Assembly: GCA_035489575.1 (NCBI GenBank) | Contig: DATHJY010000013.1 | Location: 91,346 to 155,345 of the forward strand | DNA: 64,000 nt | Origin: Verrucomicrobiia bacterium | GTDB taxonomy: Bacteria > Patescibacteriota > Saccharimonadia > Saccharimonadales > JAGQNK01 | Direction of reading: 5' to 3' | Part shown: positions 1 through 64,000 of the stretch, in pieces | Position numbering within the stretch: the first letter of the stretch is position 1 | How the letters are laid out: each line of letters begins with the position of its first letter | Program-made: the position numbers and the translations under genes | The notes under the pieces: generated by a model | What the model saw: the letters and a program-made list of their open reading frames with translations, nothing else | Database searches by the model: none | What the model was told of the DNA's origin: nothing

Positions 1-616
1 AGCGCCGGGAGGAAGTACCGGCCAGTAAGCGCTTGTCGTACCGGATAGGCAGGTCCGCCCGCGTGAGATGAATGGCAAGATCCAAATCTTCATGCATGGC
101 GCGTACGTGACAGACCTCTTTTCGGACCTTTTTCCAGGCTGATTTGCGCAAGGCAGAATTAGAACCGAATAAAAAGGGAGCATGGGGAGCACCACGGTAT
201 AAGTATTTTCGTACTTGGTGGTCTATCCAGTAATTACGGGGGCTAAATGGCATGTCGTAGTAGAAGACCGGGCCGTTAACTGCTGCATAGTGTTGGTCTT
301 GCATTAGTTTCTTTACGGTCTGCACCCAATGGGGGGGCAAGATGGTGTCACCGTCGATACGTCCGATGATGTCGCTCTTTGCGGCGTCAAATCCGGTGTC
401 TCGGGCAAATACCACGCCCTGGGTTTTTTCGTGGAGCACACGGACAAAGGGAAACTGTTTGGTCATGTCGCGTGTTTTGTCAGTAGAGTTGTTATCTACC
501 AGGATCACTTCATCTGGTAAAACAGTTTGAGCAGCTAGAGCCTCGAGACACCTCTGGATGTGGTGTTCTTCATTGTATACGGGTATAATTATGCTTAAGC
601 TAAATTCTTGAGCCAC
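1..616 (-). CDS. Family-2 glycosyltransferase (GT-A fold); 3-prime end runs off the window
   Basis: Not in the ORF track because there is no stop in the window. My minus-strand translation from GTG at 616 reads MAQEFSLSIIIPVYNEEHHIQRCLEALAAQTVLPDEVILVDNNSTDKTRDM...GRIDGDTILPPHW. This is the typical GT2 N-terminus (IIIPxYNE, VDNxSxD, DxD-like DGD). TATAGT lies 9 nt upstream of the GTG. Confidence 0.7.
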   Translation of the reverse strand, partial: MAQEFSLSIIIPVYNEEHHIQRCLEALAAQTVLPDEVILVDNNSTDKTRDMTKQFPFVRVLHEKTQGVVFARDTGFDAAKSDIIGRIDGDTILPPHWVQTVKKLMQDQHYAAVNGPVFYYDMPFSPRNYWIDHQVRKYLYRGAPHAPFLFGSNSALRKSAWKKVRKEVCHVRAMHEDLDLAIHLTRADLPIRYDKRLLAGTSSRR

Positions 617-646
617 GATATAGACACTATAAAGCCTACCGAAGAA

Positions 647-1768
647 ATGCCAAAAAAAGCGCCTAAATCAACCGCCTCGAGCGGTTCGTCACCACGAAAA
701 CTCCTGGCCCGCGGGAAAGGGTGGTTTGTGCGCTGGCTCCAAAAAGGCTTTTGGCAAAAGGCACTGGCCGTCCTAGTAGCATTGGTTATTGTGTCCCTGA
801 CCGGCATGTTCGCCATTGCCCAGTGGTACTACGCAAAACACCGAGCCGAGCCAGTGCGAATGGGCGCAACCTTTATACCAGACTATGCGCTGCAGCTCGG
901 AGTAGACCCAGACGAAACCCTAGACGCCATCATAAACGACCTGGGCGTAAAGCACCTCCGACTGGTGAGCTATTGGGAAAATGGCGAGATGGTTCAGGGT
1001 ACTTATGATTTTGCATTTTTGGACAAACAAATGGACAAGGCCGCAGAAGCCGACGTGAAGGTGTCACTGGCCATTGGCCTGCGCCAGCCCCGGTGGCCCG
1101 AATGTCACATGCCGGCCTGGGCGGCCAAGCTGCCAATCGGCGAGTGGGAACCACGACTACTAGACTACATAAGTGCTGTCGTAGAGCGCTACCGAAACCA
1201 TCCAGCACTGGATAGCTGGCAGCTAGAGAACGAATTCTTCCTGAAAGCGTTTGGTGATTGCCCAGATCATAGCCGCGATCGGCTGGTCAACGAATTTAAC
1301 CGGGTTAAGCAGCTAGACCCTGACACTACGTTAGTTGTCAGCATGAGCAACAACGCCATCGGTACCCCGATTGGCCAACCAACTCCTGACGAATGGGCTA
1401 TTTCTGTCTATAAACGAGTATGGGATCAGACGCTAACTAAGCGGTATTTTGAGTACCCCATACCAGCCTGGTACTACGCCTTTCGGGCTGGATTCACCGA
1501 GATAACCAGGGGTCATAACTCATTCATACATGAACTCCAGGCCGAAGCCTGGCTGCCGCCCAGCTATACCATGCAGACCGCCCCAATTGATGAGTTTTAC
1601 AAATCACTCAATCCAGAAAGATTGCAGCATCGTTTCCGGTATGCGCAAGCAACCGGGATGAAGAAAATCGACCTATGGGGAGCGGAGTGGTGGTATTACA
1701 TGAAGGTCCGTCGAAATGCCCCAGAGCTCTGGAATGTAGCAAAACAAGAATACGGGAGAGTCCAATGA
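647..1768 (+). CDS. Membrane-anchored TIM-barrel glycoside hydrolase (GH5/GH42-like), paralog 1
   Basis: ORF-track frame 608..1768; I prefer ATG 647 (MPKKAPKS...), with TTG 608 as the alternative. It has an N-terminal TM helix (ALAVLVALVIVSLTGMFAIAQWYY). It then reads LRLVSYWENGEMVQGTYDFAFLDKQMD...GLRQPRWPECHMPAW...WQLENEFF, which is the acid/base NE pattern of clan GH-A. Confidence 0.55.
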   Translation: MPKKAPKSTASSGSSPRKLLARGKGWFVRWLQKGFWQKALAVLVALVIVSLTGMFAIAQWYYAKHRAEPVRMGATFIPDYALQLGVDPDETLDAIINDLGVKHLRLVSYWENGEMVQGTYDFAFLDKQMDKAAEADVKVSLAIGLRQPRWPECHMPAWAAKLPIGEWEPRLLDYISAVVERYRNHPALDSWQLENEFFLKAFGDCPDHSRDRLVNEFNRVKQLDPDTTLVVSMSNNAIGTPIGQPTPDEWAISVYKRVWDQTLTKRYFEYPIPAWYYAFRAGFTEITRGHNSFIHELQAEAWLPPSYTMQTAPIDEFYKSLNPERLQHRFRYAQATGMKKIDLWGAEWWYYMKVRRNAPELWNVAKQEYGRVQ

Positions 1769-2676
1769 TAGACCCAGAACGGTATGGTGTAAGCTTTTCA
1801 GTGAAACAGTGCAGACGCTTCGAGAGCGACCCGGAAAAGACCCTGGCCTGGCTACTAGACGAAGCCGGCTTTCGGCGCGTACGTCTGATGAGCTACTGGA
1901 ACGAGCACGAGAAAGAAAAAGGGGTCTACGATTTTACCACCCTGGACAAGCAGCTAGACCTCGTTGAAAAAGCCGGGGGTGTCGTAACGATGTGCCTCGG
2001 AGTTCGTCAACCACGCTGGCCAGAATTTCACTGGCCAGACTGGGCCTGGGAGGCGCCAAAGCCAGAACGCGACGAGGCGCTCCTAAAATATGTAGAAGTA
2101 GTAGTGGAACGTTATAAAGACAGAAAAAGCATTGTCAGCTGGCAGCTAGAAAACGAAGCACTGCTGACCGGCTTTGGCGAGCGCATAGAGATTGACAGAG
2201 CACGTCTGCGCAAAGAATATGCGCTTGTTAAAAAACTAGACACGTCGCCGCGCCCGGTCATTATGAGCACCAGCGCCGCCTGGGGTATTCCTATTATCGG
2301 ACCCATCCCTAACATGTCAGCTTTTTCCTACTACCTGATCCGCTGGAAGGACACCAAGTACACCACCACCTATCATGCCGCCTTTATCCATCGCATCCGT
2401 GCCTTTTTGATTCGTCTGTTGTGGCGCATTCCCAGTTTTATTCACGAATTACAAATGGAGCCCTGGGGACCAAAAGACATCTGGGAAATGACACCAGAAC
2501 AGCAAGACCAATCTATGGGACCTGCCCAAATACACAAAAACTTTGGTGCCGGCCGCAAAACCAACCTCTACCCACTGGATCTATGGGGCGGGGAATGGTG
2601 GTACTGGCGCCTGACTACCCTGAAAGATCCCACTACCTGGGACGCTGTCAGGCAGGAACTCGCCAACGATCTGTAA
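1765..2676 (+). CDS. TIM-barrel glycoside hydrolase (GH5/GH42-like), paralog 2, no TM anchor
   Basis: MIDPERYGVSFSVKQ...VRLMSYWNEHEKEKGVYDFTTLDKQLD...GVRQPRWPEFHWPDW...WQLENEALL is clearly paralogous to the upstream gene. ATG 1765 overlaps the upstream TGA (ATGA). Confidence 0.55.
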   Translation: MIDPERYGVSFSVKQCRRFESDPEKTLAWLLDEAGFRRVRLMSYWNEHEKEKGVYDFTTLDKQLDLVEKAGGVVTMCLGVRQPRWPEFHWPDWAWEAPKPERDEALLKYVEVVVERYKDRKSIVSWQLENEALLTGFGERIEIDRARLRKEYALVKKLDTSPRPVIMSTSAAWGIPIIGPIPNMSAFSYYLIRWKDTKYTTTYHAAFIHRIRAFLIRLLWRIPSFIHELQMEPWGPKDIWEMTPEQQDQSMGPAQIHKNFGAGRKTNLYPLDLWGGEWWYWRLTTLKDPTTWDAVRQELANDL

Positions 2677-3628
2677 AGCGTAAAACATCCTCGATAAGGC
2701 CTACGGGTCGTTCTGGGTTGAACTGCTCGTCGTTATGCGAGGCGTGTTTGCCGCTACGGATTTTATTGTCGGCAGTTGGCTGAAGAGAAATTGGCGTTGC
2801 ATAACGTACCCCCGCCTCTATGGCTACCGTCATGGTCGACTCCATAACACGATCCGGGTAAAGTCGGTCCTCGGCAAAGGCTGCGACCACGATCACGCCA
2901 AGTTCTGAGGCGGTTAGAACTGGATAATCCATCCGTAGCCGTGTAAGTTCCCACATTTCGCGAATGGTACGTGGCATATTAGCCATGAAATTCTTGGCTC
3001 CGGCCCTAGCCATGTCACCCGGATCTGGCATATCCTTGGCAGTCCTGGCTTCTGTAATAGTGTTTACGAGGAAACGGCCAGCTAGGGAGCCAAACCATTC
3101 ATGGTCGTTGGATCCAGCAGGAGCCAGCATGACTACCTTTGAATCTGTAAAGTAGGATCGCTGCCGTTCGTTTGCGAGCCGGTGCATAGCCTGAAAGATA
3201 AGTGACCCGTAGCTGTGCGTGACAAAGTCAACAGGCCCTTCCGTTTCCGTATGCCCCAACAGAGCCAAATAGTTCATGGCCTGGGAATATGTAGCGCTTC
3301 GCTTGTTCGTAGGGTCACGCAAGATACCGCTACGATTCTGTCCGGGCAACAAAGTATCAAACCCCCGATGAGCCATTTCAGCGGCAAAGGGAAGCTTGGC
3401 GACGACCCCTGCTGTAAAGCCAGGAATCACAAGTACCGGCCTTTCGTACCGAGGCTCTGCAGGATCAAGCCGAAGAACTGGCAAGGTTTCTCCTGGCGCC
3501 GAGCAGTGGGGGAGGGGAATCTGACGCACACCAGCAGCAATCCGCTCCATGATATCGTCTCCAAAACATTCCTGGAGTTGGTTCGTGTAAGCTTTGCTTG
3601 GCTCTAGTTCTAGACCCTCAACTGCCAT
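2648..3628 (-). CDS. Alpha/beta-hydrolase fold protein
   Basis: 326-aa ORF with a nucleophile elbow VTHSYGS (GxSxG-type) and a PVLVIPGFTAG oxyanion-region-like segment. Its 3-prime end overlaps the convergent hydrolase gene by 29 nt. Confidence 0.55.
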   Translation of the reverse strand: MAVEGLELEPSKAYTNQLQECFGDDIMERIAAGVRQIPLPHCSAPGETLPVLRLDPAEPRYERPVLVIPGFTAGVVAKLPFAAEMAHRGFDTLLPGQNRSGILRDPTNKRSATYSQAMNYLALLGHTETEGPVDFVTHSYGSLIFQAMHRLANERQRSYFTDSKVVMLAPAGSNDHEWFGSLAGRFLVNTITEARTAKDMPDPGDMARAGAKNFMANMPRTIREMWELTRLRMDYPVLTASELGVIVVAAFAEDRLYPDRVMESTMTVAIEAGVRYATPISLQPTADNKIRSGKHASHNDEQFNPERPVGLIEDVLRFTDRWRVPA

Positions 3629-3633
3629 GTCAT

Positions 3634-4779
3634 TTATACCCGCTCTCCATAATTATTGTGCAGGGCGTGATTTTCGACAACCGTAAGCGCATCTGGCGTA
3701 GAGGTGCCAAAGGCGTGAGTTCCGTTGATGATAAGCTGCCTCACAACCCCTGGCAGCTCAGAAGGGTCAGCTTCTTTTACTACTTCTTCAAAAACTGTCT
3801 TTACATCGCCCGGTCGATTTAACTCGCTATATATAGGAGAGATAAACGTCATGTTACCGGTCACGTTCGGCATGGCGTCGCCTATCGCCTCGCCCAATTT
3901 TCCGCGAGCCATCGACAGCGGCAGGCGAATAACCTGCGTCATGAAGCGCTTCTCCAGGATGAGTCTGGCAACGCTTCTTGCAACTTCGGCATGCGATATA
4001 CCCTCGCTACGTATGCGGGCAGCTTCGGGGTCAAAGCCAGGCACACTTGCGTAAGCAAGAGCATGTTTCGCCTCACCATCAAGAAAATAATGTCTCATGC
4101 CCCGAAGCAATGCAATGGTTTCCAGGGCGGCTATGTTCGATTTTTCACCAACACGCAATTCGCGGGAGCCCGGAGAGTCAAATACACTGATAGCCTTCAC
4201 AGGCCGCTCTAGCTGGGCGGCCACCTCCAGTCCAACCAATCCACCTTCGGATCGAGCGCGAATAGTGAGCACATAGTCTTCGAAGGCCGAGGCCAGACCG
4301 CCCAGTACTACTTCGGCAAAAGCAGTGTGCCGACCAGAACGGGCCACTTCCTTAGACACAGCGCGCGGCAAAGGGTCAGACTCACCAGTGTTGGGGTGGT
4401 CAGATACCAGCAATCGCATGCCTGGACTCATTCTTAAAATACCGGCAATTTCCCGGATCATTGACTCGTCCCGACATCTGCCCCAGTTCATAAACAAGGC
4501 CGTGATCTCGCCCGAATCACTGTCGTCCCCCAAGATGGAGTAAGCTACTTGTCGGCCTTTTGGCCCACCTTTGTATGGCTTTTCGAATAGCTCACGTATT
4601 GCTACCACGTCAGGATCGGTTGCCGTGGGTGGGCTATCGTATTGCTCGGGCGGGACAAAAGCAAAGGGTTCTAGTTCCTCTACTTGACCACAAGTGTCGG
4701 GCGTGAAGCAACGTGACAGTATCTCTACCCCGTCGGTTAGATCATAATCAATAACATTCGTAAGCGCCTGTTCAGTCAT
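3634..4779 (-). CDS. Hypothetical protein, possibly a divergent alpha/beta-hydrolase fold
   Basis: 381-aa ORF located 5 nt upstream of the preceding hydrolase gene on the same strand. Its only hydrolase-like hint is IRARSEGGLVG. No family recognised. Confidence 0.4.
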   Translation of the reverse strand: MTEQALTNVIDYDLTDGVEILSRCFTPDTCGQVEELEPFAFVPPEQYDSPPTATDPDVVAIRELFEKPYKGGPKGRQVAYSILGDDSDSGEITALFMNWGRCRDESMIREIAGILRMSPGMRLLVSDHPNTGESDPLPRAVSKEVARSGRHTAFAEVVLGGLASAFEDYVLTIRARSEGGLVGLEVAAQLERPVKAISVFDSPGSRELRVGEKSNIAALETIALLRGMRHYFLDGEAKHALAYASVPGFDPEAARIRSEGISHAEVARSVARLILEKRFMTQVIRLPLSMARGKLGEAIGDAMPNVTGNMTFISPIYSELNRPGDVKTVFEEVVKEADPSELPGVVRQLIINGTHAFGTSTPDALTVVENHALHNNYGERV

Positions 4780-4842
4780 TTTGCGTAGTATACAACCTTT
4801 TTAATATTTTTCAATACCTTCATCTTCGGTTACAATAGGAGC

Positions 4843-5304
4843 ATGGTGAAAAAGAAATCGCCCCAAACCAAACGAATAAGCAATCGACGCGCGCGCTTTG
4901 ACTACGATCTAGGCGATGGGTTAATCGTGGGCATCGCTTTGACCGGAGCAGAGACGAAGTCATTGCGCCGAGGACATGGCCATATTCGCGGTTCTTACGT
5001 AACTATCAAAAATGATGAACTGTGGCTCACCAACGCCACTATTACCGGAGATTCTAGCATACCTATATCTGAAGAGCAGCAAACCCGTAGCCGCAAACTG
5101 CTGGCAAAGCGTAAAGAAATTGCCGAATTGATAGCCGCCAAGCAGCAAGGTCAGACCATTGTTCCACTCGAGATATTAACCGGCAGTCGTTATATAAAAG
5201 TTCGTATCTCTTCAGGCCGTGGTAAAAAGCACTATGACAAACGACAGGTCCTGAAGCACAGAGACCAAGCCCGCGAGATGCAGCGAGCAATCAGTCAACG
5301 ATAG
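4843..5304 (+). CDS. smpB: SsrA-binding protein SmpB
   Basis: KRISNRRARFDYDLGDGLIVGIALTGAETKSLR...LLAKRKEIAELIAAKQQGQTIVPLEI...YIKVRISSGRGKKHYDKR matches the canonical SmpB layout. Confidence 0.9.
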   Translation: MVKKKSPQTKRISNRRARFDYDLGDGLIVGIALTGAETKSLRRGHGHIRGSYVTIKNDELWLTNATITGDSSIPISEEQQTRSRKLLAKRKEIAELIAAKQQGQTIVPLEILTGSRYIKVRISSGRGKKHYDKRQVLKHRDQAREMQRAISQR

Positions 5305-5385
5305 AAAAGAGAAGGGTAGCAGGCAAAATTCTGGACGTAGTGGCGTATACTTTGTGGTAAATAGAGAGTTACATAGAGAACCAAA

Positions 5386-6408
5386 ATGACGAGAAAATCA
5401 AAAAAAACCAACAAGCCACTCCTCAGCCACCACCGGCACACAGCCAAAGTTTTGCCACACCACCATACCTCGTGGCCTTTTGTGGTTTTATTATTACTGA
5501 TGGTAGGCGTGGTACTAGTGCAGGCTACCTACCAAGCCCGAGCAGCTGATATGGCGGTAACTGCCACAGCAGAGGGGCCCGTGCCAACAGTACCGGCAGT
5601 TATTACGGATCCTCAGGCTGGCGCGGCTGTTACAGACATGCCCATACAAGTTGCCGGCACTTGCCAAGCACCGTATGTAGTGAGGCTGTACCGCAACCAA
5701 GTCTTTAGCGGCTCTGCCCAGTGCCAGACAGACAATACCTTTCGGATCCTGACTGATCTTTTCGAGGGAAGAAACGAACTAGAAGCTCGCATATTTAACT
5801 TTGCCGACCAGGAGGGCCCAGCGCCCGCCAAAATTATCATCATGTACGACCCACCGTCTGATTCACCACCAAGCGGCACCGTGGATGAGTCATCTGGAGA
5901 AATTCAGGAGCCATTTCTGCTAACTACCGACCAATTTTTCAAAGCAAACCAGGACAAAACACGCATAGACTGGACCTTTGGGATAACCGGCGGCACCGGG
6001 CCGTATGTCGCAGAAGTAGATTGGGGGGATGGAGATAAATCGACGGCTAAAGGCCTCGAGACAAACAGTTTTTCGGTGTCACATGAATATACGAAAAAAT
6101 CGGCAGCTCGGGCCTACTACAAAATGCAGGTCACCGCAACAGACACATCAGACCATACGGCACACCTGCAAGTTTTTGCCGTCCTGAACTATTCGGTGGA
6201 AACAGGCGGGGGAGGTGGTCTGTCAGCAGGTCCTATATCGACAATACCACCGCCCGCTGGCATGTCACAAAATGTTACTTATATATGGGGAGCCTACACC
6301 GCGACCAGTTTGATGGCTATTAGCTTTTGGCTGGGTCAGCACGTTATTGCCGCCGGCATTGGTGGACATACATGGCCGCTCAAACTGAGGTTTCCCAAAT
6401 TCTGGTAG
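5386..6408 (+). CDS. Membrane-anchored protein with a PKD/Ig-like module
   Basis: It has a basic N-terminus plus a TM helix (WPFVVLLLLMVGVVLV). A PKD-like core reads WTFGITGGTGPYVAEVDWGDGDKS...HEYTK. A C-terminal hydrophobic segment is present. Confidence 0.5.
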   Translation: MTRKSKKTNKPLLSHHRHTAKVLPHHHTSWPFVVLLLLMVGVVLVQATYQARAADMAVTATAEGPVPTVPAVITDPQAGAAVTDMPIQVAGTCQAPYVVRLYRNQVFSGSAQCQTDNTFRILTDLFEGRNELEARIFNFADQEGPAPAKIIIMYDPPSDSPPSGTVDESSGEIQEPFLLTTDQFFKANQDKTRIDWTFGITGGTGPYVAEVDWGDGDKSTAKGLETNSFSVSHEYTKKSAARAYYKMQVTATDTSDHTAHLQVFAVLNYSVETGGGGGLSAGPISTIPPPAGMSQNVTYIWGAYTATSLMAISFWLGQHVIAAGIGGHTWPLKLRFPKFW

Positions 6409-6629
6409 ACCGGCCCTAACCACAAGCAGTTTGCAATAAATATATACAATAGACTACAGTTATGTCATGACACGGAGCCCATTTCAGACCTCTTGTTTGT
6501 TAAGTGAAAGCCTTTCTGGCGAGTGCCATTTGTCAGTTCTTCTGAGAAGATGTACCCGTAGGTACATCGCCGAGGAAAACTGGCAAAGGGTGCCGTCAGA
6601 ATGGATTGAAGCTGAATGGGAGTTCTGAA

Positions 6630-7253
6630 ATGGGCTCTATGAGAGGTTTGCGGGAAAGACCCAGTCAGTATGCGCCAGAGGCTACTGAGGTACAAAAATC
6701 CCGTGGTTGGTGGGGGCCAAAAAGAATCCTGGGCATTGTGATGCTGTTTGGCGCTGGTTTTTTTATATGGGGATACCACTATATTCAGTCACCGGCCGAA
6801 GGCACAGTCCGAACAACAGGGCCGACACCTCGGACCGAGGGGGTGTCTACAACAATATTCACTGGTAAATCGTTCACCGTAGAGTTGCCCGGGACCTACA
6901 AATCCCTCAAGGTCGACGCCGCCAAAGCACCGACACAGGAGCTGGCCAGCCTCAGCCAAGTGTCTGCCCTGGAGAATCGACGTATAAGTATCACTATCAA
7001 AAACTCACCCCCCGCAAATTTCAGCGAAGAATCAGCTCTGCAGTTCCGACAACACAGTGCCGAATATGTATCTGGCGACGCTGAAGTAGCCGGCCAGAAG
7101 GCTATCGAAACAAGTAAAAAGGACGGCTCAGAAATTACTTACTTTGTTCCAGGCAAAAACGCTTATGCTATTATTGCAACCACCTCGACCAATCCCCGCG
7201 ACAGCTACAATCAAGAAATTACCGAAATAATAAATAGTTTCAAATGGAGATAA
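6630..7253 (+). CDS. Hypothetical N-terminally anchored protein
   Basis: Frame of ORF 6606..7253; ATG 6630 is preferred. It has a TM helix (ILGIVMLFGAGFFIWGY). No family recognised. Confidence 0.4.
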   Translation: MGSMRGLRERPSQYAPEATEVQKSRGWWGPKRILGIVMLFGAGFFIWGYHYIQSPAEGTVRTTGPTPRTEGVSTTIFTGKSFTVELPGTYKSLKVDAAKAPTQELASLSQVSALENRRISITIKNSPPANFSEESALQFRQHSAEYVSGDAEVAGQKAIETSKKDGSEITYFVPGKNAYAIIATTSTNPRDSYNQEITEIINSFKWR

Positions 7254-7422
7254 CTGTAGCCAGAGTAATACAAAACCCGCCTTTTTAGCCAGATGATCTG
7301 GCTGAGTCAGAAACTTTCAGACTGAGTGAAGCATATCCATAGATACGGTGAGTGAAGTCTGGGAGATTCTGGCCAGTCAGGCGCTGGCTAGGAAGCGAGT
7401 TTTGTATTATTCTGGCTATATT

Positions 7423-8490
7423 ATGGCACCCATAAAAATTGCGGCCGCGTTGAGCGTAGGGCTGGTCACGCTTTTTGCCCAGTCGTCCAGCGGCACCTAC
7501 CGGCTGGACTCGTACGGCATTGGTTCTGGCGGCAATGCCGGCAGCCAGTCCACCACCTACCAGTCGACCACTATATCTGGTCAAACCTCTACGGCGCCAG
7601 GTAACACCAGCACGACTTACGAGCTGCAAAGCGGGGTGCCAGCAACCCATGCCGCCAACGTGCCTGCTGCACCCAACATGACCAACCCGGCGACCTATTA
7701 CAACAAATTGCATATTGTTTTAGACACCGGCGGCAACCCGACTGACGCCAAGTTTGCCGTTGCCATTAGCACCGACAGCTTCGCGTCTACGCAGTATGTC
7801 CAGAGCGACAATACCGTTGGCCCCACTCTGGGTAGCGAAGACTGGCAAACCTACGCAACGTGGGGCAGCGCCGCCGGCGTAGACATCATTGGGCTAAGCT
7901 CTAACACCACCTACTACGCAAAAGTAAAAGCCACTCGAGGCTTGTATACCGAGGCCAAGTACAGTGCCGTAGATACGGCCGTCACCACCGGACAATCGCT
8001 GACCTTTGATATTGACGTGTCGGCTTCTGACATCGAAACCGGACCACCATACACCACCAACTTTGGCGGCCTGTTGCCGGGCACAGTAACAGACAGTCCA
8101 CAGCGTATTTGGATTGACTTTGATACCAATGGCACAACTGGTGGCTATATCTTTATTGCTTCAGTAAACAATGGACTACACAGTGTCACCACGGGGGCCA
8201 CCATTGCCTCGGCCACTGGCGACTTGTCTGTGCTCGGTGCAGGCCTGGGAGCCAAAAGCATGTCAGCTACCCAGTCCGCCGGCGGACCGCTGGCGGTGCA
8301 GTCACCCTATAACGGTGCCTCGAACAATGTCGGAGTGCTCAACTCTACCTTGGCCCAAGTCTATTCATCCGGAGCAGCCATCACCGCCGGCCGGGGATCG
8401 CTGGTGCTAAAAGCCAAATCTCAGACTTCTACACCAGCCGGCAATGACTATACAGACAGACTCACCCTTGTTGCTGCCGTGGGTTTTTAG
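7423..8490 (+). CDS. Secreted surface protein: FN3-like module + WxL-like C-terminal domain
   Basis: Frame of ORF 7348..8490; start at MAPIKIAAALSVGLVTLFAQSSSG (signal-like). The FN3-like stretch reads PAAPNMTNPATYYNKLHIVLDTGGNPTDAKFAV...YYAKVKATRG. The C-terminus reads ...GNDYTDRLTLVAAVGF. Confidence 0.45.
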   Translation: MAPIKIAAALSVGLVTLFAQSSSGTYRLDSYGIGSGGNAGSQSTTYQSTTISGQTSTAPGNTSTTYELQSGVPATHAANVPAAPNMTNPATYYNKLHIVLDTGGNPTDAKFAVAISTDSFASTQYVQSDNTVGPTLGSEDWQTYATWGSAAGVDIIGLSSNTTYYAKVKATRGLYTEAKYSAVDTAVTTGQSLTFDIDVSASDIETGPPYTTNFGGLLPGTVTDSPQRIWIDFDTNGTTGGYIFIASVNNGLHSVTTGATIASATGDLSVLGAGLGAKSMSATQSAGGPLAVQSPYNGASNNVGVLNSTLAQVYSSGAAITAGRGSLVLKAKSQTSTPAGNDYTDRLTLVAAVGF

Positions 8491-8560
8491 GATTTTTCCA
8501 TACACACCACGTCTGTAAAATATTTCACACTCTTCACCTCTAAAGCTTGTTGAATTTCTG

Positions 8561-8589
8561 TTGACATAAAAGCACAAGCACAATACGCT
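8561..8589 (+). promoter_or_regulatory. Sigma70-type promoter candidate (TTGACA-17-TACGCT)
   Basis: TTGACA at 8561-8566, a 17-nt spacer, then TACGCT at 8584-8589, lying 41 nt upstream of ATG 8630. Confidence 0.35.
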
Positions 8590-8629
8590 TAATGAGAAGT
8601 TAATAATCGTTAAGCGAAAGAAAACCAAT

Positions 8630-9703
8630 ATGAACAAAAGTATCAAAAAGTTTGTGCCGCTGCTGGCGGCTTTTGCACTCTGTTTGCAACTGTCTTACGG
8701 GCTATTCGTGGGCCAAGCTTCGGCTGCCTCACTGAGCTATACATTGGTTCGCTTTAATCGAATGAAACAATCTACTGGTGGGGCAGGCGATGTCTTTACT
8801 GATGGTACCGTATGCGCTACCGCAGCCAGCACCGCCACCGAAACCTCGGTAAAAGTTACCTTCCCAACGGGCACTGTTGTGAGCAGCACCGTTGGCAACT
8901 GGGCCGTAAGCACTGCCGCTACCACCGGCTGGCCAAGTGGTGCAGTCGCCTGGCCGGGCATTGCGGCACCAACTGGCACAGGTGAGTTTGTCATCTCTGG
9001 TCAATCAGTGAACTTTGGTAGCAGCGACCTGACCGCCACTACCAGGTATTGCTTTAACTGGACAAATACTACTACCGCACTAAAGACAAACACCAGCGCA
9101 GGCGCCAGCCAATCCGGACAAGTTATCACCCAAACTACCGGTGGAGTTGCGAGTGATACGGGCGACTACTCGACTGCTACCATTGCCAACGATCAGGTGG
9201 TAGTCAGCGCTAGTGTACCGCCCAGCTTTACTTTTGCCCTCAGCGGCAATACAACTGGATTTGGTGGCCTGAGCTCTGGTGCTGTTGGCTCAACCACGCC
9301 CAACCGTACCGTAACTATTACAACCAATGCCGCCAATGGCTGGGTTGCATGGGTCAAAGACTCAAACGTCGGACTTACTTCTGCAGCAGCCAGCAAGACT
9401 ATACCCACTATCGGCACGGTAGACGGCACACCCAGCACGCTATCAGCCGGAACTGAAGGCTATGTACTAGATGTCGACGAGACAGCCGACCCCGGCGGTA
9501 CCGTAACCGTAGACGCCGAATACAACGGTGGTGCTAACGCTGGCGGTACGCTAAGTAGCACTTTCCGGACCGCAGCCGTAGGCACAGCGCCAACAAGTGG
9601 TGACGTCGTTACGCTGGTGGGCAAAGCCGCTATTGCCGGTAACACGCAAGCTGCAACCGACTACACCGACACCTGGACTATCATCGGCGCAGGCGCATTC
9701 TAG
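8630..9703 (+). CDS. Secreted T/S/G-rich surface protein with WxL-like domain
   Basis: Signal peptide MNKSIKKFVPLLAAFALCLQLSYGLFVGQASA. Internal segment PPSFTFALSGNTTGFGGL...TTNAANGWVAWVKDSNVGLTS. C-terminus ...ATDYTDTWTIIGAGAF, shared with the upstream gene. Confidence 0.45.
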   Translation: MNKSIKKFVPLLAAFALCLQLSYGLFVGQASAASLSYTLVRFNRMKQSTGGAGDVFTDGTVCATAASTATETSVKVTFPTGTVVSSTVGNWAVSTAATTGWPSGAVAWPGIAAPTGTGEFVISGQSVNFGSSDLTATTRYCFNWTNTTTALKTNTSAGASQSGQVITQTTGGVASDTGDYSTATIANDQVVVSASVPPSFTFALSGNTTGFGGLSSGAVGSTTPNRTVTITTNAANGWVAWVKDSNVGLTSAAASKTIPTIGTVDGTPSTLSAGTEGYVLDVDETADPGGTVTVDAEYNGGANAGGTLSSTFRTAAVGTAPTSGDVVTLVGKAAIAGNTQAATDYTDTWTIIGAGAF

Positions 9704-9775
9704 AACTTACAATAAACTTTTTTTGACAGAGCTTTCGGAAGTAAAAGGGGAGACTTCTTGTATACTGAAGTAACT

Positions 9776-10825
9776 ATGAAACGAAGAGGTGTTTTTGCAA
9801 CAGCGGCCTTGCTGGTAGCTGTCCTGCTGTTCAGTAACCGAGCAGGCGCACAGACCGGCGAACTAAACCTCACCTCCTCTCCGTTACCCATTGCGCTAAA
9901 GGCCAAGCCCGGAGAGTCAATCAGCACCGACCTGCGTATTCGCAATAGCAGTTCGACCCCCGAAAAGCTGAAGGTTGGCCTCATGAAGTTCTCTGCCGGC
10001 GGTGAAGAAGGAAAGCCACAGCTAGCAGAGCGAGCAAAAGGCGATGACTACTTTGACTGGGTAAAGTTCTCGCAAACAGAGCTAACGGCAGAACCCAACG
10101 AATGGAAAACCATAAAGATGACCATCAACCTTCCGGAAGATGCCGCCTTTGGGTATTACTATGCCGTTACTTTTACACGCACCGACCAAGAGCAGGCCAG
10201 TGGAGCAATGCAATCGGCCGTCCAGGGTGGCTCGGCTACGCTCGTACTACTTGAAGCCGATGTACCAGATACCAAGCGAGAGCTATCGCTCGAATCCTTC
10301 GGGGTAAGTAAACGCACCTATGAATTCTTGCCCGCCAAGTTCAACATAAAGCTTCGTAACAAAGGGAACGTGCACAGCATTCCGTCCGGTACGATATTCA
10401 TCAAGCAAGGCAAAAAACAAATTGGTACGGTCAGCGTCAACGCGTCAAGCGGCAACGTCCTGCCCAAGTCTAATCGCATTTTTACTACCGAATGGTCAGA
10501 AGGCTTTCCGGTTTATAAAGCCAAGCAAGAAAACGGCAAGGCAGTCGTCAAGGACGGCCAACAAGTATACGGACTAGACTGGGATTTGGGCGATCTGCGC
10601 AAGCTGCGCTTTGGCAAATACAGCGCTACCTTGGTCATGGTCTATGACGATGGCACGCGGGACGTTCCGTTGGAAGCTACGTTGAGTTTTTGGGTTATAC
10701 CGTGGAGAATCATTATCTTTAGCGTCTTGATATTACTATTTGCTGGTATTGGTATCTGGGTTACGGCACGCAAGGGCCTCCTGAAATTCCGACACCAACC
10801 CGCAAAATTTAAATCGGAAAAATGA
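9776..10825 (+). CDS. Cell-surface protein with DUF916/DUF3324-like (WxL-interacting protein) architecture, paralog 1
   Basis: Signal peptide MKRRGVFATAALLVAVLLFSNRAGAQ. Two beta-rich halves are visible (...LKAKPGESISTDLRIRNSS...FGYYYAVTF... and ...FNIKLRNKGNVHSIPSGTIFI...GKYSATLVMVYDDG). A C-terminal TM helix (IIIFSVLILLFAGIGIWV) is followed by a basic tail. Confidence 0.5.
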   Translation: MKRRGVFATAALLVAVLLFSNRAGAQTGELNLTSSPLPIALKAKPGESISTDLRIRNSSSTPEKLKVGLMKFSAGGEEGKPQLAERAKGDDYFDWVKFSQTELTAEPNEWKTIKMTINLPEDAAFGYYYAVTFTRTDQEQASGAMQSAVQGGSATLVLLEADVPDTKRELSLESFGVSKRTYEFLPAKFNIKLRNKGNVHSIPSGTIFIKQGKKQIGTVSVNASSGNVLPKSNRIFTTEWSEGFPVYKAKQENGKAVVKDGQQVYGLDWDLGDLRKLRFGKYSATLVMVYDDGTRDVPLEATLSFWVIPWRIIIFSVLILLFAGIGIWVTARKGLLKFRHQPAKFKSEK

Positions 10826-11829
10826 TAAAACGTACCCTTGTCTTAGCAACCCTGCTGGTGCTGGTTAGTTCGGGCACAGCAGTGGCCCTAGAGCGCAAAA
10901 AGACTGGTGGCGTCACAATTACCCCCGCGCTGCAGCAGCTGGTGGTAGAAGGTGACCAGGGGACTCGCGAGGGCACATTTACTGTCCAGAACGACTCCGA
11001 CCAGACCGCCACCTTTGACCTGTCCACCATAGACATGGGGACACTGGACGATACGGGTGGCTTGGTCTTTTCCGGCTTGTCGCAGGACTACCAAAAAAAA
11101 TACGGGCTGGCCAACTGGATGGAGCTGCCACAAACCAGGCTGGATATTCCTGCCGGGAAGGCTGCAACCATCCGCTTTACCATAAAGAACAACGTCTTAC
11201 TGTCACCGGGCGGTCACTATGGTGCCATTATCGTCAAGCAGGCAAATAAGCAGACGGACGTGGACAAACAGGTCACTTTATCACCACAAGCAGCCTCATT
11301 GCTTTTCCTGCTAAAACGCGGGGGCGAGGTATACCAGTTATCCCTGCAGGATATCAAGGCGCCTCATAATGCCTGGAGCCTCCCAACCGTAGTAGAGCTG
11401 CCTTTCAAGAACGAAGGCAATGTACACCTGGTGCCCCGTGGGGTCGTCAGCATCAAGAACATGAAGGGCGCAGAGATTGCCCGGGGCATCATCAACTCCG
11501 AATCGTCCATGGTGCTGCCAGAACGTACACGCACCCTCCATGTCAGCTTTGATAAGCTTGCCAAAGTCACCTGGCCAGGCAGGTACACCGTGGAAGTGTT
11601 GTATCGCTACGACGGCCAAGAGAATTTCTCCAAATACACGCAAGTCTTTTATGCCGCCAACCTCCGCATTCTAATGGTGATGGCCATGTCAGTACTGGCA
11701 CTTGCAACCGTAATCTACGTACTCCGCAGACAGCTACGAAAGGCCGTAAAGTTTGTCACCAAAGCCCTCAGAACTACTTTTTTGCGATTACTTCGGCCCA
11801 TGAGGCATCGAGGCCGAAAAGTTAAATAA
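10822..11829 (+). CDS. Cell-surface protein with DUF916/DUF3324-like architecture, paralog 2
   Basis: Same layout as the upstream gene: signal peptide, ...EGTFTVQNDSDQTATFDL...GGHYGAIIV..., ...LPFKNEGNVHLVPRGVVSI...GRYTVEVLYRYDG, and TM + basic tail (MVMAMSVLALATVIYVLRRQLRK). ATG overlaps the upstream TGA (ATGA). Confidence 0.5.
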   Translation: MIKRTLVLATLLVLVSSGTAVALERKKTGGVTITPALQQLVVEGDQGTREGTFTVQNDSDQTATFDLSTIDMGTLDDTGGLVFSGLSQDYQKKYGLANWMELPQTRLDIPAGKAATIRFTIKNNVLLSPGGHYGAIIVKQANKQTDVDKQVTLSPQAASLLFLLKRGGEVYQLSLQDIKAPHNAWSLPTVVELPFKNEGNVHLVPRGVVSIKNMKGAEIARGIINSESSMVLPERTRTLHVSFDKLAKVTWPGRYTVEVLYRYDGQENFSKYTQVFYAANLRILMVMAMSVLALATVIYVLRRQLRKAVKFVTKALRTTFLRLLRPMRHRGRKVK

Positions 11830-12005
11830 AGCGACTAACTTCTTAAATTTTAGGCAAATTTAAGACGATGAGCCAGCAAATAAGTTTGACAAAACTTAAA
11901 ACAAAAAGCTTGTGCTTACCCCTGAAATTTGATACTATTAGTAAGAATTTTTACATCTTGGGGTAAAAGGCTATCAAAAAGCAAAAAACACAAAAATTAA
12001 AGATT

Positions 12006-14588
12006 GTGGCAGTCTCGGTATTGGCCGGCATTGCTTTTGTGCCTTTTTTTGGGGGCCAGCAGGCCTCTGCCACTGTTAACCGCCAGATCAATTTCCAGGG
12101 GAAGATCGTCAACAAAACCGGCGGCACCAACATTACCAATGGTACGTACAACATGCAGTTCAAGATTTACTCTGGGGGAGACGGCGTGCCCGGTGGTGGC
12201 GACGAGACGCTTCTATGGACAGAATCTCGCCTGCGCAACAGCTCCCAAGGGGTTGTTTTTGCAGATGGCGTATTCCAGGTTAACCTCGGTTCGGTCACGA
12301 CACTACCGGGGAGTGTTGACTTCAACAACAGCACGCTCTGGCTGTCCATGGAGATGGGTAATACCAACGCCAGCTGCACACCCTTTGCCAGCTGCGCCCC
12401 AGATAGCGAGATGGACCCAATGGTGCGCTTCACAGCTTCACCGTACTCGTTCAACTCAGACCTCTTGGATGGCATAGACAGTGCTGCGTTTGGTCAGCTA
12501 GCCAGCAACCAGACCTGGACCGGCACGCAGACTCTGCAGCCAACTACTAACGTCAGTAGCCTAGTAGTCCAGCAGACATCCGTTGGCTCCCCAACCGCTG
12601 ACATCCTAAAGGTGAGTACCGTTAACGGAACAAACAACGCCATCCTGGTAATTGGACCAGCAGCAAACGAAGCCGCGGTGAGTATTACCTCTTTTGGCAC
12701 CGGTCGTGATATCTCTCTGAACAGCGCTGACCAGATTATCCTGAACGCAGCCAGCGGCACCAGCCTGACGAGTACCCTAGCCGGCACCTTGGACGTCCTG
12801 AATATCACCGGTACACCAAACACCAGCGCCAACACCGCCTACGGCCTGTACATCGACCAGGCCAACTCGGCCAATGGCAATGGCTTTGATGCTTCGCTGG
12901 TTATCGATAACTCCGACAGCAACTTGGCGATAGCCGACGGTATGTTGTTTATAAACGGTGGCGGGGGCTTTACCAGAGGAATAACTTTTGCCGGAGCCAC
13001 AACTGACGTAACAACTGCCTCGGGCGAGGATCTGACCGTGGCACCAGGAGGTACCGGCACGCTGACCCTGACTAGTGCCGGCACTGGAATTGCTGCAGTT
13101 GGTATCAATGTCACAGGATCGGGTGGCGATCTAGACATCAATGTCAACGATGCCATCACGGTTGACGCCGCCACTATGACCTTTACGCTTGCTGCCGGAA
13201 CCACCGACTTCACCATCGCCGGTCTGGACGCTGACTCTAACCTGATCCTGCCTGGCATGGCTGGAGCTAACGCTATCCTGTTTGCAGCTCCTACGACCGG
13301 AGTCGTAACCACCGCCGCCACGTCGACAGGATCACAGTGCCTGGTATCTGGTGCCGGTGCCAGCGGTACACCTACCTGGGGCGCATGTGGTGGAACAACC
13401 CCTGATCTCGATGCCGTGTATGCACAGTCCATAACAAACACTAACTTGAACATGGAGATAGACAACGCCGGGGGTCTGACCTTTGACCTCACAACCACCG
13501 GAGACTTTGCAGTGCGAGATGGCACGACAGCCTTTGCAACATTCGCCAACACCGGTGCTATTACTTTTGCGCCAACTTCTGGCCAAAGCTTGACCACCAC
13601 CATCGCCGGGGCGGGCACCTTGACCAACACAATCTCGGGCACCGGTAACGCTACCTTTAACCTGACTTCTACCGGTGATTTTGTAATCCAAGACAACGGC
13701 ACTGCCGCCTTGACCGTGGACGACTCAGGCAATGTAACGATAGGCGTATCCGATGCTACCGGCACACTTTTGAACCTAGATACCAAAACTACCGCCACGG
13801 ATCCTAGTGGTTCTGACGGTGCCATGTACTACAACTCTGACTCTAAGAATTTCCGCTGCCGACATAACGGCCTGTGGCAAGACTGTGACTTTGCATCATT
13901 GCGCTCGGAATGGATGTTCCAGGATGACTTTGTGACCAACACTGTCACAGCGGGAACAGGGGCAAGTCTGAGCAATGTGAGTAATGGCTGGACATTCGTA
14001 TCTATCGGCACCGGTGGCACAATAGCAAAAACCAATGTTGGCACTGACGCATCAAACCAAGATCGATTTGGTGTATTGCAAATGAACTCACCGGCTACCG
14101 TTACCACTGGCGTCCACCTGCGACAAGACAACACCAGTATGGCCGGCGTCCCGAGCAATCTGACAGTCGAGTTCGCCGTAGGACCAGTGAACGCCGCCGC
14201 TGCGACCGCGCAACAACAAACCGCCAGGGTGGGCCTGCTTGACTCGACAACCTCGGCTGCCCCCACAGACGGCATATACTTTATGTACACCGCAACAACA
14301 ACCGCCGGCAACTGGCAACGCTGTACCCAAACCACCTGCGTTGACACGGGCGTAGCGCGCACCACCACCGCCAACCAGTACCAGCGTTTTCGTATCCAAA
14401 CCAACTCGGCTGGTACCGGTGTAGAGTTCTTTATCAATGAAGCTTCGGTAGGTACTGCCTCTACTAATTTGCCTGGGGCCACCGCCAGCTATGGGCCAAC
14501 TATCAACTTTAATACCGTAGATGCTACAATTCGGCAGTGGAAGATAGATTATTTCCAGATCAAAAGAAACCTAACCACCCTCAGGTAG
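12006..14588 (+). CDS. Large (860 aa) secreted fibre/adhesin-like protein with C-terminal ConA/LamG-like jelly-roll
   Basis: The hydrophobic N-terminus ends ...GGQQASA. It is followed by the motif VNRQINFQGKIVNKTGGTNITNGTYNMQFKIYSGGDG...LLWTE. A long G/T/A/N-rich repetitive (beta-helix-like) middle follows. The C-terminus runs ...GAMYYNSDSKNFRCRHNGLWQDC then about 230 aa ending WKIDYFQIKR. Confidence 0.6.
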   Translation: MAVSVLAGIAFVPFFGGQQASATVNRQINFQGKIVNKTGGTNITNGTYNMQFKIYSGGDGVPGGGDETLLWTESRLRNSSQGVVFADGVFQVNLGSVTTLPGSVDFNNSTLWLSMEMGNTNASCTPFASCAPDSEMDPMVRFTASPYSFNSDLLDGIDSAAFGQLASNQTWTGTQTLQPTTNVSSLVVQQTSVGSPTADILKVSTVNGTNNAILVIGPAANEAAVSITSFGTGRDISLNSADQIILNAASGTSLTSTLAGTLDVLNITGTPNTSANTAYGLYIDQANSANGNGFDASLVIDNSDSNLAIADGMLFINGGGGFTRGITFAGATTDVTTASGEDLTVAPGGTGTLTLTSAGTGIAAVGINVTGSGGDLDINVNDAITVDAATMTFTLAAGTTDFTIAGLDADSNLILPGMAGANAILFAAPTTGVVTTAATSTGSQCLVSGAGASGTPTWGACGGTTPDLDAVYAQSITNTNLNMEIDNAGGLTFDLTTTGDFAVRDGTTAFATFANTGAITFAPTSGQSLTTTIAGAGTLTNTISGTGNATFNLTSTGDFVIQDNGTAALTVDDSGNVTIGVSDATGTLLNLDTKTTATDPSGSDGAMYYNSDSKNFRCRHNGLWQDCDFASLRSEWMFQDDFVTNTVTAGTGASLSNVSNGWTFVSIGTGGTIAKTNVGTDASNQDRFGVLQMNSPATVTTGVHLRQDNTSMAGVPSNLTVEFAVGPVNAAAATAQQQTARVGLLDSTTSAAPTDGIYFMYTATTTAGNWQRCTQTTCVDTGVARTTTANQYQRFRIQTNSAGTGVEFFINEASVGTASTNLPGATASYGPTINFNTVDATIRQWKIDYFQIKRNLTTLR

Positions 14589-14595
14589 CTAGGTA

Positions 14596-15552
14596 ATGCC
14601 CGACGAACGTAAGGGTAAAAAAGTTTATAAAAAACTGATTCTGGGTGTCGTTGTCGCACTACTTATCGCTGGCTTGTCATTCTTTGCTGGCAGTCAGTGG
14701 GCTCAGGACCGCATAGTTCACAAACCCGACGCCTACCCACTGCTTGCCAAGCGACTTTTTATCGAAGACCCCAGTGACACTATCATTAATTTTGAGCCAT
14801 TGCGTAGCAAGCTGAGGGACGAGCTAAGCTACTACTCGAATAACGCCTCACTTTATTTTGAATACCTGCCAACCGGCACATCTATCAGGGTAGGAGACAG
14901 CAAGCAATTGGTGGGTGCCTCTCTGCTAAAATTGCCGTACGTGATGGATCTGTACCATCTAGCCGAACTGAAGAGACTGAACCTAGACGACAAAATAACG
15001 CTGAAATCAGAGTGGCTCGACGATCAGTACGGAGAACTCCACAAAAAGGGGGCTGGCCACAGCCTAACCATCAGAGAACTCACTCGCATCGCTATTCAGG
15101 ATTCCGACAATACCGCTATTAACGGTGTGAAATCACTGGTGGCCGACGCCAAACTGGACCCCAAAGACAGCTCCTTTAACGCTCTCGACGTAGACTTTGG
15201 TACCAAACAAGACAAGACCGTAGAGCTATCTTCTAGAGCCTATTCCTCGTTCTTGAAGTGCCTGTACTTTGCCTGCTATCTGTCCAAGGGTGACTCCCAG
15301 GAGGTCCTAAGCTATTTGTCTCACACCACTGTAGGCGACGACCGTCTGCCAAAATACATCCCCAAGTCAACGACAGTTGCTCACAAAATCGGCGTACTGG
15401 GCGAAAAAATCCAGGGTGACTGCGGGATTGTCTATGTAGAGCACCGCAACTACGTGCTGTGCGTACTATTGGAAGAAGGGCAGACCAAAGGCAGCGAAGT
15501 TATTGCCGAACTATCCAAACACGTATACGACTACGTGACCCAAGCGCAGTAG
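14596..15552 (+). CDS. Class-A beta-lactamase-related serine hydrolase, N-terminally anchored
   Basis: TM helix ILGVVVALLIAGLSFFAG. SxxK is present in GASLLKLP and SDN in QDSDNTAI. The third box is a K-I-G variant (AHKIGV). Confidence 0.5.
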   Translation: MPDERKGKKVYKKLILGVVVALLIAGLSFFAGSQWAQDRIVHKPDAYPLLAKRLFIEDPSDTIINFEPLRSKLRDELSYYSNNASLYFEYLPTGTSIRVGDSKQLVGASLLKLPYVMDLYHLAELKRLNLDDKITLKSEWLDDQYGELHKKGAGHSLTIRELTRIAIQDSDNTAINGVKSLVADAKLDPKDSSFNALDVDFGTKQDKTVELSSRAYSSFLKCLYFACYLSKGDSQEVLSYLSHTTVGDDRLPKYIPKSTTVAHKIGVLGEKIQGDCGIVYVEHRNYVLCVLLEEGQTKGSEVIAELSKHVYDYVTQAQ

Positions 15553-15553
15553 C

Positions 15554-16156
15554 TTAGCGCACAACCTCTAATTTAGAGATAATTTCCTTGGCTCTGTCTA
15601 TGCCAAAAGACGTCGAGCCGTCTAGTAATATCCAGGTCTGGTCTGTTTCAACAATGGCCTGGAGCCGATCTTTCTCGCCCTTCAAGAAGTACACGGTGCC
15701 TATCGTTGCCAGATATGTCTCCTGCGTGTCTATTTGTTTCAGGTTAGCCTGGGGTCGCTTCTGCTGCGTCAGGAACAGGCTACCTTTGCCGGTCGTGTCC
15801 GTAAACTTGGTGATTATGCTGTCTTTTTCAGTAGCCGTTTCGGCCGGCTTGAAAACCACGTCCTGAGGGAGCTTGCTTGGGTGATACAGGGTGACACCCA
15901 ACTCTTGGCCCAAGTGGGCAGGGATGGGCGGTATGGCAACACTAGTCACGGCATAGGCAATGAGCACCCCACCTATAAGCACCAACACCCCGCATATACC
16001 CAAAAACATTTTCTTGCGAACCAGTAGGCCGGCTTTTCGACGTAGAAGCAAAAAACGCTCGTGTTGCTTGGCCTTGTCGGACCGTGGGGCTGGCTGCTGT
16101 GTCTGTATGTCTTGAATCAGACGTGGTTTTGCTGCTTTGTGCTCTTGTTTGGTCAT
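15554..16156 (-). CDS. Hypothetical N-terminally anchored protein
   Basis: Frame of ORF 15554..16294; start at MTKQEHKAAKPRL... (ATG 16156). TATAAT (16169-16174, minus) lies 12 nt upstream. TM helix FLGICGVLVLIGGVLIAYAV. Confidence 0.5.
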   Translation of the reverse strand: MTKQEHKAAKPRLIQDIQTQQPAPRSDKAKQHERFLLLRRKAGLLVRKKMFLGICGVLVLIGGVLIAYAVTSVAIPPIPAHLGQELGVTLYHPSKLPQDVVFKPAETATEKDSIITKFTDTTGKGSLFLTQQKRPQANLKQIDTQETYLATIGTVYFLKGEKDRLQAIVETDQTWILLDGSTSFGIDRAKEIISKLEVVR

Positions 16157-16238
16157 AAGGCTGCGCTCATTATAGCAAGATGATATCCTCAGTAACTTCT
16201 GTAAATTTCTGGTAAAATTAACAAGAGAAACAAACCAC

Positions 16239-16577
16239 ATGTCAGAATCAAAAGCACCCACCCAAGTCCGACCAATAGCCCAGCAACCATCCAAGGGGGT
16301 GAGTTATTGGAGTGTTACTATCGCAGCCTCTGGATTTATAGCACTTGGCGCACTGTTTTATCACCTTGTCGAGAAGCTGACATGGCTCGATTCTTTTTAT
16401 TTCACTACCATGACCCTGGCTACAGTGGGCTATGGCGATATAGCCCCCAAGACGAGCGTGGGCAAAGTCTTTACTATGTTTTATGTCCTGATTGGCATAT
16501 CTATCTTTGTCATCTTGGCCCGCATAGTCATGAGAGGCATACTGCGCCGCGGCGGTAGCAGCCAAAGCCAACAATAA
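16239..16577 (+). CDS. Miniature 2-TM potassium channel (112 aa)
   Basis: The selectivity filter TTMTLATVGYGDIAP is flanked by two TM helices. No RCK or other cytoplasmic gating domain is present. Confidence 0.75.
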   Translation: MSESKAPTQVRPIAQQPSKGVSYWSVTIAASGFIALGALFYHLVEKLTWLDSFYFTTMTLATVGYGDIAPKTSVGKVFTMFYVLIGISIFVILARIVMRGILRRGGSSQSQQ

Positions 16578-16630
16578 CCACATATTTACAGGGGCGGGGT
16601 AAAAAGGTAGAATAGCAGGGTTATCGCTAT

Positions 16631-16705
16631 TCCCGGGTAGCTCAATGGTGGAGCAAGAAGCTGTTAACTTCGAGGTTGTCGGTTCGAGTCCGACCCCGGG
16701 AGCCA
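16631..16705 (+). tRNA. tRNA-Asn (anticodon GTT), CCA encoded
   Basis: Hand fold: acceptor TCCCGGG/CCCGGGA, D-arm GCTC..GAGC, anticodon loop CTGTTAA, T-arm GTCGG-TTCGAGT-CCGAC, discriminator G, then CCA. Confidence 0.9.
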
Positions 16706-16709
16706 AATA

Positions 16710-16738
16710 TTGACAAATAGCACGTTTTGTGCTATTTT
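16710..16738 (+). promoter_or_regulatory. Consensus promoter TTGACA-17-TATTTT with a spacer palindrome; leaderless start
   Basis: TTGACA at 16710-16715. The spacer contains AGCAC-GTTTT-GTGCT. The -10 is at 16733-16738. ATG 16745 lies exactly 7 nt after the -10. Confidence 0.6.
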
Positions 16739-16744
16739 ATATTT

Positions 16745-17677
16745 ATGAGTGCTGAATTAATTGTTCATTCGGAAGTTCCTCCTCTTACATGGCAAGAATT
16801 TATAGAAACGCATCCTGTTGGATCGATTGCTCTAGATGGGTACGTTGGCGAAGGTCCGCAGTATGAACCAGAAGGCCCCTATTTAAACGCGAATCACCAC
16901 GAGGGTGTTAAGCGCCTTGAGACACTGTCTACAGCACAGCAAATACTCATGAATGTGCGTATGGGCCTAGATAAAGCCTTTACACGAGATGGTGTTTTTG
17001 CACCAAAAGTTTATGTTAATGACTGCGATCAGGATGTTTGTGCTGCCTGGTATCTTCTAAACCACGTAGAGCAGGCTAAAACTGTTACCAACCCGACTCT
17101 GAACCGATTTATTAACGTAGCAGGCACCCTTGATGCCACCGCGGGCGCTTTCCCATACGACAGGGATCTTCGAATCTTAGGTGAACTTGCTTGGGTATTT
17201 GAACCCTACACGATGTTTAGAGCTAGTGGGGAAATGGCAAGTAAGGATAATGAACAATACCGATCAGTTATTCAGAGCGTAGAAGCTAGAATTCAGCAAC
17301 ATCTGGTGGGTGGAGGAGAGTCCGCAAAGATCGATGCTCGCTATAAACTTGTGGGTGGTGGTCAAGACTGGAAAATGATTGAGGAAGTTGGCAAAGATGG
17401 GCGCGTTGGCGCGTTAGTTGATGGCATAGATGCGTATGTAGCCGTTCAAGAATTACCCGGTGAACGCTGGCGCTACACAGTCGGGCGAAGATCAGAGTTT
17501 ATACCATTCGATGTTCCTGTTCTGATAGACAGACTTAACCAAGTTGAGGCCTGTGAAAAAGACAGGTGGGGTGGCGCAACCATTATAGGTGGTAGTCCTA
17601 GGGTTAGTGGCAGCAAATTAAGCCCAGCGAAAGTCGAGAAAGTCATCAACGAGTTCATTGCCGAAGCCGAAGCGTAA
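16745..17677 (+). CDS. Hypothetical protein (310 aa), island cassette 1
   Basis: Frame of ORF 16727..17677; ATG 16745 (MSAELIVHSEVPP...). No family recognised. Acidic/His clusters (NANHHEG, NDCDQD) might hint at a metal-dependent phosphoesterase, but this is unsupported. Confidence 0.5.
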   Translation: MSAELIVHSEVPPLTWQEFIETHPVGSIALDGYVGEGPQYEPEGPYLNANHHEGVKRLETLSTAQQILMNVRMGLDKAFTRDGVFAPKVYVNDCDQDVCAAWYLLNHVEQAKTVTNPTLNRFINVAGTLDATAGAFPYDRDLRILGELAWVFEPYTMFRASGEMASKDNEQYRSVIQSVEARIQQHLVGGGESAKIDARYKLVGGGQDWKMIEEVGKDGRVGALVDGIDAYVAVQELPGERWRYTVGRRSEFIPFDVPVLIDRLNQVEACEKDRWGGATIIGGSPRVSGSKLSPAKVEKVINEFIAEAEA

Positions 17678-17695
17678 GTTTCGAAGTACGAGCGC

Positions 17696-18073
17696 TTGGG
17701 ATCGTTACTAGCTGATTGCTATATCTCGCTTTATTGCGGTTATAACGTACTCTATCGTTGTGAGCCAAGCATTTACAAATACCACATTACGTTTTATTTG
17801 TCCTGCGAGTACGAGGGCTATTATGCTATCTGGAAAGATTTAGTCTCTCCTGATACAAAAATCGCTGAAGATAAAGCTGGCGCACTAAGTCGCGCAACCA
17901 CTCCTGAAGAAGCTGCAACCATCGAAAGAGTATTCGGTTATTGTGCAATCGACAGATTGTCAGTAGCTCAAGAAACACTCGATGATCCTCTTACGAGTAG
18001 AGGTGCAAAAATGGGTGCTTATATATCTAGAGATTCAGTGGCTCGGGGCATAGAACCATATCGTCTTTCTTAA
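17696..18073 (+). CDS. Doubtful ORF (TTG start) covering repeat copy A
   Basis: 125-aa ORF with no ATG until near its end. Its N-terminal part overlaps the 45-bp repeat. The C-terminal half looks protein-like (TPEEAATIERVFGYCAIDRLSVAQETLDD). Confidence 0.25.
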   Translation: MGSLLADCYISLYCGYNVLYRCEPSIYKYHITFYLSCEYEGYYAIWKDLVSPDTKIAEDKAGALSRATTPEEAATIERVFGYCAIDRLSVAQETLDDPLTSRGAKMGAYISRDSVARGIEPYRLS

Positions 18074-18133
18074 AGTTGCGAAATACGCCCATTAGAGAGG
18101 GCCAGCTAAAGACATTTGCTATACTAGGTTCAC

Positions 18134-18379
18134 ATGAGCACCGACGAATTCACCAAATTATTTCAATACCTGCAGCAGATGGATAGAAAAATTGAAAAAC
18201 AAACTGAAACCATGGCCACAAAAAACAACATAAACCAGATACTAAATCGCTTAGACTCGATTGAAAAACAATTAGAAATTTCTGAAGATGAACGGTTAGT
18301 CATGGGCCATCAACTAGACAGGCTTGATCGTTGGGTTCGTGAAGTAGCGGACAAAATTGGCTATAAGCTGACTGTTTAA
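18134..18379 (+). CDS. Small coiled-coil protein (81 aa)
   Basis: Heptad-like sequence MSTDEFTKLFQYLQQMDRKIEKQTETMATKNNINQILNRLDSIEKQLEISEDERLVMGHQLDRLDRWVREVADKIGYKL. Confidence 0.5.
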   Translation: MSTDEFTKLFQYLQQMDRKIEKQTETMATKNNINQILNRLDSIEKQLEISEDERLVMGHQLDRLDRWVREVADKIGYKLTV

Positions 18380-18522
18380 TTTTTAGCGAAGGGGGACTGG
18401 GACTCACCGTGCGCTGATCCAGGTACCTTCGGCGACCCCGAAACTTCATCTTTGAGAGCAAGTTCTCAAGAGAAGATTTCCTTGCAAAAGTCCACTGGAC
18501 TTTCTCACCCAGGAGCCAATTT

Positions 18523-18550
18523 TTGACAAATACCACTTTTGTGGTATTTT
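18523..18550 (+). promoter_or_regulatory. Consensus promoter TTGACA-16-TATTTT with a spacer palindrome; leaderless start
   Basis: TTGACA at 18523-18528. The spacer contains ACCAC-TTTT-GTGGT. The -10 is at 18545-18550. ATG 18557 lies 7 nt after the -10. It is 87% identical to the 16.7-kb copy. Confidence 0.6.
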
Positions 18551-18556
18551 ATTTTT

Positions 18557-18856
18557 ATGATTGAAAAATATGTGATCACAGACGGACCAGATAAAGGTCA
18601 CATTAAGGACATAGATATTGCTATGGACCTTGCTTACACCGAAGACGCTTGGCGAGAGGAAAATGGTGGAATTCCTATGAATCAACCGCCAGAACGCTTA
18701 GGTAAACCAGAGTTCCGCTTTCGGCAACTAATAAATAGTGAATTAAGTCGCTTAATTCTAGAGGATATTGTATTAACAACAAAAAATGAACTTAACGAAA
18801 TTTATAATACTGAAGCCGCAAGGCAGGCTGATCCTGAGGAAAACAATGAGGATTGA
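18557..18856 (+). CDS. Hypothetical protein (99 aa), island cassette 2
   Basis: Frame of ORF 18539..18856; ATG 18557 (MIEKYVITDGPDKGHIKDIDIAMD...). Acidic C-terminus. Confidence 0.5.
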   Translation: MIEKYVITDGPDKGHIKDIDIAMDLAYTEDAWREENGGIPMNQPPERLGKPEFRFRQLINSELSRLILEDIVLTTKNELNEIYNTEAARQADPEENNED

Positions 18857-18868
18857 CTACGTTATAGA

Positions 18869-19039
18869 ATGGTTAATCGTTTGGCATCTTTAGGTGAAGA
18901 TAACGGTTTTGATGACCAAACCTGCTACGAAATTCTTGATATGCCACTCCCAGAAGCTTTTGAGACTGCATACAGCTACTTAACTCAAGCAGGTTTAGAG
19001 GCAGACACCATTCTTGCGGATTATACGGAGGCAGATTAG
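18869..19039 (+). CDS. Small acidic ORF (56 aa)
   Basis: My translation: MVNRLASLGEDNGFDDQTCYEILDMPLPEAFETAYSYLTQAGLEADTILADYTEAD. It starts 13 nt after the previous stop and is below the ORF-track length cutoff. Confidence 0.3.
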   Translation: MVNRLASLGEDNGFDDQTCYEILDMPLPEAFETAYSYLTQAGLEADTILADYTEAD

Positions 19040-19106
19040 TAGACCAGGTCCAACTTTATCGCAGTTATAACTTCCTCTATCGTGCTGAGCCAAAGATTAT
19101 GAACTA

Positions 19107-19136
19107 AAAAGCACCTCTGTAAGTTGAGGTGTTTTT
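19107..19136. terminator. Rho-independent terminator (A-tract / GC stem / T-tract, potentially bidirectional)
   Basis: AAAAAGCACCTC-tgtaagtt-GAGGTGTTTTT. Confidence 0.6.
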
Positions 19137-19204
19137 AATTTGGGATTGCCCCTTCATAAAGCGGATAGCAAAACTTTTCGACCAGATTGATTTAAGAACA
19201 AGCA

Positions 19205-19234
19205 TTGACAAACTGTATATTACAGAAATATACT
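19205..19234 (+). promoter_or_regulatory. Consensus promoter TTGACA-18-TATACT with CTGTA-tat-TACAG operator-like palindrome; leaderless brnT
   Basis: TTGACA at 19205-19210 and TATACT at 19229-19234. ATG 19241 lies 7 nt after the -10. Confidence 0.6.
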
Positions 19235-19240
19235 AAGTTT

Positions 19241-19546
19241 ATGGATATCTTGCCCGAGCCGCTGTCCTTCCAATGGGATAAAGGCAATATCCCTAAGAAC
19301 CTCCAAAAGCATAACGTGACTTATCAAGAAGCTGAGGAAATATTTGTCAACGATCCGTTTATCTTAGCCAGAGACAAAGATCATTCTAAGAGCGAGCGTC
19401 GTTATTGGGTATTAGGTCAGACTAAATCAAATCGAAAGCTCTTTGCAGCTTTTACGATTAGGGGCACTAAAATAAGAGTGATATCCGTTAGGGATATGAC
19501 ACAAGCAGAGGAGGATGTATATGAAGACTATGAAACAAATTCCTGA
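19241..19546 (+). CDS. brnT: BrnT-family toxin (DUF497 ribonuclease toxin)
   Basis: MDILPEPLSFQWDKGNIPKNLQKHNVTYQEAEEIFVNDPFILARDKDHSKSERRYWVLGQT...RVISVRDMTQAE shows the typical FEWDxxKxxxNxxKHGVxFxEA pattern. Confidence 0.8.
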   Translation: MDILPEPLSFQWDKGNIPKNLQKHNVTYQEAEEIFVNDPFILARDKDHSKSERRYWVLGQTKSNRKLFAAFTIRGTKIRVISVRDMTQAEEDVYEDYETNS

Positions 19547-19799
19547 GTTCAAGAACGAGCAAGAAGAAGCCGAGTTCTGGCGCACCCACAACTCTACAGA
19601 ATACGTAGATTGGTCAGATGCCAAGAAAACGGTATTCCCCAACCTCAAGCCAACTACCGAATCGATATCTCTGCGGCTACCGTCACCACTGCTGGCTCGC
19701 CTTAAAGAGTTGGCAAATGATCAAGATGTACCTTATCAGTCGCTTATGAAGGTATACCTAAACGATCGCGTAAAGCACGAGCTTAAGTCCAAGAAATAA
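19521..19799 (+). CDS. brnA: BrnA-family antitoxin (RHH/CopG-like C-terminus)
   Basis: MKTMKQIPEFKNEQEEAEFWRTHNSTEYVDW...SISLRLPSPLLARLKELANDQDVPYQSLMKVYLNDRV. GAGGAGG lies 6 nt upstream of ATG 19521. The gene overlaps the brnT 3-prime end. Confidence 0.75.
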   Translation: MKTMKQIPEFKNEQEEAEFWRTHNSTEYVDWSDAKKTVFPNLKPTTESISLRLPSPLLARLKELANDQDVPYQSLMKVYLNDRVKHELKSKK

Positions 19800-19961
19800 C
19801 TTTCTTTTACGGCAGACCAGAAAATTTGGAAACTGTCCATTAGGTCGAGCCAAACAAGGACTGTCCCCTAGGGGGGCGGTTTTTGTTTGGCTTTCGAGCC
19901 GGCCCCGAAGCAAGACAACGCACCAGCTTTAGCTGACAGAAGGTTGTCAGATATCAATTGG

Positions 19962-21299
19962 TTATGGAGCGGCGAAAACTTCTATTTCCGAGAGACCTAT
20001 ATTCTGTGTGGTACCACTAACCGTTTTGATAACGAGCTTAACACTTGTTGCCGTTATGTTGGGGAAATTTAGCGTAACGCCTGTGCCGTCATTGTTTAGT
20101 GCGCCCACATCCATAGTAGCGATAGTACCCCCTACATTAAACCTAATGTCAGCACTGGTTATCTGGTCGGTACTATTAGGCCGATCATGAAGGACTATCT
20201 TGTTTATGGTTCGTGCTTGTGGCCAAACCAGTTTTAGCCAGCTACCAGCTTTGCCACCCCAAGTAGCCCATTCTTTTGTGTGGTCAGTTGGGTACCCCGT
20301 AGCAAATCCATCGACAGCCTTTCCTGCAAGTTGATCGGACCAGGGAGATTCTGACGAAGTAGTTAAGACTGACGAAGGTGCAATGTTCGTAAACGCCCCC
20401 GACCCACCGTTCTCTGACCGGGTGGTGTATTGCCTGAGTAGCCATTGAGCATAGGTTCCAGTGCCACAGGCTTCATCACTTGTGCAAACAAAATCGTGTG
20501 CCCCGTAAGCATAAAAAGCATTCTTTTTAGCTGTCCAATCCGGTCCCGATACATTTTCTGGCTTGGAAGATATGCCATACCCCTGGTAAGCAGTTACCCC
20601 ATGCGTGTTTGCGAACTGCTGATGAGCTGCTCTGGCAAAGTATGAAGCAGTATGATGGTCACTGTGATCACCGTCACCAAATACGCCGTTAAAGTCCTGG
20701 GTGTATAGCTCATCAGGCTGGTAGCCATTCATCAACGCCAACAGGGTAGCTATAAGCTGTGGCTTAGTGTAGCCAGAAGTTCCATTAACAGCCCATAGCT
20801 CAGATATCGAGCCGAGCCACAGCTTCTGCAAACTGGTGTTATTGGTGGCAGCAAAGCCGCCGCCCTCACCGTTACCATCTGGCAACCGCAGGAATGTTAA
20901 AGATACGGTCGGGTGATTCGTCATTGTAAATACCGGTATCGGATGACCAGGTACACCTGCGTCAATCTCTTGCCATAAGTTCGCTACGCCAGCCATAGAG
21001 GCATAAGCCGCCTTGGCACCCGCCTCGCGTCCCAGCCAATAGTTAGCGTCCCAGCCAGCATCACCGGCAGTGACAAATACCGTTCTTACACATTTGCCAT
21101 TTTGGATATCGTGCCATAGATCGGGATTCTGGAATAGCAAATCGTCATCTTCATGCGCCACAACACTCATGACAGAACCATTCGGACAATCCACTGCACG
21201 CACAGAACTGCCGCTAGATGCTATCAAGCTCACTAAAAACATACTTAGAATCAACCCAATATAAAATCTATTGCCAATATCACTGAATAATTTCTTCAC
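19962..21299 (-). CDS. Secreted PIG-L/LmbE-family deacetylase fused to a discoidin (F5/8 type C)-like domain
   Basis: N-terminal TM/signal. VVAHEDDDLLF resembles the AHPDDE motif. HSDHH is also present. The C-terminal ~130 aa (...KEWATWGGKAGSWLKLVWPQARTINKIVLHDRP...IGLSEIEVF) are discoidin-like. Confidence 0.6.
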   Translation of the reverse strand: MKKLFSDIGNRFYIGLILSMFLVSLIASSGSSVRAVDCPNGSVMSVVAHEDDDLLFQNPDLWHDIQNGKCVRTVFVTAGDAGWDANYWLGREAGAKAAYASMAGVANLWQEIDAGVPGHPIPVFTMTNHPTVSLTFLRLPDGNGEGGGFAATNNTSLQKLWLGSISELWAVNGTSGYTKPQLIATLLALMNGYQPDELYTQDFNGVFGDGDHSDHHTASYFARAAHQQFANTHGVTAYQGYGISSKPENVSGPDWTAKKNAFYAYGAHDFVCTSDEACGTGTYAQWLLRQYTTRSENGGSGAFTNIAPSSVLTTSSESPWSDQLAGKAVDGFATGYPTDHTKEWATWGGKAGSWLKLVWPQARTINKIVLHDRPNSTDQITSADIRFNVGGTIATMDVGALNNDGTGVTLNFPNITATSVKLVIKTVSGTTQNIGLSEIEVFAAP

Positions 21300-21538
21300 T
21301 TAGTACTCCTAATATGGCAGCTTAAACTCACTAAATTTTAGTTTATACTACCGATGCTCGATTAAAAACCATCTGAAATCCGAAACGAATAAATGCCAGT
21401 ATTCGAAGTGCATCTATTGGTAGAAGCTATAGAAAAATACTCAAGCTGAAAGTCGGGGCTCCAATTGTGCCGCAGGCAGTGCGACAAGTTACGAGCATTG
21501 TCCGGCCCCAGAAAAGCGCAGTACTGTATGATGTAGCT

Positions 21539-22078
21539 ATGGAATTTATACAATCAATCAAAGCAACTGCGCAGCAAATTATTGAACTCAGTAACCAGCT
21601 TGGGGAGCGGACGCACACGTGGAACCAAGGAAAGGCAGCACCAGCTGGTGGATATACTGACCGAGCTGGATTTGTTGTCTATGATGATATCGAACTATGT
21701 GCCGATGTTTATGCGGCAGAGGACGGTACCGAGAGCTTGCTACGAGCCAGGCTGGCCTGGTCGCCACAGGACGAAGCTGAGCCAATTCTGTTCACGATAA
21801 TCACACTCGATTTTAATGCCGACCCAGAAAAGACCAAAGCAATCATAGCCGACTCGGATAATCTCACGCAGCAAGCCCTAGTGTCATTGCTGGGCGACCC
21901 AAGCACCACACCAAAACTCATTCATGTTAGCCTAGAAAGCAACCAACATCCTGAGCGCAAACCTGTCGGCAAGCGCTATGAATACAGCGCCGAGGACTTG
22001 CCAAAACTCACAGCAGCAGATCAAGAAGAATTTTTGAGTACGCTCAACAAAGCTTACGACCAAATACTTTCAAAGTAA
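21539..22078 (+). CDS. Hypothetical protein (179 aa)
   Basis: Frame of ORF 21467..22078; ATG 21539 (MEFIQSIKATAQQ...). No family recognised. Confidence 0.4.
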   Translation: MEFIQSIKATAQQIIELSNQLGERTHTWNQGKAAPAGGYTDRAGFVVYDDIELCADVYAAEDGTESLLRARLAWSPQDEAEPILFTIITLDFNADPEKTKAIIADSDNLTQQALVSLLGDPSTTPKLIHVSLESNQHPERKPVGKRYEYSAEDLPKLTAADQEEFLSTLNKAYDQILSK

Positions 22079-22093
22079 GCACTAGTTGGCTGC

Positions 22094-23191
22094 ATGACCA
22101 TAGATCACGAACTGCCTTACATTCCCCCAGCGTCTAGTGTTGACATATTGAGCGATGAGGCCCTGAGGGCAGGGGCACGGAACGTTGCCGAATCAAGCAG
22201 ACCGCGCGAAGGCTTTCCTGGCCTTATTGCCGGTTATCCAAATAGGCGTTTATATATGTCTCGTGAAGATGTTCTTGCAGCTACTATGTCCGAAGAGGTC
22301 CATGAACTGTCTGACGGTACGCTGACCAAGATTCATCGAATCTACCTTACGCCCGGACACGACACCGCGAGCCAAAGCCGTCAAGACTTTTTGTCTAATC
22401 CGGACAACACAGGCAATCTTCTTTACCCACCTGTTGCGGATATCACGACCGGCAGTGATAAAAAAGTCGCGCCGCAGGCTTTCCGGCGGTGGCTTGATAT
22501 GGGGTTTCGGGTATTCGATCAGCATGACAGAGTTTTGCCAGGAACATATGAACGGGTCATACAGCTACTAGGCTTAAGATCTCAGGGCAATTACGGCACA
22601 AAACTCGGTATGCCAGTCGGCAACGGTACCTTTGCGAGCCCTGGCTCGCACCCCGCAAGTGACCCTTTTATTCTTATGCGACTGGCTGATGGCGACCTTG
22701 CCACATTAGTCTCTGGCCATCCGCCAACAGAGCAATCCCATGAGGTATGGGTGCCGCCTGGGGGCTTCGGCTCAAGAGAAGATGTCGTTGAGGGTCGATA
22801 TTCTTCGTGGCAGGCAGCCGTCCGACTTTGTCTGAGGAAAACGGGCTTTGACATCAGGGAATTTCCTCACATGCCCGTGCATGCCGAACTAGCTCTCAGC
22901 TCCCCCACAACAATAAACAGCATTCTTATCCCGGAAAGCCATATGGTGGAAGCTCCATTTAGCGAGAATGCTAAAGTTTTGGATGAGATTCCAACCGGGA
23001 TAGATGTCCAGGGTGCTCAATGGCTATCCGTGCGGGCATTATTACGCCTCAACAATGGCATGCGTCGCCAGGGGCAAGCATCCGAACTCGATCAAGCAGC
23101 CCAACCCGACCATATCTACTGGGATACCCACATGCGCGGATTAATCGCAGCCGTGAATGCTCTTCGCACCGAAAGCCATTTGGTACACTGA
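22094..23191 (+). CDS. Hypothetical protein with a possible divergent Nudix (NUDT9/ADP-ribose pyrophosphatase-like) fold
   Basis: GMPVGNGTFASPGSHPASDPFIL...HEVWVPPGGFGSREDVVEGRYSSWQAAVRLCLRKTGF loosely follows the NUDT9-type pre-Nudix and Nudix-box spacing. The catalytic REx2EE is not intact. Confidence 0.3.
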   Translation: MTIDHELPYIPPASSVDILSDEALRAGARNVAESSRPREGFPGLIAGYPNRRLYMSREDVLAATMSEEVHELSDGTLTKIHRIYLTPGHDTASQSRQDFLSNPDNTGNLLYPPVADITTGSDKKVAPQAFRRWLDMGFRVFDQHDRVLPGTYERVIQLLGLRSQGNYGTKLGMPVGNGTFASPGSHPASDPFILMRLADGDLATLVSGHPPTEQSHEVWVPPGGFGSREDVVEGRYSSWQAAVRLCLRKTGFDIREFPHMPVHAELALSSPTTINSILIPESHMVEAPFSENAKVLDEIPTGIDVQGAQWLSVRALLRLNNGMRRQGQASELDQAAQPDHIYWDTHMRGLIAAVNALRTESHLVH

Positions 23192-23297
23192 GCCACTTCA
23201 ACAAAGTGCTCCGCTCTTACTTTCTTGCATCCTGCGTGGTCGCCCTGAAACACAAAAAGGTTGCTCTTTTTTTCAGGAGGTGGGGTATCATGCATTT

Positions 23298-23867
23298 ATG
23301 TACGAAGATCTAGCATATGCCATCGAGAAACTACTCGCCGAGCAGGAGGTGGTTGTCGTAGCAATATCGGGCCATGGTGGCTCCGGCAAATCGACCCTAG
23401 CCGATAAGCTGGCGCGCCAATTCGGGGTAGCCGATAATCAAATCATTCGAACCGATGGCCTGCACGCAAAGAGTTATATGCAAGCAAAAGACCTTTTTGA
23501 CCATCACGACTGGGCAACCATCATGGACATCATGTCGAATGCCCGCACCAGTGAGCGCCTGAAATACCTAAAGCGTAACGACAAAGAAATAGAGAGCATA
23601 GTTGATGAGCCGCGCCCACGAGTAGTCATATTCGAAGGCATTCGCCTACTGCGCCCAGGGATAATGCCCTTTGTAGACATCAGCGTTTGGATAGATTGCC
23701 CCATAGACCTAGCTACCGCCCGCGCCAAAGAAAGAAATCGTCAGCAGGGTGACAGTGAAGCCGAAATTGCACTATGGGATACCAAATGGGGCCCCGAAGG
23801 CAAGCTTTACGTAGAGCAAGTTTCGCCACACAAAATCGCGAGCTTTATATACACCGAATATATCTAG
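23298..23867 (+). CDS. P-loop nucleoside/nucleotide kinase (uridine kinase/PRK-like)
   Basis: Frame of ORF 23157..23867; ATG 23298. Walker A is VVVAISGHGGSGKSTLADKL. A hydrophobic beta-strand precedes D/E (VVIFEGI). Confidence 0.55.
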   Translation: MYEDLAYAIEKLLAEQEVVVVAISGHGGSGKSTLADKLARQFGVADNQIIRTDGLHAKSYMQAKDLFDHHDWATIMDIMSNARTSERLKYLKRNDKEIESIVDEPRPRVVIFEGIRLLRPGIMPFVDISVWIDCPIDLATARAKERNRQQGDSEAEIALWDTKWGPEGKLYVEQVSPHKIASFIYTEYI

Positions 23868-23903
23868 CGTAATTGATGCACTTGATTTGCTACAATTACC
23901 TCA

Positions 23904-24629
23904 ATGACTGTAAAACATACTTTTTCTGCCATGCTTCAGCCAACCAACCATGCCTGTACACAGGCTGCTACGGCAATGCTGCTCAGTCATTACGACACTA
24001 GCGCAACTGTTGCACAAGTTATGAAAGAATCCCCCACCCATAAGAATGACAATGGTGACGAGGCAGGATCAAGCATGCAGCAACTGGCGGTCTATTGCCT
24101 AGAACAGGGATACGAAGTTGAACTCTATAGCTTTGATGCAATAATCCTAGATCTAAGCTGGGGTGGTTTGTCCAATCAAAAACTGCTCGAAAAACTAGAG
24201 AAGATTAAAGATAGCCGCGATGTAAAAAACTTAGGCAAAAGCGGCACGAGACAATACATCGAAGAATACATAGCCTTCATTAAAAAAGGCGGGAAGTTGA
24301 TAATCAAACCGTACCCAACCACCCAACTGCTAACCGACCTAGTCAAGCAAGGGCCGCTGTGTGTTGCAATTAGCCACCCCACTATGACAGGGGCAGGTCA
24401 CACCAAAAGCGTGGGCTTACGAAAAGACGTCCAGGAAGACCTCAAAAACGGCATCAGCACTCATGCCGTGTTAGCGTACGGCCAAAACGAGGCTGGGGAC
24501 TACCTGATCTCAGACCCGTGGGGGCATCCGCAGAGCTATACGGCTACATCGGATCAACTGATCGCCTCTATCATGGCTGCGCAGTGGCTATGCGACAACA
24601 TAGTCTTTAGAATAAGCGCCAACAAATAA
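23904..24629 (+). CDS. Papain-like cysteine peptidase domain protein (C39-like)
   Basis: The N-terminal QPTNHACTQAATAMLLSHY resembles the Q..C nucleophile region of C39-like peptidases. A later STHAVLAYG...DPWG could supply His/Asp. Confidence 0.4.
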   Translation: MTVKHTFSAMLQPTNHACTQAATAMLLSHYDTSATVAQVMKESPTHKNDNGDEAGSSMQQLAVYCLEQGYEVELYSFDAIILDLSWGGLSNQKLLEKLEKIKDSRDVKNLGKSGTRQYIEEYIAFIKKGGKLIIKPYPTTQLLTDLVKQGPLCVAISHPTMTGAGHTKSVGLRKDVQEDLKNGISTHAVLAYGQNEAGDYLISDPWGHPQSYTATSDQLIASIMAAQWLCDNIVFRISANK

Positions 24630-24985
24630 CTCTAGCGCGTGCTACCCAACCCAGAATAGCGAAATCGACAAGTATTTGTGCTGTGGGCAACTTGCCTAGT
24701 TGCGTTCCTTAGCTAGCCCGAAGCATAAAACCGAAAGGTTGACTGTAACCGGTTTTATTGATGAGCGCCGGTGCACCAAAACTTATCAAAAAGTGTACGA
24801 AACGGCGCCTTCTATCTGACGACCGTCTTTTGCGAGGATGGCGGGGAAGTGCTACGAGAGTACATTCCCGAAGATGCACCAGGTACAGCAATAAGCGTCC
24901 TGGAAGAATCATTGTTTATGCAGGCACTCCGGCGCTCTTCGCAAGCCCAGGCTAATATCGTGCCCGCCGAGCACTCCGGTGATCA

Positions 24986-25570
24986 CTAGTCTGATCGTCG
25001 TTTCTTGATCCAAATATACTGCGCAACAATGACAGCACCTATAAATGTGCCAACTAATGACAGTAGCAAATCACCAATGGTATCACGATAGGCAGACAGT
25101 GATTCAACCGGATGGCTTCTTACAAAACTGGTGTACTCCAACGCTTCCCAAATAATGTGAGTTACCGCGCTGTAAGCAACTACCAGCCCCGCTGTCACCC
25201 ATTTTTCATATCCACGATCTCTTAGCAAATACCCCGCCACTAAAACCCAGGGAATCGACAGCAGCAGATGCATCACGTCGTCCCAAATGGTGATCTTGTC
25301 ATAGAGGGCAAGGGTGTTGCCCAGCAGGTCAAACGCCGCTACAAAGGTCAAAGCCATGTCGACAAAATAAGGATATGCCAGCAGTTTGTTTTTGCGCCTG
25401 GCAAAACTCCAAGCAATGTACGTTAGCAGAGCAGCCAACGGGTAGAAGACAACCCGAAGAGCAATGGCTTTGTTTTTGTACTGCGGCAGGTCACTAAAAT
25501 ACACTGCATGTACCAGCAGGCCAAGCAGGCCGAACTTCAGCAAAATATTAATAGCCTTAAGCTTGCTCAT
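24986..25570 (-). CDS. Polytopic integral membrane protein (about 5-6 TM)
   Basis: 194-aa ORF made of hydrophobic helices (LLGLLVHAVYF, VFYPLAALLTYIAWSF, LTFVAAFDLLGN, LLLSIPWVLVAGYLL, LLLSLVGTFIGAVIVAQY). Confidence 0.55.
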   Translation of the reverse strand: MSKLKAINILLKFGLLGLLVHAVYFSDLPQYKNKAIALRVVFYPLAALLTYIAWSFARRKNKLLAYPYFVDMALTFVAAFDLLGNTLALYDKITIWDDVMHLLLSIPWVLVAGYLLRDRGYEKWVTAGLVVAYSAVTHIIWEALEYTSFVRSHPVESLSAYRDTIGDLLLSLVGTFIGAVIVAQYIWIKKRRSD

Positions 25571-25646
25571 CGCTAGTAACTATATACTTTTAGAACTTTA
25601 AGGCGAAGTGAATTGCGTCTAGCCCAGCATTCGGTGTCGCACGCAA

Positions 25647-26288
25647 GTGGTTTATGATATTGTATCTACTCAAATGGGAACTTATCCAAATATCGCTATC
25701 AGTGACCCAGACAGAGACTGGGAAATAAACCCAAGAGCCGGAGAGGCTGGCATGCAATTGGTTGATGCCTATCGAGAAGGGTTAACTCATCGGGTAGCTA
25801 TGGTGGCTATTCTTAATTCTGAGGCTCAGATTCTATTGCAGGTGCGAGGCGAGAATATTCTGTGGCCAAACTTATGGGACATTTCGGCCGCAGGGCATGT
25901 TGAAGCAAACAAGACATACATGCAGTGTGCAATCTCAGAAACCTCGGAAGAGGTGGGCATAGACATCACACAACAGCCATGTGGCAACTCGCTACAACGT
26001 GTTGCGCACTTCAAGTCCGTAGAAACCGTCATAGCGGGCAACGACCAACGATTGCAAGATGTTGCAACTGTATCTAGGTGGAATACTCTATACGTCTACC
26101 AACTACCTGGTGGTATAGATTACCGCATAGACAATACAGAGGTTGTTGAGGCTTCATGGACAGAGCTAGGAGTAGCTCGACAAGCCATAGCCGAGCAGCC
26201 AGAGGAATTCCGAGAGGGAGCGGTGTACGCCCTGCAAGCACTCTATGCCGTCATTGATGCCGGAAGACTCTCTACTCTACAACAATAG
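25647..26288 (+). CDS. NUDIX hydrolase (IPP-isomerase-like subgroup)
   Basis: LTHRVAMVAILNSEAQILLQVRGENILWPNLWDISAAGHVEANKTYMQCAISETSEEVGI contains a Nudix box of the form Gx5Ex7..ExxEExG. The start is uncertain (GTG 25647 or ATG 25674). Confidence 0.65.
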   Translation: MVYDIVSTQMGTYPNIAISDPDRDWEINPRAGEAGMQLVDAYREGLTHRVAMVAILNSEAQILLQVRGENILWPNLWDISAAGHVEANKTYMQCAISETSEEVGIDITQQPCGNSLQRVAHFKSVETVIAGNDQRLQDVATVSRWNTLYVYQLPGGIDYRIDNTEVVEASWTELGVARQAIAEQPEEFREGAVYALQALYAVIDAGRLSTLQQ

Positions 26289-26292
26289 AGGC

Positions 26293-26850
26293 ATGAAATT
26301 GTGGATTATACAAACTGCGCCCGCGTGGGAAAAGGCGCAACAGACAGGCATACTCAAAGGCGATGGCCGGCGGGTAGACCGCTTCTACAAGCCCTCTTAT
26401 GAATGGTTAATGGGCCAAATGCGAGAACGCGTCCCGCAGTATAAGGGAGGCTACCCTATATGGGCCTACGCTAGCGACAAGCCTGATTTGCGGCGCCGAC
26501 AGTTTACGCGCGGAACCCCTGGTGTTCGCCTAGAGTTTGTAGCAGAAGCCGACGAAGTCCTGATCTCAGATTTTGACGCCTGGCACATGGTATTAAATGG
26601 CATCTACTGCGCACTAACCGAGCAAGAAGACGAGGAATTTTATAAAAATAACGGTTCTTATAGCATGTGGTTCCATGGCAATAAAGACCCAAAAAAAGTC
26701 GCCCAGATCACAAAAAGCTGGGAACGTATCTTTGACGTAGAGGCGTTAGCGGCCACTCCAGAATGGGAAGGATCTCAAACTTTGCAGGCAACACTGGGAC
26801 AAATCACGCTGGATCAGGTTGTCCAGGTTACTCCATTCATTTCACGATAG
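26293..26850 (+). CDS. DUF3841-like protein
   Basis: Frame of ORF 26245..26850; ATG 26293. MKLWIIQTAPAWEKAQQTGILKGDGRRVDRFYKPSYEWLMGQMRERV...YPIWAYA resembles the DUF3841 N-terminus as I remember it. Confidence 0.45.
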   Translation: MKLWIIQTAPAWEKAQQTGILKGDGRRVDRFYKPSYEWLMGQMRERVPQYKGGYPIWAYASDKPDLRRRQFTRGTPGVRLEFVAEADEVLISDFDAWHMVLNGIYCALTEQEDEEFYKNNGSYSMWFHGNKDPKKVAQITKSWERIFDVEALAATPEWEGSQTLQATLGQITLDQVVQVTPFISR

Positions 26851-26891
26851 ATATCTGTTCTCTGGGGTACTTGCTATATAATGCTAATAAA

Positions 26892-27773
26892 ATGAACTTA
26901 CCTCCCGAAGTACGCAGCTACGTCATAAGCATGATGCAGCAGGGTTATGGGCCCGAACAAATCCGCGCTGGTCTGCAGCAGGCGGGGTGGGACACTGCTG
27001 CTGCCGCGCAGATAGTGGCCTTTTATTTTGCACCCCAACAATCCATGCAATCTGCACATCCCCTGCGCAGAGCCACCCTCAAAAGATTTATCATACTGCT
27101 CGTAGCATGCCTTGTGATCGGTGGAGGCGTGGGAGCATATATGCTTCTGAAAGATCGCTCTGGGCAGCACAATGATCCGCATTCAAAGCAGGATGAACAC
27201 CAGTCAAAAGACATCACCAACCAACCAAGCGCGGACGCCTACACTGAGTTTGCGCAGCTAAAAGGGACAACCCTTTTACTGTCGAAGAAATGGACCACCA
27301 AACCCCGGAGCGAGCCGTCGTCATATGTATCTATTCTTAATTTCGACCCAGGGGCGGTTGCGTCCGAATTAAAGGCTGATGATCGTTATCCCAGGAATGC
27401 TAATTTTTATCACGATGTTAAACGAAGAGACCTCAAAACATACCCATATTCACTGGATAAAATGTATGAGGTTCAGCTGTTTAGCAGACAGCTACCCATA
27501 CCCGCCACGTTAACCGAAGAAGCCATCAAAACCCAAGAAAAAGACAAAATAGAAGACCTGCAGATGTACAAGGTTAACGGCATTACGGTGGCTGACTACA
27601 TAACCAAACCCGGCGAAAACGCGCTTGATCAAAGGATTATCCTCATAAGAGACCAGGCAGGCACCAAAGAAGTGACCGTTGTCATAAACCCCAACCAAAG
27701 CCGGGACAAGATCACCAAAGACAATTTTGATGGCCTTATGGAACTGATAGGTTCTATCAAGTTTGTACCATAA
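26892..27773 (+). CDS. Hypothetical single-pass membrane protein
   Basis: Frame of ORF 26763..27773; ATG 26892 (MNLPPEVRSYVISMMQQGYGPEQIRAGLQQAGW...). TM helix FIILLVACLVIGGGVGAYMLL. Confidence 0.45.
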   Translation: MNLPPEVRSYVISMMQQGYGPEQIRAGLQQAGWDTAAAAQIVAFYFAPQQSMQSAHPLRRATLKRFIILLVACLVIGGGVGAYMLLKDRSGQHNDPHSKQDEHQSKDITNQPSADAYTEFAQLKGTTLLLSKKWTTKPRSEPSSYVSILNFDPGAVASELKADDRYPRNANFYHDVKRRDLKTYPYSLDKMYEVQLFSRQLPIPATLTEEAIKTQEKDKIEDLQMYKVNGITVADYITKPGENALDQRIILIRDQAGTKEVTVVINPNQSRDKITKDNFDGLMELIGSIKFVP

Positions 27774-27921
27774 CTGATTCTTTTATTTCTAATTGATTAG
27801 AGTTAACCAAGCCTGTAAGATGGGCTGGATACCGGTTAGGCATTGCCTATCAAGTAGATAGAACACGGCCTAAATACCCCGGTATTGCTATTTTTAATCG
27901 GAAAACCCCTAAGGAGGGTTA

Positions 27922-28923
27922 GTGTTGCGTTTTCGGGTTGCTCCGCTTTGTGGTGCCGCTTTGTTGGTTGTGGGCCTGTCGGCTTGCGGCCTTCCCAAGC
28001 ACGATGAGAACTCCGGTGCCCAGGTGGACATCGTGGCAGCCGGCGACAGCTACAGCACCGGGCAGGGCTCTGCTGGTGCCTACTACGCCAACGGTGACGG
28101 TGATGCCAAGAGCCCAGACGATCCTCGGACCACCTGGCGCCAGGGCACACCAGTAGCAGGCGACCTGGGGTGTCACCGCAACCACGACGCGGCAGCCGAG
28201 CAGCTGTGGCGTGAGACAGACAGCGCTGGCTCGTTCATCAACGCCTCGTGCAGCGGTGACGTCATTGCCAACCTGACCGGCAGCAATGTACCGCCGCAGT
28301 TGAACGATTTCGATGTGGCCCAGCGAGAAGATGTCGAGCTGATCACCATCACGGCTGGGGGTAACGACCTCCATTTCACGAGCATCGTGGCCAACTGCTT
28401 CTTCCCCGGCGTCGCGGCCAATGGTCCGTGTCGAGAGCAGCAGGACATTGCCCTCGACCTCCTGGACGCAAGCGGTGGGAAGAGCCAGATCCAGAGCCAG
28501 ACCCAAGCGGCTCTGGAGCACCTGGGTCAGCAGTTCCCGAATGCACTCGTGGTGCTGATCGGCTACCCCCTCATCTTCGAGGGAAGTTCGTTCGTGCTGC
28601 CGGCTGACACCACGCATGCCGTGTTCGACCCAGCTGCTGCCATACTGGACGGCATCGAGCTGCTCAACTCGCAGCAGGCCCAAGTGGTGGACGACCTCAA
28701 CGACTCGTTCGGCGAGAAGCGGTTCGTGTTCATGCCACTCCACGAGGACGACAACATGGGCGACTTCGACGGACACGGTCTGGGCGGAGCAGGGCAGGAC
28801 TTCCTGAACGATCTCAGCGCCACGCCGGATTCCAGCGAGTGGGTCCATCCCAACGCCGCCGGTACGGCCGCCATGGGCGATGCCCTCCGCGACCTGCCAG
28901 AGGTACAGGCGTTGTTCGCCTAG
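27922..28923 (+). CDS. SGNH/GDSL-family lipase/esterase lipoprotein (G+C-rich gene)
   Basis: GTG start lies 5 nt after AAGGAGGG. Lipobox is LVVGLSAC. SGNH blocks are present: VAAGDSYSTG, ITAGGNDL, WVHPNAAG. One 60-nt sample counted by hand gave about 70% GC versus about 50% in the flanks. Confidence 0.7.
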   Translation: MLRFRVAPLCGAALLVVGLSACGLPKHDENSGAQVDIVAAGDSYSTGQGSAGAYYANGDGDAKSPDDPRTTWRQGTPVAGDLGCHRNHDAAAEQLWRETDSAGSFINASCSGDVIANLTGSNVPPQLNDFDVAQREDVELITITAGGNDLHFTSIVANCFFPGVAANGPCREQQDIALDLLDASGGKSQIQSQTQAALEHLGQQFPNALVVLIGYPLIFEGSSFVLPADTTHAVFDPAAAILDGIELLNSQQAQVVDDLNDSFGEKRFVFMPLHEDDNMGDFDGHGLGGAGQDFLNDLSATPDSSEWVHPNAAGTAAMGDALRDLPEVQALFA

Positions 28924-28979
28924 CTTCGCAGCTGGGTGCAGCAAGTGTTTATCCGATTACCGCTGGGGTAACTCAGTAG

Positions 28980-29033
28980 CTTACAGATGGGGCATGAAAC
29001 CCGCCCGCCGGCAAGTAGTGCCCCATCTGTAAG
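28980..29033 (+). terminator. 15-bp perfect inverted repeat with a 24-nt loop directly after the SGNH gene
   Basis: CTTACAGATGGGGCA (28980-28994) and TGCCCCATCTGTAAG (29019-29033). There is no clear T-tract. Confidence 0.4.
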
Positions 29034-29210
29034 GATTTATTCAACCTACCAAGTCCGCTGATCTATTGGAATTTCCCAATATCTCCTCTCTAGGGCGTCC
29101 TCGATCATCGTAATTTCATACTCTAGCCCACCAAAAACTCCATCACATAAATACGAAAGAGCCCTGGCCTTTGGCAAGGGCTCTTTTTGCTGCAACAGCG
29201 TACCGTACTA

Positions 29211-32200
29211 CTAGCGACCAAACTTGGAGGCAAGCAGGCTCAGGTCAAATATGTTGACCCTGCCGTCATGGTTGATATCGGCCCTGCCGAGATCAGATCC
29301 GCTGCGACCAAATCGAGAAGCAAGGATACTTAGGTCGTAGATGTTCACTCTGCCATCTTGGTTTATGTCCTCGTCAATGTAGCTAGGCGTCGGTGGCGTA
29401 GGAGTGGGCGTTGGAGTAGGCGTTACGTTGTTTACCGTAAAGTCGATCCTGCCACTGGAGTTTTGGTTACCAGCTGCGTCCCGGGCTCGAGCTATAACGG
29501 AGTGATTGCCATTATTCAGGCCCAGGTTGATGGTGTTGAGGCTAAATCGATAGGGCGCAGACATATCCGTACCTCTGCTCTGGCCGTCTACCACAAATTC
29601 TACTTGGGATACTCCAACGTTATCAGAAGCGTTGGCAGTGACATCGAAGGTGCCCGAGACAGTGGCATTGTTGGCTGGTGCCGTAATAGAGACTGACGGT
29701 GCGCTCGTGTCAGGGGCTGGGGTTGGATTCGGTGTGGGTGTTGGAGTAGGGGTAGGAGTTGGGGTAGGCGTGGGAGTCGGTGTAGGTGTTGGAGTGGGCG
29801 TAGGGGTGGGTGTAGGAGTCGGTGTGGGGTTCGGGGTTGGATTGGGGTTAGGTCCAGGAGCTGAGATGCCAGGGTTGATATTACAGATCGGGTTAGTGCC
29901 ACAGTACAGCTGGCTTCTTGGCAGCACAGTTCTATACTGGTGTGCGCTCTCTACATAGGCGTTGAAAATTTGGCTGTCGCGAGCAGGGTTGGCTTCTCTC
30001 GCCCCGAAGTTAACCTCGACACGTATTGGATACTTTTGATCCTTGGTCAGCTGTATGGGAGTGCCCATGACTGTCTGCGAATTTGGCTGCCAAGCGTCCA
30101 ATACCAGTTGATTGTTGATCCAGATACGCATACCAACATCTTGGCTACGCCCAAAGGTGTAAGGCTCGGTAAACTGGGCCTGGAATTCTCCGGTCCATCG
30201 ACCAGTAAAGGGCTGTCCCCATGGCTTTATCCATAGTGGTGGCAGGGTATCGTCCTCGGCATAGCTTTCGCTAACCGTAGGCTCGTGCCTGCTGTAGACT
30301 TTTGTAGCAAAGTTACCCGTGAAGTATTCGGCCAGCAGGCCATCGCCGGTGCCGTAGTTGTCTGGCGCAAAAGGTGCAATATCAGTCCTGACGTTCCCGG
30401 CAGTAATCTGATAGGCTTGGCCGCCCTTGGGTTGGACCCGGACGCGGTTACTAGGATGGCTACTGTCGTTACCATAGGCTATGGCAGTGCCAGGTCCTTG
30501 GAACGTTGAATTCACAATGTCTATCCTCTTAGGTATGTAGTTACCCACTCCTTGTATCTGGACGGCATGTTGCGTCCAGTTCCTAAAGATATTGTCATGG
30601 AACAGAGTAGGCACCGGAAGCGCGGGGGGATCAGGCAGCTGGGCCTCAGACGCCGCTACCAGGACGGGGGTAATACCCGCTCCATCCCATACCATGTTTT
30701 CGTACTTCTGCTGCCTGATCGATGAAGTATTAGCCTGGAGTTTTATACCGGCCGTACGGTTACCGTATACTTCGCCGTTAAAGTAGTGGTAGTCGTTGGC
30801 GTATGCACCGTGGATGATACCGTAGGTCTGATTGTAGTAAGTGACAAAGTTGCCAGTAGGGTGCAAGTGTGGGGAGTTTTGCCAAACCTGGATACCATTT
30901 TGGTTGTGGTTGTGCGTTATGTTGTTGTCAAAGCCCCAGACGCCGTGGTCACCGTTGAACCAGGCAAATCCGCCTTGTTCACCAGAGCCCTGTATGCCTA
31001 CGGCGGCATTATTCGTAGCTATGTTACCAACACCGCCCAGCAGGAAGAACGACATGCCGTAGTGACGCGGTATAGTATTTGCCACCAGGTTATGGTTCCA
31101 GACAATGTCATGGCTGTCGCTATTTTTATCTAGATCATGCGGATCCCACCAAAAGGCTGCCGACTTTACCTTATAAGCAATGTTGTTACTCAGTGTCACA
31201 CCATGGCTGGCATGAGTCACAAAGGTATGGAAGTTGCCGTCGCGAGCTACCACGCCATCAATGAGCGAACCGCGTGATGCATCACCCATCAGGTGCATGT
31301 GTATGGCATAGCGGCCTAACTTAAAGTTGGGTTGTTTAATAGCCTCGTCCACACCGCCCGAACCCATATGACGCAGTTGGGCATCCCGTATGAACTGGGG
31401 TTTGTCGGAATGGATGAAGATGTGAGAACTGCCGTTAAAACGACGCTTATCATCCCAGTCGTTTTCGAAAGGTCGAGCAATGGCTGTACCCTCTATACGA
31501 ACGTTTCGCGTCAGGTTACCCACTTCCGCCGTCCACTTGTTGTTTACCATAGGGTGAGCCCTACTTGGACGATCGTTAACTACAACGGTATTGCCCGAAA
31601 TAGATTCAATCTTGCGCTCATCGAAAGCGTTGTAGCTTGACGCACCAACAGTTGGTGCCTCTGTGGGAGAGACAACTATCTCATCGCCCACTCGCCAGCC
31701 CACTGGTACCTCCTTGAGAACAATTGTCCTATTAGCTACCCCGTTGTCTGCGTTTGCGGGGTTCCATGAACCTGCAAGGTTTGTCCAGCTGGTCTTAGAT
31801 GCACCGTCCAGATCCAACTGACCGGTATCCATAACCCACATGCCCACGTCTGTATCGAGCGGTATCATGCCGCCGCCCTGGAAGCCTGGCTCATTAACCT
31901 CTACAAACTGCACAAAATGTTCTACGTCAGGCGTGGCGGGCTTCATAGTAAGCTTGCCCGTAACAATGAAGTTAGCATTGGTAATAAATTTGGAGCTTTT
32001 AGCGGGATCAAAGGTCAGGCTACCCCTGATGTAAGTCGTGCCCATCTTGGGGCTCGTGGTGAGATCAAAGATAACATTGTTACCAACAGTCACCGTGTCA
32101 CCAGTTGCCGGCACACGACCAGTAGACCAAACTGTGGGGTCGCTCCAGCGGCCGTCCTTGACACTGCTAACGGCCTCGGCTGCCCGCGATAGCACCAACA

Positions 32201-32330
32201 GGGAAGCACCCGCTACCGCGAACACAACTACGAAAGCCGCCATCATGGTTCGCTTAGGGTCTCTGGCCAGCTTGCCGTATAGTCGTCTTACTTTGGATGT
32301 GATGTCTTGAGCTCGGGGTGCCGATGCCAT
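29211..32330 (-). CDS. Secreted multidomain protein: G8 + parallel beta-helix + PA14 + (PT)n linker + Ig-like + type-I dockerin
   Basis: G8 region: RWSDPTVWSTGRVPATGDTVTVGNNVIFDL...IRGSLTF. The middle is long and beta-helix-like. PA14 region: LLAEYFTGNFATKVY...FTGRWTGEFQAQFTEPYTF...MRIWINNQLVLDAW. PTPTPT runs are present. Ig-like region: SVSITAPANNATVSGTFDVTANASDNVGVSQVEFVVDG. Dockerin: DINQDGRVNIYDLSILASRFGR...DINHDGRVNIFDLSLLASKFGR. ATG 32330 is preferred (AGGAG 6 nt upstream); the alternative ATG 32390 overlaps the upstream stop (ATGA). Confidence 0.75.
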   Translation of the reverse strand: MASAPRAQDITSKVRRLYGKLARDPKRTMMAAFVVVFAVAGASLLVLSRAAEAVSSVKDGRWSDPTVWSTGRVPATGDTVTVGNNVIFDLTTSPKMGTTYIRGSLTFDPAKSSKFITNANFIVTGKLTMKPATPDVEHFVQFVEVNEPGFQGGGMIPLDTDVGMWVMDTGQLDLDGASKTSWTNLAGSWNPANADNGVANRTIVLKEVPVGWRVGDEIVVSPTEAPTVGASSYNAFDERKIESISGNTVVVNDRPSRAHPMVNNKWTAEVGNLTRNVRIEGTAIARPFENDWDDKRRFNGSSHIFIHSDKPQFIRDAQLRHMGSGGVDEAIKQPNFKLGRYAIHMHLMGDASRGSLIDGVVARDGNFHTFVTHASHGVTLSNNIAYKVKSAAFWWDPHDLDKNSDSHDIVWNHNLVANTIPRHYGMSFFLLGGVGNIATNNAAVGIQGSGEQGGFAWFNGDHGVWGFDNNITHNHNQNGIQVWQNSPHLHPTGNFVTYYNQTYGIIHGAYANDYHYFNGEVYGNRTAGIKLQANTSSIRQQKYENMVWDGAGITPVLVAASEAQLPDPPALPVPTLFHDNIFRNWTQHAVQIQGVGNYIPKRIDIVNSTFQGPGTAIAYGNDSSHPSNRVRVQPKGGQAYQITAGNVRTDIAPFAPDNYGTGDGLLAEYFTGNFATKVYSRHEPTVSESYAEDDTLPPLWIKPWGQPFTGRWTGEFQAQFTEPYTFGRSQDVGMRIWINNQLVLDAWQPNSQTVMGTPIQLTKDQKYPIRVEVNFGAREANPARDSQIFNAYVESAHQYRTVLPRSQLYCGTNPICNINPGISAPGPNPNPTPNPTPTPTPTPTPTPTPTPTPTPTPTPTPTPTPTPNPTPAPDTSAPSVSITAPANNATVSGTFDVTANASDNVGVSQVEFVVDGQSRGTDMSAPYRFSLNTINLGLNNGNHSVIARARDAAGNQNSSGRIDFTVNNVTPTPTPTPTPPTPSYIDEDINQDGRVNIYDLSILASRFGRSGSDLGRADINHDGRVNIFDLSLLASKFGR
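29715..29852 (-). repeat. Tandem hexanucleotide (Pro-Thr)n coding repeat
   Basis: The plus strand reads GGTGTGGGTGTTGGAGTAGGGGTAGGAGTT... and encodes PNPTPTPTPTPTPT... on the minus strand. A shorter second PT run lies at about 29386-29427. Confidence 0.85.
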
Positions 32331-32386
32331 GTTAGTCTCCTGTCTTTGCTTTGTGAGGTGCTTTATCTTTCGCCTTACTGCCGCTC

Positions 32387-33904
32387 TCATTGCTTGCCTT
32401 TATCGTCCTCGTTGGGCGAGACAATACTGCCAGGATCAGGCTTTTGCAGACCAGACACCTTGTCGACTAGATTACCAGTCGGATCTTGTGGGGCAGGAGG
32501 AGTACCTGCTGGGCCAGCTTGTGTAGGTCCTGCACCGTGGCTTCCAGGCCAGTTTGGCACGAACCCTCGGCGACGCTTGACCAAGACGAAGGCTCCGACG
32601 ACGACCAGTGCCACCATAGCTGCGATGCTAGCTGGTAGTAAGAGGGATGGGCGGTTTTCGACAACGGCGAGCTCTTTGAACACAGCCTGCTGCAGTATGA
32701 CGTCAGCAGCCTGAGCGCCATCCTCTGCGGTCTTGATGGGCTGTCCCTTGACCGTGACTTCTTGTGAGTATTTCTTACCCTCTTGCTCGTACTCTACCGT
32801 GTGGTTGCCAGGTGCAACGTCATCAAAGTCAACGCCACCGCTTTCGTCAGTCTTGGCTTCTATAGGGTCAGAGTGCAACACTACCTTCTTATTACGAAGA
32901 GGCTTTTCGTACTTGTCTACCAGATACATATGGATCTTGTAGCCCTTTGTCTTAAAGGTCTCTACCGGCATTTCTGTTCTATTGCCTTGCTCGTCTTCGG
33001 CTATCACCTGGTAGTAGAACTTTGTACCGGGCAATATGACGCTCTCGTTCAGCATAACCTCGTGCTCGGTACCGAAGCCGGTTAGCTCTGTCTGGGCAAC
33101 CAGCTGATTCTCTAGACCATATTTTATGAACATGCGGAATTTTGTTTTAGCCTTGGCCAAGAAGAGTGCTTTGGTGAATTCAATGCGGCGCCTCTGTACG
33201 TCTAGATCAATAGCGGGCTTGCTACCCGAATTGTTAGCGGTGCCACCGGAAGAGCCACTGCCACCACTACCCGAGTTGCTAGAGCCACCCGAGGAAGAAC
33301 CGCCTCCGGATGACGAACCACCGCTCGGCGAAGGTGAAGGGGAGGGACTTGGCTTAGGATTAGGGGTGGACGGATTGGGGCTAGGGGTTGGGGAAGGGGA
33401 AGGAGCAGGCGCCGGAGAAGTAAGGGTTATAGTCGCGCTGCCATTGCTAGGAGTGGTACCAACGCCCACTAACGCACCGGTGCCAGAGACCTGCAGATTA
33501 GTTGTGCCACTGCCAGCAAGGGCCTTGAACGTTACCTGCGTAATAAGAACATCCGTAGAAACTGTTCCTGGGCTAACAAATCGAACCATGCCCACGGTGC
33601 CACCGCCGCCCGAGCCTGGTAGTTCGTACGGAAAGCCAGACCCACCTGAATTGGCAGATACAAACTGGAGCTTAGACTGATCGTAAGTCAGAGTAGCATC
33701 GATTGTATCTATAGCCGTTCCCGGGTTGACCCGCACACCGACGGTTATATTGTTACCATTCTGAACACTGCCTGCTCCCGTGATACTGAACTGACCCGGC
33801 GCCGCAAGGGTATGCTGCAGAAGAAAAGCACCACCAAATAAAGCAGTGAGCCCTCCAACCATAAACATTCTAATTTTTGGAGAGAACGATCGTAACTTTT
33901 TCAA
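32387..33904 (-). CDS. Membrane-anchored cohesin-like scaffold protein
   Basis: Signal/TM N-terminus. Cohesin-like ~140 aa: FSITGAGSVQNGNNITVGVRVNPGTAIDTIDATLTYDQSKLQFVSANSGG...VLITQVTFKALAGSGTTNLQVSG. A P/S/G linker follows. A Cna-B/carboxypeptidase-regulatory-like module reads YKIHMYLVDKYEKPLRNKKVVLHSDPIEAKTDESGGVDFDDVAPGNHTVEY. A TM helix (ASIAAMVALVVVGAFVLV) + KRRRG and a Pro-rich tail close the protein. Confidence 0.6.
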   Translation of the reverse strand: MKKLRSFSPKIRMFMVGGLTALFGGAFLLQHTLAAPGQFSITGAGSVQNGNNITVGVRVNPGTAIDTIDATLTYDQSKLQFVSANSGGSGFPYELPGSGGGGTVGMVRFVSPGTVSTDVLITQVTFKALAGSGTTNLQVSGTGALVGVGTTPSNGSATITLTSPAPAPSPSPTPSPNPSTPNPKPSPSPSPSPSGGSSSGGGSSSGGSSNSGSGGSGSSGGTANNSGSKPAIDLDVQRRRIEFTKALFLAKAKTKFRMFIKYGLENQLVAQTELTGFGTEHEVMLNESVILPGTKFYYQVIAEDEQGNRTEMPVETFKTKGYKIHMYLVDKYEKPLRNKKVVLHSDPIEAKTDESGGVDFDDVAPGNHTVEYEQEGKKYSQEVTVKGQPIKTAEDGAQAADVILQQAVFKELAVVENRPSLLLPASIAAMVALVVVGAFVLVKRRRGFVPNWPGSHGAGPTQAGPAGTPPAPQDPTGNLVDKVSGLQKPDPGSIVSPNEDDKGKQ

Positions 33905-34034
33905 TTTTTTGATACCCCTTATTGTCTCTCAAAATAGTACTTATGCTAAGAAAAAGCAACCAGTATATTAGAGAAATCTTATAGACGCCTGAGAGCGCAG
34001 CCCATGCTTTTCTTTATTAACAGACCAGGATCGT

Positions 34035-34448
34035 TTATTTCTTTGCCGTAACGTTAACCATCCAGGTAATGCCAAACTTATCTATCAGCATGCCAAACTT
34101 GTCACCCCACGGAGCAGCTACAAGTGGTTGCGTTACCGTGCCGCCAGCTGACAGCTTCTGAAAATACTCAGACAACTCGCTATCGTTGGTGCCACTCAGT
34201 GACATGCTGATATTTGCACCCGGCTTGTAGTCCATACTTTTAGGTGTATCGGCTGCCATAAATGTTATGCCATTATCTGCGGTCAGGACTGAGTGCATAA
34301 TATTCTCTTCTTCACTTGGATCATGAGCAGAGTTGAATTCTTTAAAAGTATGCAGCTCTAGCTTGCCGCCAAAAACTGTCTTGTAGAACTCCATAGCTTC
34401 ACGAGTCTTGTCCCTGAAGCTAAGGTAAGGATTAAGTGTCGATTGCAT
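34035..34448 (-). CDS. VOC-superfamily protein (PhnB/YjdN-like glyoxalase fold)
   Basis: LNPYLSFRDKTREAMEFYKTVFGGKLE...APWGDKFGMLIDKFGITWMVN matches the PhnB-like pattern. Confidence 0.7.
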   Translation of the reverse strand: MQSTLNPYLSFRDKTREAMEFYKTVFGGKLELHTFKEFNSAHDPSEEENIMHSVLTADNGITFMAADTPKSMDYKPGANISMSLSGTNDSELSEYFQKLSAGGTVTQPLVAAPWGDKFGMLIDKFGITWMVNVTAKK

Positions 34449-34631
34449 GGTTTTCTCCTATTAATTGTCTGTCCTCATCATACACCAGCTGCCGTTTACA
34501 CTTTCGGTTTGAGCCCGTTTTCGCTACACGACTTTAGCATTCTCGCGTCGATTCCATAGTACCCACCGGATGCGCGTCCAGATGTGATATGGGGTGGCGA
34601 GAGAATGCTAAAATCGTGTAAGATAGGCACT

Positions 34632-36161
34632 ATGGCTACCTTAAAAGAACTGCGCGACGAACGCTTACGAAAACTAGAAGAGCTAAAAAAGCTCGACATC
34701 AACCCATACCCGGCCACCACCTCCAGAACCCACACAGCCCAAGAAGTCGCTGACAAGTTCGAGGAACTGCAGGGACAAACCGTCACGCTCGATGGTCGTC
34801 TTATAAATACCCGCAAATTTGGCAAGATCGCTTTCTTTGTACTAAAAGACGCATCCGCAACCATCCAACTCTTCCTCAAGCATGACACCCTAGCAGGTCT
34901 AGAGGCGCCAAACAGTCAGCTTGGCTTTGAGCAGATCAATTTGCTAGACCCTGGTGATTTTATCGAGGCCACCGGACCTGTCATAAAGACGCAAACCGGA
35001 GAAATATCTATCGACGTGCAGAAGCTTCGGGTGCTAACCAAGTCGCTCCGGCCCATGCCCACAGAGCAAGACGGCTTCACTAATAAAGAAGAACGCCTCC
35101 GCCGACGCTACATAGACACAAATGTTAATAAGGACGTTTACGAGCGTTATCTGCGGCGCAGTACCTTTTGGCAAGCAACACGCCACTTCTTATTAGATGA
35201 AGGATTTGTAGAAATAAACATTCCCGTGCTAGAACTCACCACCGGTGGGGCAGACGCCACGCCGTTTGTCACCCATATGGACGCCCTAGACCAAGATTTC
35301 TACCTGCGTATTAGTCACGAGCTACCACTGAAGCGGCTGCTGGTCGGGGGATACGAAAAAGTATTTGATATCGGCCCACGTTTTCGCAACGAGAACTATA
35401 GCGACGAACACCTGCCAGAGCATGTGGCAATGGAATGGTACTGGGCTTATGCCGACTGGGAAAAGGGCATGGAACTAACTGAAAGACTGGTACGTGCTAT
35501 CGCCGATAAGACCTGGGGCAAGCGTGCATTCAAGCTCGCCAACGGCATGGATCTAGACCTAGGAACCGATGACCAGAAGTGGCCACGTATTAGCTTTGTA
35601 GATGTAATCCAAGAGCACTACGGCCTGGACGTCTTCACCTGTACGCTTGACCAAGTCAAAGAACAGCTCAAGAACCATCAGATAGAAGTAGAAAAAACCG
35701 AGAACCGCTCTCGTGGCATAGATAAGCTCTGGAAAAAAGTACGCACGACTATTGCCGGACCCGCCTTTTTGGTAGACATACCCACCTTTTTACAACCGCT
35801 GGCCAAAACCCAGTCCGGCAAGCCGGAGCTGACCGAGCAGTTCAACTTGCTCCTTGGCGGCAGCGAACTCTGCAAGGCCTATTCAGAGCTGAACGACCCA
35901 GTAGATCAGCTCAATCGCTTCAAAGAGCAGCAAGCCCTTCGTGACGCCGGTGATGACGAGGCCATGATGCTCGACGTTGATTATGTAGAAGCGTTGGAGT
36001 ACGCCATGCCACCAGCCTGCGGCTTTGGATTCTCGGAGCGCTTATTCTGGTACCTAGAAGGCGTAACCGCCCGCGAAGGCGTGGTCTTCCCCCAGCTCAG
36101 AAGGGAAGTAGACGAAGTCACCAAAACCATCTATCCCGAACTGTATAAAGACAAAAGTTGA
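34632..36161 (+). CDS. lysS: Lysine--tRNA ligase, class II
   Basis: Frame of ORF 34584..36161; ATG 34632 (MATLKELRDERLRKLEELKKLDINPYP). OB-fold region: VTLDGRLINTRKFGKIAFFVLKDASATIQLF. Class II motifs: FRNE, ELNDP, GFGFSERL. Confidence 0.9.
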   Translation: MATLKELRDERLRKLEELKKLDINPYPATTSRTHTAQEVADKFEELQGQTVTLDGRLINTRKFGKIAFFVLKDASATIQLFLKHDTLAGLEAPNSQLGFEQINLLDPGDFIEATGPVIKTQTGEISIDVQKLRVLTKSLRPMPTEQDGFTNKEERLRRRYIDTNVNKDVYERYLRRSTFWQATRHFLLDEGFVEINIPVLELTTGGADATPFVTHMDALDQDFYLRISHELPLKRLLVGGYEKVFDIGPRFRNENYSDEHLPEHVAMEWYWAYADWEKGMELTERLVRAIADKTWGKRAFKLANGMDLDLGTDDQKWPRISFVDVIQEHYGLDVFTCTLDQVKEQLKNHQIEVEKTENRSRGIDKLWKKVRTTIAGPAFLVDIPTFLQPLAKTQSGKPELTEQFNLLLGGSELCKAYSELNDPVDQLNRFKEQQALRDAGDDEAMMLDVDYVEALEYAMPPACGFGFSERLFWYLEGVTAREGVVFPQLRREVDEVTKTIYPELYKDKS

Positions 36162-36163
36162 AA

Positions 36164-36216
36164 CCCTCCGACCAGTGATAAGCATTGGCTTCGCCAATGA
36201 GTATGTAGTCGGAGGG
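36164..36216. terminator. Hairpin CCCTCCGAC-(35 nt)-GTCGGAGGG between convergent lysS and the G+C-rich membrane gene; copy 1 of 2
   Basis: 9-bp perfect arms at 36164-36172 and 36208-36216. The flanks AAACCCTCCGACC ... GTCGGAGGGTA are shared with the copy at 36782-36836. Confidence 0.45.
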
Positions 36217-36229
36217 TAATGGTGTTCTG

Positions 36230-36595
36230 TCAGCGATCGCAGCTGCAGCGCGTGCTGCGCAGATGGGCGTGGTAGTTGACGAAGCAGTTAACCAAAATCA
36301 TGGCCCATAGACCTTCGATGTCGTGCGCGAGCGCACAGATCAACCCGATCAGCAGGTAGCCCGCGGCGTAATGCGCCCCGTGCACCAGAGGCAGCATGGC
36401 CGAACCCTCTCGGACGCGCATAGCACCCCACGCCACCAGGATGAAGGCCCACAGGCCGCCAGCGTTGTGATCGCCCAAGACGGCCAACAGGATGGCCAGC
36501 AGCCCTCCCACGTAGGTCAAAAAGACCGCCTTGGTCATCGCATCGATGGAGCTGAGCCAGCTCGTCGCGTGGTCACTATCGTTTGCTGTGGTCAC
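36230..36595 (-). CDS. Small polytopic membrane protein (G+C-rich), paralog 1
   Basis: Frame of ORF 36230..36667; GTG 36595 lies 3 nt after AGGAGGG. ...GGLWAFILVAWGAMRV...GLWAMILVNCFVN is paralogous to 36855..37187. Confidence 0.5.
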   Translation of the reverse strand: MTTANDSDHATSWLSSIDAMTKAVFLTYVGGLLAILLAVLGDHNAGGLWAFILVAWGAMRVREGSAMLPLVHGAHYAAGYLLIGLICALAHDIEGLWAMILVNCFVNYHAHLRSTRCSCDR

Positions 36596-36781
36596 AATCC
36601 CTCCTAGGGATATACGCTGGATACGGTAGAAACCCGTGGACCAACTCGGCCCGAGCACTGATGACATATCAAACTACAAGAACACCTTGCTTAAAACAGA
36701 AGTTAGAGACTTATGCTAAGCGTAGATATTATAGAACTTTTTACCATACCCATCCATAAATATGTCTAATAAAGAATTAAA

Positions 36782-36836
36782 CCCTCCGACCTGTCATACA
36801 GTATTGGCCGAAGCCGCATGCAGAAAAGTCGGAGGG
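36782..36836. terminator. Hairpin CCCTCCGAC-(37 nt)-GTCGGAGGG; copy 2 of 2
   Basis: 9-bp perfect arms at 36782-36790 and 36828-36836, directly 3-prime of gene 36855..37187. Confidence 0.45.
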
Positions 36837-36854
36837 TATAGGTGTGGTGGTGGG

Positions 36855-37187
36855 CTAGTCGCTCAGTCCATCGACCAACGCGTCGGCGAGCCAGTTGACC
36901 AAGATCATGGCCCACAGCGGCTGAACGCTCTCCACGTAAACGCAGATGACGCCGATGACGGCGTAGCCAGCAGCCATGGCTGCGCCGTAGAGCAGAGGGG
37001 AAACCTCGCCCTTACGATCGATCTCCTGAACGCCCCAGGCCACCAGGATGAGGGCCCACAACGCACCTGCGTTGCTGGTCTCGATGGCGGCGACGCCGAT
37101 GGCGGCCACGCCAGCGACAAGAACCAGCAGCCTCGCAGCCATTGCGCTGTTCGCGGACTGCCGCGGGGTATTGTCAGTGGTGTCCAC
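36855..37187 (-). CDS. Small polytopic membrane protein (G+C-rich), paralog 2
   Basis: GTG start lies 6 nt after GAAGGAG. ...AGALWALILVAWGVQEI...PLWAMILVNWLAD. Confidence 0.5.
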   Translation of the reverse strand: MDTTDNTPRQSANSAMAARLLVLVAGVAAIGVAAIETSNAGALWALILVAWGVQEIDRKGEVSPLLYGAAMAAGYAVIGVICVYVESVQPLWAMILVNWLADALVDGLSD

Positions 37188-37280
37188 TACGGACTCCTTC
37201 TGATTCGGGGTCAGTCATGCTGACCGTTCCAACAAGAACACCTCACTTGCAGGTAGCTTGTACCAGTATCAAGCAGGGAT

Positions 37281-37309
37281 ATAATAGAATTAATTTTCTA
37301 TATTGGCAA
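37281..37309 (-). promoter_or_regulatory. Promoter TTGCCA-17-TATTAT (minus strand) upstream of the G+C-rich paralog 2
   Basis: On the minus strand, TTGCCA is at 37309-37304, the spacer is 17 nt, and TATTAT is at 37286-37281. Confidence 0.45.
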
Positions 37310-37310
37310 T

Positions 37311-37586
37311 TTAGTTATCTTTTTTGATAAGCTTGTAGGTTTTGTCTAAGTAAATCAGATTTTGTATGAGCTGTTGCAGCACCGCTGCCTCGGCACGGTT
37401 CTCTACGGTCAGCTCATCACTAATAGAATCGAGCAAGGTAGCCAAAGTTATAAAATAATCACCAGATCGTACGTGGACGATAAGATCCTCTAGCTCACGA
37501 GTGTCGCTACCATCGTGAAGAAGCCAGGTGGGTGCCGAATCATGTGCCAACACCGCCGAAGGGGGATCTAGCGCATAATCAGCCAC
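37311..37586 (-). CDS. Small hypothetical protein (91 aa) downstream of radC
   Basis: Frame of ORF 37311..37673. GTG 37586 overlaps the radC stop (cGTGGCTGA). The sequence reads MADYALDPPSAVLAHDSAPTWLLHDGSDTRELEDLIVHV... Confidence 0.35.
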   Translation of the reverse strand: MADYALDPPSAVLAHDSAPTWLLHDGSDTRELEDLIVHVRSGDYFITLATLLDSISDELTVENRAEAAVLQQLIQNLIYLDKTYKLIKKDN

Positions 37587-38337
37587 GGGGCGTCTCTTCC
37601 ATAATGCTGGCGAATGAATCTTGGTTGATAATAAGGTGATCCAGAATATCAATACCCAACACCCGGCCGGCATCCACCAGCTGGGCAGTGACTATACGGT
37701 CAGCGGCTGTGGGCTCTAGGCTGCCAGAAGGATGGTTATGAGCAATGATAATTGCCACAGCGCCATAGATAAGCGCAGGCTGAAATACTTCGCGGGGGTG
37801 CACGATGTTTGCTGTCAGGCTGCCTACCGAGATGACCTCGTCATGGATAACTTCATGGCGGCTATTTAAATAGAGTCCCCGAAGTTGTTCCTTCTGGCTG
37901 GTGCCCATGTCCTTGAGGTACACATGAGCCTGCTTGGCGCTGCGTACATAGGTAGCCTTGCCTTGCCGGCTCAAGAAGTATCGGCGGCCCAGCTCAAAGC
38001 TGGCAACTATTTGACAGGCCTTGCCAAGGGGAATATTGAGCGCCTCCGATAGCTTGGCCGGGTCGGTCTCGTTCATGATGGCAGTCTCGCCGTATTCTTT
38101 GAGGATGCGGTGGGCCATAGACAAGACATTTTCTTTTCTAGTGCCCACATTCAGGAGTACCGCTACTAGCTCGGCCACGCCAAGAGCCTTTGGGCCGAGC
38201 AGTTGCAACTTTTCCCGCGGCTTTTCATCGGTGGGTAGGTCGCTGAGGGGTGTCAGCTCATATTCTTTTTCACCATCTGCAAGCATGAAGATCCCTCGGT
38301 CATGCAAAAGATATTTTTCGTCTACCACCAATGTCAT
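37579..38337 (-). CDS. radC: RadC-like JAB/MPN domain protein
   Basis: EKPREKLQLLGPKALGVAELVAVLLNVG...IIAHNHPSGSLEPTAADRIVTAQL...ILDHLII. TATAAT (38349-38344, minus) lies 6 nt before ATG 38337, consistent with a leaderless mRNA. Confidence 0.8.
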   Translation of the reverse strand: MTLVVDEKYLLHDRGIFMLADGEKEYELTPLSDLPTDEKPREKLQLLGPKALGVAELVAVLLNVGTRKENVLSMAHRILKEYGETAIMNETDPAKLSEALNIPLGKACQIVASFELGRRYFLSRQGKATYVRSAKQAHVYLKDMGTSQKEQLRGLYLNSRHEVIHDEVISVGSLTANIVHPREVFQPALIYGAVAIIIAHNHPSGSLEPTAADRIVTAQLVDAGRVLGIDILDHLIINQDSFASIMEETPRG

Positions 38338-38636
38338 GGCGGCATTATAGCAAGCGGTTTTGTGAGGACTCTATCGCAATGGACTTGGCTTAATCTTTAT
38401 TTAACAATCCGAATATAGTCAGGTATTAGAGTTGAGTTTTGTAATAAGCAGTAAGTACTCCTGATTTGAAGTCATCGTTGTCTACACGATCCTAAAGCTA
38501 TCCGTGCAGAAAGGTTCGTAGCATTCTCTTCTGTAAAGTGAATATAGCGCATGATTTTGAAGCAACCATAACAGCCTATCGGGCACATCAAAACAGTCTA
38601 GTATAGTATCAAGTAACGCTTAAAGGAGTAGCCTGG

Positions 38637-38969
38637 ATGAACTTCGATCAAATCGTCAGTAGAGCACTAGAGCTAAGAGAGAAGTACGACCAACTAAATG
38701 AAACGCAACGCGGTGTCCGCTGGAACGAACAGCAGTTAATGGCAGGATTCGTAGGAGACGTGGGTGATCTGTCAAAAATCATCATGGCCAAGAGCGGCCT
38801 GCGTGCTATGGACGATGTAGATAAAAAACTAACACACGAGCTCAGTGACTGCCTTTGGTCCATCCTTGTCATAGCCAGCAAGTACAAAATTGACCTGGCA
38901 ACAGAGTTTATGAAGACAATGGATGAACTCGACGCCCGAATCAAAAATGAACTAGCATCAGAAGGATAA
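38637..38969 (+). CDS. MazG-like nucleotide pyrophosphohydrolase (small all-alpha NTP-PPase)
   Basis: ...MAGFVGDVGDLSKIIM...LTHELSDCLWSILVIASKYKIDL shows the E/D-rich helices typical of the MazG-like family. AAAGGAG is present upstream. Confidence 0.6.
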   Translation: MNFDQIVSRALELREKYDQLNETQRGVRWNEQQLMAGFVGDVGDLSKIIMAKSGLRAMDDVDKKLTHELSDCLWSILVIASKYKIDLATEFMKTMDELDARIKNELASEG

Positions 38970-39066
38970 AACTCATCTTTAATTGAGAGTCTGCTGGCTT
39001 AAATATAGCTTTGCCACGATCACCGCCCCTTAACAATCACTTAATATTCTTGAGCTGTCGGGTAGA

Positions 39067-40293
39067 CTATTTATGGGTTTTAATCTTGGAGGTTAGCAGC
39101 AGAAACTCTTGATCTTTGGTTTTTGTAGCCTGCATCATGTCAAAGTCATTCCTCTCAAACTGCTCAATGAGCCCCGGGCCGTCGTGGTGCCAGTATCGCC
39201 AAACAGTGATCAACTGGCCTTTATTGATGTGGATATATTTGAAACCTTGTGGGAAGGTAAACTTTACCGTGAGTGCCATCTTGGGGGTTATACTGATGGA
39301 TCTGGCTTGTTTCTTTTCGTCGAAATTTTGCACGACATCGTAAAGATCTTCGTCGATGTTCAAAAAATCTAGAATCATTCTGTGGTTATATGCAAGCTTC
39401 TGATTTGCGGAGGTGGTGAAATCAAAATAACGTCGCGAATTAACAGTATCAAGCTTGGCACTATATACAAGCAAATCGTTGATGCCCAAACTGTTATTAA
39501 TGGCCCACAACGCCTGATCCGGAGTCCTGAGATTGCCCAGGGTTGCCCCTAGCAACAGTACTATATTTACTGGCGTATCGCTTTCATCTTTACCAATAGC
39601 ATCTTCGGTGAATAAATCGTCAAATCGTTCCCGGCTAAAGTCCCGAGCATACCCCTCGAACTTAACTCGACCGTCAAACCACGTGCCGATATTCTTCTCC
39701 GCAATCTGCAGCATTTCCTTGCTGATGTCAAGAGTAACGTACCGCTTCAACTTTCCAAGCTTAAGGAAATGCTCAAGGAGTCCCTTTGCTGGCATGCCGT
39801 TTCCAGGCCCTAGGTCTACAATGTTGACATACTTATGGCCCCCAACCAGATGGTCTAATGTATCAGTGCTAGCCCCTAGCAGGTCAATGGTTGCTGTCAG
39901 CATATTACGAGTGCCTTCATTGGCAAGCCGGTTTGCGTAATCATCCCAGTAGGTCGCCCCACCATTAACATAGCTGTACGGCAGAGGTATCTCGTGATGA
40001 ATGGTGAGATGAGAAATAATATCTAGTATCTGTTTGTGGTCAAACGTCTCGTAAAACTCAGGCTTGGGCGAGATAGTTTTGAGTGCACGCTTGTTTTTGT
40101 ATTTTCTGCCTTTCTCAATGAGTTGCTCTATGAGGATAGTATTCTTGGTGACATTGGCCACATAGAAGCGTCCCTCTTTTTCGTGTAATTGTAAGTCTAG
40201 CTTGCCTTCTTGAGTAGCCTGAACCCAATTGCGTACAGATTTCTCTGAGACATTATAGATCTTTGCTAATTCGGTATTCTTAAAAAACTTCAT
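39067..40293 (-). CDS. HTH domain fused to an EgtD-fold (histidine N-alpha-methyltransferase-like) SAM-dependent methyltransferase
   Basis: N-terminal HTH: NTELAKIYNVSEKSVRNWV. Methyltransferase core: NIVDLGPGNGMPAKGLLEHF...YVTLDISKEMLQIA...LLLGATLGNLRTPDQALWAI...LLVYSAKLD... follows the EgtD-family block order. Confidence 0.5.
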   Translation of the reverse strand: MKFFKNTELAKIYNVSEKSVRNWVQATQEGKLDLQLHEKEGRFYVANVTKNTILIEQLIEKGRKYKNKRALKTISPKPEFYETFDHKQILDIISHLTIHHEIPLPYSYVNGGATYWDDYANRLANEGTRNMLTATIDLLGASTDTLDHLVGGHKYVNIVDLGPGNGMPAKGLLEHFLKLGKLKRYVTLDISKEMLQIAEKNIGTWFDGRVKFEGYARDFSRERFDDLFTEDAIGKDESDTPVNIVLLLGATLGNLRTPDQALWAINNSLGINDLLVYSAKLDTVNSRRYFDFTTSANQKLAYNHRMILDFLNIDEDLYDVVQNFDEKKQARSISITPKMALTVKFTFPQGFKYIHINKGQLITVWRYWHHDGPGLIEQFERNDFDMMQATKTKDQEFLLLTSKIKTHK

Positions 40294-40345
40294 TGATACT
40301 CCACAATTATCTTAGTACACCAGCCTCAAGAACATAAAAAAAATG

Positions 40346-40375
40346 TTGACATGTTCCGATTTTAAAACGTATCAT
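40346..40375 (+). promoter_or_regulatory. Promoter TTGACA-18-TATCAT
   Basis: TTGACA at 40346-40351 and TATCAT at 40370-40375. It would give a leader of about 140 nt before ATG 40523. Confidence 0.5.
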
Positions 40376-40403
40376 GACTGTAAAGCACCTTTGCAGACGA
40401 CTT

Positions 40404-40446
40404 TCTTGGAGAGAAGGGAGCTGTTCTGCATTGAATCTCTCCAAGA
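40404..40446 (+). promoter_or_regulatory. Leader hairpin (11-bp perfect stem, 21-nt loop)
   Basis: TCTTGGAGAGA (40404-40414) pairs with TCTCTCCAAGA (40436-40446). Confidence 0.4.
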
Positions 40447-40522
40447 TCAGTCAATGATACGAACACATAAGGTAACATTGTAACATATAGAACGAGCCAA
40501 GCTCGGGAAAGAGGGAAGACTT

Positions 40523-40966
40523 ATGAGCACCACACTGTTTGGAGAAGGCGGGGTACAGGACTACAAAGCAGCACCTGATTTTTGGATGGTTTATACACCA
40601 AAAGCTGGCTCAGAGGCTTTTACTAATGTGTTGCATGCGTTGTACTATTTGCCAGAGAATTACAAGCTCATGATCATGACCGCGGATGTGACCACAGATG
40701 AGCTGGCGCCACTAGTAGAGTGCATAGATCTCATGAAGCGCGTACGGTTCGAGACAACAACGGAGCTGCCAGCAGAGGCAACTCCGTTTTCATTTGGTCG
40801 GGCACTCGTATCAGACGAAGCTCAGCCGGCTAAGTCTTCTGTCCTAGTAACCTCCGAGGCTACCAGCGCCCTCAGCGGTGACTACAACTCGGGCTTTACG
40901 GTCCTGGCCCAAAGCCCACCAGCCCTGGCAAGCGCCATCCTGAAGATCGCCCACGCTACTGTTTAG
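40523..40966 (+). CDS. Hypothetical protein (147 aa)
   Basis: AGAGGGAAG lies upstream of the ATG. No family recognised. The 3-prime end overlaps the convergent otsA-otsB gene by 11 nt. Confidence 0.45.
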   Translation: MSTTLFGEGGVQDYKAAPDFWMVYTPKAGSEAFTNVLHALYYLPENYKLMIMTADVTTDELAPLVECIDLMKRVRFETTTELPAEATPFSFGRALVSDEAQPAKSSVLVTSEATSALSGDYNSGFTVLAQSPPALASAILKIAHATV

Positions 40967-43169
40967 GCTTCATTTCTACCTGCGCCAGTCTGAGCAACAG
41001 CTTGAGCACTTGCTCTATTGACACAATCTGATGCCGTGCTTCGGTACCGCCAAGTCCTACCTTTATGCTATTTGCTTCTTCGGGGAGCGCCCGAAACATG
41101 TCTTCGTCAGTGTAATCGTCGCCAATGGCCATGACAAAATCAGAAGGATACATAGCCTGTAAATCTTCGACCACAATCCCTTTATTGACGTTGCGGGGCT
41201 TGATCTCTATTACCTTTGCGCCATTGTGGACCAGGATATCACTGCCCGCCAGCAACTGCCGCAGCTCGTACCTCAGGCCTGCGTTGCGGGCATGGGCCAG
41301 TTCGGTAGGCACCGTACGGTAATGCCAGACAATAGCCGACTCTTTTTCTTCTATACGGGCACCGGGCGTCCGCTCGGCGTACTGCTCGAGTATAGGCATG
41401 ATGTGCTTACGATGTTCGTGAAGTGACGAAGGCTGCTGTGACCATTCGCCGTCATATTTCATAAAAGCGCCGTGTTCGGCAGCCAGCAGGACGGGTAATT
41501 CGCTAAACCACATCTCTAGTGCATCACGAGGGCGACCGCTAACAATACAAATGCGCGTATCGGGCAGCTGGGCCAGTTGGTGGAGCAGCTGGAGCAGTTG
41601 TTTGGGCGGGCGGGCCTGGGCGGGGTGGTGGCTGGCAGCAAATTTGCGCAAAGTACCGTCGTAATCCAAGAAAAGCAGCCGATTCTTGGCTTTTTGAAAT
41701 TGCCGGACAATTTTGTCTTCTCTCTCACGGGTGAGCAGTTTGTTGCTCTCTTGCGTCTGTGCCAACTTGGACTTTTGCAGCTGATCCATAAAGTCCGCCG
41801 CCCACCGCTGAACGGTATAGCGGGACAGGCGGCGCTGCATAGCCAACAGCCGGGCTCGCTTTTCTTTTTGGGACATCTTGAGAGCAATCTTGAGTGCCTG
41901 AACCACCGAGGCTGTGTCATTTGGATTGATACGCAGCGCCTCGGGCAGCTCGTCGACCGCACCGGTCATCTCGCTCAAGATCAGCACGCCTGAGGCTTTT
42001 TGTTTTGTGGCGATATACTCTTTTGCAACTAAATTCATGCCGTCTCTGAGAGGAGTCAACAGCGCAACGTCAGCCCGCGCCAATAGTGCGCTGATCTGCT
42101 CGAAGGGGAGATTCTTGAACTGATACGAAATAGGTGTCCAGTCCACTGTTCCGTAGTCACCATTGATACGACTTACCGCTTTTTCTATCTCGTTGCGGAG
42201 TTCTTTGTAGGTATCCACCTCTGTACGCGAAGGCACCGCCACCATGAGCAAGACAACTTTTTTATGCCACGAAGGTGCACTACGCAAAAACTGCTCGAAC
42301 GCTTCAAGACGCTTGAGGATACCCTTGGAATAATCAAGACGATCCATAGATATAATGATCTTTTGGCCATTGTAGTGCTCTTGCAGTTTCTGCAGCTCGA
42401 CCTTTGTTTGATCGTCCTCCAGTGAGTCAACCCATTTTTGATAGTCAATACCAATAGGGAAAGCATCTACCTTAACGATACGAGTGCCCTTTATGATAGA
42501 ACCACTGTCATTCTCTAGGCCAAGGACCCTCAGAACACTACTCAGAAAGTGACGAGCATAGTCATAAATATGAAAGCCAATCAGGTCAGCGCCCAACAGT
42601 CCTTGCAGAATCTCTTTTCTGTTTGGCAACTGTCGAAAGATCTCGTATGACGGGAAGGGAATGTGCAGGAAGAAGCCAATGGTAGCACCTGGCAACGCCT
42701 TTCTGATCAGCTGTGGCAGCAGCATGAGATGGTAGTCGTGGATCCAGATGGCTGAATCAGGTTCAGCCTTGCGTACAATCGCCCGCCGGAACACATCGTT
42801 AACTTCTTTGTAAGCCTGCCAGTAGGCAGCATCGTATTGGGCAAGTGACTGAAAATAATGAAAAAGTGGCCAGATAGTATCATTGGCATATCCGGCATAA
42901 AAGTTGTCGACCTGCGCTTTTGTCAGAAAAATGGGGTAGCATCCAAATGATTTGAGCTTGCGCGTAATGGCCGATTTGTCTTGAGATGTAAGATCGTCCG
43001 AGGCAATCCCAGGCCAGCCAATCCATATCCGGTCCTTAGCGTTGGAATCTAGGCTGGCCATAGCCTTGGCCAACCCGCCTGAACTAGAAGTAAATACAAG
43101 CTTGCCGTCTTCTTTAGAGACGCTAACTGGCAGCCTATTAGAAACGATAATAAACTTGGATCTCGCCAT
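40956..43169 (-). CDS. otsA: Bifunctional trehalose-6-phosphate synthase (GT20) / trehalose-phosphatase (HAD) fusion
   Basis: OtsA-type N-terminus: IIVSNRLPVSV...GGLAKAM...WIGWPG...NDTIWPLFHYF...WIHDYHLMLLP...FFLHIPFPSYEIFRQLP. C-terminal HAD region: LLFLDYDGTLRKF...IGDDYTDEDMF. Confidence 0.85.
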   Translation of the reverse strand: MARSKFIIVSNRLPVSVSKEDGKLVFTSSSGGLAKAMASLDSNAKDRIWIGWPGIASDDLTSQDKSAITRKLKSFGCYPIFLTKAQVDNFYAGYANDTIWPLFHYFQSLAQYDAAYWQAYKEVNDVFRRAIVRKAEPDSAIWIHDYHLMLLPQLIRKALPGATIGFFLHIPFPSYEIFRQLPNRKEILQGLLGADLIGFHIYDYARHFLSSVLRVLGLENDSGSIIKGTRIVKVDAFPIGIDYQKWVDSLEDDQTKVELQKLQEHYNGQKIIISMDRLDYSKGILKRLEAFEQFLRSAPSWHKKVVLLMVAVPSRTEVDTYKELRNEIEKAVSRINGDYGTVDWTPISYQFKNLPFEQISALLARADVALLTPLRDGMNLVAKEYIATKQKASGVLILSEMTGAVDELPEALRINPNDTASVVQALKIALKMSQKEKRARLLAMQRRLSRYTVQRWAADFMDQLQKSKLAQTQESNKLLTREREDKIVRQFQKAKNRLLFLDYDGTLRKFAASHHPAQARPPKQLLQLLHQLAQLPDTRICIVSGRPRDALEMWFSELPVLLAAEHGAFMKYDGEWSQQPSSLHEHRKHIMPILEQYAERTPGARIEEKESAIVWHYRTVPTELAHARNAGLRYELRQLLAGSDILVHNGAKVIEIKPRNVNKGIVVEDLQAMYPSDFVMAIGDDYTDEDMFRALPEEANSIKVGLGGTEARHQIVSIEQVLKLLLRLAQVEMKPKQ

Positions 43170-43269
43170 ATGCTTACTACCGGCTTAGTTCGCTCATGCT
43201 GAGTACACTATACGCCAGGTTCGACACACCAAGTATGTATTATCTTACAGACGTAATAAAATAGTAACA

Positions 43270-44655
43270 ATGCGTCTGCGCCTTATCGCTAAGAATCGTA
43301 AGTTTGTGCTGATTTTCGGCGCTTTTTTGGCGTACTTTGTACTTATTAATGTGGTGGCCTATCTGTTTTTTAACGCCCGAGCCTTTCCACGCACGACTAT
43401 TGACGGACAGAAGGTGGGCGGCAAATCTTTCTCGCAGATAGAGAAAACGCTGCAGGCCAAGACCTTAGGACATGACACCCTGACCCTCAATCACCAGGAC
43501 AAGCACGAGCAACTGCCCCTGAAAAGTATCGACGCCAAGGTGGACGCCCCCGCTACCATTGCACGGCTCAAGTCAGAGCGAAGCTGGCTACCCATTAGTA
43601 ATGTGCTGAAAAAACATACGCTAGAGACTTCGGTATCCATGGATTCCGCAAAAGTAGAAGCCGAGGCAAACCGCTTGGCCACCGCCTTTTCTAGGCCGGT
43701 TACAGATGCCAAGATTGTCCTGCAAAACAACATATTTACCCTGGTGCCAGCCCAAGATGGAGTAACTGCCCAGAAAGACACCATAAAGCAAGCCCTGACC
43801 CACGCGCTGCAAAACGGCCAGCAGAACGTCACGCTGCAGTTGCGCACAGTCGAACCCCAGAAGAAGACCAAAGACCTCGAGCCAGCCCAGCAGAGCCTGC
43901 AGAAGCAGCAAAATACCAGTATCACCATAACCTATCAGCAAAAATCTCACACGGTCACGCCTCCAGACATTGGTGGGTGGTACAGCCCCCAGGGTGATGC
44001 CTTTACACTCAACCGGGACCTCGTGAAAGCCTACATCCAAAAACGTGGAGCGGCTTGGGGTATTGTGGTGGACAACAGCGACGCCGCCGCCGATCAGGTG
44101 TCCAAGGCGATCGCCGCCGGCCAGAAGGTCAGTGTGGGCCTGGTTGCCCGCAAGGCCGCCAGGCACTATACCTACTGCGTGGCAACACGAGGTGTCGACA
44201 ATGCCTACTTGGGTGAGTTTGGGAGCAAGTTTGCTGCCACCCTGGCCGATGCCCGCGGCTGGTCAGTGGGTGGGCTGGTGACGTTCTCGCAAGCTAGCAG
44301 CGGCTGTAACTTTACCGCCTGGCTGACTGCGCCCGACCAGATGCCGAGCTTTGGCGCTATCTGTGATGCTATGTGGAGCTGCCGGGTAGGCAGCAACGTA
44401 GTGATCAACTTTGACCGCTGGCGCTTTGCCTCGCCAGCCTGGAACGCCTCGGGGGGTAGCCTGGAAGACTACCGATTTATGGTAATAAACCACGAGACCG
44501 GACACTGGTTTGGTTTTGACCACAGTAACTGTGGCGGAGCAGGGCAGGCCGCCCCTGTCATGCAACAACAGTCAATCGCACTCAATGGCTGCGTGTTTAA
44601 CCCATGGCCGTTGCCGGGCGAAACGGCAGCCCTCAAGCAAAGATTGGGCATATAG
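43270..44655 (+). CDS. N-terminally anchored putative zinc metallopeptidase (DUF3152-like C-terminal domain, HExxH)
   Basis: TM helix FVLIFGAFLAYFVLINVVAYLFF. The C-terminal domain reads YTYCVATRG...DARGWSVGG...SCRVGSNVVINFDRW...YRFMVINHETGHWFGFDHSNCGGAGQAAPVMQQQ. Confidence 0.5.
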   Translation: MRLRLIAKNRKFVLIFGAFLAYFVLINVVAYLFFNARAFPRTTIDGQKVGGKSFSQIEKTLQAKTLGHDTLTLNHQDKHEQLPLKSIDAKVDAPATIARLKSERSWLPISNVLKKHTLETSVSMDSAKVEAEANRLATAFSRPVTDAKIVLQNNIFTLVPAQDGVTAQKDTIKQALTHALQNGQQNVTLQLRTVEPQKKTKDLEPAQQSLQKQQNTSITITYQQKSHTVTPPDIGGWYSPQGDAFTLNRDLVKAYIQKRGAAWGIVVDNSDAAADQVSKAIAAGQKVSVGLVARKAARHYTYCVATRGVDNAYLGEFGSKFAATLADARGWSVGGLVTFSQASSGCNFTAWLTAPDQMPSFGAICDAMWSCRVGSNVVINFDRWRFASPAWNASGGSLEDYRFMVINHETGHWFGFDHSNCGGAGQAAPVMQQQSIALNGCVFNPWPLPGETAALKQRLGI

Positions 44656-44711
44656 GGGTACAATGCCGTTAAACAACCATGCTTATGGTAAAGTCAAGAT
44701 ATATAATTGAC

Positions 44712-45350
44712 ATGAAACAATCACACAAAAAACATCCTGGCAAAAAACACAGCTCGGCTAAAAAGCCCAAGCGCTGGATGCGTGCCGTTGGTGGGTACAG
44801 TTCTATGGCGTATGTCGGCCGAATTGTAGTAAGCCTGGGACTTATTGGCATCGGTGCTGGCCTGGTAACGTTGTTTCAGCCCCATGCCAGCCTGCGAAAC
44901 CCCCTAGATTCGATCAGCCATACCTCTAATGCACCTGACACGTCGGAGCTATTGCAGCTGGTCAACGCTGCCCGGACCGAAATACATGTGCCTAACGTTA
45001 CCCTGGACCCCCAACTGACTGCCGTTGCCGAAGAACGCCTGAAGGACATGGTGCAGCACCAATACTACTCACATCAGAGCCTGAAAGGTCAGTACTACTA
45101 CGATCTGTTCGCTGGCCATGGCTTTAAGACAAGCTACAGTTGCGAGAACCTGGGCATTGCCCCAACCCTCGTAGCCAAAAAATATGTCGATGATTGGCTG
45201 ACAAGCAACGAAGGTCACAAAGACTGCATGCTTACCAACAGGGTATCCAAAGTAGGCATTGCCACGGCAGAGTTTAGCAAGTCCAGTAATGCCGAGACAA
45301 CCTACCTAGTGGTGAGCATCTACTCAACCGCGCCCACAGCCACCAAATAA
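44712..45350 (+). CDS. CAP/SCP (YkwD-like) domain protein, N-terminally anchored
   Basis: Frame of ORF 44679..45350; ATG 44712. It has a basic N-terminus plus a TM helix. The CAP region reads LLQLVNAARTE...LDPQLTAVAEERLKDMVQHQYYSH...CENLG...WLTSNEGHKDCML...VGIA. Confidence 0.6.
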   Translation: MKQSHKKHPGKKHSSAKKPKRWMRAVGGYSSMAYVGRIVVSLGLIGIGAGLVTLFQPHASLRNPLDSISHTSNAPDTSELLQLVNAARTEIHVPNVTLDPQLTAVAEERLKDMVQHQYYSHQSLKGQYYYDLFAGHGFKTSYSCENLGIAPTLVAKKYVDDWLTSNEGHKDCMLTNRVSKVGIATAEFSKSSNAETTYLVVSIYSTAPTATK

Positions 45351-45813
45351 CGCCTGTTGTACATTTGATACTTGCGGTACCTCGTAACGGTCATGCTAAA
45401 ATTTAGGAGGTCATGGAGGTATGGGAGACCATCTACTTTCAGACTTTTATATACATCTTGGCACGCACACCTTGGTCCCTGCGAGCCTACATATCATCAC
45501 AGGCATCTGTTTACGGACAACCGACCGGACGGTTCGGGAACTCCTACCAGACACCTTTTGTTCTAAAGCCGTCTGCGAGCATCTATAAAGACTGTTTCGC
45601 CTAGTTTCTTTTACCTTTATAAAAACATAGAAGTTACACACTTGAGCATCCAGTGCATTTTCTTCTCGCGGAACAGACCGAGCCGTATCTGAATACGGTG
45701 AAGGGAGTACCGCAGAGAAAAAATGTGCTGGGTGCCAAGAGCATTAGCAGAGTTTCTGGCTCTGCCAGGAAGTCGGCTAATGTGATGTGTAAGTTTCTGA
45801 AGGAGCCAATGAT

Positions 45814-46065
45814 ATGTACGCACTAAACCAAGTAGTCAACGTAAACGCCTTTTACTTCCTAAACGGCAGAGGGCTAAAGTCCTTTCCAAAAGAGATCGAG
45901 TTCGGCAACACCCGCTGCACATTCAGCGACGGTTTGCAGTACCTGGTACGCAAAGGCCAGCACGTCATAAGACTGTTTGACATGACAGACGGACGCACCA
46001 CCTACCGCCTACGCCTAGAGGATGACACCTGGACTCTCGTAGGCACCCGCAGCACCGAGCGGTAG
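45814..46065 (+). CDS. Small hypothetical protein (83 aa)
   Basis: GAAGGAG lies 7 nt upstream of the ATG. A strong terminator follows. No family recognised. Confidence 0.5.
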   Translation: MYALNQVVNVNAFYFLNGRGLKSFPKEIEFGNTRCTFSDGLQYLVRKGQHVIRLFDMTDGRTTYRLRLEDDTWTLVGTRSTER

Positions 46066-46083
46066 GGTACCGCAGGTCTTCCT

Positions 46084-46118
46084 AAGAATCGCCACTTTCG
46101 AAAAGGCGATTCTTTTCG
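46084..46118 (+). terminator. Rho-independent terminator
   Basis: AAGAATCGCC-actttcgaaaa-GGCGATTCTT followed by TTCGT. Confidence 0.6.
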
Positions 46119-46233
46119 TATCAATTATTAATAAAACATTAAGCCAGAATCATTTCACAAACACAACCAATATGTTCCCTAATCCGTCCCCGTTATGATG
46201 CCGATACCAACTAATACGGAAGGCGTGTGAGCA

Positions 46234-47226
46234 ATGTCTCAGACAAACTTGGGGGCCGCATTACACAAAAACGGATGGATAAAACAAAATAAACTCAGGG
46301 TAATCTCGGCACTGTTCTTGCTAGCTATGATCTTTTCGGTCAGCTTGCCAGTAGTGGCAGGCGCTCAGCCACAAGGACGCAGACGCCACACCAACAGAGA
46401 TCGACGAGTATCACACTCCGAGGTACAAGAAACATTGCAGGACATTCCAGGCGTAATGGAGAGTTCAGATCAAACGGTTGCACAAAGCGACGCAGACTCA
46501 GCAGCCACCAGTACCACAAATGGCACAGTGGTAGACGTGCCAAAAGACGCCAAAAAGGGCGTTACCTTTGGTGCAGAAGGTGGACCAAAGCTAGACATTC
46601 AACTGCCTAACGCCACTGAAGCCAGCGAAGGCACACAGGTAGCAGCCGGAACCGTCGCCTACGAATCAGGCAATGGCTCAGCCAACGCCGTCCAAGCCAC
46701 AGAAGATGGCGGCGTCCGCATGCTGACCATCATCGACAACCCAAGCGCCCCTACGGCATACGACTACAAAGTAACCGTGCCAAATGGTGGCCGAATCGAA
46801 CTAACCCCAGATGGTGGAGCAATTGTGTTGGCGGCGGAGTCGAGCGAGCCAATTGCTTCCGTAGCAGCCCCTTGGGCTAAAGACGCCGAAGACAAAACAA
46901 TACAGACCTGGTTCACCACAGACGGACAGACTCTGACTCAACACGTGCAGCACAATATTCCAGGGGTGGTTTATCCGGTGGTGGCGGATCCATCAGTTTC
47001 TTGGGGGTGGACTGGCTACAACGTTTACTTTTCAAAGGGTGAAACTAATGCGATGGCGTGGATTACGGGCGCTGCCGCCTCAATGGCCACGGGTAAACTA
47101 TTAGGACTTGTATCTTTCGGGATAGTTCCGGCTGCTCAATGGGCAACTAGAAATGGCTACTGCGTTGCCGTCTTTCGCTCCTACAATCCTAATTCAGTGA
47201 TGGTACCGTGGCCTTATCGATGCTAA
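46234..47226 (+). CDS. Secreted hypothetical protein (330 aa) with a Gly/Ala-rich hydrophobic C-terminal segment
   Basis: Signal-anchor VISALFLLAMIFSVSLPVVAGAQP. C-terminus ...AWITGAAASMATGKLLGLVSFGIVPAAQWATRNGYCVAVF. Confidence 0.5.
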   Translation: MSQTNLGAALHKNGWIKQNKLRVISALFLLAMIFSVSLPVVAGAQPQGRRRHTNRDRRVSHSEVQETLQDIPGVMESSDQTVAQSDADSAATSTTNGTVVDVPKDAKKGVTFGAEGGPKLDIQLPNATEASEGTQVAAGTVAYESGNGSANAVQATEDGGVRMLTIIDNPSAPTAYDYKVTVPNGGRIELTPDGGAIVLAAESSEPIASVAAPWAKDAEDKTIQTWFTTDGQTLTQHVQHNIPGVVYPVVADPSVSWGWTGYNVYFSKGETNAMAWITGAAASMATGKLLGLVSFGIVPAAQWATRNGYCVAVFRSYNPNSVMVPWPYRC

Positions 47227-47453
47227 TCTCTAAGATAGCAAATAAGAATGGGAAAACAGTGAAACAAGAATCAGAGTCAAGAAAAAATTCATGGCAGTGG
47301 TCAAATTGGGACTATTTGCGACTGGTTTTTCTTTTAGCGCTCACCATATACGCCTTTTCAAGGTCAGCTACGCCAAGCCTGGGGCTTTACTTTCTCATGA
47401 TTGCACTGGTTGCATTATCACGCATCGTAGAGCAATTAATCAAAAAGAAGTAG
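47220..47453 (+). CDS. Small 2-TM membrane protein (77 aa)
   Basis: Frame of ORF 47208..47453. ATG 47220 overlaps the upstream stop. TM helices are LRLVFLLALTIYAF and LGLYFLMIALVALSRIV. Confidence 0.4.
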   Translation: MLISKIANKNGKTVKQESESRKNSWQWSNWDYLRLVFLLALTIYAFSRSATPSLGLYFLMIALVALSRIVEQLIKKK

Positions 47454-47454
47454 T

Positions 47455-47601
47455 GTGAATCTAAGCAAAAGATGGCTCGCTGTAGTTGTTGTAGGTTTGC
47501 TTGCTTTGAATATAGTAAGCTTCACACAAAACTGGCGCTGGGTTATGGCAACGATACCGCTTGCAGTACTTTGCGTAACCGTCAGCAGGAGTAAACCATG
47601 A
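47455..47601 (+). CDS. Small 2-TM membrane protein (48 aa)
   Basis: My translation from GTG 47455: MNLSKRWLAVVVVGLLALNIVSFTQNWRWVMATIPLAVLCVTVSRSKP. Its TGA overlaps the next ATG (ATGA). Confidence 0.3.
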   Translation: MNLSKRWLAVVVVGLLALNIVSFTQNWRWVMATIPLAVLCVTVSRSKP

Positions 47602-47774
47602 AGCTTGCGCCCATGATTGCAACAATTGCTTTCCTGTTTCTTCTTGGGTTAATCACTAGCGATGAACAGAGCACCTTGATGGACTTGGGCCGTGCCGTGT
47701 TTATGGGAGTAATATTAAGTGTGGCGTTTCTTGACAGACGAAAGCCTAGTAAATTTCTTAAGAGGAAAAATTGA
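47598..47774 (+). CDS. Small 2-TM membrane protein (58 aa)
   Basis: My translation: MKLAPMIATIAFLFLLGLITSDEQSTLMDLGRAVFMGVILSVAFLDRRKPSKFLKRKN. Its TGA shares one nt with the SPFH ATG (TGATG). Confidence 0.35.
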   Translation: MKLAPMIATIAFLFLLGLITSDEQSTLMDLGRAVFMGVILSVAFLDRRKPSKFLKRKN

Positions 47775-48559
47775 TGACAAAGATTGCAAATCCTATTCAG
47801 TTAAATGTGACTAGACCAACGATACCACCGATAGCATGGAAGCTTGCCATACCCATAATTCTTTTGGTTCTGCTGCCACTGATGTGCGTCCGAACTATTG
47901 ACGCAGGACAAGTGGGGGTGGTAACTCGTTACGGTGAAGTAAACAGAGAGACTCAGAGTGGATTGGCCCTTAAACTCCCATGGCCTGTCGAGAAGCTGTA
48001 CCGTATGGATACACGTCTACAGAAGCAGCAAGAAGAAGCAGAGGCAGCCAGTTCCGACCTACAGGTCGTTAGCGCTACCCTAGCCGTCAACTATGCCCTG
48101 AACCGCGAAAAGGCCACGAACGTTTACAAGGAGATTGGCGCGCAGTACAGAGATCGTGTCATCGTGCCCGCCGTGCAAGAATCTTTCAAAGCGGCCACCG
48201 CGCAGTACACAGCCTCGGAGTTGCTTACCAAGCGGCCCGAAGTAAAACAAAAAGCTCTAGAGAGCATAAAAGCACGGGTTGAGCCCTACGGGATACGAAT
48301 CGAGGATATCAGCATAGTGAACTTTAGTTTTAGTAGCGACTTCAGCAAATCTATTGAAGCAAAGCAAGTAGCAGCCCAGGAAGCAGAGCGAGCAAAATTT
48401 AACCTAGATCGTGCCAAGCTAGACGCCGAAGCACAAAACGTACAGAAGCTGTCTCTGAGCCAGGAGTTCCTACAAAAGCTGGCAATTGATAAGTGGGATG
48501 GCAAGTTGCCGCAGTACATGGGTGGCGGCGATTCGGTGTTCAATATACCATTGCGCTAA
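47774..48559 (+). CDS. SPFH/Band-7 (prohibitin/HflC-like) protein
   Basis: The TM helix is followed by IDAGQVGVVTRYGEV...LKLPWPVEKLYRMDTRLQ...SSDLQVVSATLAVNYAL...VIVPAVQESFKAATAQYTASELLTKR...GIRIEDISIVNFSFS..FSKSIEAKQVAAQEAERAK. Confidence 0.8.
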   Translation: MTKIANPIQLNVTRPTIPPIAWKLAIPIILLVLLPLMCVRTIDAGQVGVVTRYGEVNRETQSGLALKLPWPVEKLYRMDTRLQKQQEEAEAASSDLQVVSATLAVNYALNREKATNVYKEIGAQYRDRVIVPAVQESFKAATAQYTASELLTKRPEVKQKALESIKARVEPYGIRIEDISIVNFSFSSDFSKSIEAKQVAAQEAERAKFNLDRAKLDAEAQNVQKLSLSQEFLQKLAIDKWDGKLPQYMGGGDSVFNIPLR

Positions 48560-48572
48560 TTGCGACAAGGTT

Positions 48573-48680
48573 TTAGTAAATGATTTCGCCGGTGACCCGG
48601 GTGCGTTGCACGAAGAGACGCATGAGCACTGCGTATATGTGCCAGATGATCAGCCAACCACGATGTCGTGTTTGATACCG
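48573..48680 (-). pseudogene. Orphan 3-prime fragment, paralogous to the C-terminus of gene 51185..51859
   Basis: The minus-strand reading after an in-frame TAG is RYQTRHRGWLIIWHIYAVLMRLFVQRTRVTGEIIY*. The intact gene reads ...IGGWMIIWHIYAVLMRLFVQRTRVTGEIIY*. Positions 48573-48655 are about 91% identical to 51185-51267. Confidence 0.55.
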
Positions 48681-48778
48681 CTAGCTTTGTGTCTAGCCCA
48701 CTTGAGCGTCGGGACATGTCAAAATCGTAGGGCTATGGTACGTGCGGACTGGGATCCTGGGTTATAATAGATCGATAT

Positions 48779-49156
48779 ATGATCACAAGAAGTGCTAGTG
48801 TGTATGGGGTTTACCTTGACGCTAAAGGCAGAGTGCTGCTTATCCAAGATGCTAGTTCGGGCCTGTGGGGTTTTCCCGGGGGCAGGATTGAGGAGAGAGA
48901 GACTCGGAGGGTCGCCTTGGGGCGCGAGTTCTTAGAAGAGACCGGTACAAAAATACAGGGCAGCGTAACGTACATTACCCAGCAGAATGATGCGCTAAAA
49001 CAAAGGTACTTCTACAAGATACAGACAGTGGAAGGCCAGTTGAGTAGACAAGGCAATGGTGTTGATGTTGCACGTGGCGCCTACTTTGCTGTTACAAAGT
49101 TGCCCGTAGACAATCTGGCTCCCGGCGTAGAAAATATCATCAAACGCATTCACTGA
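48779..49156 (+). CDS. NUDIX hydrolase
   Basis: Nudix box: GFPGGRIEERETRRVALGREFLEETG. TATAAT (48763-48768) lies 10 nt upstream of the ATG. Confidence 0.75.
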   Translation: MITRSASVYGVYLDAKGRVLLIQDASSGLWGFPGGRIEERETRRVALGREFLEETGTKIQGSVTYITQQNDALKQRYFYKIQTVEGQLSRQGNGVDVARGAYFAVTKLPVDNLAPGVENIIKRIH

Positions 49157-49193
49157 TCTACGATCTTATGTATGTCTCATTGAGAGGCTGGGC

Positions 49194-51188
49194 ATGGATA
49201 GAACACCTGAAAAAATATCAATTGTAGAAGAGCCCCGCTTACTGGCACCGCTGACAGCCGCTGAGGCTGCCCAGGTCGTAGGGCAAGTCGCCATAGGCAG
49301 TGATGTTGCACTGCCGCCCATAGTCTGTAGTCACGCACCAAGCCCAGAGGCGGCAATACATGCCGTCACCCTGGACTTCCCCGACATGCCAGACGTACGC
49401 ATAGACCAATTACTTGCGGAAAGAATACCCGCCACAACAATCCGCCCTCGACTTGTCCTGCCCGAGGAGGTAAGTGCGCCAGAGGCCTATAACCGCTTTC
49501 GGGGGCAGGAATACAAAGAGCAATACCGAGGAGCGTTACGGAAAACTTTGCTTGAGGCATGGCAAACGGAGTATGGGGCCGAAGAAGGTGCAGAAATCCT
49601 TGAACGTTTTGACCAATTATCTGCCATTATTCAAGAGGACGGCGCCGTGGTATTTGGCGACTTGATTGATCGTGAACATTTTGGTCAGCTGGTGGGCGAC
49701 TATGATGAACTAATGCAAAGAGATGGTAGTCAGAGCCTCCTGCATAGTTATGCCAACCTGCGCAATCAACCAGACTTTCTTGCCAATAAAGGGTTTAGTG
49801 GCGCATTTTTCCACCCCTTAGCTCTTGCCCTCATATCTGAGAGGGTTGGCGGAGCCGTGCGTGTAGTGGATGCGCGGGCAAAAGATACGGGACCTATTAG
49901 TGCACGGGCGCAAGACAACATGCTACATATCGACAATACCCCTTACAGAGATGAGTATAAAGTACTGGTTACCTGGGAAAAAGGGAAGGCCAGTGGGCCA
50001 AAAGGACAGAATTTCGTGTTTTTGCCCGGTACGCATATAGGGGTAAGGGATAGCCTAACGGGTCCTGGGGGCGAAGTTTTCTCTACGGAGAACGCCTCAA
50101 TTTTTATTAACCCAGAGGACGTAGACCAGGTTTTTGCTCTGCAGCGGCAGGTGCGTTCGGGCGATAACGCAGTTGTGGAAATATATGATGAAGAGAGGCC
50201 ACTTACTACTGTGTTCCCCTCCGGCTCTGTGGTCCATCATCGCTTAAGGACAGAGGAAGGACATGCCAGGAGTAGTCTAATCATAGCTTTTCACCGAACA
50301 GGAGATGCCCCAGGCGAATTTATCGGTAGCTACCCACAGGCTGACAGCAACACATTGGAGCAAGCGCTCTTCGGATTTCAGGACGCTAATTCAGATGCAG
50401 ATTTTTGCCAAATGTTGGCTAGTTACGCCTCTGACATCGCAGAAAAGGTAGAAGAAGTCTTTGTGGCAAATGACGGAACTGTCCGTATTGACACGCAGGC
50501 AAAAACCCTTACGTCAGAGGATATGCGCCGGTGGTATGAAATTGCCACAGAAGCGCCCACTGTAGAAACAATCAAACAGCAAGCCGGATACTTTCCTCTT
50601 GGGGAAACACTTGGCTTTGATGATTTTATTGAGCTGCTCGGTTCTCAAATGATGCTCCATGACAAACATGGGCCCATTGATATGATTTTATACGCCGACG
50701 GCCACGAAGAGCCTAGGAAATGGGCACGTAATCGGATTCGTGAGATGCGGGTGGACGTGCTGCAGGAGCGACTCAACACGTGGAGTGATCAGATCAGCCT
50801 CCCCACGTCTGACGACCTCCTTACACCTGATGCTATGCGCGAAATCACTACACGCCTCTTAGAAATCGCCGGATCCATATCGCTGAAAGAACGCCAAAAT
50901 GGCTATCTTGATCCCATCGAAAGAATATCACCACAAGAGGCCTACCGTTCTGTAGAGCAACTCATTGTAGATCTAGGCGAAAACCTCACTCGGGCGGATG
51001 AGAGACAAACCTACCTCTCTGCATCTCTGTTCCAATTTTGGGCGTGTGATGAACTCAATAGACTACAGGGTAACCACAATCCGATACTAAGAGAAATCGG
51101 TGGCAAGTTGGTCAGGAACTACATTGCTACAGCCATCCTCATAGAAAAACAAATTAATCGAGCACCGAACAACAGAGCCCCATTCTAG
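49194..51188 (+). CDS. Large protein (664 aa) with a central PhyH-like Fe(II)/2-oxoglutarate dioxygenase-type core
   Basis: NMLHIDNTPYRDEYKVLVTWEKGKASGPKGQNFVFLPGTH gives the HxD and ..PGxH pattern. Later, GSVVHHRLRTEEGHARSSLIIAFH could supply the distal His and Arg. The long N- and C-terminal extensions are unassigned. Confidence 0.4.
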   Translation: MDRTPEKISIVEEPRLLAPLTAAEAAQVVGQVAIGSDVALPPIVCSHAPSPEAAIHAVTLDFPDMPDVRIDQLLAERIPATTIRPRLVLPEEVSAPEAYNRFRGQEYKEQYRGALRKTLLEAWQTEYGAEEGAEILERFDQLSAIIQEDGAVVFGDLIDREHFGQLVGDYDELMQRDGSQSLLHSYANLRNQPDFLANKGFSGAFFHPLALALISERVGGAVRVVDARAKDTGPISARAQDNMLHIDNTPYRDEYKVLVTWEKGKASGPKGQNFVFLPGTHIGVRDSLTGPGGEVFSTENASIFINPEDVDQVFALQRQVRSGDNAVVEIYDEERPLTTVFPSGSVVHHRLRTEEGHARSSLIIAFHRTGDAPGEFIGSYPQADSNTLEQALFGFQDANSDADFCQMLASYASDIAEKVEEVFVANDGTVRIDTQAKTLTSEDMRRWYEIATEAPTVETIKQQAGYFPLGETLGFDDFIELLGSQMMLHDKHGPIDMILYADGHEEPRKWARNRIREMRVDVLQERLNTWSDQISLPTSDDLLTPDAMREITTRLLEIAGSISLKERQNGYLDPIERISPQEAYRSVEQLIVDLGENLTRADERQTYLSASLFQFWACDELNRLQGNHNPILREIGGKLVRNYIATAILIEKQINRAPNNRAPF

Positions 51189-51859
51189 TAGATGATTTCG
51201 CCGGTGACTCGGGTGCGCTGGACGAAGAGGCGCATGAGCACTGCGTATATGTGCCAGATGATCATCCAGCCGCCTATGGCGATTCCAAAATGTTTGAGCG
51301 CTTGCGTGCCCTCTGCCGAGCGCAGTACCAATACATCCTGACCAAACAGGCGACCCATATAGGGCAACGCCAGAGCCGTAAAGGTGATAACCAGCATTCC
51401 GATGAAAAAGCGCCAGAGCAGCCTAACCACCAACAACCGCCGCAAGGGGTGTTGGACCAGCTGATTTTTTTGGCCGGGCATAGTTACCTCTTTAGCGGAC
51501 TGCCGTACTTCTTTGATAGTAGTGATAGAGAAGTCCAGGACACTGTAGATGACCCAGCCCACAAAGCCCCAGAGCAGTGCAGTGGTCAGGGTACTGAGCG
51601 TGTCGTTTCGAAAGGCGTCGTTCACGGGCTGCAAAAAACTGGTGTCGTAGGTGTTTACTAGTTGGCTGTCTACGCCGCTATTAAAGAAGTGGGGAAGTAC
51701 CAAGTCAGGGTTCATGCTCAGAAAGAGCAGGTGAATACCAATAACCAACAGCGACAGCATGAGATACCCGACCAGACCCGCAATAGAGGGGAATATGACA
51801 CGGATCCAGAGCCGCCAACCGGAGCCTTGATGGTGTGTTACTTGTATGTTTTCGCTCAA
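51185..51859 (-). CDS. Polytopic membrane protein (224 aa)
   Basis: Hydrophobic helices include IRVIFPSIAGLVGYLMLSLLVIGIHLLFL, TTALLWGFVGWVIYSVL, LLWRFFIGMLVITFTALAL and IAIGGWMIIWHIYAVLM. It converges on the previous gene with a 4-nt overlap (CTAG). Confidence 0.55.
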   Translation of the reverse strand: MSENIQVTHHQGSGWRLWIRVIFPSIAGLVGYLMLSLLVIGIHLLFLSMNPDLVLPHFFNSGVDSQLVNTYDTSFLQPVNDAFRNDTLSTLTTALLWGFVGWVIYSVLDFSITTIKEVRQSAKEVTMPGQKNQLVQHPLRRLLVVRLLWRFFIGMLVITFTALALPYMGRLFGQDVLVLRSAEGTQALKHFGIAIGGWMIIWHIYAVLMRLFVQRTRVTGEIIY

Positions 51860-51991
51860 CGGAGGTCCTTTGCTTAGGTAGGCTCTTGATAGCAGGGTAA
51901 TACAAAATTCGCCTTTTAGCCAGATAGTTGATGCAGTCCCAGGGAGGGCCTCTCAGATACATCTCAGCTATAAACAGGTACAATCTATCCT

Positions 51992-52672
51992 ATGAGGATT
52001 TTAGTAGTCGAGGATGAGCACAAGATTGCCAACGCCGTCAAGCAAGGTCTAGAGCAACAATCATACGCGGTAGACGTAGCCTACGACAGCGACAAAGGCC
52101 TGGGATTGGCCACCACCGAACCGTATGATCTGATCATTCTAGACCGCATGCTGCCGGGCCGCCTGGACGGCATCGGTATTTTGAAGTCGCTACGGGAACA
52201 GCACATCCATACCCCGGTGCTACTGCTAACCGCCAAAGACAGGGTGCTAGATCGGGCTGCCGGGCTGAATGCCGGGGCCGATGACTATCTGGTAAAACCA
52301 TTTGCTTTTGTAGAGTTAATTGCCAGAGTGCGTGCCTTGCTGCGACGCCCACAGCAAACAAATAACCCCGTCCTGACCTACGAAGACCTTACGCTAAATC
52401 CAGAAAGTATGACCGTAGAACGCCAGGGGAAGCCAATAGATCTGACCACCAAGGAGTTCGCGCTCCTGGAATACCTCATGCGCAACAGTGGGCGCATCCT
52501 GACCAAGGACACCATAATGCAGCACGTCTGGAACTACGACGCCGATATCTTGCCCAACACAGTAGAGGTGTATATTGGCTACCTTCGTACTAAAATAGAT
52601 AAGCCTTATGGCGAACCCCGTCTTATCCATACAAAGAGAGGGTTCGGTTATACATTCGGAATTAAGAACTAA
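51992..52672 (+). CDS. OmpR-family response regulator
   Basis: Receiver domain: MRILVVEDE...DLIILDRMLPG..DG...LLLTAKD. Winged-helix domain: LTTKEFALLEYLMRN...VEVYIGYLRTKID. TACAAT lies 7 nt upstream of the ATG. Confidence 0.85.
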   Translation: MRILVVEDEHKIANAVKQGLEQQSYAVDVAYDSDKGLGLATTEPYDLIILDRMLPGRLDGIGILKSLREQHIHTPVLLLTAKDRVLDRAAGLNAGADDYLVKPFAFVELIARVRALLRRPQQTNNPVLTYEDLTLNPESMTVERQGKPIDLTTKEFALLEYLMRNSGRILTKDTIMQHVWNYDADILPNTVEVYIGYLRTKIDKPYGEPRLIHTKRGFGYTFGIKN

Positions 52673-53682
52673 TGTTTCGTAAAACCTACACTAAATTAGC
52701 CGCACTCTACCTGGTGATCCTCATGAGCATCAGCCTGTTTTTTAGTGCCATCATTTTTCAGAGTGCTGTCCACGAGTTCAACAGAGACTACGAACGCCAG
52801 GGAGTGGTCATTCGCCGCTTGCCAGATTTTCGACTAACCGAACCGGCGTTGGACCAATTCTTCGACCAACGGCGGCAGCAGTATACCGAGGCGAAAACCC
52901 ACATCTTGAATCGTCTGGTGCTGATTAACCTCATTATTTTAGTGGGCGGCGGCATACTGTGCTATTACCTGGCACGCCGCACGCTGCAGCCTATAGAAGA
53001 AGCTCATGATGCCCTAGAGCGCTTTACGGCCGATGCCAGCCACGAACTGCGTACGCCCTTGGCCGTCATGCAAACCGAGAACGAAGTGGCCCTGATGAAC
53101 CCCAAACTGACACTAGACGCCGCCAAAGATCAATTGCGCAGCAATCTGGAAGAACTGGCTAAGCTGACCGTTTTGTCAGAGGGCTTGTTACGCCTGGCAC
53201 GCCTAGAGAATAATAGTGATGATTTTGTGGACGTAGAGCTAGAGAAGGTTATAGCCGACTCACTAGCCCGCACGACTACCTTGGCACAGACCAAGCATGT
53301 CCAGATCGAAGCAACCGTTGCACCCCACCTGAAGGTACGCGGCGAACAGGCCAGCCTAACAGAGGCTGTCGTTACCGTGCTGGATAACGCCATCAAATAC
53401 AGTCCCAAGAAGTCAAAGGTCCAGGTCACCGTACGCAAGAGCCAGAAACAAGCGCTTATCCAGATCAAAGACCAGGGCATGGGTATCCGGGCGTCAGACC
53501 TACCACATATTTTTGACCGTTTTTATCGCGCCGATTCGGCCCGCAGTAAACAGGACACCCAGGGGTACGGGCTGGGCCTGGCCATCGCTAAAAATATTGT
53601 CGAAATGCACGGTGGCGCCATTACGGTCAAGAGTAGCCAGGGCAAAGGGTCGACATTTACTTTTCATCTGCCACTTGCATAG
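52672..53682 (+). CDS. Sensor histidine kinase (HisKA + HATPase_c)
   Basis: Two TM helices. H-box: FTADASHELRTPLAV. N/G boxes: LDNAIKYSP, DQGMGI, GYGLGLAIAKNIVEMHGG. The ATG shares one nt with the regulator's TAA (TAATG). Confidence 0.85.
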   Translation: MFRKTYTKLAALYLVILMSISLFFSAIIFQSAVHEFNRDYERQGVVIRRLPDFRLTEPALDQFFDQRRQQYTEAKTHILNRLVLINLIILVGGGILCYYLARRTLQPIEEAHDALERFTADASHELRTPLAVMQTENEVALMNPKLTLDAAKDQLRSNLEELAKLTVLSEGLLRLARLENNSDDFVDVELEKVIADSLARTTTLAQTKHVQIEATVAPHLKVRGEQASLTEAVVTVLDNAIKYSPKKSKVQVTVRKSQKQALIQIKDQGMGIRASDLPHIFDRFYRADSARSKQDTQGYGLGLAIAKNIVEMHGGAITVKSSQGKGSTFTFHLPLA

Positions 53683-53845
53683 AGTCTACCCCAGATCTCC
53701 AATCCCACGCCAAAACCGTCCCTTTCGGCGCCAATCCGCCCTGGTTCGCCAAGCGTACCTACGGGTACGCTTGGCGAACCAGAACGAACTGTCACTCGAA
53801 ATAGGCCAATTTTGGCACCCAAGAGCGAGATCTGGGGTAGACTCT
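53681..53845. repeat. 165-bp nested palindromic element (18-bp terminal inverted repeats + central 19-bp perfect hairpin)
   Basis: Terminal repeats are AGAGTCTACCCCAGATCT (53681-53698) and AGATCTGGGGTAGACTCT (53828-53845). The central hairpin is CTGGTTCGCCAAGCGTACC-tacg-GGTACGCTTGGCGAACCAG (53741-53782). Confidence 0.7.
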
Positions 53846-53877
53846 GAAGCATTCCCATATTATGCTGAGGTAACTCT

Positions 53878-54906
53878 ATGCTAAGTTTTATTGCTTCTTC
53901 GGGTGCCGCAAGCGTGCATCACTATCATGTGCCGTGGTTCATGTATGCCACGGTTGCTACCGTATTGGTCCTGTACGCCATCATAGAAGCCCACCACACC
54001 AAACGAGACCACGTCATCGGCACCAAAGAGGCCACCATCTGGTCTCTTATCTATATTGGCGCAGCATTGGCCTTTGCCATTCCAGTCTTTATGTTCATCA
54101 GCCCCCAAGCAGGCAGTGAATATTTGGCAGCATGGGCAATCGAAAAAGCCCTGTCTTTGGACAACCTGTTTGTTATGAGTCTTATTTTTACCAGTTTTGC
54201 GGTACCGCCCAAACTAGAGCGGCGCATGCTGAACTATGGCATTGCCGGGGCTATTTTCTTCCGATTGGTTTTTATCGTGCTAGGTTTTCAACTGCTAAAG
54301 GCTTTTGCGTGGATTAGCATATTCTTTGGGCTTATCCTGCTGCGGGCTGCCTGGAAAGCTATCAAGGAAGCTCATGGCGACTACGGCGAGGAAAAGGTGG
54401 AGATCACCGAACAGCGACTCTGGAAAACAATCACCAAAATCTTGCCGGTTTACCATGGGTTTGATGGCCACAAGCTGACAACCATCCGCAACGGCAAACG
54501 TATGCTGACGCTCATGGCGGCTATCATCATTCTGATCGAACTGTCAGACGTGGTGTTTGCCGTTGACTCAGTGCCAGCTGTTCTGGCCGTATCGCCAGAT
54601 AGGTTTGTGGCGTACAGCTCTAACGTCTTTGCTATCCTGGGGCTCCGGGCTTTGTTCTTTGTCTATCAGTCCATCTCTGACCGGTTCTGGGCGCTAGAGT
54701 GGGGTCTGGCTGGCATCTTGGCCTGGATATCTTTCAAGATGATCGTAGCCCCCACCAAACTGTTCTTGGGCATAGACTGGATTGGCCTGCACATACCAGT
54801 CGCTATAAGTCTTGGGGTGTTAGCACTCTTATTCGTTGGGTCTATTGCTGTCAGCATGTTCTGGAAGCGATCCATCAAAACTAAGCCACTTCATATCTCT
54901 AAATAA
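53878..54906 (+). CDS. TerC-family integral membrane protein
   Basis: EKALSLDNLFVMSLIF and ...ELSDVVFAVDSVPAVLAV... are the duplicated TerC signature segments. The protein has many TM helices. Confidence 0.8.
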   Translation: MLSFIASSGAASVHHYHVPWFMYATVATVLVLYAIIEAHHTKRDHVIGTKEATIWSLIYIGAALAFAIPVFMFISPQAGSEYLAAWAIEKALSLDNLFVMSLIFTSFAVPPKLERRMLNYGIAGAIFFRLVFIVLGFQLLKAFAWISIFFGLILLRAAWKAIKEAHGDYGEEKVEITEQRLWKTITKILPVYHGFDGHKLTTIRNGKRMLTLMAAIIILIELSDVVFAVDSVPAVLAVSPDRFVAYSSNVFAILGLRALFFVYQSISDRFWALEWGLAGILAWISFKMIVAPTKLFLGIDWIGLHIPVAISLGVLALLFVGSIAVSMFWKRSIKTKPLHISK

Positions 54907-55019
54907 GAAACACATTACACCGGACCTTGCATTTTCACTTTCGTCCTTTTGGACTCATCAGCATGAATGCACATTCATGGAGTGAAATGACAAGCAGAAT
55001 ATAAAAGAAAGTGGCGCGG

Positions 55020-55067
55020 ATGGGGCGACGAAGTATGAAGCCTAAGGCTCCTTCTTCGTCGCCCCAT
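55020..55067. terminator. 14-bp perfect inverted repeat directly 3-prime of the G+C-rich membrane gene
   Basis: ATGGGGCGACGAAG (55020-55033) and CTTCGTCGCCCCAT (55054-55067). Confidence 0.45.
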
Positions 55068-55072
55068 CGCGA

Positions 55073-55423
55073 TCACGCTCCGCCGAGAACCAGCAGACTG
55101 GTGCCGATACCCAGCAACACGGAGCAGGTGGCAGAGAACAGGGCGTACCGTGGAGTGTTGGGAGACGACTTGCCGATCTGGAAGAACGCCAGGACCGCGA
55201 AGAAGTACTCGGACACCCAGAGCAGGACCGCCACCAGAGTGGACGAATCCAGATCGGACTGCCTCCAGAGCACGAAGACCGCAACCGCCTCGACGATGTT
55301 AGCCACGACAGCCCAGAAAGCTCTCGCTGGAGTGAAGGTGTCCTTCCTGCCGATCAGCAACACGGAGCCCAGGAGGCCAAGCACCACAGTGGTGTACAGC
55401 CAGATCAGGGAAAAAGTGTACAT
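55073..55423 (-). CDS. Small polytopic membrane protein (116 aa, G+C-rich)
   Basis: Four hydrophobic helices (LIWLYTTVVLGLLGSVLLI, FWAVVANIVEAVAVFVLW, LVAVLLWVSEYFFAVLAFF, LFSATCSVLLGIGTSLLVLG). Codons are GC3-rich. Confidence 0.5.
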   Translation of the reverse strand: MYTFSLIWLYTTVVLGLLGSVLLIGRKDTFTPARAFWAVVANIVEAVAVFVLWRQSDLDSSTLVAVLLWVSEYFFAVLAFFQIGKSSPNTPRYALFSATCSVLLGIGTSLLVLGGA

Positions 55424-55735
55424 GTCAGAACCTTGTCTTCTCGATCTCGACCACTATCCGCTCGTGGAGGTCGCCTACGCCAAAGGGTAGGTGTGCTTTC
55501 TTTTGCACAAAGATGAGATACAAACCCAGCCTATGCTGGACTCATAACTCACCTTTATGCGTCTGCTTGTCAAAGTACTCATTACATCTGTAACAAGTTA
55601 GTTTATTATAACATAAAAAATACTACTATGCAACCGTTACCGCACACATCTGTCTGGGCTATGAAATATTTTATAGTTGCCAATATATAAGTAGTCATAA
55701 TGGACCGTGCCAACCTAATAAGGAAGGAGGCTATC

Positions 55736-55843
55736 ATGGCAAACGATTCATCACAAGATGACACTGCGATGCAAGACCAACCTCAATTGGATCCCGACGA
55801 GCTAAAAGATTCCCAGCTCGACGAAGACAACGACACCTATTAG
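55736..55843 (+). CDS. Very acidic 35-aa peptide ORF
   Basis: AAGGAAGGAGG lies 5 nt upstream of the ATG. The peptide is MANDSSQDDTAMQDQPQLDPDELKDSQLDEDNDTY. A 12-bp-stem terminator follows. Confidence 0.35.
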   Translation: MANDSSQDDTAMQDQPQLDPDELKDSQLDEDNDTY

Positions 55844-55867
55844 GCAAGTGCTTTAAGATCCCCCTTT

Positions 55868-55900
55868 GATACACCCGGCTTCCCCAAGGCCGGGTGTATC
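55868..55900 (+). terminator. Rho-independent terminator (12-bp perfect stem)
   Basis: GATACACCCGGC-ttccccaag-GCCGGGTGTATC followed by TTGGTTTCT. Confidence 0.55.
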
Positions 55901-56045
55901 TTGGTTTCTGGGGTATGTATTAGTTACTGCAACATATTTTATAGCTAATAATTGTCCGTGATTTCATACTTGGTGTCAGTGGCTTTTAACAAAAGCCCTA
56001 AAAGCACACCAACAATAGCAACAGTAGACGAAGGAGGTATGCACT

Positions 56046-56321
56046 ATGGCAATGAATATTATTTTGTGGATCGCGTTTGGAGCGGTTGTTGGCTGGATAG
56101 CATCCATGGTCATGGGTACTAATGACCAGCAAGGCGGCATAGCCAACATCATTGTTGGTATCCTGGGTGCGTTCATAGGTGGAATGGTAGCCCGCATGTT
56201 TGGTGGACCTGGCGTGACTGGTTTTAATCTTGGCAGTCTGCTGGTGGCTATCTTGGGATCGGTTATCTTACTGTTCTTTGTCAGGCTGTTCACGGGCGGC
56301 CGTCACCACGACGCTGTCTAG
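56046..56321 (+). CDS. GlsB/YeaQ/YmgE-family (transglycosylase-associated) small membrane protein
   Basis: MNIILWIAFGAVVGWIASMVMG...GIANIIVGILGAFIGGMVARMFG...LLVAILGSVILLFFVRLF. Confidence 0.8.
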   Translation: MAMNIILWIAFGAVVGWIASMVMGTNDQQGGIANIIVGILGAFIGGMVARMFGGPGVTGFNLGSLLVAILGSVILLFFVRLFTGGRHHDAV

Positions 56322-56662
56322 AGCCTTTGGTGCAGAGGTTCCGAAAATGGACTTGATCTTTGAGTAAAATATTTCGTAGTGAGAAAGTAGGATACCACGT
56401 AGACTGTCAGTAGCCTTAACGATTGGAGGGAAGTTATGGCAAAGAAGAACAGCAAAGTTCGTAACAATGAAAGCTGGAAATGGTATGAAGAGAGCAATCC
56501 ACACCCATTTCGAACTTAGATGGTGGAACAATACCTCCGACGGCGGGATCATCAACGGGGAAACACCCGTGGTAGAACCCCCGGCCGCACCCTTTGACCT
56601 AGAGCCCGTCGTCCATCGCCTGATACACCCCATGATGTATCACGCCTAAGCAAGGAGTATAG

Positions 56663-56836
56663 ATGAACAAATACGGCCCCAAGGCCCAAAAGACCGTTGA
56701 AAATGCCATGCACAAATTCAAAGAAGGTGATCTGCGCAGTGGCAAAAGTAAGAAGAAAGTAACCAGCCGCAAGCAAGCGGTAGCCATAGGCCTATCCGAA
56801 GCACGAAGCAAGGGACAAAAAGCCCCAAAGAAGTAA
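56663..56836 (+). CDS. Small basic protein (57 aa), DUF6496-like
   Basis: AAGGAG lies 6 nt upstream. The protein is MNKYGPKAQKTVENAMHKFKEGDLRSGKSKKKVTSRKQAVAIGLSEARSKGQKAPKK. Confidence 0.5.
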   Translation: MNKYGPKAQKTVENAMHKFKEGDLRSGKSKKKVTSRKQAVAIGLSEARSKGQKAPKK

Positions 56837-56857
56837 TAGCAATTTGGATCTATCGAT

Positions 56858-56890
56858 CAAAAATAATCTGGATTCACTCCAGATTATTTT
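56858..56890 (+). terminator. Rho-independent terminator
   Basis: AAAATAATCTGGA-ttcac-TCCAGATTATTTTT. Confidence 0.6.
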
Positions 56891-57047
56891 TATCTGCTAT
56901 TTGGGAAGAGCAGCCAACGAAAATGGAGCACATTTTCATTGCGCGATATCGGGGTCCCCACAAAACCCGTTTTGTGGGGTAAGGTGAGAAACCCAAGCCA
57001 GAGGGACCCAAGCTTGCTTGGGGCTGCGCATGGGTGTCTCATTACGG

Positions 57048-58271
57048 TTATTCGTGGCGGAGAGCGTCAATGGGGCGCATGCGAGCTGCCTTGAGGGCGG
57101 GCGTAATGCCAAAGACCATGCCAATGCCAACAGACACCAGGGTGGCAAAGGCCATGATCTGCCAAGTAAGTACTGGTGTCAGGTTGGTAAATATCCGGAG
57201 CAGGTAATTAGTAAACAACGAGAACAGCAGGCCCAGCAGGCCACCCACAAAGCTCAGCAGGGCCGCCTCTGTCAAAAACTGCCCAAGGATCTGACGATTG
57301 GTTGCGCCAATAGCCTTGCGCACGCCGATCTCGCGGGTACGTTCGGTGACTGACACCAACATGATATTCATGATACCAATGCCAGCCACCACCAACGCAA
57401 TGCCCGCGATAGCAGCAATAGCAGCGGTGAGCAGGTCGAGCACTCGTTGCGCCGAAGCCTGGATGTCTTCTTGCCTTAGGACGGTAAAGTCAACCTGACC
57501 AGAATGGGTATTGGCCAACGAAGTCTTGATAGCCTCGGCCGCCAAAGTGGCCTGGCCGGGTGTGTCTGGACGGGCTAACACTTGGTATAGCTGTACCTGG
57601 CCATTGTCTAGTTTTTTGCCAGAGTCGTAGGGAATAAAAATGGCGTTATTGTAGTCGGCGTTAGGGATAAGGGGACTAACCTGGAACTCCTCGAACACTC
57701 CACGCACCACAAACTGGCGACCCCGGACGGTAAATAATTTGCCTATGGGTACGTTCTCTTGAAAGAGCTGCTCGGCCACCCGCTTGCCGATGATTGCTAC
57801 GTCACGATCTGACTCGCTCTTATTAAAGAAAGCACCGTATTCGAGTTTTTTGTTGATTGCTTGGGGCGCTTCTTCCGTAGTGGCAATCACCAGCGCTTCT
57901 GTAAATTCGCGGTCATGATTTTTGGGCACACCGTTGACATAAGCAAAGGGAATGGCGCCCTTGACGCCATTGGCGGCGTCTATAGTGGCGTAGTCGCTCT
58001 CGCTCAGGAAACCAGTATTCAGGCCACCGAATAGTCCGATCAGAGCCCCTGTATCGTTCTGTTTAGAGATCCGACCAGGACGGACCGTGATCAGATCGGC
58101 ACCACCGTTATTGATCTGGCCCACAATCTGCTGTTTGGCGCCTTCGCCCAAACTGACAATGGTTACCACGCTGACTATACCAATAACCACCCCCAACATA
58201 GTCAGCAAACTGCGCCAACGCGAGGAACGTATGGCTTCGCGGGCCATTTTGAGGTTGCTGGGGCCAAACAT
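57048..58271 (-). CDS. ABC transporter permease (MacB/FtsX-type with large extracytoplasmic domain)
   Basis: N-terminal MacB-like region: AIRSSRWRSLLTMLGVVIGIVSVV. C-terminal FtsX region: ERTREIGVRKAIGAT..I..QFL.EA. Confidence 0.8.
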   Translation of the reverse strand: MFGPSNLKMAREAIRSSRWRSLLTMLGVVIGIVSVVTIVSLGEGAKQQIVGQINNGGADLITVRPGRISKQNDTGALIGLFGGLNTGFLSESDYATIDAANGVKGAIPFAYVNGVPKNHDREFTEALVIATTEEAPQAINKKLEYGAFFNKSESDRDVAIIGKRVAEQLFQENVPIGKLFTVRGRQFVVRGVFEEFQVSPLIPNADYNNAIFIPYDSGKKLDNGQVQLYQVLARPDTPGQATLAAEAIKTSLANTHSGQVDFTVLRQEDIQASAQRVLDLLTAAIAAIAGIALVVAGIGIMNIMLVSVTERTREIGVRKAIGATNRQILGQFLTEAALLSFVGGLLGLLFSLFTNYLLRIFTNLTPVLTWQIMAFATLVSVGIGMVFGITPALKAARMRPIDALRHE

Positions 58272-59164
58272 CAGGCTTTTTTGCCTTTTTTGGCGGGAGC
58301 TTTGTATTTGGTACGTTTTGTGGTGGTCTTTTTCTTGGCTTTGGCGGCTGGCTTTTGCTTGCCAGAGCTTAATTTGTCGGGAAGAGTTTTCATGAGGGTA
58401 GATACACCAGCCAGGTCGTCTTCTATGGTTGCACGGGGCAGGAAGTACATGCTGCGCCGTACTGATTCGTGCAGTTCGCCCACGGCCGACTGCTCGTCTT
58501 TGACGATGGCACCGTCGTGCATGAACACCACACGGCTGGCAAAGCGGGTCAGGCCAGGGTTGTGTGTCACCAGCAGAATGGTGTTGCCGGCTTTGTGGAT
58601 GTCGCTCAGTAGCTCCATAACCAGCCGGCTAGAGGCACTGTCTAGGTTGCCAGTTGGCTCGTCCGCAATAATAATGTTGGGATTGTTTATGAGGGCACGG
58701 GCAATAGCCACCCGCTGCGCCTGGCCACCAGATAGTTGGCGGGGCATGAAGTACTCGCGGTCAGCCAGACCAACTCGCTCTAGAATTTCGGCAGCCCTTT
58801 TTTGGCGGCGGGCCTGGGTAGTACCTTTGTAGGCCAGGGGCAATGCCACATTGTCTACAACCGTCAATTTGGGCAGTAGGTTGAACGACTGGAACACAAA
58901 GCCAATGGTGTCACGACGCACCTTGGCCTGGCGGCGAGCACTCAGGCGCTCGGCGGGCTTGCCGTTTAATTTGTAGGTACCATGCGTAGGAGTGTCTAAC
59001 AGTCCGATGAGGTTCATCAGAGTAGATTTGCCTGATCCGCTCGGTCCCATGACCGCCACGAACTCACCGGCGTCAATACTGAGATTGACCTCGTCAAGTG
59101 CAACGGTAGTAGCATCACCGAAGCCGAAAAGCTTGCTGACATCTTGTAATTGGATAACTGGCAC
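58271..59164 (-). CDS. ABC transporter ATP-binding protein (MacB/LolD-type) with a Lys-rich C-terminal tail
   Basis: Walker A GPSGSGKST, Q-loop, signature LSGGQAQRVAIARAL, Walker B IIIADEPT. The extra tail reads ...KQKPAAKAKKKTTTKRTKYKAPAKKGKKA. GTG start. The stop shares one nt with the permease ATG. Confidence 0.85.
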   Translation of the reverse strand: MPVIQLQDVSKLFGFGDATTVALDEVNLSIDAGEFVAVMGPSGSGKSTLMNLIGLLDTPTHGTYKLNGKPAERLSARRQAKVRRDTIGFVFQSFNLLPKLTVVDNVALPLAYKGTTQARRQKRAAEILERVGLADREYFMPRQLSGGQAQRVAIARALINNPNIIIADEPTGNLDSASSRLVMELLSDIHKAGNTILLVTHNPGLTRFASRVVFMHDGAIVKDEQSAVGELHESVRRSMYFLPRATIEDDLAGVSTLMKTLPDKLSSGKQKPAAKAKKKTTTKRTKYKAPAKKGKKA

Positions 59165-59479
59165 TATACATTAGTGTACCCTTTGATGATCCCCATCTTC
59201 AAGGTGTTAGTGATGTAATTTTTAGGATATAATGCCATGAAGCCAAAAATGTCTACAAAGCAGCTCGCTGCTTTGCCCGATTGGCGAGAGGATTCGCCAA
59301 TCGGAAGAGGAACCGGCTTGCTGAGGTAGCTAGATTTGCCGGGCAAACTTGTTTTGCCGGCGAATCAGCTACCTCAGCATTACACGTTGGCAAACGAGCG
59401 ATCAGCGAAGGTTGTATGCAGAACCCAAGAAATCCCAGTCCTTGAAAAAGAAAAGATTTCTTGGCGTGAAGCTATACGA

Positions 59480-59567
59480 GGAGGGGTCGCCTAGTGGCCT
59501 ATGGCGCACGCTTGGAAAGCGTGTTGGGTGCAAGCCCTCGAGGGTTCGAATCCCTCTCCCTCCGCCA
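59480..59567 (+). tRNA. tRNA-Ser (anticodon GGA), long variable arm, CCA encoded
   Basis: Hand fold: acceptor GGAGGGG/TCCCTCC, anticodon stem CACGC/GCGTG with loop TTGGAAA, variable arm TTGGGTGCAAGCCCTC, T-arm GAGGG-TTCGAAT-CCCTC. Confidence 0.9.
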
Positions 59568-59570
59568 AAT

Positions 59571-59600
59571 AAAAAAGCCTGACTTTGTTGGGCTTTTTTA
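59571..59600 (+). terminator. Rho-independent terminator after tRNA-Ser
   Basis: AAAAAAGCC-tgactttgttg-GGCTTTTTT. Confidence 0.6.
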
Positions 59601-59602
59601 TT

Positions 59603-59626
59603 TGGCTAGGCGAAGGGGATTCGAAC
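59603..59626 (-). pseudogene. Orphan tRNA 3-prime-end fragment (T-loop to CCA) in inverted orientation
   Basis: The minus strand reads GTTCGAATCCCCTTCGCCTAGCCA. This is a T-loop TTCGAAT, half-stem CCCCT, 7-nt acceptor strand, discriminator G and CCA. No complementary 5-prime half is present. Confidence 0.4.
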
Positions 59627-59935
59627 GGGAGTGCCTGTGGCACTCCCCGGACCCGTAGCCCCAAAGATGCCTGACGGCATGTTTGGGGTCGAATAGGCAG
59701 CGCACTTGCGCTCGCCCGAGGCGAATCCCTCTGAAGAGGGCTATTTCTGAGTTTGAGCTAAGAGACCTAAACCTGAATCCCGAAACTCAATTTAACAGAG
59801 GTAGGTGAAAATGAAAGTCTACTCACCCCAACAGAGACGGCAACTTCACCCAAATCCTTATAACAGGGGTGTAGTTTCGGGATTCAGGTACCTAATGATT
59901 GAAATAACTACGGTTTGTTATATAATAACCGACCT

Positions 59936-60529
59936 ATGAGCACACCTACTATTGAGGATGGCTTTTTCGAAGGCGTCTATGATTACAATCCACACCTTCA
60001 GCAGGCATATGATCCTGAGGAAGTTCAGCGTGCCATGCCCAACAGGGGACGATGGGACTTAACCGACGCTCGCCCGGCCGTACTGGGTTTTCCCGACGGA
60101 GTAGACCAGCACCTAGGCAACCTAGGTCTGCCGTACCGACAGACTAACGAGGTCATGCAAGTCGGGCTGCAATACGTCCATGACCAGCCAAACAGAACAG
60201 CGGTACCCGACGGATATGAAGTTCTCTTTGCACGAATGGGACGCTTTAGGGATACACATGTCCAAAAAAGCCTTGTCGTGAGTGTTCTACGCGAATCCGT
60301 CGCAACAGACCTGCTCGAGACGGAACCTACTAACGATGCGCAACACAGGTGGCAGCGGGTAGCTCAGGTAGGAGAGCGCATTGGCAACGCCGTACTGAGC
60401 TGGTCTGCACACACCCAGGCTAACCGAGGGCTGATCACAAGAAACAGTAAACGTAGTTACACAGCCCCAGCTCCCGCAGATGAAAAACTCGCCCAAGCCA
60501 CCTTTAGAACCGTTGCCTTTTGGGAATAG
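59936..60529 (+). CDS. Hypothetical protein (197 aa)
   Basis: Frame of ORF 59915..60529; ATG 59936 (MSTPTIEDGFFEGVYDYNPH...). No family recognised. Confidence 0.45.
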   Translation: MSTPTIEDGFFEGVYDYNPHLQQAYDPEEVQRAMPNRGRWDLTDARPAVLGFPDGVDQHLGNLGLPYRQTNEVMQVGLQYVHDQPNRTAVPDGYEVLFARMGRFRDTHVQKSLVVSVLRESVATDLLETEPTNDAQHRWQRVAQVGERIGNAVLSWSAHTQANRGLITRNSKRSYTAPAPADEKLAQATFRTVAFWE

Positions 60530-60534
60530 TGCGC

Positions 60535-61239
60535 CTACTTAACGGTGGTGCCGACTTTTTCGCCCTGGCAAATCTTCAGCAGATTGCCTGGTACCATGGC
60601 TTCGTAGATAACCACTGGCATGCCTTGTTCCATAGCCAGGCCCAGGGCAGCTTTGTCCATAACTTTTATGGCGCCATCTTGTACTGCTGTCTGATAGTCG
60701 AGTTCGTCAAACTTCTTGGCGCCGGGGAATCTGGTGGGATCTTTGTCATATACCCCGTCTACTTTGGTAGCCTTCAGGACGACATCGCAACTGAGTTCTA
60801 GCCCAATATTTATAGCCGCAGTGTCGTGGGTAAAATAGGGCCGGCCGGTGCCACCAGCCACAATAACTGTTCGACCAAGCTCTATATGTTTATCGGCCCG
60901 TCTGAATGAGTACATTTCTGCCACTTGGTCAGCAAAGACATTGCTGAGGCACCGGGTTTGCACGCCGTGCGACTCGAAGATATCAGTCATAGCTATAGAG
61001 TTAATAAGTCCGCTGAGCATGCCCATGTGGTCGCCGGTGACGCGACGAATGCCTTGCTTGGCAACTTCGGCACCGCGGGCCATATTGCCGCCGCCCACCA
61101 CAATCACCAGCTGGTAGCCGGCTTTGGTGGTCTTCTTTACCTCGTCCGCAAAGTAGGCGGCTACCTGGGGGTCAATCCCAACGTCAAACTTGCCAGCTAA
61201 TTGCTCACCAGAGAGCTTCAGGAGTACGCGTTTGTACAT
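60535..61239 (-). CDS. pyrH: UMP kinase
   Basis: MYKRVLLKLSGEQLAG...LVIVVGGGNMARG...MGMLSGLINS...VIVAGGTGRPYFTHDTAA...VLKATKVDGVYDKDP. Confidence 0.9.
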   Translation of the reverse strand: MYKRVLLKLSGEQLAGKFDVGIDPQVAAYFADEVKKTTKAGYQLVIVVGGGNMARGAEVAKQGIRRVTGDHMGMLSGLINSIAMTDIFESHGVQTRCLSNVFADQVAEMYSFRRADKHIELGRTVIVAGGTGRPYFTHDTAAINIGLELSCDVVLKATKVDGVYDKDPTRFPGAKKFDELDYQTAVQDGAIKVMDKAALGLAMEQGMPVVIYEAMVPGNLLKICQGEKVGTTVK

Positions 61240-61388
61240 TACTGGTAGTCTAGCATAAGTTCAATTGCTCTTCGCCATTACTGTGGTGCAGATAAGTAAG
61301 AGCAGAAATTTTTATGCAATAAAGCCCGGGAGCTGTGCACAAGTCTGAAAATAGGGTAGATATGAGCTTCTGACACTTTAGAATTAAA

Positions 61389-61417
61389 TTGACTATTAGT
61401 CCATCATATGTTAATAT
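61389..61417 (+). promoter_or_regulatory. Promoter TTGACT-17-TAATAT in an AT-rich spacer, immediately upstream of the G+C-rich block
   Basis: TTGACT at 61389-61394 and TAATAT at 61412-61417. GGGAGGTGGAG precedes TTG 61478. Confidence 0.5.
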
Positions 61418-61477
61418 TTGCCCGTTTCAGTTAGTTCTTTAAACCCATGTAAATCCATCACCTAGGGAGGTGGAGCG

Positions 61478-62494
61478 TTGATACGAGTCGTGACTGCATT
61501 GTGCACTGCTGTGGTGGCCCTCCTGGCCACAGCAAGCACTGCACATGCAGAGACCCTGGACGACACAGTGGAAGCCCTCAAGGCCAGTCCCGTGTACGTC
61601 GCACCAGGCACCGAAGGAACAACCCCCGACACCGCCGGAGAACTGCTGCATCAGATACATGAAGGAGACTACGTCTTCATCATCATGCTGCCGCAGCAGG
61701 CCATCAGCGAGTCGGGAGAAGAGCCAGCCGATCTGACGGCGTTCGCGCAGCGAATCGACGAGGCTCTCGGTGGCAAGAACATCATCGGTTTATCCGTCGG
61801 CGATCAGATCGTGGCCTATTCGGCCATCCTGCCCGCCGGCGAGGCGACCGACCTGATGGATCGAGCCATCAGCGTTTCGACCAACCAGAGTGAAACCCTG
61901 ATTACGTTCATCCGGAATGTCCACCACTGGCAGGATCGCAACCCCGAGGCTGCGGCCTCCAAGTCGGCCAAGCCAGAAGATGAACCACCCCTCGTCCCAC
62001 TTGCCGTGGGCTGCGTGGCAGTGGTGCTTGCGGCAATCGCCACGATTGTTGTGTTCACCAAATCGTCACGGAGCGAAGACTCAGGGCCGGCATTCCATGC
62101 GCCCCGCAAGGTCAGCGACATCCTGCGAGACATCCTGCAGCTAGCGCCGCAGGTGAACCGCAGCGACATGGAGCAGCTGATCACCCAGATCGTCTGGGAT
62201 TGTGACGCATACTTCGAGCGCCAGGTGCCCCTCGGCACCACGGTCAACGAAGATAGTGACAATTTCAAGAACCATCTGGGCAATCTTCGGGGACTGATCA
62301 TCAAGTACATCGACGTGCAGGACTGCCCGCGCTACTACGACAATCCCCGTGAACTCATGGAGAGCGGCGAGAACGCGATGCGAGGTTTTGCAGAGATGGT
62401 GCTCGACGATATCAGGGACGGCAACACGAGCAGTCTTGCCGTTTACCTGGTCAACGCCGACATCATGAACGCAGAGCGCACCTGGAGCAAGTAA
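61478..62494 (+). CDS. Secreted, membrane-spanning hypothetical protein (G+C-rich, actinobacterial-looking)
   Basis: TTG start follows a strong SD. Signal peptide VVALLATASTAHA. An extracytoplasmic ~150 aa is followed by the TM helix LAVGCVAVVLAAIATIVVF and a cytoplasmic C-terminal domain. Codons are GC3-rich. Confidence 0.55.
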   Translation: MIRVVTALCTAVVALLATASTAHAETLDDTVEALKASPVYVAPGTEGTTPDTAGELLHQIHEGDYVFIIMLPQQAISESGEEPADLTAFAQRIDEALGGKNIIGLSVGDQIVAYSAILPAGEATDLMDRAISVSTNQSETLITFIRNVHHWQDRNPEAAASKSAKPEDEPPLVPLAVGCVAVVLAAIATIVVFTKSSRSEDSGPAFHAPRKVSDILRDILQLAPQVNRSDMEQLITQIVWDCDAYFERQVPLGTTVNEDSDNFKNHLGNLRGLIIKYIDVQDCPRYYDNPRELMESGENAMRGFAEMVLDDIRDGNTSSLAVYLVNADIMNAERTWSK

Positions 62495-62630
62495 GCCACG
62501 GGCGCTAGGCCTTCTTTCAACTGAAACAACATTTCTCCCCAACGGCTCATGACACATGTGAGCTGTGCCACCCGACCCTCATCCGAGAGTCACGAACCTT
62601 CCAAACCCAACAACCGCACCTGGAGGTGCA

Positions 62631-63611
62631 GTGAGTTCCAACCGAAAGCTCAAGCGAGTCGCCTCAGCATTGGTGGTGACCGCCATCCTGACCAGCGTCG
62701 GTGCCGCGTGCTCCTCGAGCACCGCCAACACCTCGTCCATGTGCAGTTTCGTGCTGGGCGATGGCAGCAAGGGCCACGACCGCAAGGTCCACGACGTCGT
62801 CTACCCCGACGACAACGTCGACTACAACAGCGATACCGAGGACGTGCGCTACGTCCCCTGCAACGCCCGGAACTTCATCATCAACGACGGTTCCGTGACC
62901 TACGGCGCTGACCAGAAGGTCGGTGACCGAAGCAACCCCTCGGTGGGCTACACCAGCGATGGCACCAAGGTCAACGGCTTCACCAGCTCGTACTGGACGC
63001 TCAACCAGGACGAAGAGGCCTTGCGCGCCTTCTGGGCCGTCTGCGACAAGTACAAATGCTCCAGCGACGATGCCGAGTCCGGCGATGCCAACTTCTCCAC
63101 CGAAGGGTGGAACGGCATGCTGGCGGAGAACTTCGGCCCCTCGGTGGACGATGCCTTCAGGATCGCTGTCGCCGAGGTGGACGACGAGGTCTGGCAACAC
63201 CCCACCCCGGAGCTCGAGCAGCAGATGAGCGACCGCATGTCAGCGGCATTCGCCGACGCCGTGCGGGCCAAGACCGGCTACGAGCTGGACATCTTCTGCG
63301 GATCGGGCAACTCCGGCTGGGACGACGTCGACAAGCCCGGCGAGGGTGACTTCTTGTGCACCAGCGTGCGCATCGAACTGGACGGCATCATCGCCGCCAA
63401 CTCGGGCACCCAGCAGAGCAGCGAAGAGGCCACCCAGGCTCAGAGCGAGCTCGAGAGCAACGCCGCCCGCCTGGCTGCCGCCGAGGCCCTCTACGGCCCC
63501 AGCGCCGGCTACTGGCTGGGCCTCATGGACGTGCTGGACAAGTGCAAGGGCGAGGAGTCGCACTGCGACGTGAACATCGGCAACCCGCCGGGCGTTCCCG
63601 TCAGCCAGTAG
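62631..63611 (+). CDS. Lipoprotein of unknown function (G+C-rich)
   Basis: Frame of ORF 62565..63611. GTG 62631 lies 3 nt after GGAGGT. The signal + lipobox reads MSSNRKLKRVASALVVTAILTSVGAAC. The mature part is Cys-paired and Asp-rich. Confidence 0.55.
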   Translation: MSSNRKLKRVASALVVTAILTSVGAACSSSTANTSSMCSFVLGDGSKGHDRKVHDVVYPDDNVDYNSDTEDVRYVPCNARNFIINDGSVTYGADQKVGDRSNPSVGYTSDGTKVNGFTSSYWTLNQDEEALRAFWAVCDKYKCSSDDAESGDANFSTEGWNGMLAENFGPSVDDAFRIAVAEVDDEVWQHPTPELEQQMSDRMSAAFADAVRAKTGYELDIFCGSGNSGWDDVDKPGEGDFLCTSVRIELDGIIAANSGTQQSSEEATQAQSELESNAARLAAAEALYGPSAGYWLGLMDVLDKCKGEESHCDVNIGNPPGVPVSQ

Positions 63612-63729
63612 ACATCCCACCCAGTACCCAGCTCTGATCCAGAGCCAAGCAACCCTACCGTGTGAGTAGGTCATACACGCCCAGCGCGTAGATCACACCA
63701 GCCTTTCGGAAGCTGTAACACTCCGAAAC

Positions 63730-63791
63730 CGGGGAACGCTTGTGGAGGATCGCATTTCATGCGATCGCTAATATCAACCACAAGCGTTCCC
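63730..63791. terminator. 15-bp perfect inverted repeat enclosing an 8-bp inner hairpin, downstream of the lipoprotein gene
   Basis: Outer arms are GGGGAACGCTTGTGG (63730-63744) and CCACAAGCGTTCCCC (63777-63791). The inner hairpin is GATCGCAT-ttc-ATGCGATC (63747-63765). Confidence 0.45.
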
Positions 63792-63954
63792 CAAACAGAC
63801 TCCATAGATCTACCAAAAGCTATGCCGATGAGCCGTAAACGGCGAAAGTCTATCGCAAACTATTGCATATATATCGATAAGATTGTATAATTAATTATCC
63901 TATCGCTCGTTCACATCGGACCGCAAACGGTCCCCAACCCATGAAGGAGACGCC

Positions 63955-64000
63955 ATGTGCGTCACATCCGGCCCCGCCGAGATCAACGACACCCGCGTCC
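63955..64000 (+). CDS. Start of a further G+C-rich CDS, truncated by the window end
   Basis: GAAGGAGA lies 4 nt upstream of the ATG. MCVTSGPAEINDTRV... has G/C at almost every third codon position. Confidence 0.3.
   Translation, partial: MCVTSGPAEINDTRV

Follow-up and report, generated by a model that had tools for sequence, protein, structure and literature searches.

Small gene units joined head to tail at GAGCCAA form an array beside a tRNA-Asn gene, a candidate insertion hot spot, in a Saccharibacteria genome

The window analysed here, a 64-kb stretch of a Saccharibacteria genome, carries an intact tRNA-Asn (GTT) gene (16631..16705, + strand; ARAGORN; Rfam tRNA, 63.6 bits) preceded by a promoter-like site at 16585-16613 in a promoter scan. 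The 3.1 kb located 3' of this gene hold four small gene units, each with its own promoter. Pfam confirms the neighbors named in an earlier note on this DNA, a K+ channel and a convergent PIG-L deacetylase (19962-21299, - strand). The segment 16706-19853 has a GC content of 0.429, the lowest among all 3.1-kb stretches of the window (mean 0.506, sd 0.025), and the lowest 1-kb value is 0.392. The AT-richness reported in the earlier note holds for the island as a whole, but its figure of 35% GC is true only locally.

Copies of the sequence GAGCCAA divide the island into units alpha to delta. Unit alpha consists of ORF1 (16745..17677, + strand), a 310-aa protein with no match in a Pfam search. The best Foldseek matches in the PDB to its AlphaFold2 model (pLDDT 93.3) are pAp phosphatase, RecJ2, TM1595, and GdpP, and its 517 full-length homologues, conserved across Saccharibacteria and other Patescibacteria, keep HH and NDCDxD motifs invariant. 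ORF1 is predicted to be a widespread protein of the DHH/DHHA1-fold phosphoesterase-like type, and it looks more like a conserved enzyme than typical cargo. Unit beta holds ORF2 (17798..18073, + strand), a small Cys-containing protein of 91 aa (CExEGYC), and ORF3 (18134..18379, + strand; 81 aa). ORF2 has four homologue clusters, of which the best, P0133, is likewise 91 aa long and aligns end to end at 67% identity; ORF2 is a real gene. ORF3 has sub-threshold matches only in Pfam, marginal matches only in PADLOC, and a relative (34%) in locus L012.

Unit gamma comprises ORF4 and ORF5 (18557..19039, + strand), which are a single gene, about 160 aa in length, now a pseudogene through a TGG-to-TGA change. 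In the alignment, homologues have TGG where the window has an in-frame TGA (18854-18856); the 12 homologues of ORF4 are 157-168 aa long, and the ORF4 and ORF5 halves both match L077, L079, and L083. A terminator-like hairpin followed by a T run is predicted by folding 3' of this unit (19107..19136, + strand). Unit delta (19205..19799, + strand), defined by promoter scan and Pfam, contains promoter P5 (TTGACA-N18-TATACT-N6-ATG), with a degenerate core GAACAAG 3 nt 5' of its -35 hexamer, and the BrnT/BrnA pair recognized in the earlier note. Both Pfam families, BrnT_toxin (19241-19546, E 2.9e-22) and CopG_antitoxin (BrnA; 19515-19799, E 6.7e-33), are matched well over threshold. The toxin gene precedes the antitoxin gene and overlaps it, and this distal unit of the array is an ordinary member of the BrnT/BrnA type II toxin-antitoxin systems, with no difference noted. 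The homologues of ORF1 to ORF4 contradict the view that the island otherwise encodes only orphan proteins. The hairpin described at 19848-19892 is real and very stable (-47.1 kcal/mol, z -5.59); it has 21-bp arms (19847..19892), ends the array, and, facing the convergent PIG-L gene, would terminate transcription in both directions.

Within 3.2 kb, the + strand carries five copies of GAGCCAA, each between genes, a number reached by 0 of 300 Markov simulations. Core 1 (16700..16706) combines the final six tRNA bases (A72, G73, CCA) with one further base. Cores 2 (17762-17768) and 4 (19087-19093) end the two D3 elements described below, core 3 (18513-18519) lies within a relic of the tRNA-Asn 3' end, CCCAGGAGCCAA (18508..18519, + strand; 11 of 12 bases match), and the fifth copy (19847-19853), which lies in the stem of the array-ending terminator hairpin, may be a chance occurrence. 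Independent events number fewer than five, as the two P elements are copies of each other and so are the two D3 elements. GAGCCAA is not visibly flanked by inverted core-binding sites.

The P elements are hairpin-promoters: the spacer between a -35 hexamer and an extended -10 contains a hairpin, and an ATG follows 6 nt after the -10, so that transcription is predicted to start at the ATG without a leader. The window has five or six leaderless-type promoters, and three of them fall within the island. The hairpin is conserved over seven sequences (81% of cells paired, versus 27-62% with the partners slid), with compensatory changes at two pairs, and together with its T run it could also stop transcription from upstream. 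P1 (16707..16747, + strand; TTGACA-N17-(TG)nTATTTT-N6-ATG; 9-bp spacer hairpin at 16715-16737, z -2.45) is, judging by its sequence, the leaderless-type promoter of ORF1 and likely also the terminator of the tRNA, and it resembles promoters of ORF1 homologues in L019, L020, L073, and L087. P4 (18520..18559, + strand; TTGACA-N16-TGgTATTTT-N6-ATG; z -4.09), the hairpin-promoter of ORF4, matches the promoter 3' of tRNA-Asn in L077. P2 (17769..17800, + strand; TTTACAAATACCAC...; nhmmer E 0.0018) is a degenerate P element in which the TTG start of ORF2 coincides with the ATG position, and it resembles the L079 junction D3-GAGCCAAG-TATTTACAAATAC. In L087 and L074, ORF1 homologues keep a P-type promoter with no tRNA or GAGCCAA nearby, so that P may in part be a shared signal for regulation. 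The earlier note would have regarded its repeat as merely a common promoter if it preceded many unrelated genes; P-type promoters are indeed found before several unrelated genes, though for the most part within arrays or beside tRNA-Asn.

The D3 element, the typical 3' end of a unit, has the layout GTTATAAC-N15-GAGCCAA. D3a (17729..17768, + strand) closes unit alpha and D3b (19054..19093, + strand) closes unit gamma, the two island units with both a 5' P and a 3' D3. Detected as a sequence repeat (blastn E 4.5e-4), the D3 pair is far above chance, as is the 54-nt repeat discussed next. D3 has no significant fold (z ~ -1). An HMM search of 685 kb, consisting of the window and Saccharibacteria or tRNA-Asn loci, finds two copies in the island, three in L079 (one of them absent from the building of an earlier D3 model), one in L020, and none elsewhere. 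Within the 685 kb searched, D3 is specific to these arrays, and two further Saccharibacteria contigs have it beside other genes.

A 54-nt direct repeat, 16695-16748 and 18508-18560, had been taken as the boundary of a single 3.2-kb island. The repeat itself is confirmed (47 of 54 positions identical, one gap; blastn-short against the whole window, E 1.5e-7) and has no further close copy within the 64-kb window; its second copy, however, is internal, so that it brackets only about 1.8 kb (ORF1-ORF3). The repeat is also composite. Within it, the match to the tRNA-Asn 3' end is limited to the first 12 nt, and 5' of them the similarity between the copies is at background level. The remaining 42 of 54 nt are two related promoters, each like the promoter of its own gene family in other genomes; an att duplication of these 42 nt was rejected, since they are two similar promoters of separate gene families. 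A real insertion footprint would agree with the 12 nt of duplicated tRNA 3' end and with the L077/L078 context, but not with the other 42 nt.

Comparison across about four metagenome-derived genomes locates the breakpoints. In L077/L078 an intact ORF4 homologue abuts a full tRNA-Asn gene, with a promoter as in copy 2 of the window repeat, so ORF1-ORF3 (about 1.8 kb) separate the tRNA of the window from an older tRNA/ORF4 junction relic. This arrangement serves as a proxy for an 'empty site' of the proximal 1.8 kb, taken from relatives and not from near-identical strains. When the ORF4 units of the window, L077, and L079 are aligned three ways, homology begins at GAGCCAA. The sequence 5' of this point is the tRNA relic in the window, a full tRNA-Asn gene in L077, and in L079 a D3 element. 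On the 3' side, the window and L079 stay homologous through D3, as far as GAGCCAA (window) or GAGCAAA (L079); in L077 the ORF4 unit is followed by GTTCTGAAC-N14-GAGCCA and a terminator. L020, whose tRNA-Asn is identical in sequence to that of the window, has an internal 13-nt tRNA relic, CGACCCCGGGAGC, with a P-type leaderless promoter directly after it, and also GCTCTAAC-N15-GAGCCAA-TCC-ATTTACAAA. Additional tRNA-Asn 3'-end copies lie 3' of tRNA-Asn in L019 and L020, and the ORF1 homologue of L019 is flanked by copies of an 18-26-nt tRNA-Asn 3' end. Among 50 unrelated metagenome loci, five have extra same-strand 12-nt tRNA-end copies 3' of tRNA-Asn and none has an opposite-strand copy. No unit recurred in identical form in a second context. 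Exact matches to the proteins of ORF1 and ORF4 were confined to the source genome; homologues are 65-86% identical, so any movement is old.

The island is an array of about four units, head to tail, joined at GAGCCAA, and not a single decayed island bounded by the 54-bp repeat. The earlier suggestion of a satellite-type island or two tandem insertions comes near to what exists as regards serial units, but not as regards a single decayed island. The tRNA-Asn gene serves as the attB-like anchor of the array. We infer, with a probability of about one half, that this gene is an insertion hot spot and that the array arose there through successive site-specific insertions, the recombinase being encoded elsewhere. 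The absence of an integrase stated in the earlier note is upheld, with no integrase or recombinase Pfam match in the island, among the precomputed matches covering about 6.2-31.3 kb of the window, or in another 20 ORFs, and no recombinase was found beside the arrays of L020, L077, and L079. The enzyme would be encoded outside the window and act in trans. Each unit would form a circle with D3-GAGCCAA-P as its attP, which would recombine at the core with GAGCCA(A) at the tRNA end, and every new unit would displace older units away from the tRNA. Gamma would first have adjoined the tRNA, beta and then alpha would have come later, and the 12-nt tRNA relic 5' of P4 would mark the older junction.

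Homologous recombination offers a possible but rather doubtful alternative. P and D3 would be ordinary shared promoters, terminators, and 3' elements, and a RecA crossover or Campbell-type insertion through 40-55-nt homologies would move genes beside tRNA-Asn with no dedicated site-specific recombinase. The failure to find a recombinase fits this explanation, as do the repeated blocks of 40-55 nt at 82-88% identity, the fact that one crossover anywhere in the 54-nt block gives the observed layout, and the P-type promoters of ORF1 homologues in unrelated contexts. Cross-context homology, however, breaks at the 7-nt GAGCCAA and not variably inside P or D3, and GAGC(CA) is the common ending of the tRNA relics in the window and in L020, L077, and L079. 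RecA moreover works poorly on 40-55-nt tracts of 85% identity.

It is unlikely that nothing moved at all, with the 54-nt repeat representing two paralogous leaderless promoters that share a single regulatory constraint, GAGCCAA their context, the tRNA-end match a positional coincidence, and the AT-richness a product of small, weakly constrained genes. Such a reading would account for the fixed spacing of 2-4 nt between the -35 hexamer and GAGCCAA (window, L020, L077, and L079) or GATCCAA (L013), and P1 is about as similar to the promoters of ORF1 homologues as to P4. It is opposed by the five more tRNA bases (CCCAG) that copy 2 shares, by the 13-nt relic of L020 and the full tRNA of L077 in the same position, by D3 ending in GAGCCAA 3' of genes, where a promoter role is needless (19087, then a terminator), and by homologue contexts that differ in every genome examined.

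The earlier note's own proposal, a single classical integrated element of 3.2 kb (prophage, conjugative element, or island) that lost its integrase and most genes, is improbable. The tRNA 3'-end duplication, low GC, toxin-antitoxin pair, and absent integrase agree with it, but the repeat brackets only 1.8 kb, and phage or conjugation genes were not found in the island, where PHROGs gives one notable match, the BrnT toxin family, and PADLOC marks ORF3 only marginally. Each gene or gene pair also has its own promoter and common end elements, ORF4 adjoins the tRNA in another genome, and ORF1 is a widely conserved enzyme-like gene. Hardly credible is an IS200/IS605-type single-strand transposase (Y1 HUH enzymes recognize hairpins near element ends and insert on the 3' side of a short target) with the P hairpin as left end and D3 as right end: despite the compensatory changes in that hairpin, the same short target-like sequence on both sides, and an L019 Y1_Tnp gene in one module with the ORF1 homologue, that gene has its own flanking hairpins (repeat D5) and looks like a separate IS, D3 does not fold significantly, and no Y1 gene occurs in the window, L020, L077, or L079.

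Serial insertion at tRNA-Asn would place the array near several known systems. Integrons and CALINs consist of small head-to-tail cassettes with a 7-nt core and a conserved 3' element per cassette, and in chromosomal integrons some cassettes are toxin-antitoxin pairs with promoters of their own. Cassette order, 7-nt core, and 3' element are alike here, and entry at the anchor-proximal end would match; in contrast, the anchor is a tRNA end and not attI, IntI is absent, the core is GAGCCAA and not GTTRRRY, D3 lacks an attC-like imperfect-palindrome fold, and every cassette has its own promoter. Streptococcal CIMEs and IMEX at dif are integrase-less elements that use a recombinase in trans (the ICE integrase, or XerCD) at the 3' end of fda or at dif. 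Like the array, they have att-like flanks, carry no recombinase gene, and accrete in tandem at a single site of the chromosome, but their target sites differ and their recombinase is identified, whereas ours is putative.

Integrative elements at tRNA 3' ends, with partial-tRNA repeats as attL/attR, resemble the array in the intact tRNA, the same-strand 3'-end copies downstream, the AT-rich variable segment, and a toxin-antitoxin pair in the cargo. Their shared tRNA segment is typically about 40 nt (bioRxiv 10.1101/2020.12.28.424599); here it is 7-13 nt, the integrase is absent, and the units measure 0.6-1.1 kb with one or two genes. Tycheposon islands of Prochlorococcus are seeded at tRNA genes of a streamlined genome, and serial same-site insertions there push older elements inward, leaving scattered partial tRNAs and degraded remnants (bioRxiv 10.1101/2020.12.28.424599). 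The array is like them in its streamlined genome and its partial tRNAs and degraded remnants, and would be like them in tRNA seeding and serial insertion. Tycheposons, however, span many kilobases with a tyrosine recombinase and replication genes (bioRxiv 10.1101/2020.12.28.424599), while the array is without a recombinase/replication module and its units share the short conserved ends P and D3. The hot spot would be of a kind already known; with an integrase absent nearby, it takes an unusually compact, integron-like form here.

The array of 3.1–3.2 kb that lies 3′ of the tRNA-Asn(GTT) gene (16631–16705; 63.6 bits in Rfam) was described in an earlier note as an AT-rich, integrase-less island encoding orphan proteins and bounded by a direct repeat of the tRNA end. 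The AT-richness was confirmed: 16706–19853 has a GC content of 0.429, the lowest of any 3.1-kb stretch in the window (mean 0.506, sd 0.025). The hairpin proposed to end the island (19848–19892) folds at −47 kcal/mol (z −5.6), and Pfam upheld the assignments of BrnT/BrnA, the upstream K+ channel and the downstream PIG-L/DUF7402 protein. A second low-GC stretch (0.43–0.46) occupies 38000–40500, where the genes are RadC-like (37579–38337, minus strand) and SAM-methyltransferase-like (408 aa; 39067–40293, minus strand). The window matches, at 100% identity, a stretch of the 317-kb metagenome contig ENA ERZ27268082 k141_182245. Two contigs from two other samples, L003 and L002, are likewise 100% identical to it and end at window positions 16687 and 19926, respectively, each no more than 35 nt from an outer border of the array. 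These ends could reflect strain variation or assembly breaks at the shared tRNA and the strong hairpin; they were left uncounted as evidence because branching of the assembly graph at those two features could account for them.

The direct repeat (copy 1, 16695–16748; copy 2, 18508–18560) was recovered by blastn-short with 47 of 54 positions matching and one gap (E 1.5e-7), and the window holds no further close copy. Its proposed role as the island boundary fails, because copy 2 lies inside the island and the bracketed stretch is thus 1.8 kb, not 3.2 kb. Its proposed origin from the tRNA holds for the first 12 nt, namely CCCGGGAGCCAA at 16695–16706 and CCCAGGAGCCAA at 18508–18519, but not for the rest, and 5′ of those 12 nt similarity is at background. 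A decayed second tRNA gene 5′ of copy 2 was rejected, given that similarity ends 12 nt in and both ARAGORN and Rfam are blank there. Beyond the 12 nt, the copies diverge in their affinities. P4, the promoter of ORF4, matches the promoter found 3′ of tRNA-Asn in the related contig L077, and P1, the promoter of ORF1, resembles those of ORF1 homologues (L020, L019, L073 and L087), also where no tRNA lies nearby. Since each promoter is like those of its own gene family, the repeat reads as a 12-nt duplication of the tRNA end joined to two promoters that are related yet gene-specific, and the crossover separating P1 from P4 would fall at or just 5′ of the heptamer GAGCCAA. What survives of the earlier idea is a real feature with a duplicated tRNA end, not a repeat bracketing 3.2 kb of orphan genes. 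An intact tRNA gene accompanied by a direct repeat of its 3′ part is a trait of tRNA-targeting elements that the island possesses.

GAGCCAA comprises A72, G73 and CCA of the tRNA plus one base. On the plus strand it occurs at 16700, 17762, 18513, 19087 and 19847, every copy being intergenic. Of 300 sequences simulated from the window with a first-order Markov model, none had five copies within 3.2 kb, and 2% had four. These copies cut the island into four units of 574–1062 nt: alpha (16707–17768; ORF1; GC 0.46), beta (17769–18519; ORF2 and ORF3; GC 0.43), gamma (18520–19093; ORF4 and ORF5; GC 0.39) and delta (19094–19853; BrnT and BrnA; GC 0.41). The array thereby has one property of integrons, namely small, mostly single-gene cassettes arrayed at a conserved core.

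Units alpha and gamma have both ends in common. At the 5′ end stands P, consisting of TTGACA, a 16–17-nt spacer with a 9-bp hairpin, TGnTATTTT, 6 nt and ATG. At the 3′ end stands D3, (A)GTTATAAC-N15-GAGCCAA, whose copies (17729–17768 in alpha, 19054–19093 in gamma) are 85% identical over 40 nt (blastn E 4.5e-4). As the ATG follows the −10 hexamer by only 6 nt, transcripts from P should be leaderless; a strict scan found just five or six such arrangements in the 64 kb, three of them in the island. The P hairpin and its T run score as an intrinsic terminator, so that P could both end the transcript arriving from upstream, be it that of the tRNA or of the unit before, and initiate the one that follows. 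In seven P elements drawn from five genomes, 81% of the stem is paired, compared with 27–62% once the partners are slid, and compensatory changes occur at two pairs (covariation score reached in 7 of 500 shuffles). The two D3 copies form no more stable a fold than shuffled sequences do (z −1.0 and −1.2) and match no Rfam family; D3 as a structured RNA or attC-like hairpin was rejected on these grounds. In 685 kb comprising the window and the fetched loci, D3 was found only in the island, L079 and L020. A scan of IMG/VR returned 30 D3-pattern and 22 GAGCCAA-P matches, all chance matches in unrelated phages lacking extended similarity; an 18-mer match in the viral contig L072 falls within a phage tape-measure gene and was likewise dismissed as chance.

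Related units occur in other genomes in alternative contexts. In contigs L077 and L078, a complete tRNA-Asn is followed directly by ...GGAGCCAAAATTGACTAAATGCCACTTTTGTTGTATTTTATTTTTATGATTGAA, that is, by P4 and the start of an ORF4 homologue. Because the tRNA is fused directly to this gene, the 1.8 kb separating them in the window is absent, but the homologue is only 77% identical and the region 5′ of the tRNA differs. Next to the 3′ end of the L077 gene come GTTCTGAAC-N14-GAGCCA and, after it, a terminator, which would fit entry of the unit between the tRNA and the tRNA's own terminator. In L079–L082 (65% identical), the ORF4 homologue sits between D3-GAGCCAAG-P on its 5′ side and a D3 ending in GAGCAAAG on its 3′ side; a third D3, which did not contribute to the earlier D3 model, lies 1.4 kb further along. 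When the window, L077 and L079 are aligned, homology starts at GAGCCAA, and the 5′ flank is a tRNA relic, a full tRNA and a D3, respectively. On the 3′ side, homology between the window and L079 extends through D3 and ends at the core.

Contig L020 carries a tRNA-Asn identical to that of the window, with an ORF1 homologue 2.2 kb downstream. Two features occupy the interval: a 13-nt tRNA relic, CGACCCCGGGAGC, with a P-type leaderless promoter immediately 3′ of it, and GCTCTAAC-N15-GAGCCAA-TCC-ATTTACAAA, which precedes an acetyltransferase gene. In L019, a 2.8-kb module flanked both by 18–26-nt copies of that genome's own tRNA-Asn 3′ end and by a 138-nt repeat contains the ORF1 homologue, and other modules encode rve-type and Y1-type transposases; the Y1 gene appears to belong to a separate insertion sequence. 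Fragments of tRNA-Asn are dense at L019 3815–4120 and 9650–9880, with the 3′-end copies near 4003, 7067 and 9854. Positions 4089–4118 duplicate the stretch from anticodon to T arm, and another fragment resembles, by eye, an inverted T arm. Both the rve transposase gene and an IS200-like Y1 transposase gene, the latter between hairpins of its own, also fall in this region.

Several further observations concern the surroundings of tRNA genes. By eye, GC-rich non-coding stretches of 120–200 nt follow tRNA genes or relics at window 18385–18507, L019 3880–4000, L020 5830–6000 and L073 7840–7940; they have CGTAGG and TTCGAGCA in common and may represent a small repeat family or a non-coding RNA, and Rfam returned nothing for the window stretch. 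At window 59480–59960, a tRNA-Ser(GGA) gene and its terminator precede ~300 nt of GC-rich non-coding DNA with a possible opposite-strand tRNA T-arm-like fragment, GGGGATTCGAACGGGAG (by eye). A leaderless-type promoter, one of the few others in the window, follows with its ATG at 59936, and the region may be a second tRNA-linked scar. In L020, tRNA-Asn directly follows smpB, whereas 11 kb separate them in the window; macB, an ABC ATPase gene and tRNA-Ser lie ~8 kb further on in L020, and the same anchors are ~52 kb apart in the window. The whole interval between the window anchors at 4843–5304 and 57048–59567 is highly variable between the two genomes.

The array comparison rests on about four genomes, none of them a near-identical strain with a different array. 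No identical unit was found in two places, and ORF1 and ORF4 have exact protein matches in no genome but the source. A synteny test with the beta-lactamase-like neighbour as probe, one genome per species, gave 14 Saccharibacteria loci. The relatives of the probe all belong to Candidatus Saccharibacteria or Saccharimonadales bins (40–55% identity). The 860-aa protein, the beta-lactamase-like gene and a 200-aa gene are kept in these loci; from the K+ channel onward nothing matches, and a nearby tRNA-Asn occurs only in L013, which makes these genomes too distant for an empty-site test. The 860-aa protein (12006–14588) is Thr/Gly-rich and surface-like and is best conserved in its C-terminal 300 aa (58–77%); in relatives (L016–L018), repeated partial paralogues lie close to its homologue. 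The identical proteins at NCBI (P0001 and P0121) carry the label ‘MAG TPA: Verrucomicrobiae bacterium’; the locus relatives are all Saccharibacteria, and the assignment of the public bin is probably wrong. A metagenome scan with the 25-nt tRNA 3′ end gave 50 unrelated loci, which provided only a background for tRNA-end duplications. Five carry extra copies of the terminal 12-mer, in each case downstream of the tRNA on the same strand, and none of the 50 contains homologues of window proteins.

The genes of the array are not orphans, as the families of ORF1, ORF2, ORF3 and ORF4 all have homologues or relatives. ORF1 (16745–17677; 310 aa) has 517 full-length homologues at 46–86% identity in Saccharibacteria and other Patescibacteria, with invariant HH (51–52) and NDCDxD (92–97) motifs, an order that departs from the usual DHH/DHHA1 arrangement. 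It matches no Pfam or PDB sequence, and at the sequence level a DHH/DHHA1 assignment fails. Its AlphaFold2 model (pLDDT 93.3) retrieves with Foldseek the pAp phosphatase 8a8k, RecJ2, the TM1595 phosphodiesterase and GdpP (probability 0.96–1.0, E 4.5e-5 to 1e-3) at low TM-scores (0.3–0.4), as would follow from a difference in domain orientation. The model thus predicts a two-domain DHH-DHHA1 fold, and ORF1 was rejected as the missing recombinase, since this is the fold of a DHH-type phosphoesterase. ORF1 looks like a housekeeping enzyme, which counts against reading its unit as a mobile cassette. Its family often adjoins tRNA genes: here by 40 nt past tRNA-Asn, in L073 by ~200 nt past tRNA-Met, in L021 just past an apparent tRNA 3′ end at the contig start and in L099 within a 16-tRNA cluster. 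Fifteen homologues lie in IMG/VR viral contigs (13–485 kb), several with tRNA genes that include suppressor types. These neighbourhoods hint at a tRNA- or small-RNA-related function.

ORF2 (TTG start at 17798; 91 aa) aligns end to end with P0133, also of 91 aa, at 67% identity and by this comparison is judged a real protein. ORF3 has a 34% relative in L012; it drew the only PADLOC matches (E ~1e-3 to 5e-3), which were disregarded as too marginal to mark a defence-system gene. ORF4 and ORF5 are halves of one ~160-aa gene (homologues 157–168 aa) split by an in-frame TGA at 18854–18856, which is TGG in L077 and L079; to judge by the alignment, it either has recently become a pseudogene or is read through. 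The viral-collection scan found no relatives of the ORF4 family. The BrnT/BrnA pair, with a BrnT_toxin domain (PF04365, 79.2 bits) ahead of a CopG-type antitoxin (PF12441, 113.7 bits), both over their cut-offs, is an ordinary family member.

The absence of an integrase stated in the earlier note was borne out: Pfam detected no recombinase domain among the island ORFs, among the genes with precomputed annotation (~6.2–31.3 kb), which include the neighbours, or in 20 further window ORFs. The array accordingly lacks the integrase that lies next to att in tRNA-targeting elements and that defines complete integrative elements. It also departs from integrons, having no detectable IntI with attI and Pc, a tRNA gene as its anchor, a core that is GAGCCAA rather than GTTRRRY, and a D3 without attC-like fold; its layout is similar to that of integron cassette arrays and of attC clusters without an integrase. 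No phage structural, replication or packaging genes were found by Pfam, and the sole notable PHROGs match is the BrnT toxin family.

We favour serial site-specific insertion at the tRNA terminus, at a probability of roughly one half. A circular unit carrying D3-GAGCCAA-P as its attP would recombine with GAGCCA(A) of the tRNA through a recombinase acting in trans; gamma would once have adjoined the tRNA, and beta and then alpha would have arrived later. Homologous recombination, for which the P and D3 homologies at the ends of alpha and gamma would offer substrates, is unlikely; the alignment breakpoints fall at the heptamer. A purely regulatory origin of the repeats is decidedly unlikely: it suits the terminator and promoter features of P, and D3 and the duplicated tRNA end lie outside them. 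A single decayed classical island, consistent with the intact tRNA and its repeated end, is improbable for an array of four units. Mobilization of the IS200/IS605 type, by a single-strand Y1 transposase, is very improbable: the 5′ element P has a hairpin, D3 shows no significant fold and the window contains no Y1 gene.

The closest analogues to the array are tRNA-seeded islands built by serial integration, such as those of the Prochlorococcus tycheposons, in which newcomers push older elements inward and pieces of tRNA genes lie dispersed across the island (bioRxiv 10.1101/2020.12.28.424599). The array is most aptly viewed as a cassette-like variant, compact and without an integrase, of the insertion hot spots linked to tRNA genes, here in a genome of the Saccharibacteria. 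A bolder and rather doubtful extension of serial insertion is that Saccharibacteria possess a previously undescribed integron-like system, in which cassettes of one or two genes, opened by P as terminator and leaderless promoter in one and closed by the conserved D3, would use D3-GAGCCAA-P as attP and a recombinase encoded elsewhere to insert serially at the GAGCCA(A) end of tRNA-Asn.

The genomes of Saccharibacteria and other Patescibacteria are very small, and to our knowledge their acquisition of genes is poorly documented; in the literature on this group we found no description of tRNA-linked islands or integron-like arrays. The terminator hairpin inside a leaderless promoter would be a compact expression signal worth testing. 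If the array was built by site-specific insertion, tRNA-Asn would be a defined hot spot and P and D3 defined ends, searchable phylum-wide, and the locus would be a candidate integration site for the few culturable strains. If the integron-like system is true, these tiny genomes would have a dedicated, insulated slot in which to acquire and express genes.

Follow-up and report, generated by a model that had tools for sequence, protein, structure and literature searches.

The 64-kb stretch of DNA analysed here (the window) contains a tRNA-Asn gene followed, between positions 16706 and 19853, by four consecutive cassettes, which carry ORF1, a decayed unit, a gene of ~160 codons with an in-frame TGA, and brnTA, respectively. 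The cassettes are about 0.57-1.06 kb in size and carry no integrase, and the GC content of the array region falls to 38-44%. Cassette 3 in our numbering was called "cassette 2" in a preliminary description of this DNA. The features, all on the + strand, are the following.

16631..16705, +, tRNA-Asn (anticodon GTT), anchor of the array (ARAGORN; Rfam tRNA, 63.6 bits)
16699..16706, +, junction core J1, GGAGCCAA, comprising the tRNA's last 7 nt and a following A (direct-repeat family D1, fuzzy search and sequence reading)
16710..16747, +, left-end module of cassette 1: -35 box 16710-16715, TGcTATTTT 16730-16738, 6 nt, ATG 16745
16715..16737, +, hairpin AAAUAGCAC-guuuu-GUGCUAUUU, with a U-rich run to 16744 (terminator scan, fold energy, covariation)
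16745..17677, +, ORF1, cargo of cassette 1, conserved hypothetical protein of 310 aa, N-terminus MSAEL (517 homologues)
17729..17768, +, D2a, right end of cassette 1, ending in TGAGCCAA (aligned with tRNA-Asn 3' ends and with right ends from other genomes)
17769..18512, +, cassette 2, decayed; left module degenerate (TTTACAAATACCACATTACGTTTTATTTG), hairpin and ATG gone
18134..18379, +, 81-aa coiled-coil ORF of cassette 2, with its own promoter TGcTATACT-8-ATG
18508..18519, +, tRNA-Asn 3'-end-like remnant CCCAGGAGCCAA, containing the J3 core (direct-repeat search)
18523..18559, +, left-end module of cassette 3: -35 box 18523-18528, TGgTATTTT 18542-18550, 6 nt, ATG 18557
18528..18549, +, hairpin AAAUACCAC-uuuu-GUGGUAUUU of cassette 3 (fold energy, terminator scan)
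18557..19039, +, cargo of cassette 3, a single gene of ~160 codons with an in-frame TGA at 18854-18856 (homologues of 157-168 aa)
19054..19093, +, D2b, right end of cassette 3, also ending in TGAGCCAA (near-identical to L049, ~3903-3932)
19112..19141, +, hairpin and T-run CACCUC...GAGGUG UUUUU, the terminator that opens the brnTA cassette
19205..19243, +, brnT promoter, TTGACA-18-TATACT-6-ATG
19241..19799, +, cargo of cassette 4: brnT 19241-19546, brnA 19521-19799 (Pfam)
19847..19892, +, distal end of the array: a fifth GAGCCAA (19847-19853) within an inverted repeat with 21-bp arms (I2), followed by a T-run

The start codon of ORF1 is fixed by the conservation of its N-terminus among the homologues; the protein matched neither Pfam nor PHROG. 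The TGA of the cassette 3 cargo occupies a position held by Trp in all eight aligned homologues. Domain searches found no regulator gene in either of these two cassettes, and none of the large ORFs scanned in the window showed a recombinase domain. Neither an excised circle nor an empty site was observed. The distal end of the array faces a convergent PIG-L/DUF7402 gene.

The junction core recurs as GAGCCAA at 17762, 18513, 19087 and 19847, and a longer direct repeat, CCC(G/A)GGAGCCAA...TTGACAAATA(G/C)CAC, is found at 16695, 17757 and 18508. The right ends (D2 repeats at 17729 and 19054; D2a, a 45-nt repeat, is 82% identical to D2b) align to the T-arm and acceptor end of tRNA-Asn with an insertion of ~5 nt in the T-loop. 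They begin 15-52 nt past a stop codon, and the left ends stop at a start codon. The J3 remnant is not preceded by a tRNA gene (tRNA and Rfam searches were empty at E up to 5), nor does any 5' acceptor strand within 3 kb match it.

The pattern TTGACA-N16-18-TANNNT-N6-ATG has exactly three matches in the window, at 16710 (site 1), 18523 (site 2) and 19205 (brnT), each time on the + strand, versus 0.03 matches expected from shuffles of the window, none of 100 of which reached three. The preliminary description had proposed three consensus promoters with an identical distance from hexamer to ATG, and this was borne out, as were its spacers and hexamers: 17 nt and TATTTT at site 1, 16 nt and TATTTT at site 2, 18 nt and TATACT at brnT. 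At all three sites 6 nt separate the -10 hexamer from the ATG (16745, 18557 and 19241), a stretch in which no Shine-Dalgarno sequence is present. The preliminary description had missed that sites 1 and 2 have extended -10 boxes (TGcTATTTT and TGgTATTTT). Its idea of a single design repeated three times stood as to geometry and failed as to independence. A direct repeat of ~53 nt, which starts inside the tRNA-Asn 3' end (GGAGCCA) and includes the last 11 nt of the tRNA, accounts for both site 1 and site 2; the TTGACA of site 1 begins 5 nt past the tRNA. On this sequence evidence the two sites are homologous copies of one cassette end. The brnTA promoter is unrelated to them and has in common with them the leaderless geometry.

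The same arrangement was found in relatives. Among four ORF1 orthologues selected without regard to any promoter feature (the window, L003, L045 and L046), all four have the -35 box at exactly 35 nt 5' of the ATG; L003 and L045 have no good -10 box where it would be expected. Homologues of the site 2 cargo are preceded by TTGACT-16-TATTTT-6-ATG (L047) and TTTACA-17-TATTAT-6-ATG (L049), and a brnT homologue keeps TTGACA-17-TATACT-6-ATG. Across the window, TANNNT-N6/7-ATG is enriched ~2.2-fold, and a dozen other genes show the leaderless geometry. TANNNT at 16-18 nt was present in 10 of 11 CPR-like left-end sites, 9 of which also have TGn, versus only 1 of 24 chance matches of the same search pattern, a contrast that is partly circular because CPR-like and chance metagenome matches were sorted by eye. 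The retention of the -35 box, extended -10 box and 6-nt gap in relatives, together with the window-wide enrichment, supports the leaderless expression proposed earlier; the three promoters are probably real and their mRNAs probably leaderless. This form is not obligatory, since three left ends (L009, L042a and L042b) have a leader of 45-50 nt with a GGAGG Shine-Dalgarno sequence.

The spacer palindromes reported earlier are present at all three sites. Those of site 1 (AGCAC, 16719-16723; GTGCT, 16729-16733) and site 2 (ACCAC, 18532-18536; GTGGT, 18541-18545) extend to 9-bp stems, with folding energies of -9.9 kcal/mol (z = -3.9) and -10.6 kcal/mol (z = -3.7), respectively; 0 of 200 shuffles folded as well as either, and a terminator scan flagged both copies. 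The degenerate left module of cassette 2 folds weakly (-3.9 kcal/mol, z = -1.1). The compensatory change of G-C to C-G between the two stems was confirmed, and such changes continue in relatives. Stem sequence is not conserved: AGCAC, ACCAC, AGUAC with a G.U pair and ACUA occur, and other sites have unrelated stems in this position. Seven of the 11 left-end sites fold well; their stems differ, and behind each of them stands a T-run. In 8 related sequences, two pairs covary (pair 21-33: CG four times, GC three times; pair 22-32: CG three times, UA twice, UG once), with a score of 0.214 versus 0.122 for shuffled sequences; 9 of 500 shuffles reached 0.214, and every slid register scored lower. 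The G.U pairs, found in L029, L042a and L047, can be accommodated only in the RNA of the + strand.

The site 1 hairpin lies ~10 nt 3' of tRNA-Asn. A hairpin with a T-run stands behind all four intact tRNA-Asn genes seen, and the terminator of the tRNA-Ser in the window begins 4 nt past its CCA end. Conservation of structure without sequence, tolerance of G.U pairs, the U-run and the position behind the tRNA fit an intrinsic terminator and not an operator, and we conclude that the palindromes of the first two sites look like transcription terminators at the left edge of the cassettes. Termination could be weak, given the AT-rich stems (3-4 G-C pairs) and the interrupted U-run (UAUUUUAUAUUU). 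The hairpin is dispensable for expression, as four left ends (L013, L026, L031 and L037) and the ORF1 orthologues L003 and L045 keep the promoter and lack the hairpin.

The brnTA cassette is of a different kind. Its cargo matches BrnT_toxin (2.9e-22) and CopG_antitoxin (6.2e-33) in Pfam; the terminator at its start lies 18 nt past the J4 core (-15 kcal/mol, z = -4.4), and the promoter stretch has no significant fold (z = -1.3). The dyad CTGTA (19213-19217)/TACAG (19221-19225), proposed earlier as a BrnA autoregulation site, is lost in a brnT homologue of 76% identity (comparison with L053 and L054), which keeps an overlapping repeat, GTATAT (19215-19220)-N7-ATATAC (19228-19233). A BrnA operator is therefore possible, but not at CTGTA/TACAG; judged from this conservation, GTATAT-N7-ATATAC, which overlaps the -10 box, is a plausible site of BrnA/BrnTA autoregulation. 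In the homologous loci, the dyads of sites 1 and 2 are kept in part as structure and not as sequence, and the originally proposed brnTA dyad is not conserved. In Brucella abortus, BrnTA is an autoregulated type II toxin-antitoxin system. The operon studied here resembles it in gene order, Pfam families and an inverted repeat over the promoter, and differs in the candidate repeat and in being itself a tRNA-linked cassette. The brnTA homologue lies directly behind tRNA-Trp in L053 and behind a mimic of the tRNA-Trp 3' end in L054, two contexts from one sample.

The other cassettes also recur elsewhere. At L047, an intact tRNA-Asn is followed by a left end, a homologue of the cassette 3 cargo (77% identity), a right end and a canonical terminator. 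In L049 such a homologue stands between right ends almost identical to D2b. The left-end DNA of cassette 3 is found unchanged beside a cargo homologue that is only 57% identical in protein. L046 has an identical tRNA-Asn with its own terminator, then several junctions in an array longer than that of the window; these take the form stop codon, TTCTAAC, GAGCCA-like core, promoter, ATG, and one carries an ORF1 homologue. An independent array in L042 follows a tRNA-Asn that contains an intron, and includes two right-end repeats of 120 nt as well as a pair of left-end hairpins.

Other readings of the left-end module were weighed against this evidence. In the preliminary description, the palindromes of sites 1 and 2 were taken as functional operators or hairpins; on the operator reading, a dimeric regulator would bind them and repress the promoters. 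A dyad overlapping the -10 box is indeed in the classic position for a repressor, and both arms changed together between the two sites, but the stem sequence varies among homologous sites down to unrelated stems, the G.U pairs break the DNA dyad, a T-run follows every stem, these cassettes hold no regulator gene and two ORF1 orthologues have the promoter and no dyad; we consider this reading very improbable. It is improbable, too, that the genes are not leaderless and that their transcription begins instead upstream, at the tRNA-Asn promoter or in preceding cassettes, or within the module, with translation independent of a Shine-Dalgarno sequence and the hexamers as by-products of an AT-rich terminator. 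TATTTT does consist of the stem end plus the T-run, so that a -10-like hexamer comes free, and the ORF1 homologue of L007 is translationally coupled to an upstream gene; against this stand the TTGACA fixed 35 nt from the ATG in four orthologues, hairpin-free ones included, the TGn in 9 of 11 left-end sites and the same geometry at brnT and elsewhere in the window.

The hairpin, perhaps with TTGACAAATA, might also serve mainly in recombination, as the core or arm of an attP-type site that a recombinase would recognise either in double-stranded form or folded as a single strand (compare integron attC), with its terminator look secondary. This is compatible with our preferred explanation, and several observations agree with it: the left module begins exactly at the junction core, GCCAA-N3-TTGAC reads as nearly palindromic, conservation of structure and not sequence also follows attC logic, and identical left-end DNA at 57% cargo identity is more than a terminator alone needs. 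As recombination needs no T-run behind every stem, ordinary terminators lacking TTGACA end arrays (J4 in the window, L047 and L042), the right ends have no attC-like fold (z = -0.5 to -0.9) and no recombinase was identified, we regard it as rather unlikely. The tRNA 3'-end repeats could instead be scars of a few large, decayed integrative elements, the small units being leftovers and not mobile cassettes. There are well-known examples of tandem islands containing partial tRNAs and decayed elements without an integrase (PMC5704250; PMC3146451; 10.1101/2020.12.28.424599). In the window, no recombinase is close by, cassette 2 shows clear decay and the cassette 3 cargo contains a stop codon. This reading deserves to be taken seriously but is unlikely, as a single-gene unit of the cassette 3 type, with the same ends, is all that is inserted behind tRNA-Asn in L047, takes third place in the window and is internal in L049, right ends lie close to stop codons (directly at them in L046), left ends finish at the start codon, and the brnTA block has the same limits in both its contexts.

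Promoters of leaderless genes in Actinobacteria and Deinococcus have TANNNT at -12 to -7 relative to the start codon, according to published transcription-start maps. As in those bacteria, the -10 box here ends 6-7 nt before the ATG, the Shine-Dalgarno sequence is missing and many genes per genome are concerned; unlike there, a full -35 box, an extended -10 box and a fused hairpin are present, and the host is probably a member of the Saccharibacteria/CPR, for which no description of leaderless genes was found in the literature searched. The stem-loop and U-run within ~10 nt resemble the intrinsic terminators behind tRNA genes (tRNA-Ser of the window, tRNA-Asn of L046), but here the stem-loop lies in a promoter spacer, also supplies the -10 region with its 3' arm and U-run, and forms part of a putative mobile cassette. 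CIMEs of the ICESt1/ICESt3 type are likewise att-flanked, integrase-less and tandem at a tRNA 3' end, with tRNA-end copies between them (PMC5704250); the units described here measure 0.5-1 kb, usually with one gene and its own promoter, and their conserved ends near start and stop codons are not like products of random decay. In the tandem ssrA islands of Dehalococcoides, successive insertions push older elements outward and leave partial RNA-gene copies (PMC3146451), and in Prochlorococcus tycheposon islands insertions at tRNA genes stack outward while partial copies stay (10.1101/2020.12.28.424599). Stacking at one tRNA or tmRNA gene is shared with our array, but those elements measure several kb, many with their own recombinase modules, none of which was seen here. 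With integron cassettes the units share the arraying of recombinase-free one- or two-gene units at one site and the same cargo at different positions across genomes, but there is no adjacent intI, attI or Pc, the tRNA-mimic ends have no attC fold and the cassettes have their own promoters.

On balance, the explanation that we favour, and hold to be reasonably probable, is that each of the three sites serves as the promoter of a cassette cargo (cassettes 1, 3 and 4, respectively) within a tandem, integrase-less array behind tRNA-Asn(GTT), with the hairpin as a terminator within the spacer. It builds on directly observed sequence anatomy, homology of ends, conservation in relatives and covariation. 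The right end of each cassette mimics the T-arm and acceptor end of tRNA-Asn, with GGAGCCAA or TGAGCCAA as the presumed crossover core, and we infer that recombination occurs at this core by a recombinase supplied in trans. Cassettes 1 and 3 have in common a left end of ~45 nt counted from the core (TTGACA, 9-bp hairpin and U-run, TGnTATTTT, 6 nt, ATG), in which the extended -10 box is built from the 3' arm of the hairpin and the U-run. RNA polymerase at this promoter is predicted to start at the A of the ATG or within 1-2 bases of it, giving a leaderless mRNA free of the hairpin, while transcripts arriving from tRNA-Asn or a preceding cassette contain the hairpin and U-run and are expected to terminate there. 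The G-C to C-G swap would then stem from selection acting on an RNA hairpin that is present in two homologous copies, and not on an operator. The left-end module would thus replace the tRNA's own terminator, which insertion moves to the distal end of the array, and would insulate each cassette.

Three matches to the pattern TTGACA-N16-18-TANNNT-N6-ATG lie on the forward strand of the 64-kb window, at positions 16710, 18523 and 19205 (sites 1, 2 and 3), against 0.03 expected from shuffled sequence. The three look-alike promoters of the preliminary description are thus real, and their hexamers, spacers and palindromes are as it gave them. The -35 and -10 hexamers lie 16-18 nt apart and match the consensus at 10-11 of 12 positions at each site, and sites 1 and 2 have an extended -10 element (TGcTATTTT and TGgTATTTT). 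The gap from the -10 box to the ATG is 6 nt in all three cases (ATATTT, ATTTTT and AAGTTT, respectively) and none contains a Shine-Dalgarno sequence. The start codon of ORF1, the gene served by site 1, is pinned by the conserved N-terminus MSAEL, and the leaderless start codons were also picked by the gene callers in two public assemblies. The same design was found at a dozen further genes of the window, e.g. at 4779(-), 4843, 18134, 23904, 38337(-), 43270, 51992 and 61239(-), and TANNNT-N6-ATG and TANNNT-N7-ATG were each counted 11 times upstream of ORFs of 80 codons or more, where the background is ~4.9. In many unrelated genes, namely those just listed and others at 25570(-), 34632 and 59164(-), a TANNNT box, often with TGn, ends 6-8 nt before the start codon, and leaderless mRNAs may therefore be common in this genome.

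The promoter layout was compared in relatives. TTGACA lies exactly 35 nt before the ATG in all four close ORF1 orthologues (window and contigs L003, L045 and L046), a set that was retrieved via the proteins and hence not selected on promoter features. L003 and L045 have a weak -10 box, and L046 reads TTGACA-17-TATTGT-6-ATG. Two further loci carry TTGATT-17-TAATAT-6-ATG (L004) and TGtTACAGT-6-ATG (L005), and the ORF1 homologue of L007 shows translational coupling to its upstream gene instead. The -35/-10/6-nt/ATG layout is also kept in four contigs with homologues of the other cargo genes (L047, L049, L053 and L054). When sites found with GGAGCCAANNNTTGACAAATA were divided by eye into CPR-like left ends and chance hits, a TANNNT box at 16-18 nt was present in 10 of the 11 former, nine of them with TGn too, versus 1 of the 24 latter. 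Since some left ends elsewhere (L009, L042) have the Shine-Dalgarno sequence GGAGG within a leader of 45-50 nt, the leaderless form is common but not obligatory. The leaderless promoters, as predicted from sequence, are well supported by this comparison. MAGs of Saccharibacteria and Patescibacteria also carry the left-end motifs, and the host is probably a Saccharibacteria/CPR bacterium.

Sites 1 and 2 had been taken as independent instances of one design. This does not hold, as both are members of one direct-repeat family, CCC(G/A)GGAGCCAA-N3-TTGACAAATA(G/C)CAC..., which begins within the 3' end of a tRNA-Asn gene and is found at 16695 and 18508 and, in degenerate form, at 17757. A second repeat, D2, of 45 nt and 82% identity, is found at 17729 and 19054 (D2a and D2b), and both copies finish in TGAGCCAA. 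The core GAGCCAA occurs five times. From these repeats and the fifth core, the locus is therefore read as the tRNA-Asn gene and four cassettes, in the following order:

16631-16705, tRNA-Asn(GTT), with a K+ channel gene also upstream of the array
16710 (+), site 1, starting 5 nt beyond the tRNA gene, followed by cassette 1 with ORF1 (16745-17677)
Cassette 2, decayed, with an 81-aa ORF
18523 (+), site 2, followed by cassette 3 with a gene of ~160 aa (18557-19039)
19205 (+), site 3, followed by cassette 4 with brnTA
19847, fifth GAGCCAA core, 3' of brnA and within a terminator-like inverted repeat
Distal end, a terminator and then a convergent PIG-L/DUF7402 gene

The GC content drops from ~50% to 38-44% over 17.5-19.5 kb. 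Several public contigs start or stop inside the tRNA gene or a cassette junction (L002 at its position 1, window 16676; L004 at position 1; L012 at its end; L029 at position 37), which is what repeated or population-variable junctions would produce.

The right ends of the cassettes, namely D2a, D2b and the sequences before the junction cores J3 and J5, can be aligned to the T-arm and acceptor end of tRNA-Asn, and the same alignment takes in the right ends of L009, L026, L042 (two), L047 and L049 (three). Their common form is GGTT(C/A)TAA...TC(C/T)...GGAGCCAA, with a T-loop insertion of ~5 nt. Exact and near-exact searches with the D2 motif returned only copies of the window itself, and the kinship with the other right ends is visible only on alignment.

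The same elements are found in different genomes and array positions, at tRNA-Asn in L046, L047 and L049 and, for brnTA, at tRNA-Trp in L053 versus L054. In L047 an intact but different tRNA-Asn runs directly into GGAGCCAAAATTGACTAAATGCCACttttGTTGTATTTTATTTTTATG, after which come a homologue of the cassette-3 gene (77% identity), a right end (GTTCTGAACGAGTCAACTAGTCGGAGCCA) and then a terminator of ordinary type. The L049 homologue (65%) lies between an upstream right end with the left end TTTACA-17-TATTAT-6-ATG (stem AATACTA/TAGTATT) and a downstream right end nearly identical to D2b. A homologue of 57% identity has an N-terminal over-extension, LWYFIFMI, which implies upstream DNA identical to J3, and one of 49% (L055) lies among remnants of the tRNA-Gln 3' end, at least six in number, which form an array adjoining tRNA-Gln. 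These copies (CTTGGCTGAGCC..., + strand) occupy 2.6 kb (L055 1143-3784) with small ORFs between them and belong to a different tRNA anchor. L046 has an ORF1 homologue of 83% identity and a tRNA-Asn identical to that of the window, followed by its own terminator; beyond this lie several junctions, in each of which a stop codon and TTCTAAC precede a core resembling GAGCCA, and a promoter, 6 nt and an ATG come after it. L042 contains an independent array, in which two cassettes lie behind a tRNA-Asn gene bearing a group I intron; their right ends show 120-nt repeats and their left ends two hairpins. This tRNA-Asn(GTT), at 1617-1889 (-), is split in the anticodon loop by an intron of ~200-225 nt (Rfam RF00028, 55.2 bits) and is missed by ARAGORN; apparent tRNA remnants on the short contigs L037 and L029 could be similar genes clipped by the contig end.

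The palindromes in the spacers of sites 1 and 2 had been proposed as operators or hairpins preserved by a compensatory change. Each is part of a 9-bp stem (-9.9 and -10.6 kcal/mol, respectively; z ~-3.8) that is directly followed by a U-run broken by A, and both were flagged by a terminator scan. The hairpin at J1, the tRNA-Asn 3' end, begins 10 nt after the tRNA gene, and that at J3 follows the 81-aa ORF and a tRNA-end remnant. At seven of the 11 left-end sites a stable fold occupies the same place, with a T-run after each, and the stems at those sites differ (AGCAC, ACCAC, AGUAC with a G.U pair, CAGUAUA, CAGCAUAA and UAUAUAUA). Among eight related sites, pair 21-33 is CG in four and GC in three, and pair 22-32 is CG in three, UA in two and UG in one. 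The covariation score in this small sample of eight sites is 0.214 versus 0.122 for shuffled alignments, a value reached by 9 of 500 shuffles, and every slid register scores lower. The structure-preserving change is thereby upheld, two pairs being altered on both sides in this alignment.

Its interpretation as an operator is not supported, because the stem sequence is not conserved: among homologous cassette-1 and cassette-3 promoters the stems vary or are missing. With Pfam and PHROG, no gene for a DNA-binding protein was found in cassettes 1 and 3. The G.U pairs function only in RNA read from the + strand. In the window, the terminator of tRNA-Ser begins 4 nt past the CCA end, and a hairpin with a T-run follows every intact tRNA-Asn seen. 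The distal ends of the arrays (e.g. J4 at 19112-19131, -15 kcal/mol; L047; L042) consist of GAGCCA and then ordinary, GC-richer terminators lacking TTGACA. Taken together, these features agree with an RNA terminator carried by the cassette and not with a sequence-specific operator. The best reading of the dyads of cassettes 1 and 3 is as putative terminator hairpins, part of the left-end module of cassettes linked to tRNA-Asn, and the hairpin may have a role in recombination.

The brnTA cassette was considered separately. BrnT and BrnA were confirmed by Pfam, BrnA being of the CopG/RHH family, and the fold at site 3 is not significant (z = -1.3). The promoter was compared with a brnT homologue of 76% identity found in L053 and L054. 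The aligned promoters are:

Window, TTGACAAACTGTATATTACAGAAATATACTAAGTTTATG
L053/L054, TTGACAAAC-GTATATCACAGTAATATACTTAAATCATG

The -35, the -10 and the 6-nt gap are retained in L053/L054. The dyad CTGTA/TACAG, described earlier as a plausible BrnA site, is lost in both contigs, and GTATAT-N7-ATATAC, which overlaps the -10 box, is retained. The latter is a candidate operator on weak evidence, coming from one homologue group of ~80% overall identity. The homologous brnTA block directly follows tRNA-Trp in L053 and a tRNA-Trp 3'-end mimic in L054, and the common block stops at the same terminator. Both contigs come from one sample, in which the block lies behind the intact tRNA-Trp (L053 2758-3010) or behind the mimic 3' of a PLD-like gene (L054 1760-1975). 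At the right ends (~3790 and ~2760, respectively) the contigs part ways right after the common terminator, where a gene for an IS200-type transposase adjoins in L054.

Tandem elements at tRNA and tmRNA genes with partial gene copies, and att-flanked CIMEs lacking an integrase, are established (PMC5704250, PMC3146451, 10.1101/2020.12.28.424599). As in a CIME, the present array is sited at a tRNA 3' end and bounded by direct repeats of that end, but its cassettes are small, often of a single gene, with conserved ends near the start and stop codons and a built-in terminator-promoter module. Integron cassettes would be a further candidate. However, no intI, attI or Pc lies by the array, the cassettes are self-promoted, and the D2 ends do not fold like attC on either strand (z = -0.5 to -0.9); because of the missing intI and attC-like folding and the own promoters, these are not integron cassettes. 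Among the large ORFs of the 64-kb window that were scanned, in five Pfam batches, none showed a recombinase domain. A phage or virus origin was rejected, since two viral-contig scans gave only chance matches inside coding sequence and PHROGs gave nothing useful. A split or intron-containing tRNA at the remnants was dropped, as no matching 5' acceptor strand was found within 3 kb upstream and L021, a contig from elsewhere, gave one doubtful match. An RNA gene concealed before J3 was likewise discarded: when 16560-19260 was scanned with Rfam, tRNA-Asn was the only match at E up to 5, and L021 returned none.

ORF1 belongs to a widespread 310-aa CPR family that matches nothing in Pfam or PHROG. 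Of its 517 homologues, those with a name come from Candidatus Microsaccharimonas, the Parcubacteria group and other MAGs, and a protein identical to ORF1 is labelled "Verrucomicrobiae bacterium" in NCBI. Its strongly conserved motifs SIALDGYV, NANHHE and NDCDQD suggest an enzyme. A fixed association of ORF1 with tRNA-Asn was rejected, as the homologues show no synteny and lie in unrelated contexts too. The cassette-3 gene is cut by an in-frame TGA (18854-18856) into ORFs of 99 and 56 aa, a split also called in two independent assemblies (L001, L002), and all eight aligned homologues have Trp (TGG) at this position. Either the TGA is a nonsense mutation, making the gene a pseudogene, or this codon is read through or recoded. 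Within a few kb of the array lie a small STAND/NB-ARC-like NTPase gene (23157-23867) and a weak RexB-like match (24986-25570(-)), both of which may be defence-related. Farther away, ~350 nt of non-coding DNA (59568-59930) follow tRNA-Ser and its terminator and contain several long inverted repeats as well as a stretch that, on the - strand, resembles a tRNA 3' end (GTTCGAATCCCCTTCGCCTAGCCA). Rfam gave no match there at E up to 1, and the region may represent a further tRNA remnant, a tRNA gene with an intron or a second hot spot.

The broader result is that small cassettes with promoters of their own recur in CPR genomes as arrays at tRNA genes. We tentatively propose, at somewhat less than even confidence, a hitherto undescribed gene-capture system of Saccharibacteria and other CPR bacteria, in which single-gene cassettes of 0.5-1 kb would be moved by a recombinase acting in trans and would stack at tRNA 3' ends. 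The anchors seen are tRNA Asn, Gln and Trp genes. Each cassette would bring a tRNA-end mimic on the right and a compact terminator and leaderless-promoter module on the left, so that it would be insulated and expressed wherever it lands, in an integron-like manner but tRNA-anchored and with a promoter for each cassette. A literature search for leaderless genes or tRNA-linked cassette arrays in Saccharibacteria/CPR returned nothing relevant, and the locus would add leaderless translation in a phylum for which no published description was found. For annotation, it illustrates that a palindrome over a -10 box is not necessarily an operator.

CPR bacteria, whose genomes are tiny, are difficult to grow in culture, and the ways in which they gain or express accessory genes are poorly known. 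If the units described here move, they would provide a portable promoter-terminator part for the few genetically tractable Saccharibacteria, and CPR bacteria would have a simple route for swapping individual genes, toxin-antitoxin pairs among them, at tRNA hot spots.

Follow-up and report, generated by a model that had tools for sequence, protein, structure and literature searches.

The question raised by this locus is whether a G+C-rich gene embedded in DNA of ordinary composition is a foreign acquisition and, if so, from what kind of genome it came. The window, which is the whole 64,000-nucleotide stretch analysed, has an average GC of 0.509 (~0.51) and a GC3 of ~0.55; along it GC rises from 0.40−0.47 at 27.5−27.9 kb to 0.59−0.67 at 27.9−29.0 kb and lies at ~0.50 afterwards. 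The gene at 27922−28923 on the plus strand has a GC of 0.634 (GC1/2/3 of 0.68/0.45/0.77), and the intergenic region upstream of it one of 0.41. A two-change-point maximum-likelihood fit places the block at 27972−28942 with a GC of 0.640 inside and 0.501 outside (logLR 28.7); the block is therefore essentially the coding sequence. Both analyses agree with the first-pass annotation, which had located an abrupt shift at ~27.92 kb and a return at ~28.95 kb, and whose hand-counted GC samples are exact (0.70 at 28021−28080 and 0.50 at 27661−27720); its remark that nearly every codon ends in G or C goes too far, GC3 being 77%.

Sliding GC, GC3 and codon-bias comparisons against the window find the gene atypical in each: the block ranks second highest among 1-kb windows (mean GC 0.508, sd 0.038), GC3 across 63 ORFs averages 0.547 (sd 0.097), and the Karlin codon bias (B) of the gene ranks fourth of 49. 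The dinucleotide signature is also atypical (delta* of 0.169 versus a mean of 0.077, sd 0.028; z = 3.3), as is the amino acid composition; the GARP/FYMINK ratio reaches 1.88, while the window proteome has 1.21 and other members of the protein family 1.0−1.6. Calibrated on comparison loci, the ratio of 1.88 corresponds to a genome of ~58−62% GC. The gene exceeds its flanks by 0.13 in GC, compared with −0.08 to +0.075 across 80 named loci. Codon usage and oligonucleotide signature thus deviate with boundaries at the gene, as is typical of horizontally acquired genes, and these shifts uphold the earlier claim of a compositionally foreign gene acquired from a higher-GC genome; a donor of ~60% GC is well supported. 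That a functional SGNH lipoprotein gene was really acquired horizontally, from a donor of high GC, is considered highly probable.

The same annotation had described a 341-aa stop-free antisense ORF as a high-GC artefact; the ORF is present at 27919−28944 on the minus strand and is indeed an artefact. The sense gene lacks TTA, CTA and TCA codons, while the orthologue at comparison locus L001 has one CTA and one TCA that both interrupt the antisense frame, which rules out a real gene on that strand.

The coding sequence (27922−28923, plus strand, stop codon included) encodes a 333-aa SGNH/GDSL hydrolase lipoprotein, an assignment resting on the ORF, Pfam, dN/dS, an AF2 model and Foldseek. The protein scores 34.1 bits against PF00657, above the curated cut-off of 23.6, and 29.5 bits against PF13472, below the cut-off of 32.9; the AF2 model (pLDDT 80, pTM 0.83, with residues 1−21 under a pLDDT of 50) displays a three-layer α/β/α fold, which Foldseek aligns to 5MAL and 4HYQ with a TM of 0.80 on target and to many SGNH structures with a probability of 1.00. 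Block I, G41-D42-S43-Y44, is invariant in the family alignment, with the nucleophile Ser43 (codon 28048−28050) of GDSYS aligning with the GDSYS of 4HYQ and 5MAL; G103 of block II and G146-G147-N148-D149 of block III (28357−28368) are likewise invariant, Asn148 being the oxyanion-hole residue. Block V, E306-W-V-H309 (28837−28848), contains the catalytic His and lines up with D-S-Y-H-P of 4HYQ; neither E306 nor H309 varies in the family alignment, and the acidic residue at −3 of the His is a Glu in place of the usual Asp. The alignment of 10 family sequences has 45 invariant columns, which include all catalytic residues (S43, G103, N148, E306, H309) and four Cys, as well as an S-x-DDPR loop. The lipoprotein signal peptide (27922−27987) features an M-L-R-F-R n-region with R3 and R5, an h-region from A7 to G18 and the lipobox L19-S20-A21-C22, with the Cys22 codon at 27985−27987; this was judged by the pattern [LVI][ASTVI][GAS]C within ~35 residues, together with a positively charged n-region and a hydrophobic h-region. 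The lipobox proposed in the first-pass annotation is thus present, but LSAC is a generic motif, and calling it actinobacterial-style overstates the case. Neither Lgt nor LspA was found among the window genes scanned (64 kb); SPII-type signals are predicted in Saccharibacteria (PMC7427843). The gene is kept under purifying selection, with a dN/dS of 0.14 against the L001 orthologue, and the hydrolase is intact in its catalytic motifs, fold and lipoprotein signal.

One explanation for the composition step is an assembly or binning chimera, in which a high-GC fragment was mis-joined into a Saccharimonadales contig; the step is abrupt, and the identical NCBI MAG carries the implausible label 'Verrucomicrobiae', a sign that binning or labelling is not free of error for this genome. 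However, SRR7026570, ERZ27268085 and a 359-kb NCBI/JGI contig all contain the same SGNH protein and the same two junctions, the latter matching base for base across samples and pipelines (Logan, ENA, NCBI/JGI), and an 89% identical orthologue occupies the same site in SRR33471251; in the orthologue-bearing relative the neighbouring genes are 70−96% identical and the same GC contrast is seen. Identical junctions in independent assemblies and the shared site in a diverged relative exclude the chimera that had been named as an alternative, and its residual probability is negligible. The recipient is a soil-type member of the Saccharimonadales (Saccharibacteria/TM7) of ~50% GC; its LysRS is ~80% identical to that of many 'Ca. 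Saccharimonadales/Saccharibacteria' MAGs and 91% identical to that of a sister lineage (JGI 3300078620), in line with the earlier guess of a Saccharibacteria-like genome, and Ca. Teamsevenus rhizospherense matches it in GC and lifestyle (PMC6031116).

The start region turns out to belong to the foreign signature. A Shine-Dalgarno sequence, AAGGAGG (27911−27917, plus strand, read from the sequence), lies 4 nt ahead of the GTG at 27922, which is the first start codon past an in-frame TAA at 27910−27912; both the Shine-Dalgarno sequence and the GTG are conserved in L001, whereas an adjacent TTG is not, and the strong ribosome-binding site and GTG start noted earlier are therefore real. GGAGG was found upstream of 3 of 45 genes scanned, all 3 of them GC3-rich; in the scans taken together it precedes 4 of the 5 GC3-rich genes versus none of 41 others. 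Five genes for envelope proteins in the window, the SGNH gene among them, are GC-rich, and four of the five combine a GGAGG ribosome-binding site with a GTG or TTG start; the native genes, unlike this set, look largely leaderless.

Marks of mobility are lacking at the locus: there is no integrase, transposase, tRNA or significant flanking repeat. The flanking inverted repeat TAATCGGA/TCCGATTA has an 8-nt perfect core and is complementary at 13 of 16 positions, which is at chance level, about one such repeat per ten loci of this kind being expected by estimate. No empty site was recovered; the SGNH gene is absent from the other Saccharimonadales LysRS neighbourhoods compared, of the contigs of five LysRS relatives, those of P0041, P0077, P0075 and P0058 are non-syntenic and that of P0040 ends inside the neighbouring 1059-aa gene, and a metagenome scan for such a site with the upstream flanking gene found nothing. 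A remnant at 29049−29138 on the minus strand matches the final ~30 codons of a 193-aa gene of which L001 has an intact copy (tblastn, 53% over 30 aa); the L001 alignment runs on to ~29140 and then breaks, the rest of the 193-aa gene being replaced in the window by the 1059-aa G8/PA14/dockerin gene.

A conserved intergenic element follows the gene at 28945−29035, where identity to L001 is 0.93, compared with 0.65 over the 100 nt that follow; within it lie a small stem-loop and a large hairpin. The latter, located at 28980−29033 between convergent genes and identified as inverted repeat I1 and by folding, corresponds to the 15-bp perfect long-loop hairpin of the first-pass annotation, with fully complementary arms (100%) at 28980−28994 and 29019−29033 and a 24-nt loop; the fold of 28921−29050, which encloses it, has an MFE z-score of −3.4. 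It is probably a transcript-end or stability element. A canonical intrinsic terminator was rejected, as such terminators have a GC-rich stem, a loop of 3−8 nt and a U-tract while the hairpin has its 24-nt loop and the tail GAUUUAUUC; a terminator scan did not call it and called 29166−29182 instead. Rfam has no match to the element, no second copy was found in the window or in viral contigs, and the single stem difference in L001 is uncompensated (only two distinct sequences are available). A reading of the element as an integron attC or a MITE was also dropped, since core sites are lacking and the flanking repeat is at chance level.

By parsimony, the gene would have been present before the lineages of the window and L001 split; alternatively, it may have spread between them by homologous recombination soon after the split. 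The dS of the SGNH gene against L001 is 0.42, lower than the 0.93−1.65 of its flanks, and its GC3 has not decayed in either lineage, which could reflect constraint instead of recent arrival. A later arrival, after the split, is a possible reading of the low dS; the neighbour at 40523−40966, of ordinary GC, is similarly low.

The distribution of the protein is patchy. Among ~15 billion proteins (5.8 billion clusters, 1.84 billion representatives) only one other cluster exceeds 50% identity, P0002 at 89%, giving two such clusters in total, and an exhaustive phmmer search returned only 9 representatives at E < 1e-30. Next after P0002 comes a family of ~12 metagenomic proteins at 37−46% identity (E 1e-43 to 1e-62). 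In a neighbor-joining tree the SGNH protein, P0002, P0003, P0307 and P0159−P0166 form a monophyletic 'DDPR' SGNH clade with 68% bootstrap, internal nodes of 24−32% and no named sequence; this family is uncharacterised and is outlined here. The lipobox Cys is at the same position in P0002 and P0160−P0165, and P0160−P0165 further share with the SGNH protein a (L)P-x-H-x-E-N/M-G/S-P linker. Most members carry extra domains: malectin at the N-terminus, in one or two copies, or, at the C-terminus, a PD40 propeller or an unknown domain of ~230 aa. The SGNH protein and P0165 are bare catalytic domains, and of all members the window copy has the strongest GC shift.

Beyond this family, the wider clade consists almost only of Actinomycetota and Saccharibacteria: the best 80 named genomic matches comprise 62 Actinomycetota, 17 Saccharibacteria and 1 Chloroflexota, with named Actinomycetota found only at 23−29% identity. 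The same clade includes, at 23−29%, large (~720−830 aa) SGNH proteins of Saccharibacteria and their Actinomycetaceae counterparts (L019, L051, L014, L024), which thus occur both in Saccharibacteria and in their known host family; these are distant multidomain paralogues and not orthologues of the SGNH gene, and look native because their GC is equal to or below that of their flanks. Among the comparison loci, tblastn also found an ABC-F match, 49% identical, between L092 and Saccharimonadales loci and was otherwise uninformative.

A further view is that the gene is native and owes its GC to gene-specific selection or mutation, such as codon bias, mRNA structure or biased gene conversion. Such an origin would suit the GC3 kept in two lineages, the low dS, the four other GC3-rich genes, the lack of mobility signatures and the commonness of distant SGNH paralogues in Saccharibacteria. 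However, a local GC pressure sits poorly with the shifted amino acid composition and alien dinucleotide signature, and the GC-rich genes initiate translation differently from native ones; moreover, no other Saccharimonadales has an orthologue among the proteins searched, and native Saccharibacteria SGNH genes are not raised in GC above their flanks. A native origin is thus very improbable.

A transfer within Patescibacteria, from another Saccharibacteria-like genome with the family circulating in the group, has more in its favour but is still improbable. The nearest proteins by identity outside the orthologue are P0003, P0307 and P0159 (40−43% by BLASTP or MAFFT, 41−46% by phmmer), which lie on contigs of ~48−51% GC, at least one of them from a genome that looks Saccharibacteria-like, and the locus L002 carries a T4SS-pilin array typical of Saccharibacteria (PMC7427843). 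In the tree the SGNH protein groups with these malectin-SGNH proteins and not with P0163, the only member in a 66% GC contig; this grouping has a bootstrap of only 24%, though, and the three proteins have malectin domains and ordinary signal peptides in place of the lipobox architecture, as well as two indels missing from the SGNH protein. A donor of 50% GC, furthermore, cannot give a GC3 of 0.77 together with a GARP/FYMINK of 1.9.

We return to acquisition from a high-GC donor; which phylum gave the gene and when, where its product sits, what it acts on and what it does for the cell are inferred. The segment at ~27.9−28.95 kb is best explained as a single-gene horizontal acquisition by a soil-type Saccharimonadales; the gene would long have resided in a genome of ~60% GC or more, most likely that of an actinobacterium, and would have brought along its ribosome-binding site and GTG start. 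Actinomycetota are slightly favoured as the donor phylum on the relatives at 23−29% identity and on indirect hints. Pointing this way are the 62 of 80 best named matches, the Streptomyces structures, the plasmid matches (5 of 5 in Streptomyces or Rhodococcus), the phage matches (3 of 3 in Gordonia phages), the lipobox architecture shared with P0160−P0165 and P0163 at 66% GC. Plasmids and phages contained no close homologue of the SGNH protein, a plasmid search with the shared C-terminal domain had no match, and viral structure matches were to generic tail-fibre SGNH domains only. In its extra domain P0160 comes closest to Streptomyces, and its propeller also matches Deinococcus and Microvirga at 42−45%.

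These last matches, together with the one Chloroflexota sequence in the wider clade, could instead suggest a non-actinobacterial high-GC donor (e.g., Chloroflexota, Deinococcota, Gemmatimonadota or Proteobacteria) with no implied tie to a host, which is a sub-case of the same acquisition that differs only in the donor. The close family lacks taxonomic names, cluster look-ups with the genes beside its members gave none either, and the neighbours at L086 are uninformative, a search with the pentapeptide protein there yielding repeat noise only. Against such a donor, which we consider rather unlikely, stand a wider clade that is overwhelmingly actinomycetotal across genomes, plasmids, phages and solved structures, and the fact that the hosts of Saccharibacteria known so far are Actinomycetota and that the two are found together in soil (PMC8406219). 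It is plausible that the gene derives from an actinobacterial host, but the host put forward by the first-pass annotation is not established as the donor: its expectation of actinomycetotal nearest neighbours holds for most of the wider clade, whereas the close family stands at 37−46% identity and includes three members from ~48−51% GC genomes.

Acquisitions reported in Saccharibacteria include the arginine deiminase system (PMC8764695) and nrdD and ldh (PMC7427843). As in those cases, a reduced epibiont genome would have gained a discrete function from outside its phylum; unlike them, the SGNH gene remains strongly unameliorated, and its product would be a hydrolase that acts on the envelope. 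Clear gene transfers from host to epibiont are scarce, and evidence is lacking for transfer between experimentally profiled host-epibiont pairs (PMC8406219), which would make a gene taken from a host a less usual case. The case is a well-documented but ordinary single-gene transfer within a very common enzyme superfamily.

By profile and structural matching, the nearest characterised relatives are extracellular Streptomyces enzymes: phospholipase A1 from S. albidoflavus (4HYQ), the lipase SrLip from S. rimosus (5MAL) and an esterase from S. scabies (1ESC). They are the top sequence-profile matches (E of 2.7e-16, 1.2e-13 and 1.1e-12 for 4HYQ, 5MAL and 1ESC) and the top structural matches (Foldseek E of 1.7e-11 and 4.7e-11), have the motifs GDSYS(S/T)G, GGND and xxH-P-(T/N)-A-x-G in common with the SGNH protein, and contain Cys that align with its four invariant Cys. 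Identity is only ~20%, however; the SGNH protein exceeds them by ~100 residues and contains insertions, the invariant S-x-DDPR loop among them; it has Glu where the Streptomyces enzymes have Asp three residues before the catalytic His, and is predicted to be lipid-anchored whereas they are freely secreted.

The product is expected to be exported by the Sec pathway, lipidated at Cys22 and cut by signal peptidase II, which would keep it anchored on the outside of the cell membrane in a wall-bearing, single-membrane epibiont. There it would act as a serine esterase with Ser43 as the nucleophile, a His309/Glu306 relay and an oxyanion hole of Gly103 and Asn148; the four invariant Cys probably form two disulfides. 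Most likely, it would hydrolyse acyl esters on nearby (host) cells, in their envelope lipids or in their acylated glycans, and so free fatty acids or lysolipids that a fatty-acid-auxotrophic lineage would need to import. Patescibacteria lack synthesis of fatty acids and phospholipids, their route of lipid uptake is not known, and phospholipases have been proposed as agents of host-envelope attack (PMC11665869). The lipid-scavenging or envelope-attack role suggested earlier is a tentative possibility, held at somewhat less than even confidence, and the malectin (carbohydrate-binding) fusions in relatives point to glycan and not lipid esters as another possible substrate.

In a more speculative and unlikely reading, the SGNH gene may be part of a host-derived set, with GC-rich envelope genes bearing GGAGG sites and GTG or TTG starts captured repeatedly from one or more actinobacterial hosts, and the lipid-anchored phospholipase/esterase stripping acyl chains from the host envelope at the contact surface. 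If true, this stripping would fill the lipid-acquisition step of Patescibacteria, and unameliorated genes could help to predict which hosts uncultured Saccharibacteria live on. Movement of the DDPR SGNH family between epibionts and hosts may run both ways, as P0163 is GC-poor in its 66% GC genome and the window copy GC-rich in one of 50%. Apart from this reading, the SGNH lipoprotein, predicted to be a surface-anchored enzyme of actinobacterial lipase/PLA1 type, is a concrete candidate for testing biochemically whether such cells attack envelopes or scavenge lipids, and its gene, together with the other GC-rich genes led by Shine-Dalgarno sequences, may hint in genomic terms at which host an uncultured lineage lives on.

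The SGNH gene (27922-28923, + strand) encodes a 333 aa protein of a common enzyme type. It very probably reached its Saccharimonadales genome by genuine horizontal transfer, and it is well bounded and still unameliorated. The sharp composition step at the gene is confirmed; GC, read in 200-nt windows, moves from 0.40-0.47 upstream to 0.59-0.67 at 27.9-29.0 kb and then to ~0.50, and a two-change-point likelihood fit sets the block edges at 27972-28942 (GC 0.640 inside vs 0.501 outside), which bears out the abrupt change described in the first-pass annotation. Its hand counts are reproduced exactly (0.70 at 28021-28080, 0.50 at 27661-27720). The GC-rich block corresponds to the reading frame at 27922-28923, and GC in the intergenic region before it is just 0.41. 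The gene has a GC of 0.634 (GC1/2/3 of 0.68/0.45/0.77) and is the second GC-richest kilobase in the window (1-kb windows: mean 0.508, sd 0.038), ranks fourth of 49 window genes by Karlin codon bias, and has a dinucleotide signature 3.3 sd away from the window mean. With a GC3 of 0.77, the “almost exclusively” used in the first-pass annotation for G- or C-ending codons is too strong. The protein is shifted as well; its GARP/FYMINK ratio is 1.88 vs 1.21 for the host proteome, it has the most GC-shifted amino-acid composition in its family, and calibration against the loci in hand corresponds to a genome of roughly 58-62% GC.

An assembly chimera is excluded. The identical protein is found in at least three independent sources (a ~359-kb NCBI/JGI contig, Logan SRR7026570 and ENA ERZ27268085), the two assemblies compared agree base for base at both insert junctions, and L001, the locus of a diverged relative (SRR33471251), carries an 89% identical orthologue flanked by the same neighbours, with a matching GC contrast (gene 0.636 vs locus 0.497). 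L001 also bears on the 341 aa antisense ORF, which was rightly considered a high-GC artefact; the window gene lacks TTA, CTA and TCA codons, two of which occur in the L001 orthologue and break the antisense frame. The syntenic proteins of the two loci are 70-96% identical, with a methyltransferase (53%) and a gene remnant as outliers. The SGNH dS of 0.42 is the lowest among 11 gene pairs (its three closest neighbours have 0.93, 1.65 and 0.97), and third-position identity is 0.77 vs 0.57 for the flanks (95% CI of the difference 0.13-0.26). This may reflect entry after the lineages started diverging followed by spread through recombination, or equally a constraint on synonymous sites; neither reading is preferred because dS is just as low in one neighbour of ordinary GC. 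The ancestral GC3 of the gene is 0.77-0.865, depending on the share of strong/weak differences counted as decay.

Close relatives of the SGNH protein are few; when 1.84 billion representatives were searched exhaustively with HMMER, only nine proteins reached E < 1e-30, the L001 orthologue at 89% identity and the others at 37-46%, after which matches fall to E 1e-23. These form the “DDPR” clade, monophyletic in a NJ tree with 68% bootstrap and weak internal branching; the window protein and its orthologue group with the malectin-fused members at just 24%. The malectin-fused relatives (P0003, P0307 and P0159) have ordinary signal peptides and lie on 48-51% GC contigs, with gene GC only slightly above; one metagenomic locus of the family, L002, contains eight T4SS-pilin genes in an array like those reported from Saccharibacteria (PMC7427843). 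Among the lipobox-bearing relatives, P0160 has a PD40 domain nearest to Streptomyces plasmid genes, and P0163 (locus L086, 1423-3213) is GC-poor at 0.585 vs 0.663 for its 66% GC contig. The GARP/FYMINK ratio of the P0163 SGNH domain is 1.27 vs 1.89 for its own C-terminal domain and 2.32 for the contig; P0163 reverses the pattern of the window gene, a hint of transfer the other way.

Outside the “DDPR” clade the affinity of the protein is actinobacterial. The best 80 matches among 185,579 species genomes comprise 62 Actinomycetota, 17 Saccharibacteria and one Chloroflexota; all plasmid matches are from Streptomyces or Rhodococcus, and all phage matches are Gordonia phages. In all of the best 80 loci the gene-over-flank GC excess is at most 0.075, and it is 0.13 for the window gene. 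The immediate donor is not considered a 50% GC relative because the amino-acid shift needs a long stay in a high-GC genome; from this shift and the affinity of the relatives, an actinobacterium is the best guess, at somewhat better than even confidence. A host-derived origin is an attractive hypothesis that agrees with every indirect line of evidence. No empty site lacking the gene was found in the contigs of four LysRS relatives, none of which is syntenic, or in a metagenome scan with the upstream flanking gene. Overall, composition, amino-acid shift and non-chimeric junctions uphold the original proposal of acquisition from a high-GC donor.

Five window genes have a GC3 > 0.70, namely the SGNH gene and those at 36245-36595 (-), 55011-55490 (+), 61478-62494 (+) and 62565-63611 (+; probably starting at the GTG at 62631); the latter four have a GC3 of 0.73-0.87 and no Pfam match. 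The 36245-36595 gene is conserved in L001 (GC3 0.82, low dS of 0.48). GGAGG with a GTG or TTG start precedes four of the five, including the SGNH gene, and GGAGG is found upstream of none of the 41 ordinary-GC genes (Fisher ~3e-5); the start contexts of 27922-28923 and 36245-36595 are nearly identical (CCCTA[A]GGAGGG..GTG). The Shine-Dalgarno (SD) sequence, GTG start, lipobox (L19-S20-A21-C22) and perfect 15-bp hairpin noted in the first-pass annotation are all present, and because GGAGG is confined to GC3-rich genes, the SD and GTG start can be counted among the foreign features. The three further GGAGG-led genes (all but 55011-55490) encode a 116 aa multi-TM protein, a 338 aa protein bearing a signal peptide plus a TM segment, and a lipoprotein-like protein (..TSVGAAC|SSS), so that at least four of the five products are envelope proteins. 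High-GC DNA seems to have entered the window genome on several occasions. Within the window, the dinucleotide signature deviates most at 61.5-63.6 kb. With gene starts called crudely, any 5-mer SD core precedes only 7 of 45 genes, and most ordinary-GC genes lack one; many have a TAnAAT-like box 6-8 nt ahead of the ATG (e.g. upstream of 26892, 37579 (-), 23904, 51992, 4843 and 34632), which suggests that leaderless mRNAs are widespread in the window Saccharimonadales.

The recipient was correctly guessed to be Saccharibacteria-like. Its LysRS is ~80% identical to scores of proteins with source names almost all “Candidatus Saccharimonadales” or “Saccharibacteria”, and its gene content (numerous hypothetical surface proteins, a cohesin/dockerin pair, an OtsAB fusion, SmpB and a MacB-type ABC transporter) fits this placement. 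The window GC of 51% is like that of the soil Saccharibacterium Ca. Teamsevenus rhizospherense, which has 49.95% GC and is unable to make fatty acids (PMC6031116). The identical protein is recorded as HTE58361.1 from a MAG that holds the ~359-kb contig and is labelled “Verrucomicrobiae bacterium” yet has Saccharimonadales LysRS and gene content; given the LysRS matches, this label is probably a binning or labelling error. Other close LysRS relatives are labelled “Bacillota” or “Magnetospirillaceae”, and these public MAGs are probably mislabelled or misbinned. The window LysRS (34584-36161) is just 73% identical to that of L001 (13988-15949, with a C-terminal DUF2000 domain), against 82-96% for the genes around it. 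Most other Saccharimonadales have LysRS within a conserved RF1-L31-S2-EF-Ts-RRF-UppS-RseP-ProRS-GreA-LysRS block; in the window lineage it has moved.

The window and L001 share 93% identity over the 90 nt after the SGNH gene (28945-29035), more than in neighbouring sequence. This 90-nt element includes the hairpin; the 130-nt stretch 28921-29050 around the hairpin folds with z = -3.4. The element has no Rfam match and no further copies in the window or in viral contigs. The hairpin does not fit a standard terminator because its loop is 24 nt and it lacks a clean U-run. The element separates the SGNH gene from a former convergent 193 aa gene, intact in L001 and reduced in the window to its last ~30 codons (29049-29138); both genes may have shared it as a transcript end or for transcript stability. 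A perfect 8-nt inverted repeat (TAATCGGA / TCCGATTA, 27895-27902 and 28952-28959) flanks the GC-rich gene, is complementary at 13 of 16 positions when extended and is kept in L001; it is probably due to chance, though placed exactly at both insert edges. Further downstream, 29211-32390 (-) encodes a 1059 aa surface protein with G8, beta-helix, PA14 and Big_7 domains, a long PT-repeat linker and a C-terminal dockerin; it adjoins a cohesin-domain protein gene (32387-33904, -), and in this Saccharimonadales the two proteins may assemble at the surface through cohesin-dockerin pairing. The 1059 aa gene is absent from L001, where the 193 aa gene takes its place. A low-GC island (16631-19800; GC 0.38-0.46, GC3 0.30-0.41) directly 3' of tRNA-Asn (16631-16705) ends in a BrnT/CopG toxin-antitoxin pair (19205-19799), and its remaining genes have no Pfam match; L001 carries other genes at this position, and the island resembles a mobile element that inserted at the tRNA.

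The SGNH protein is assigned above threshold to Pfam Lipase_GDSL. Its catalytic elements (G-D-S43, G103, G-G-N148-D and E306-x-x-H309-P) are invariant in an alignment of 10 family members, as are C84, C110, C159 and C170, which align with Cys residues of secreted Streptomyces enzymes. The AlphaFold model (pLDDT 80, pTM 0.83) is closest to the S. rimosus lipase 5MAL and S. albidoflavus phospholipase A1 4HYQ (each TM 0.80 on target), then the S. scabies esterase 1ESC; these three also come up when PDB sequences are searched with a profile. The N-terminus reads as a textbook lipoprotein signal, with an equivalent lipobox in the L001 orthologue and P0160-P0165, and a dN/dS of 0.14 against L001 marks the gene as functional and under purifying selection. 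The data show a foreign, intact and conserved SGNH serine hydrolase gene with a lipoprotein signal; its product would be exported by Sec, lipidated at Cys22 and displayed on the epibiont surface. There it may hydrolyze acyl esters in envelope lipids of neighbouring cells in a PLA1/lipase-like manner, or alternatively acylated glycans, as hinted by the malectin fusions of relatives. Patescibacteria do not synthesize lipids and take them up by a route yet to be identified, for which phospholipases have been proposed (PMC11665869); the SGNH activity may contribute to lipid scavenging or envelope attack.
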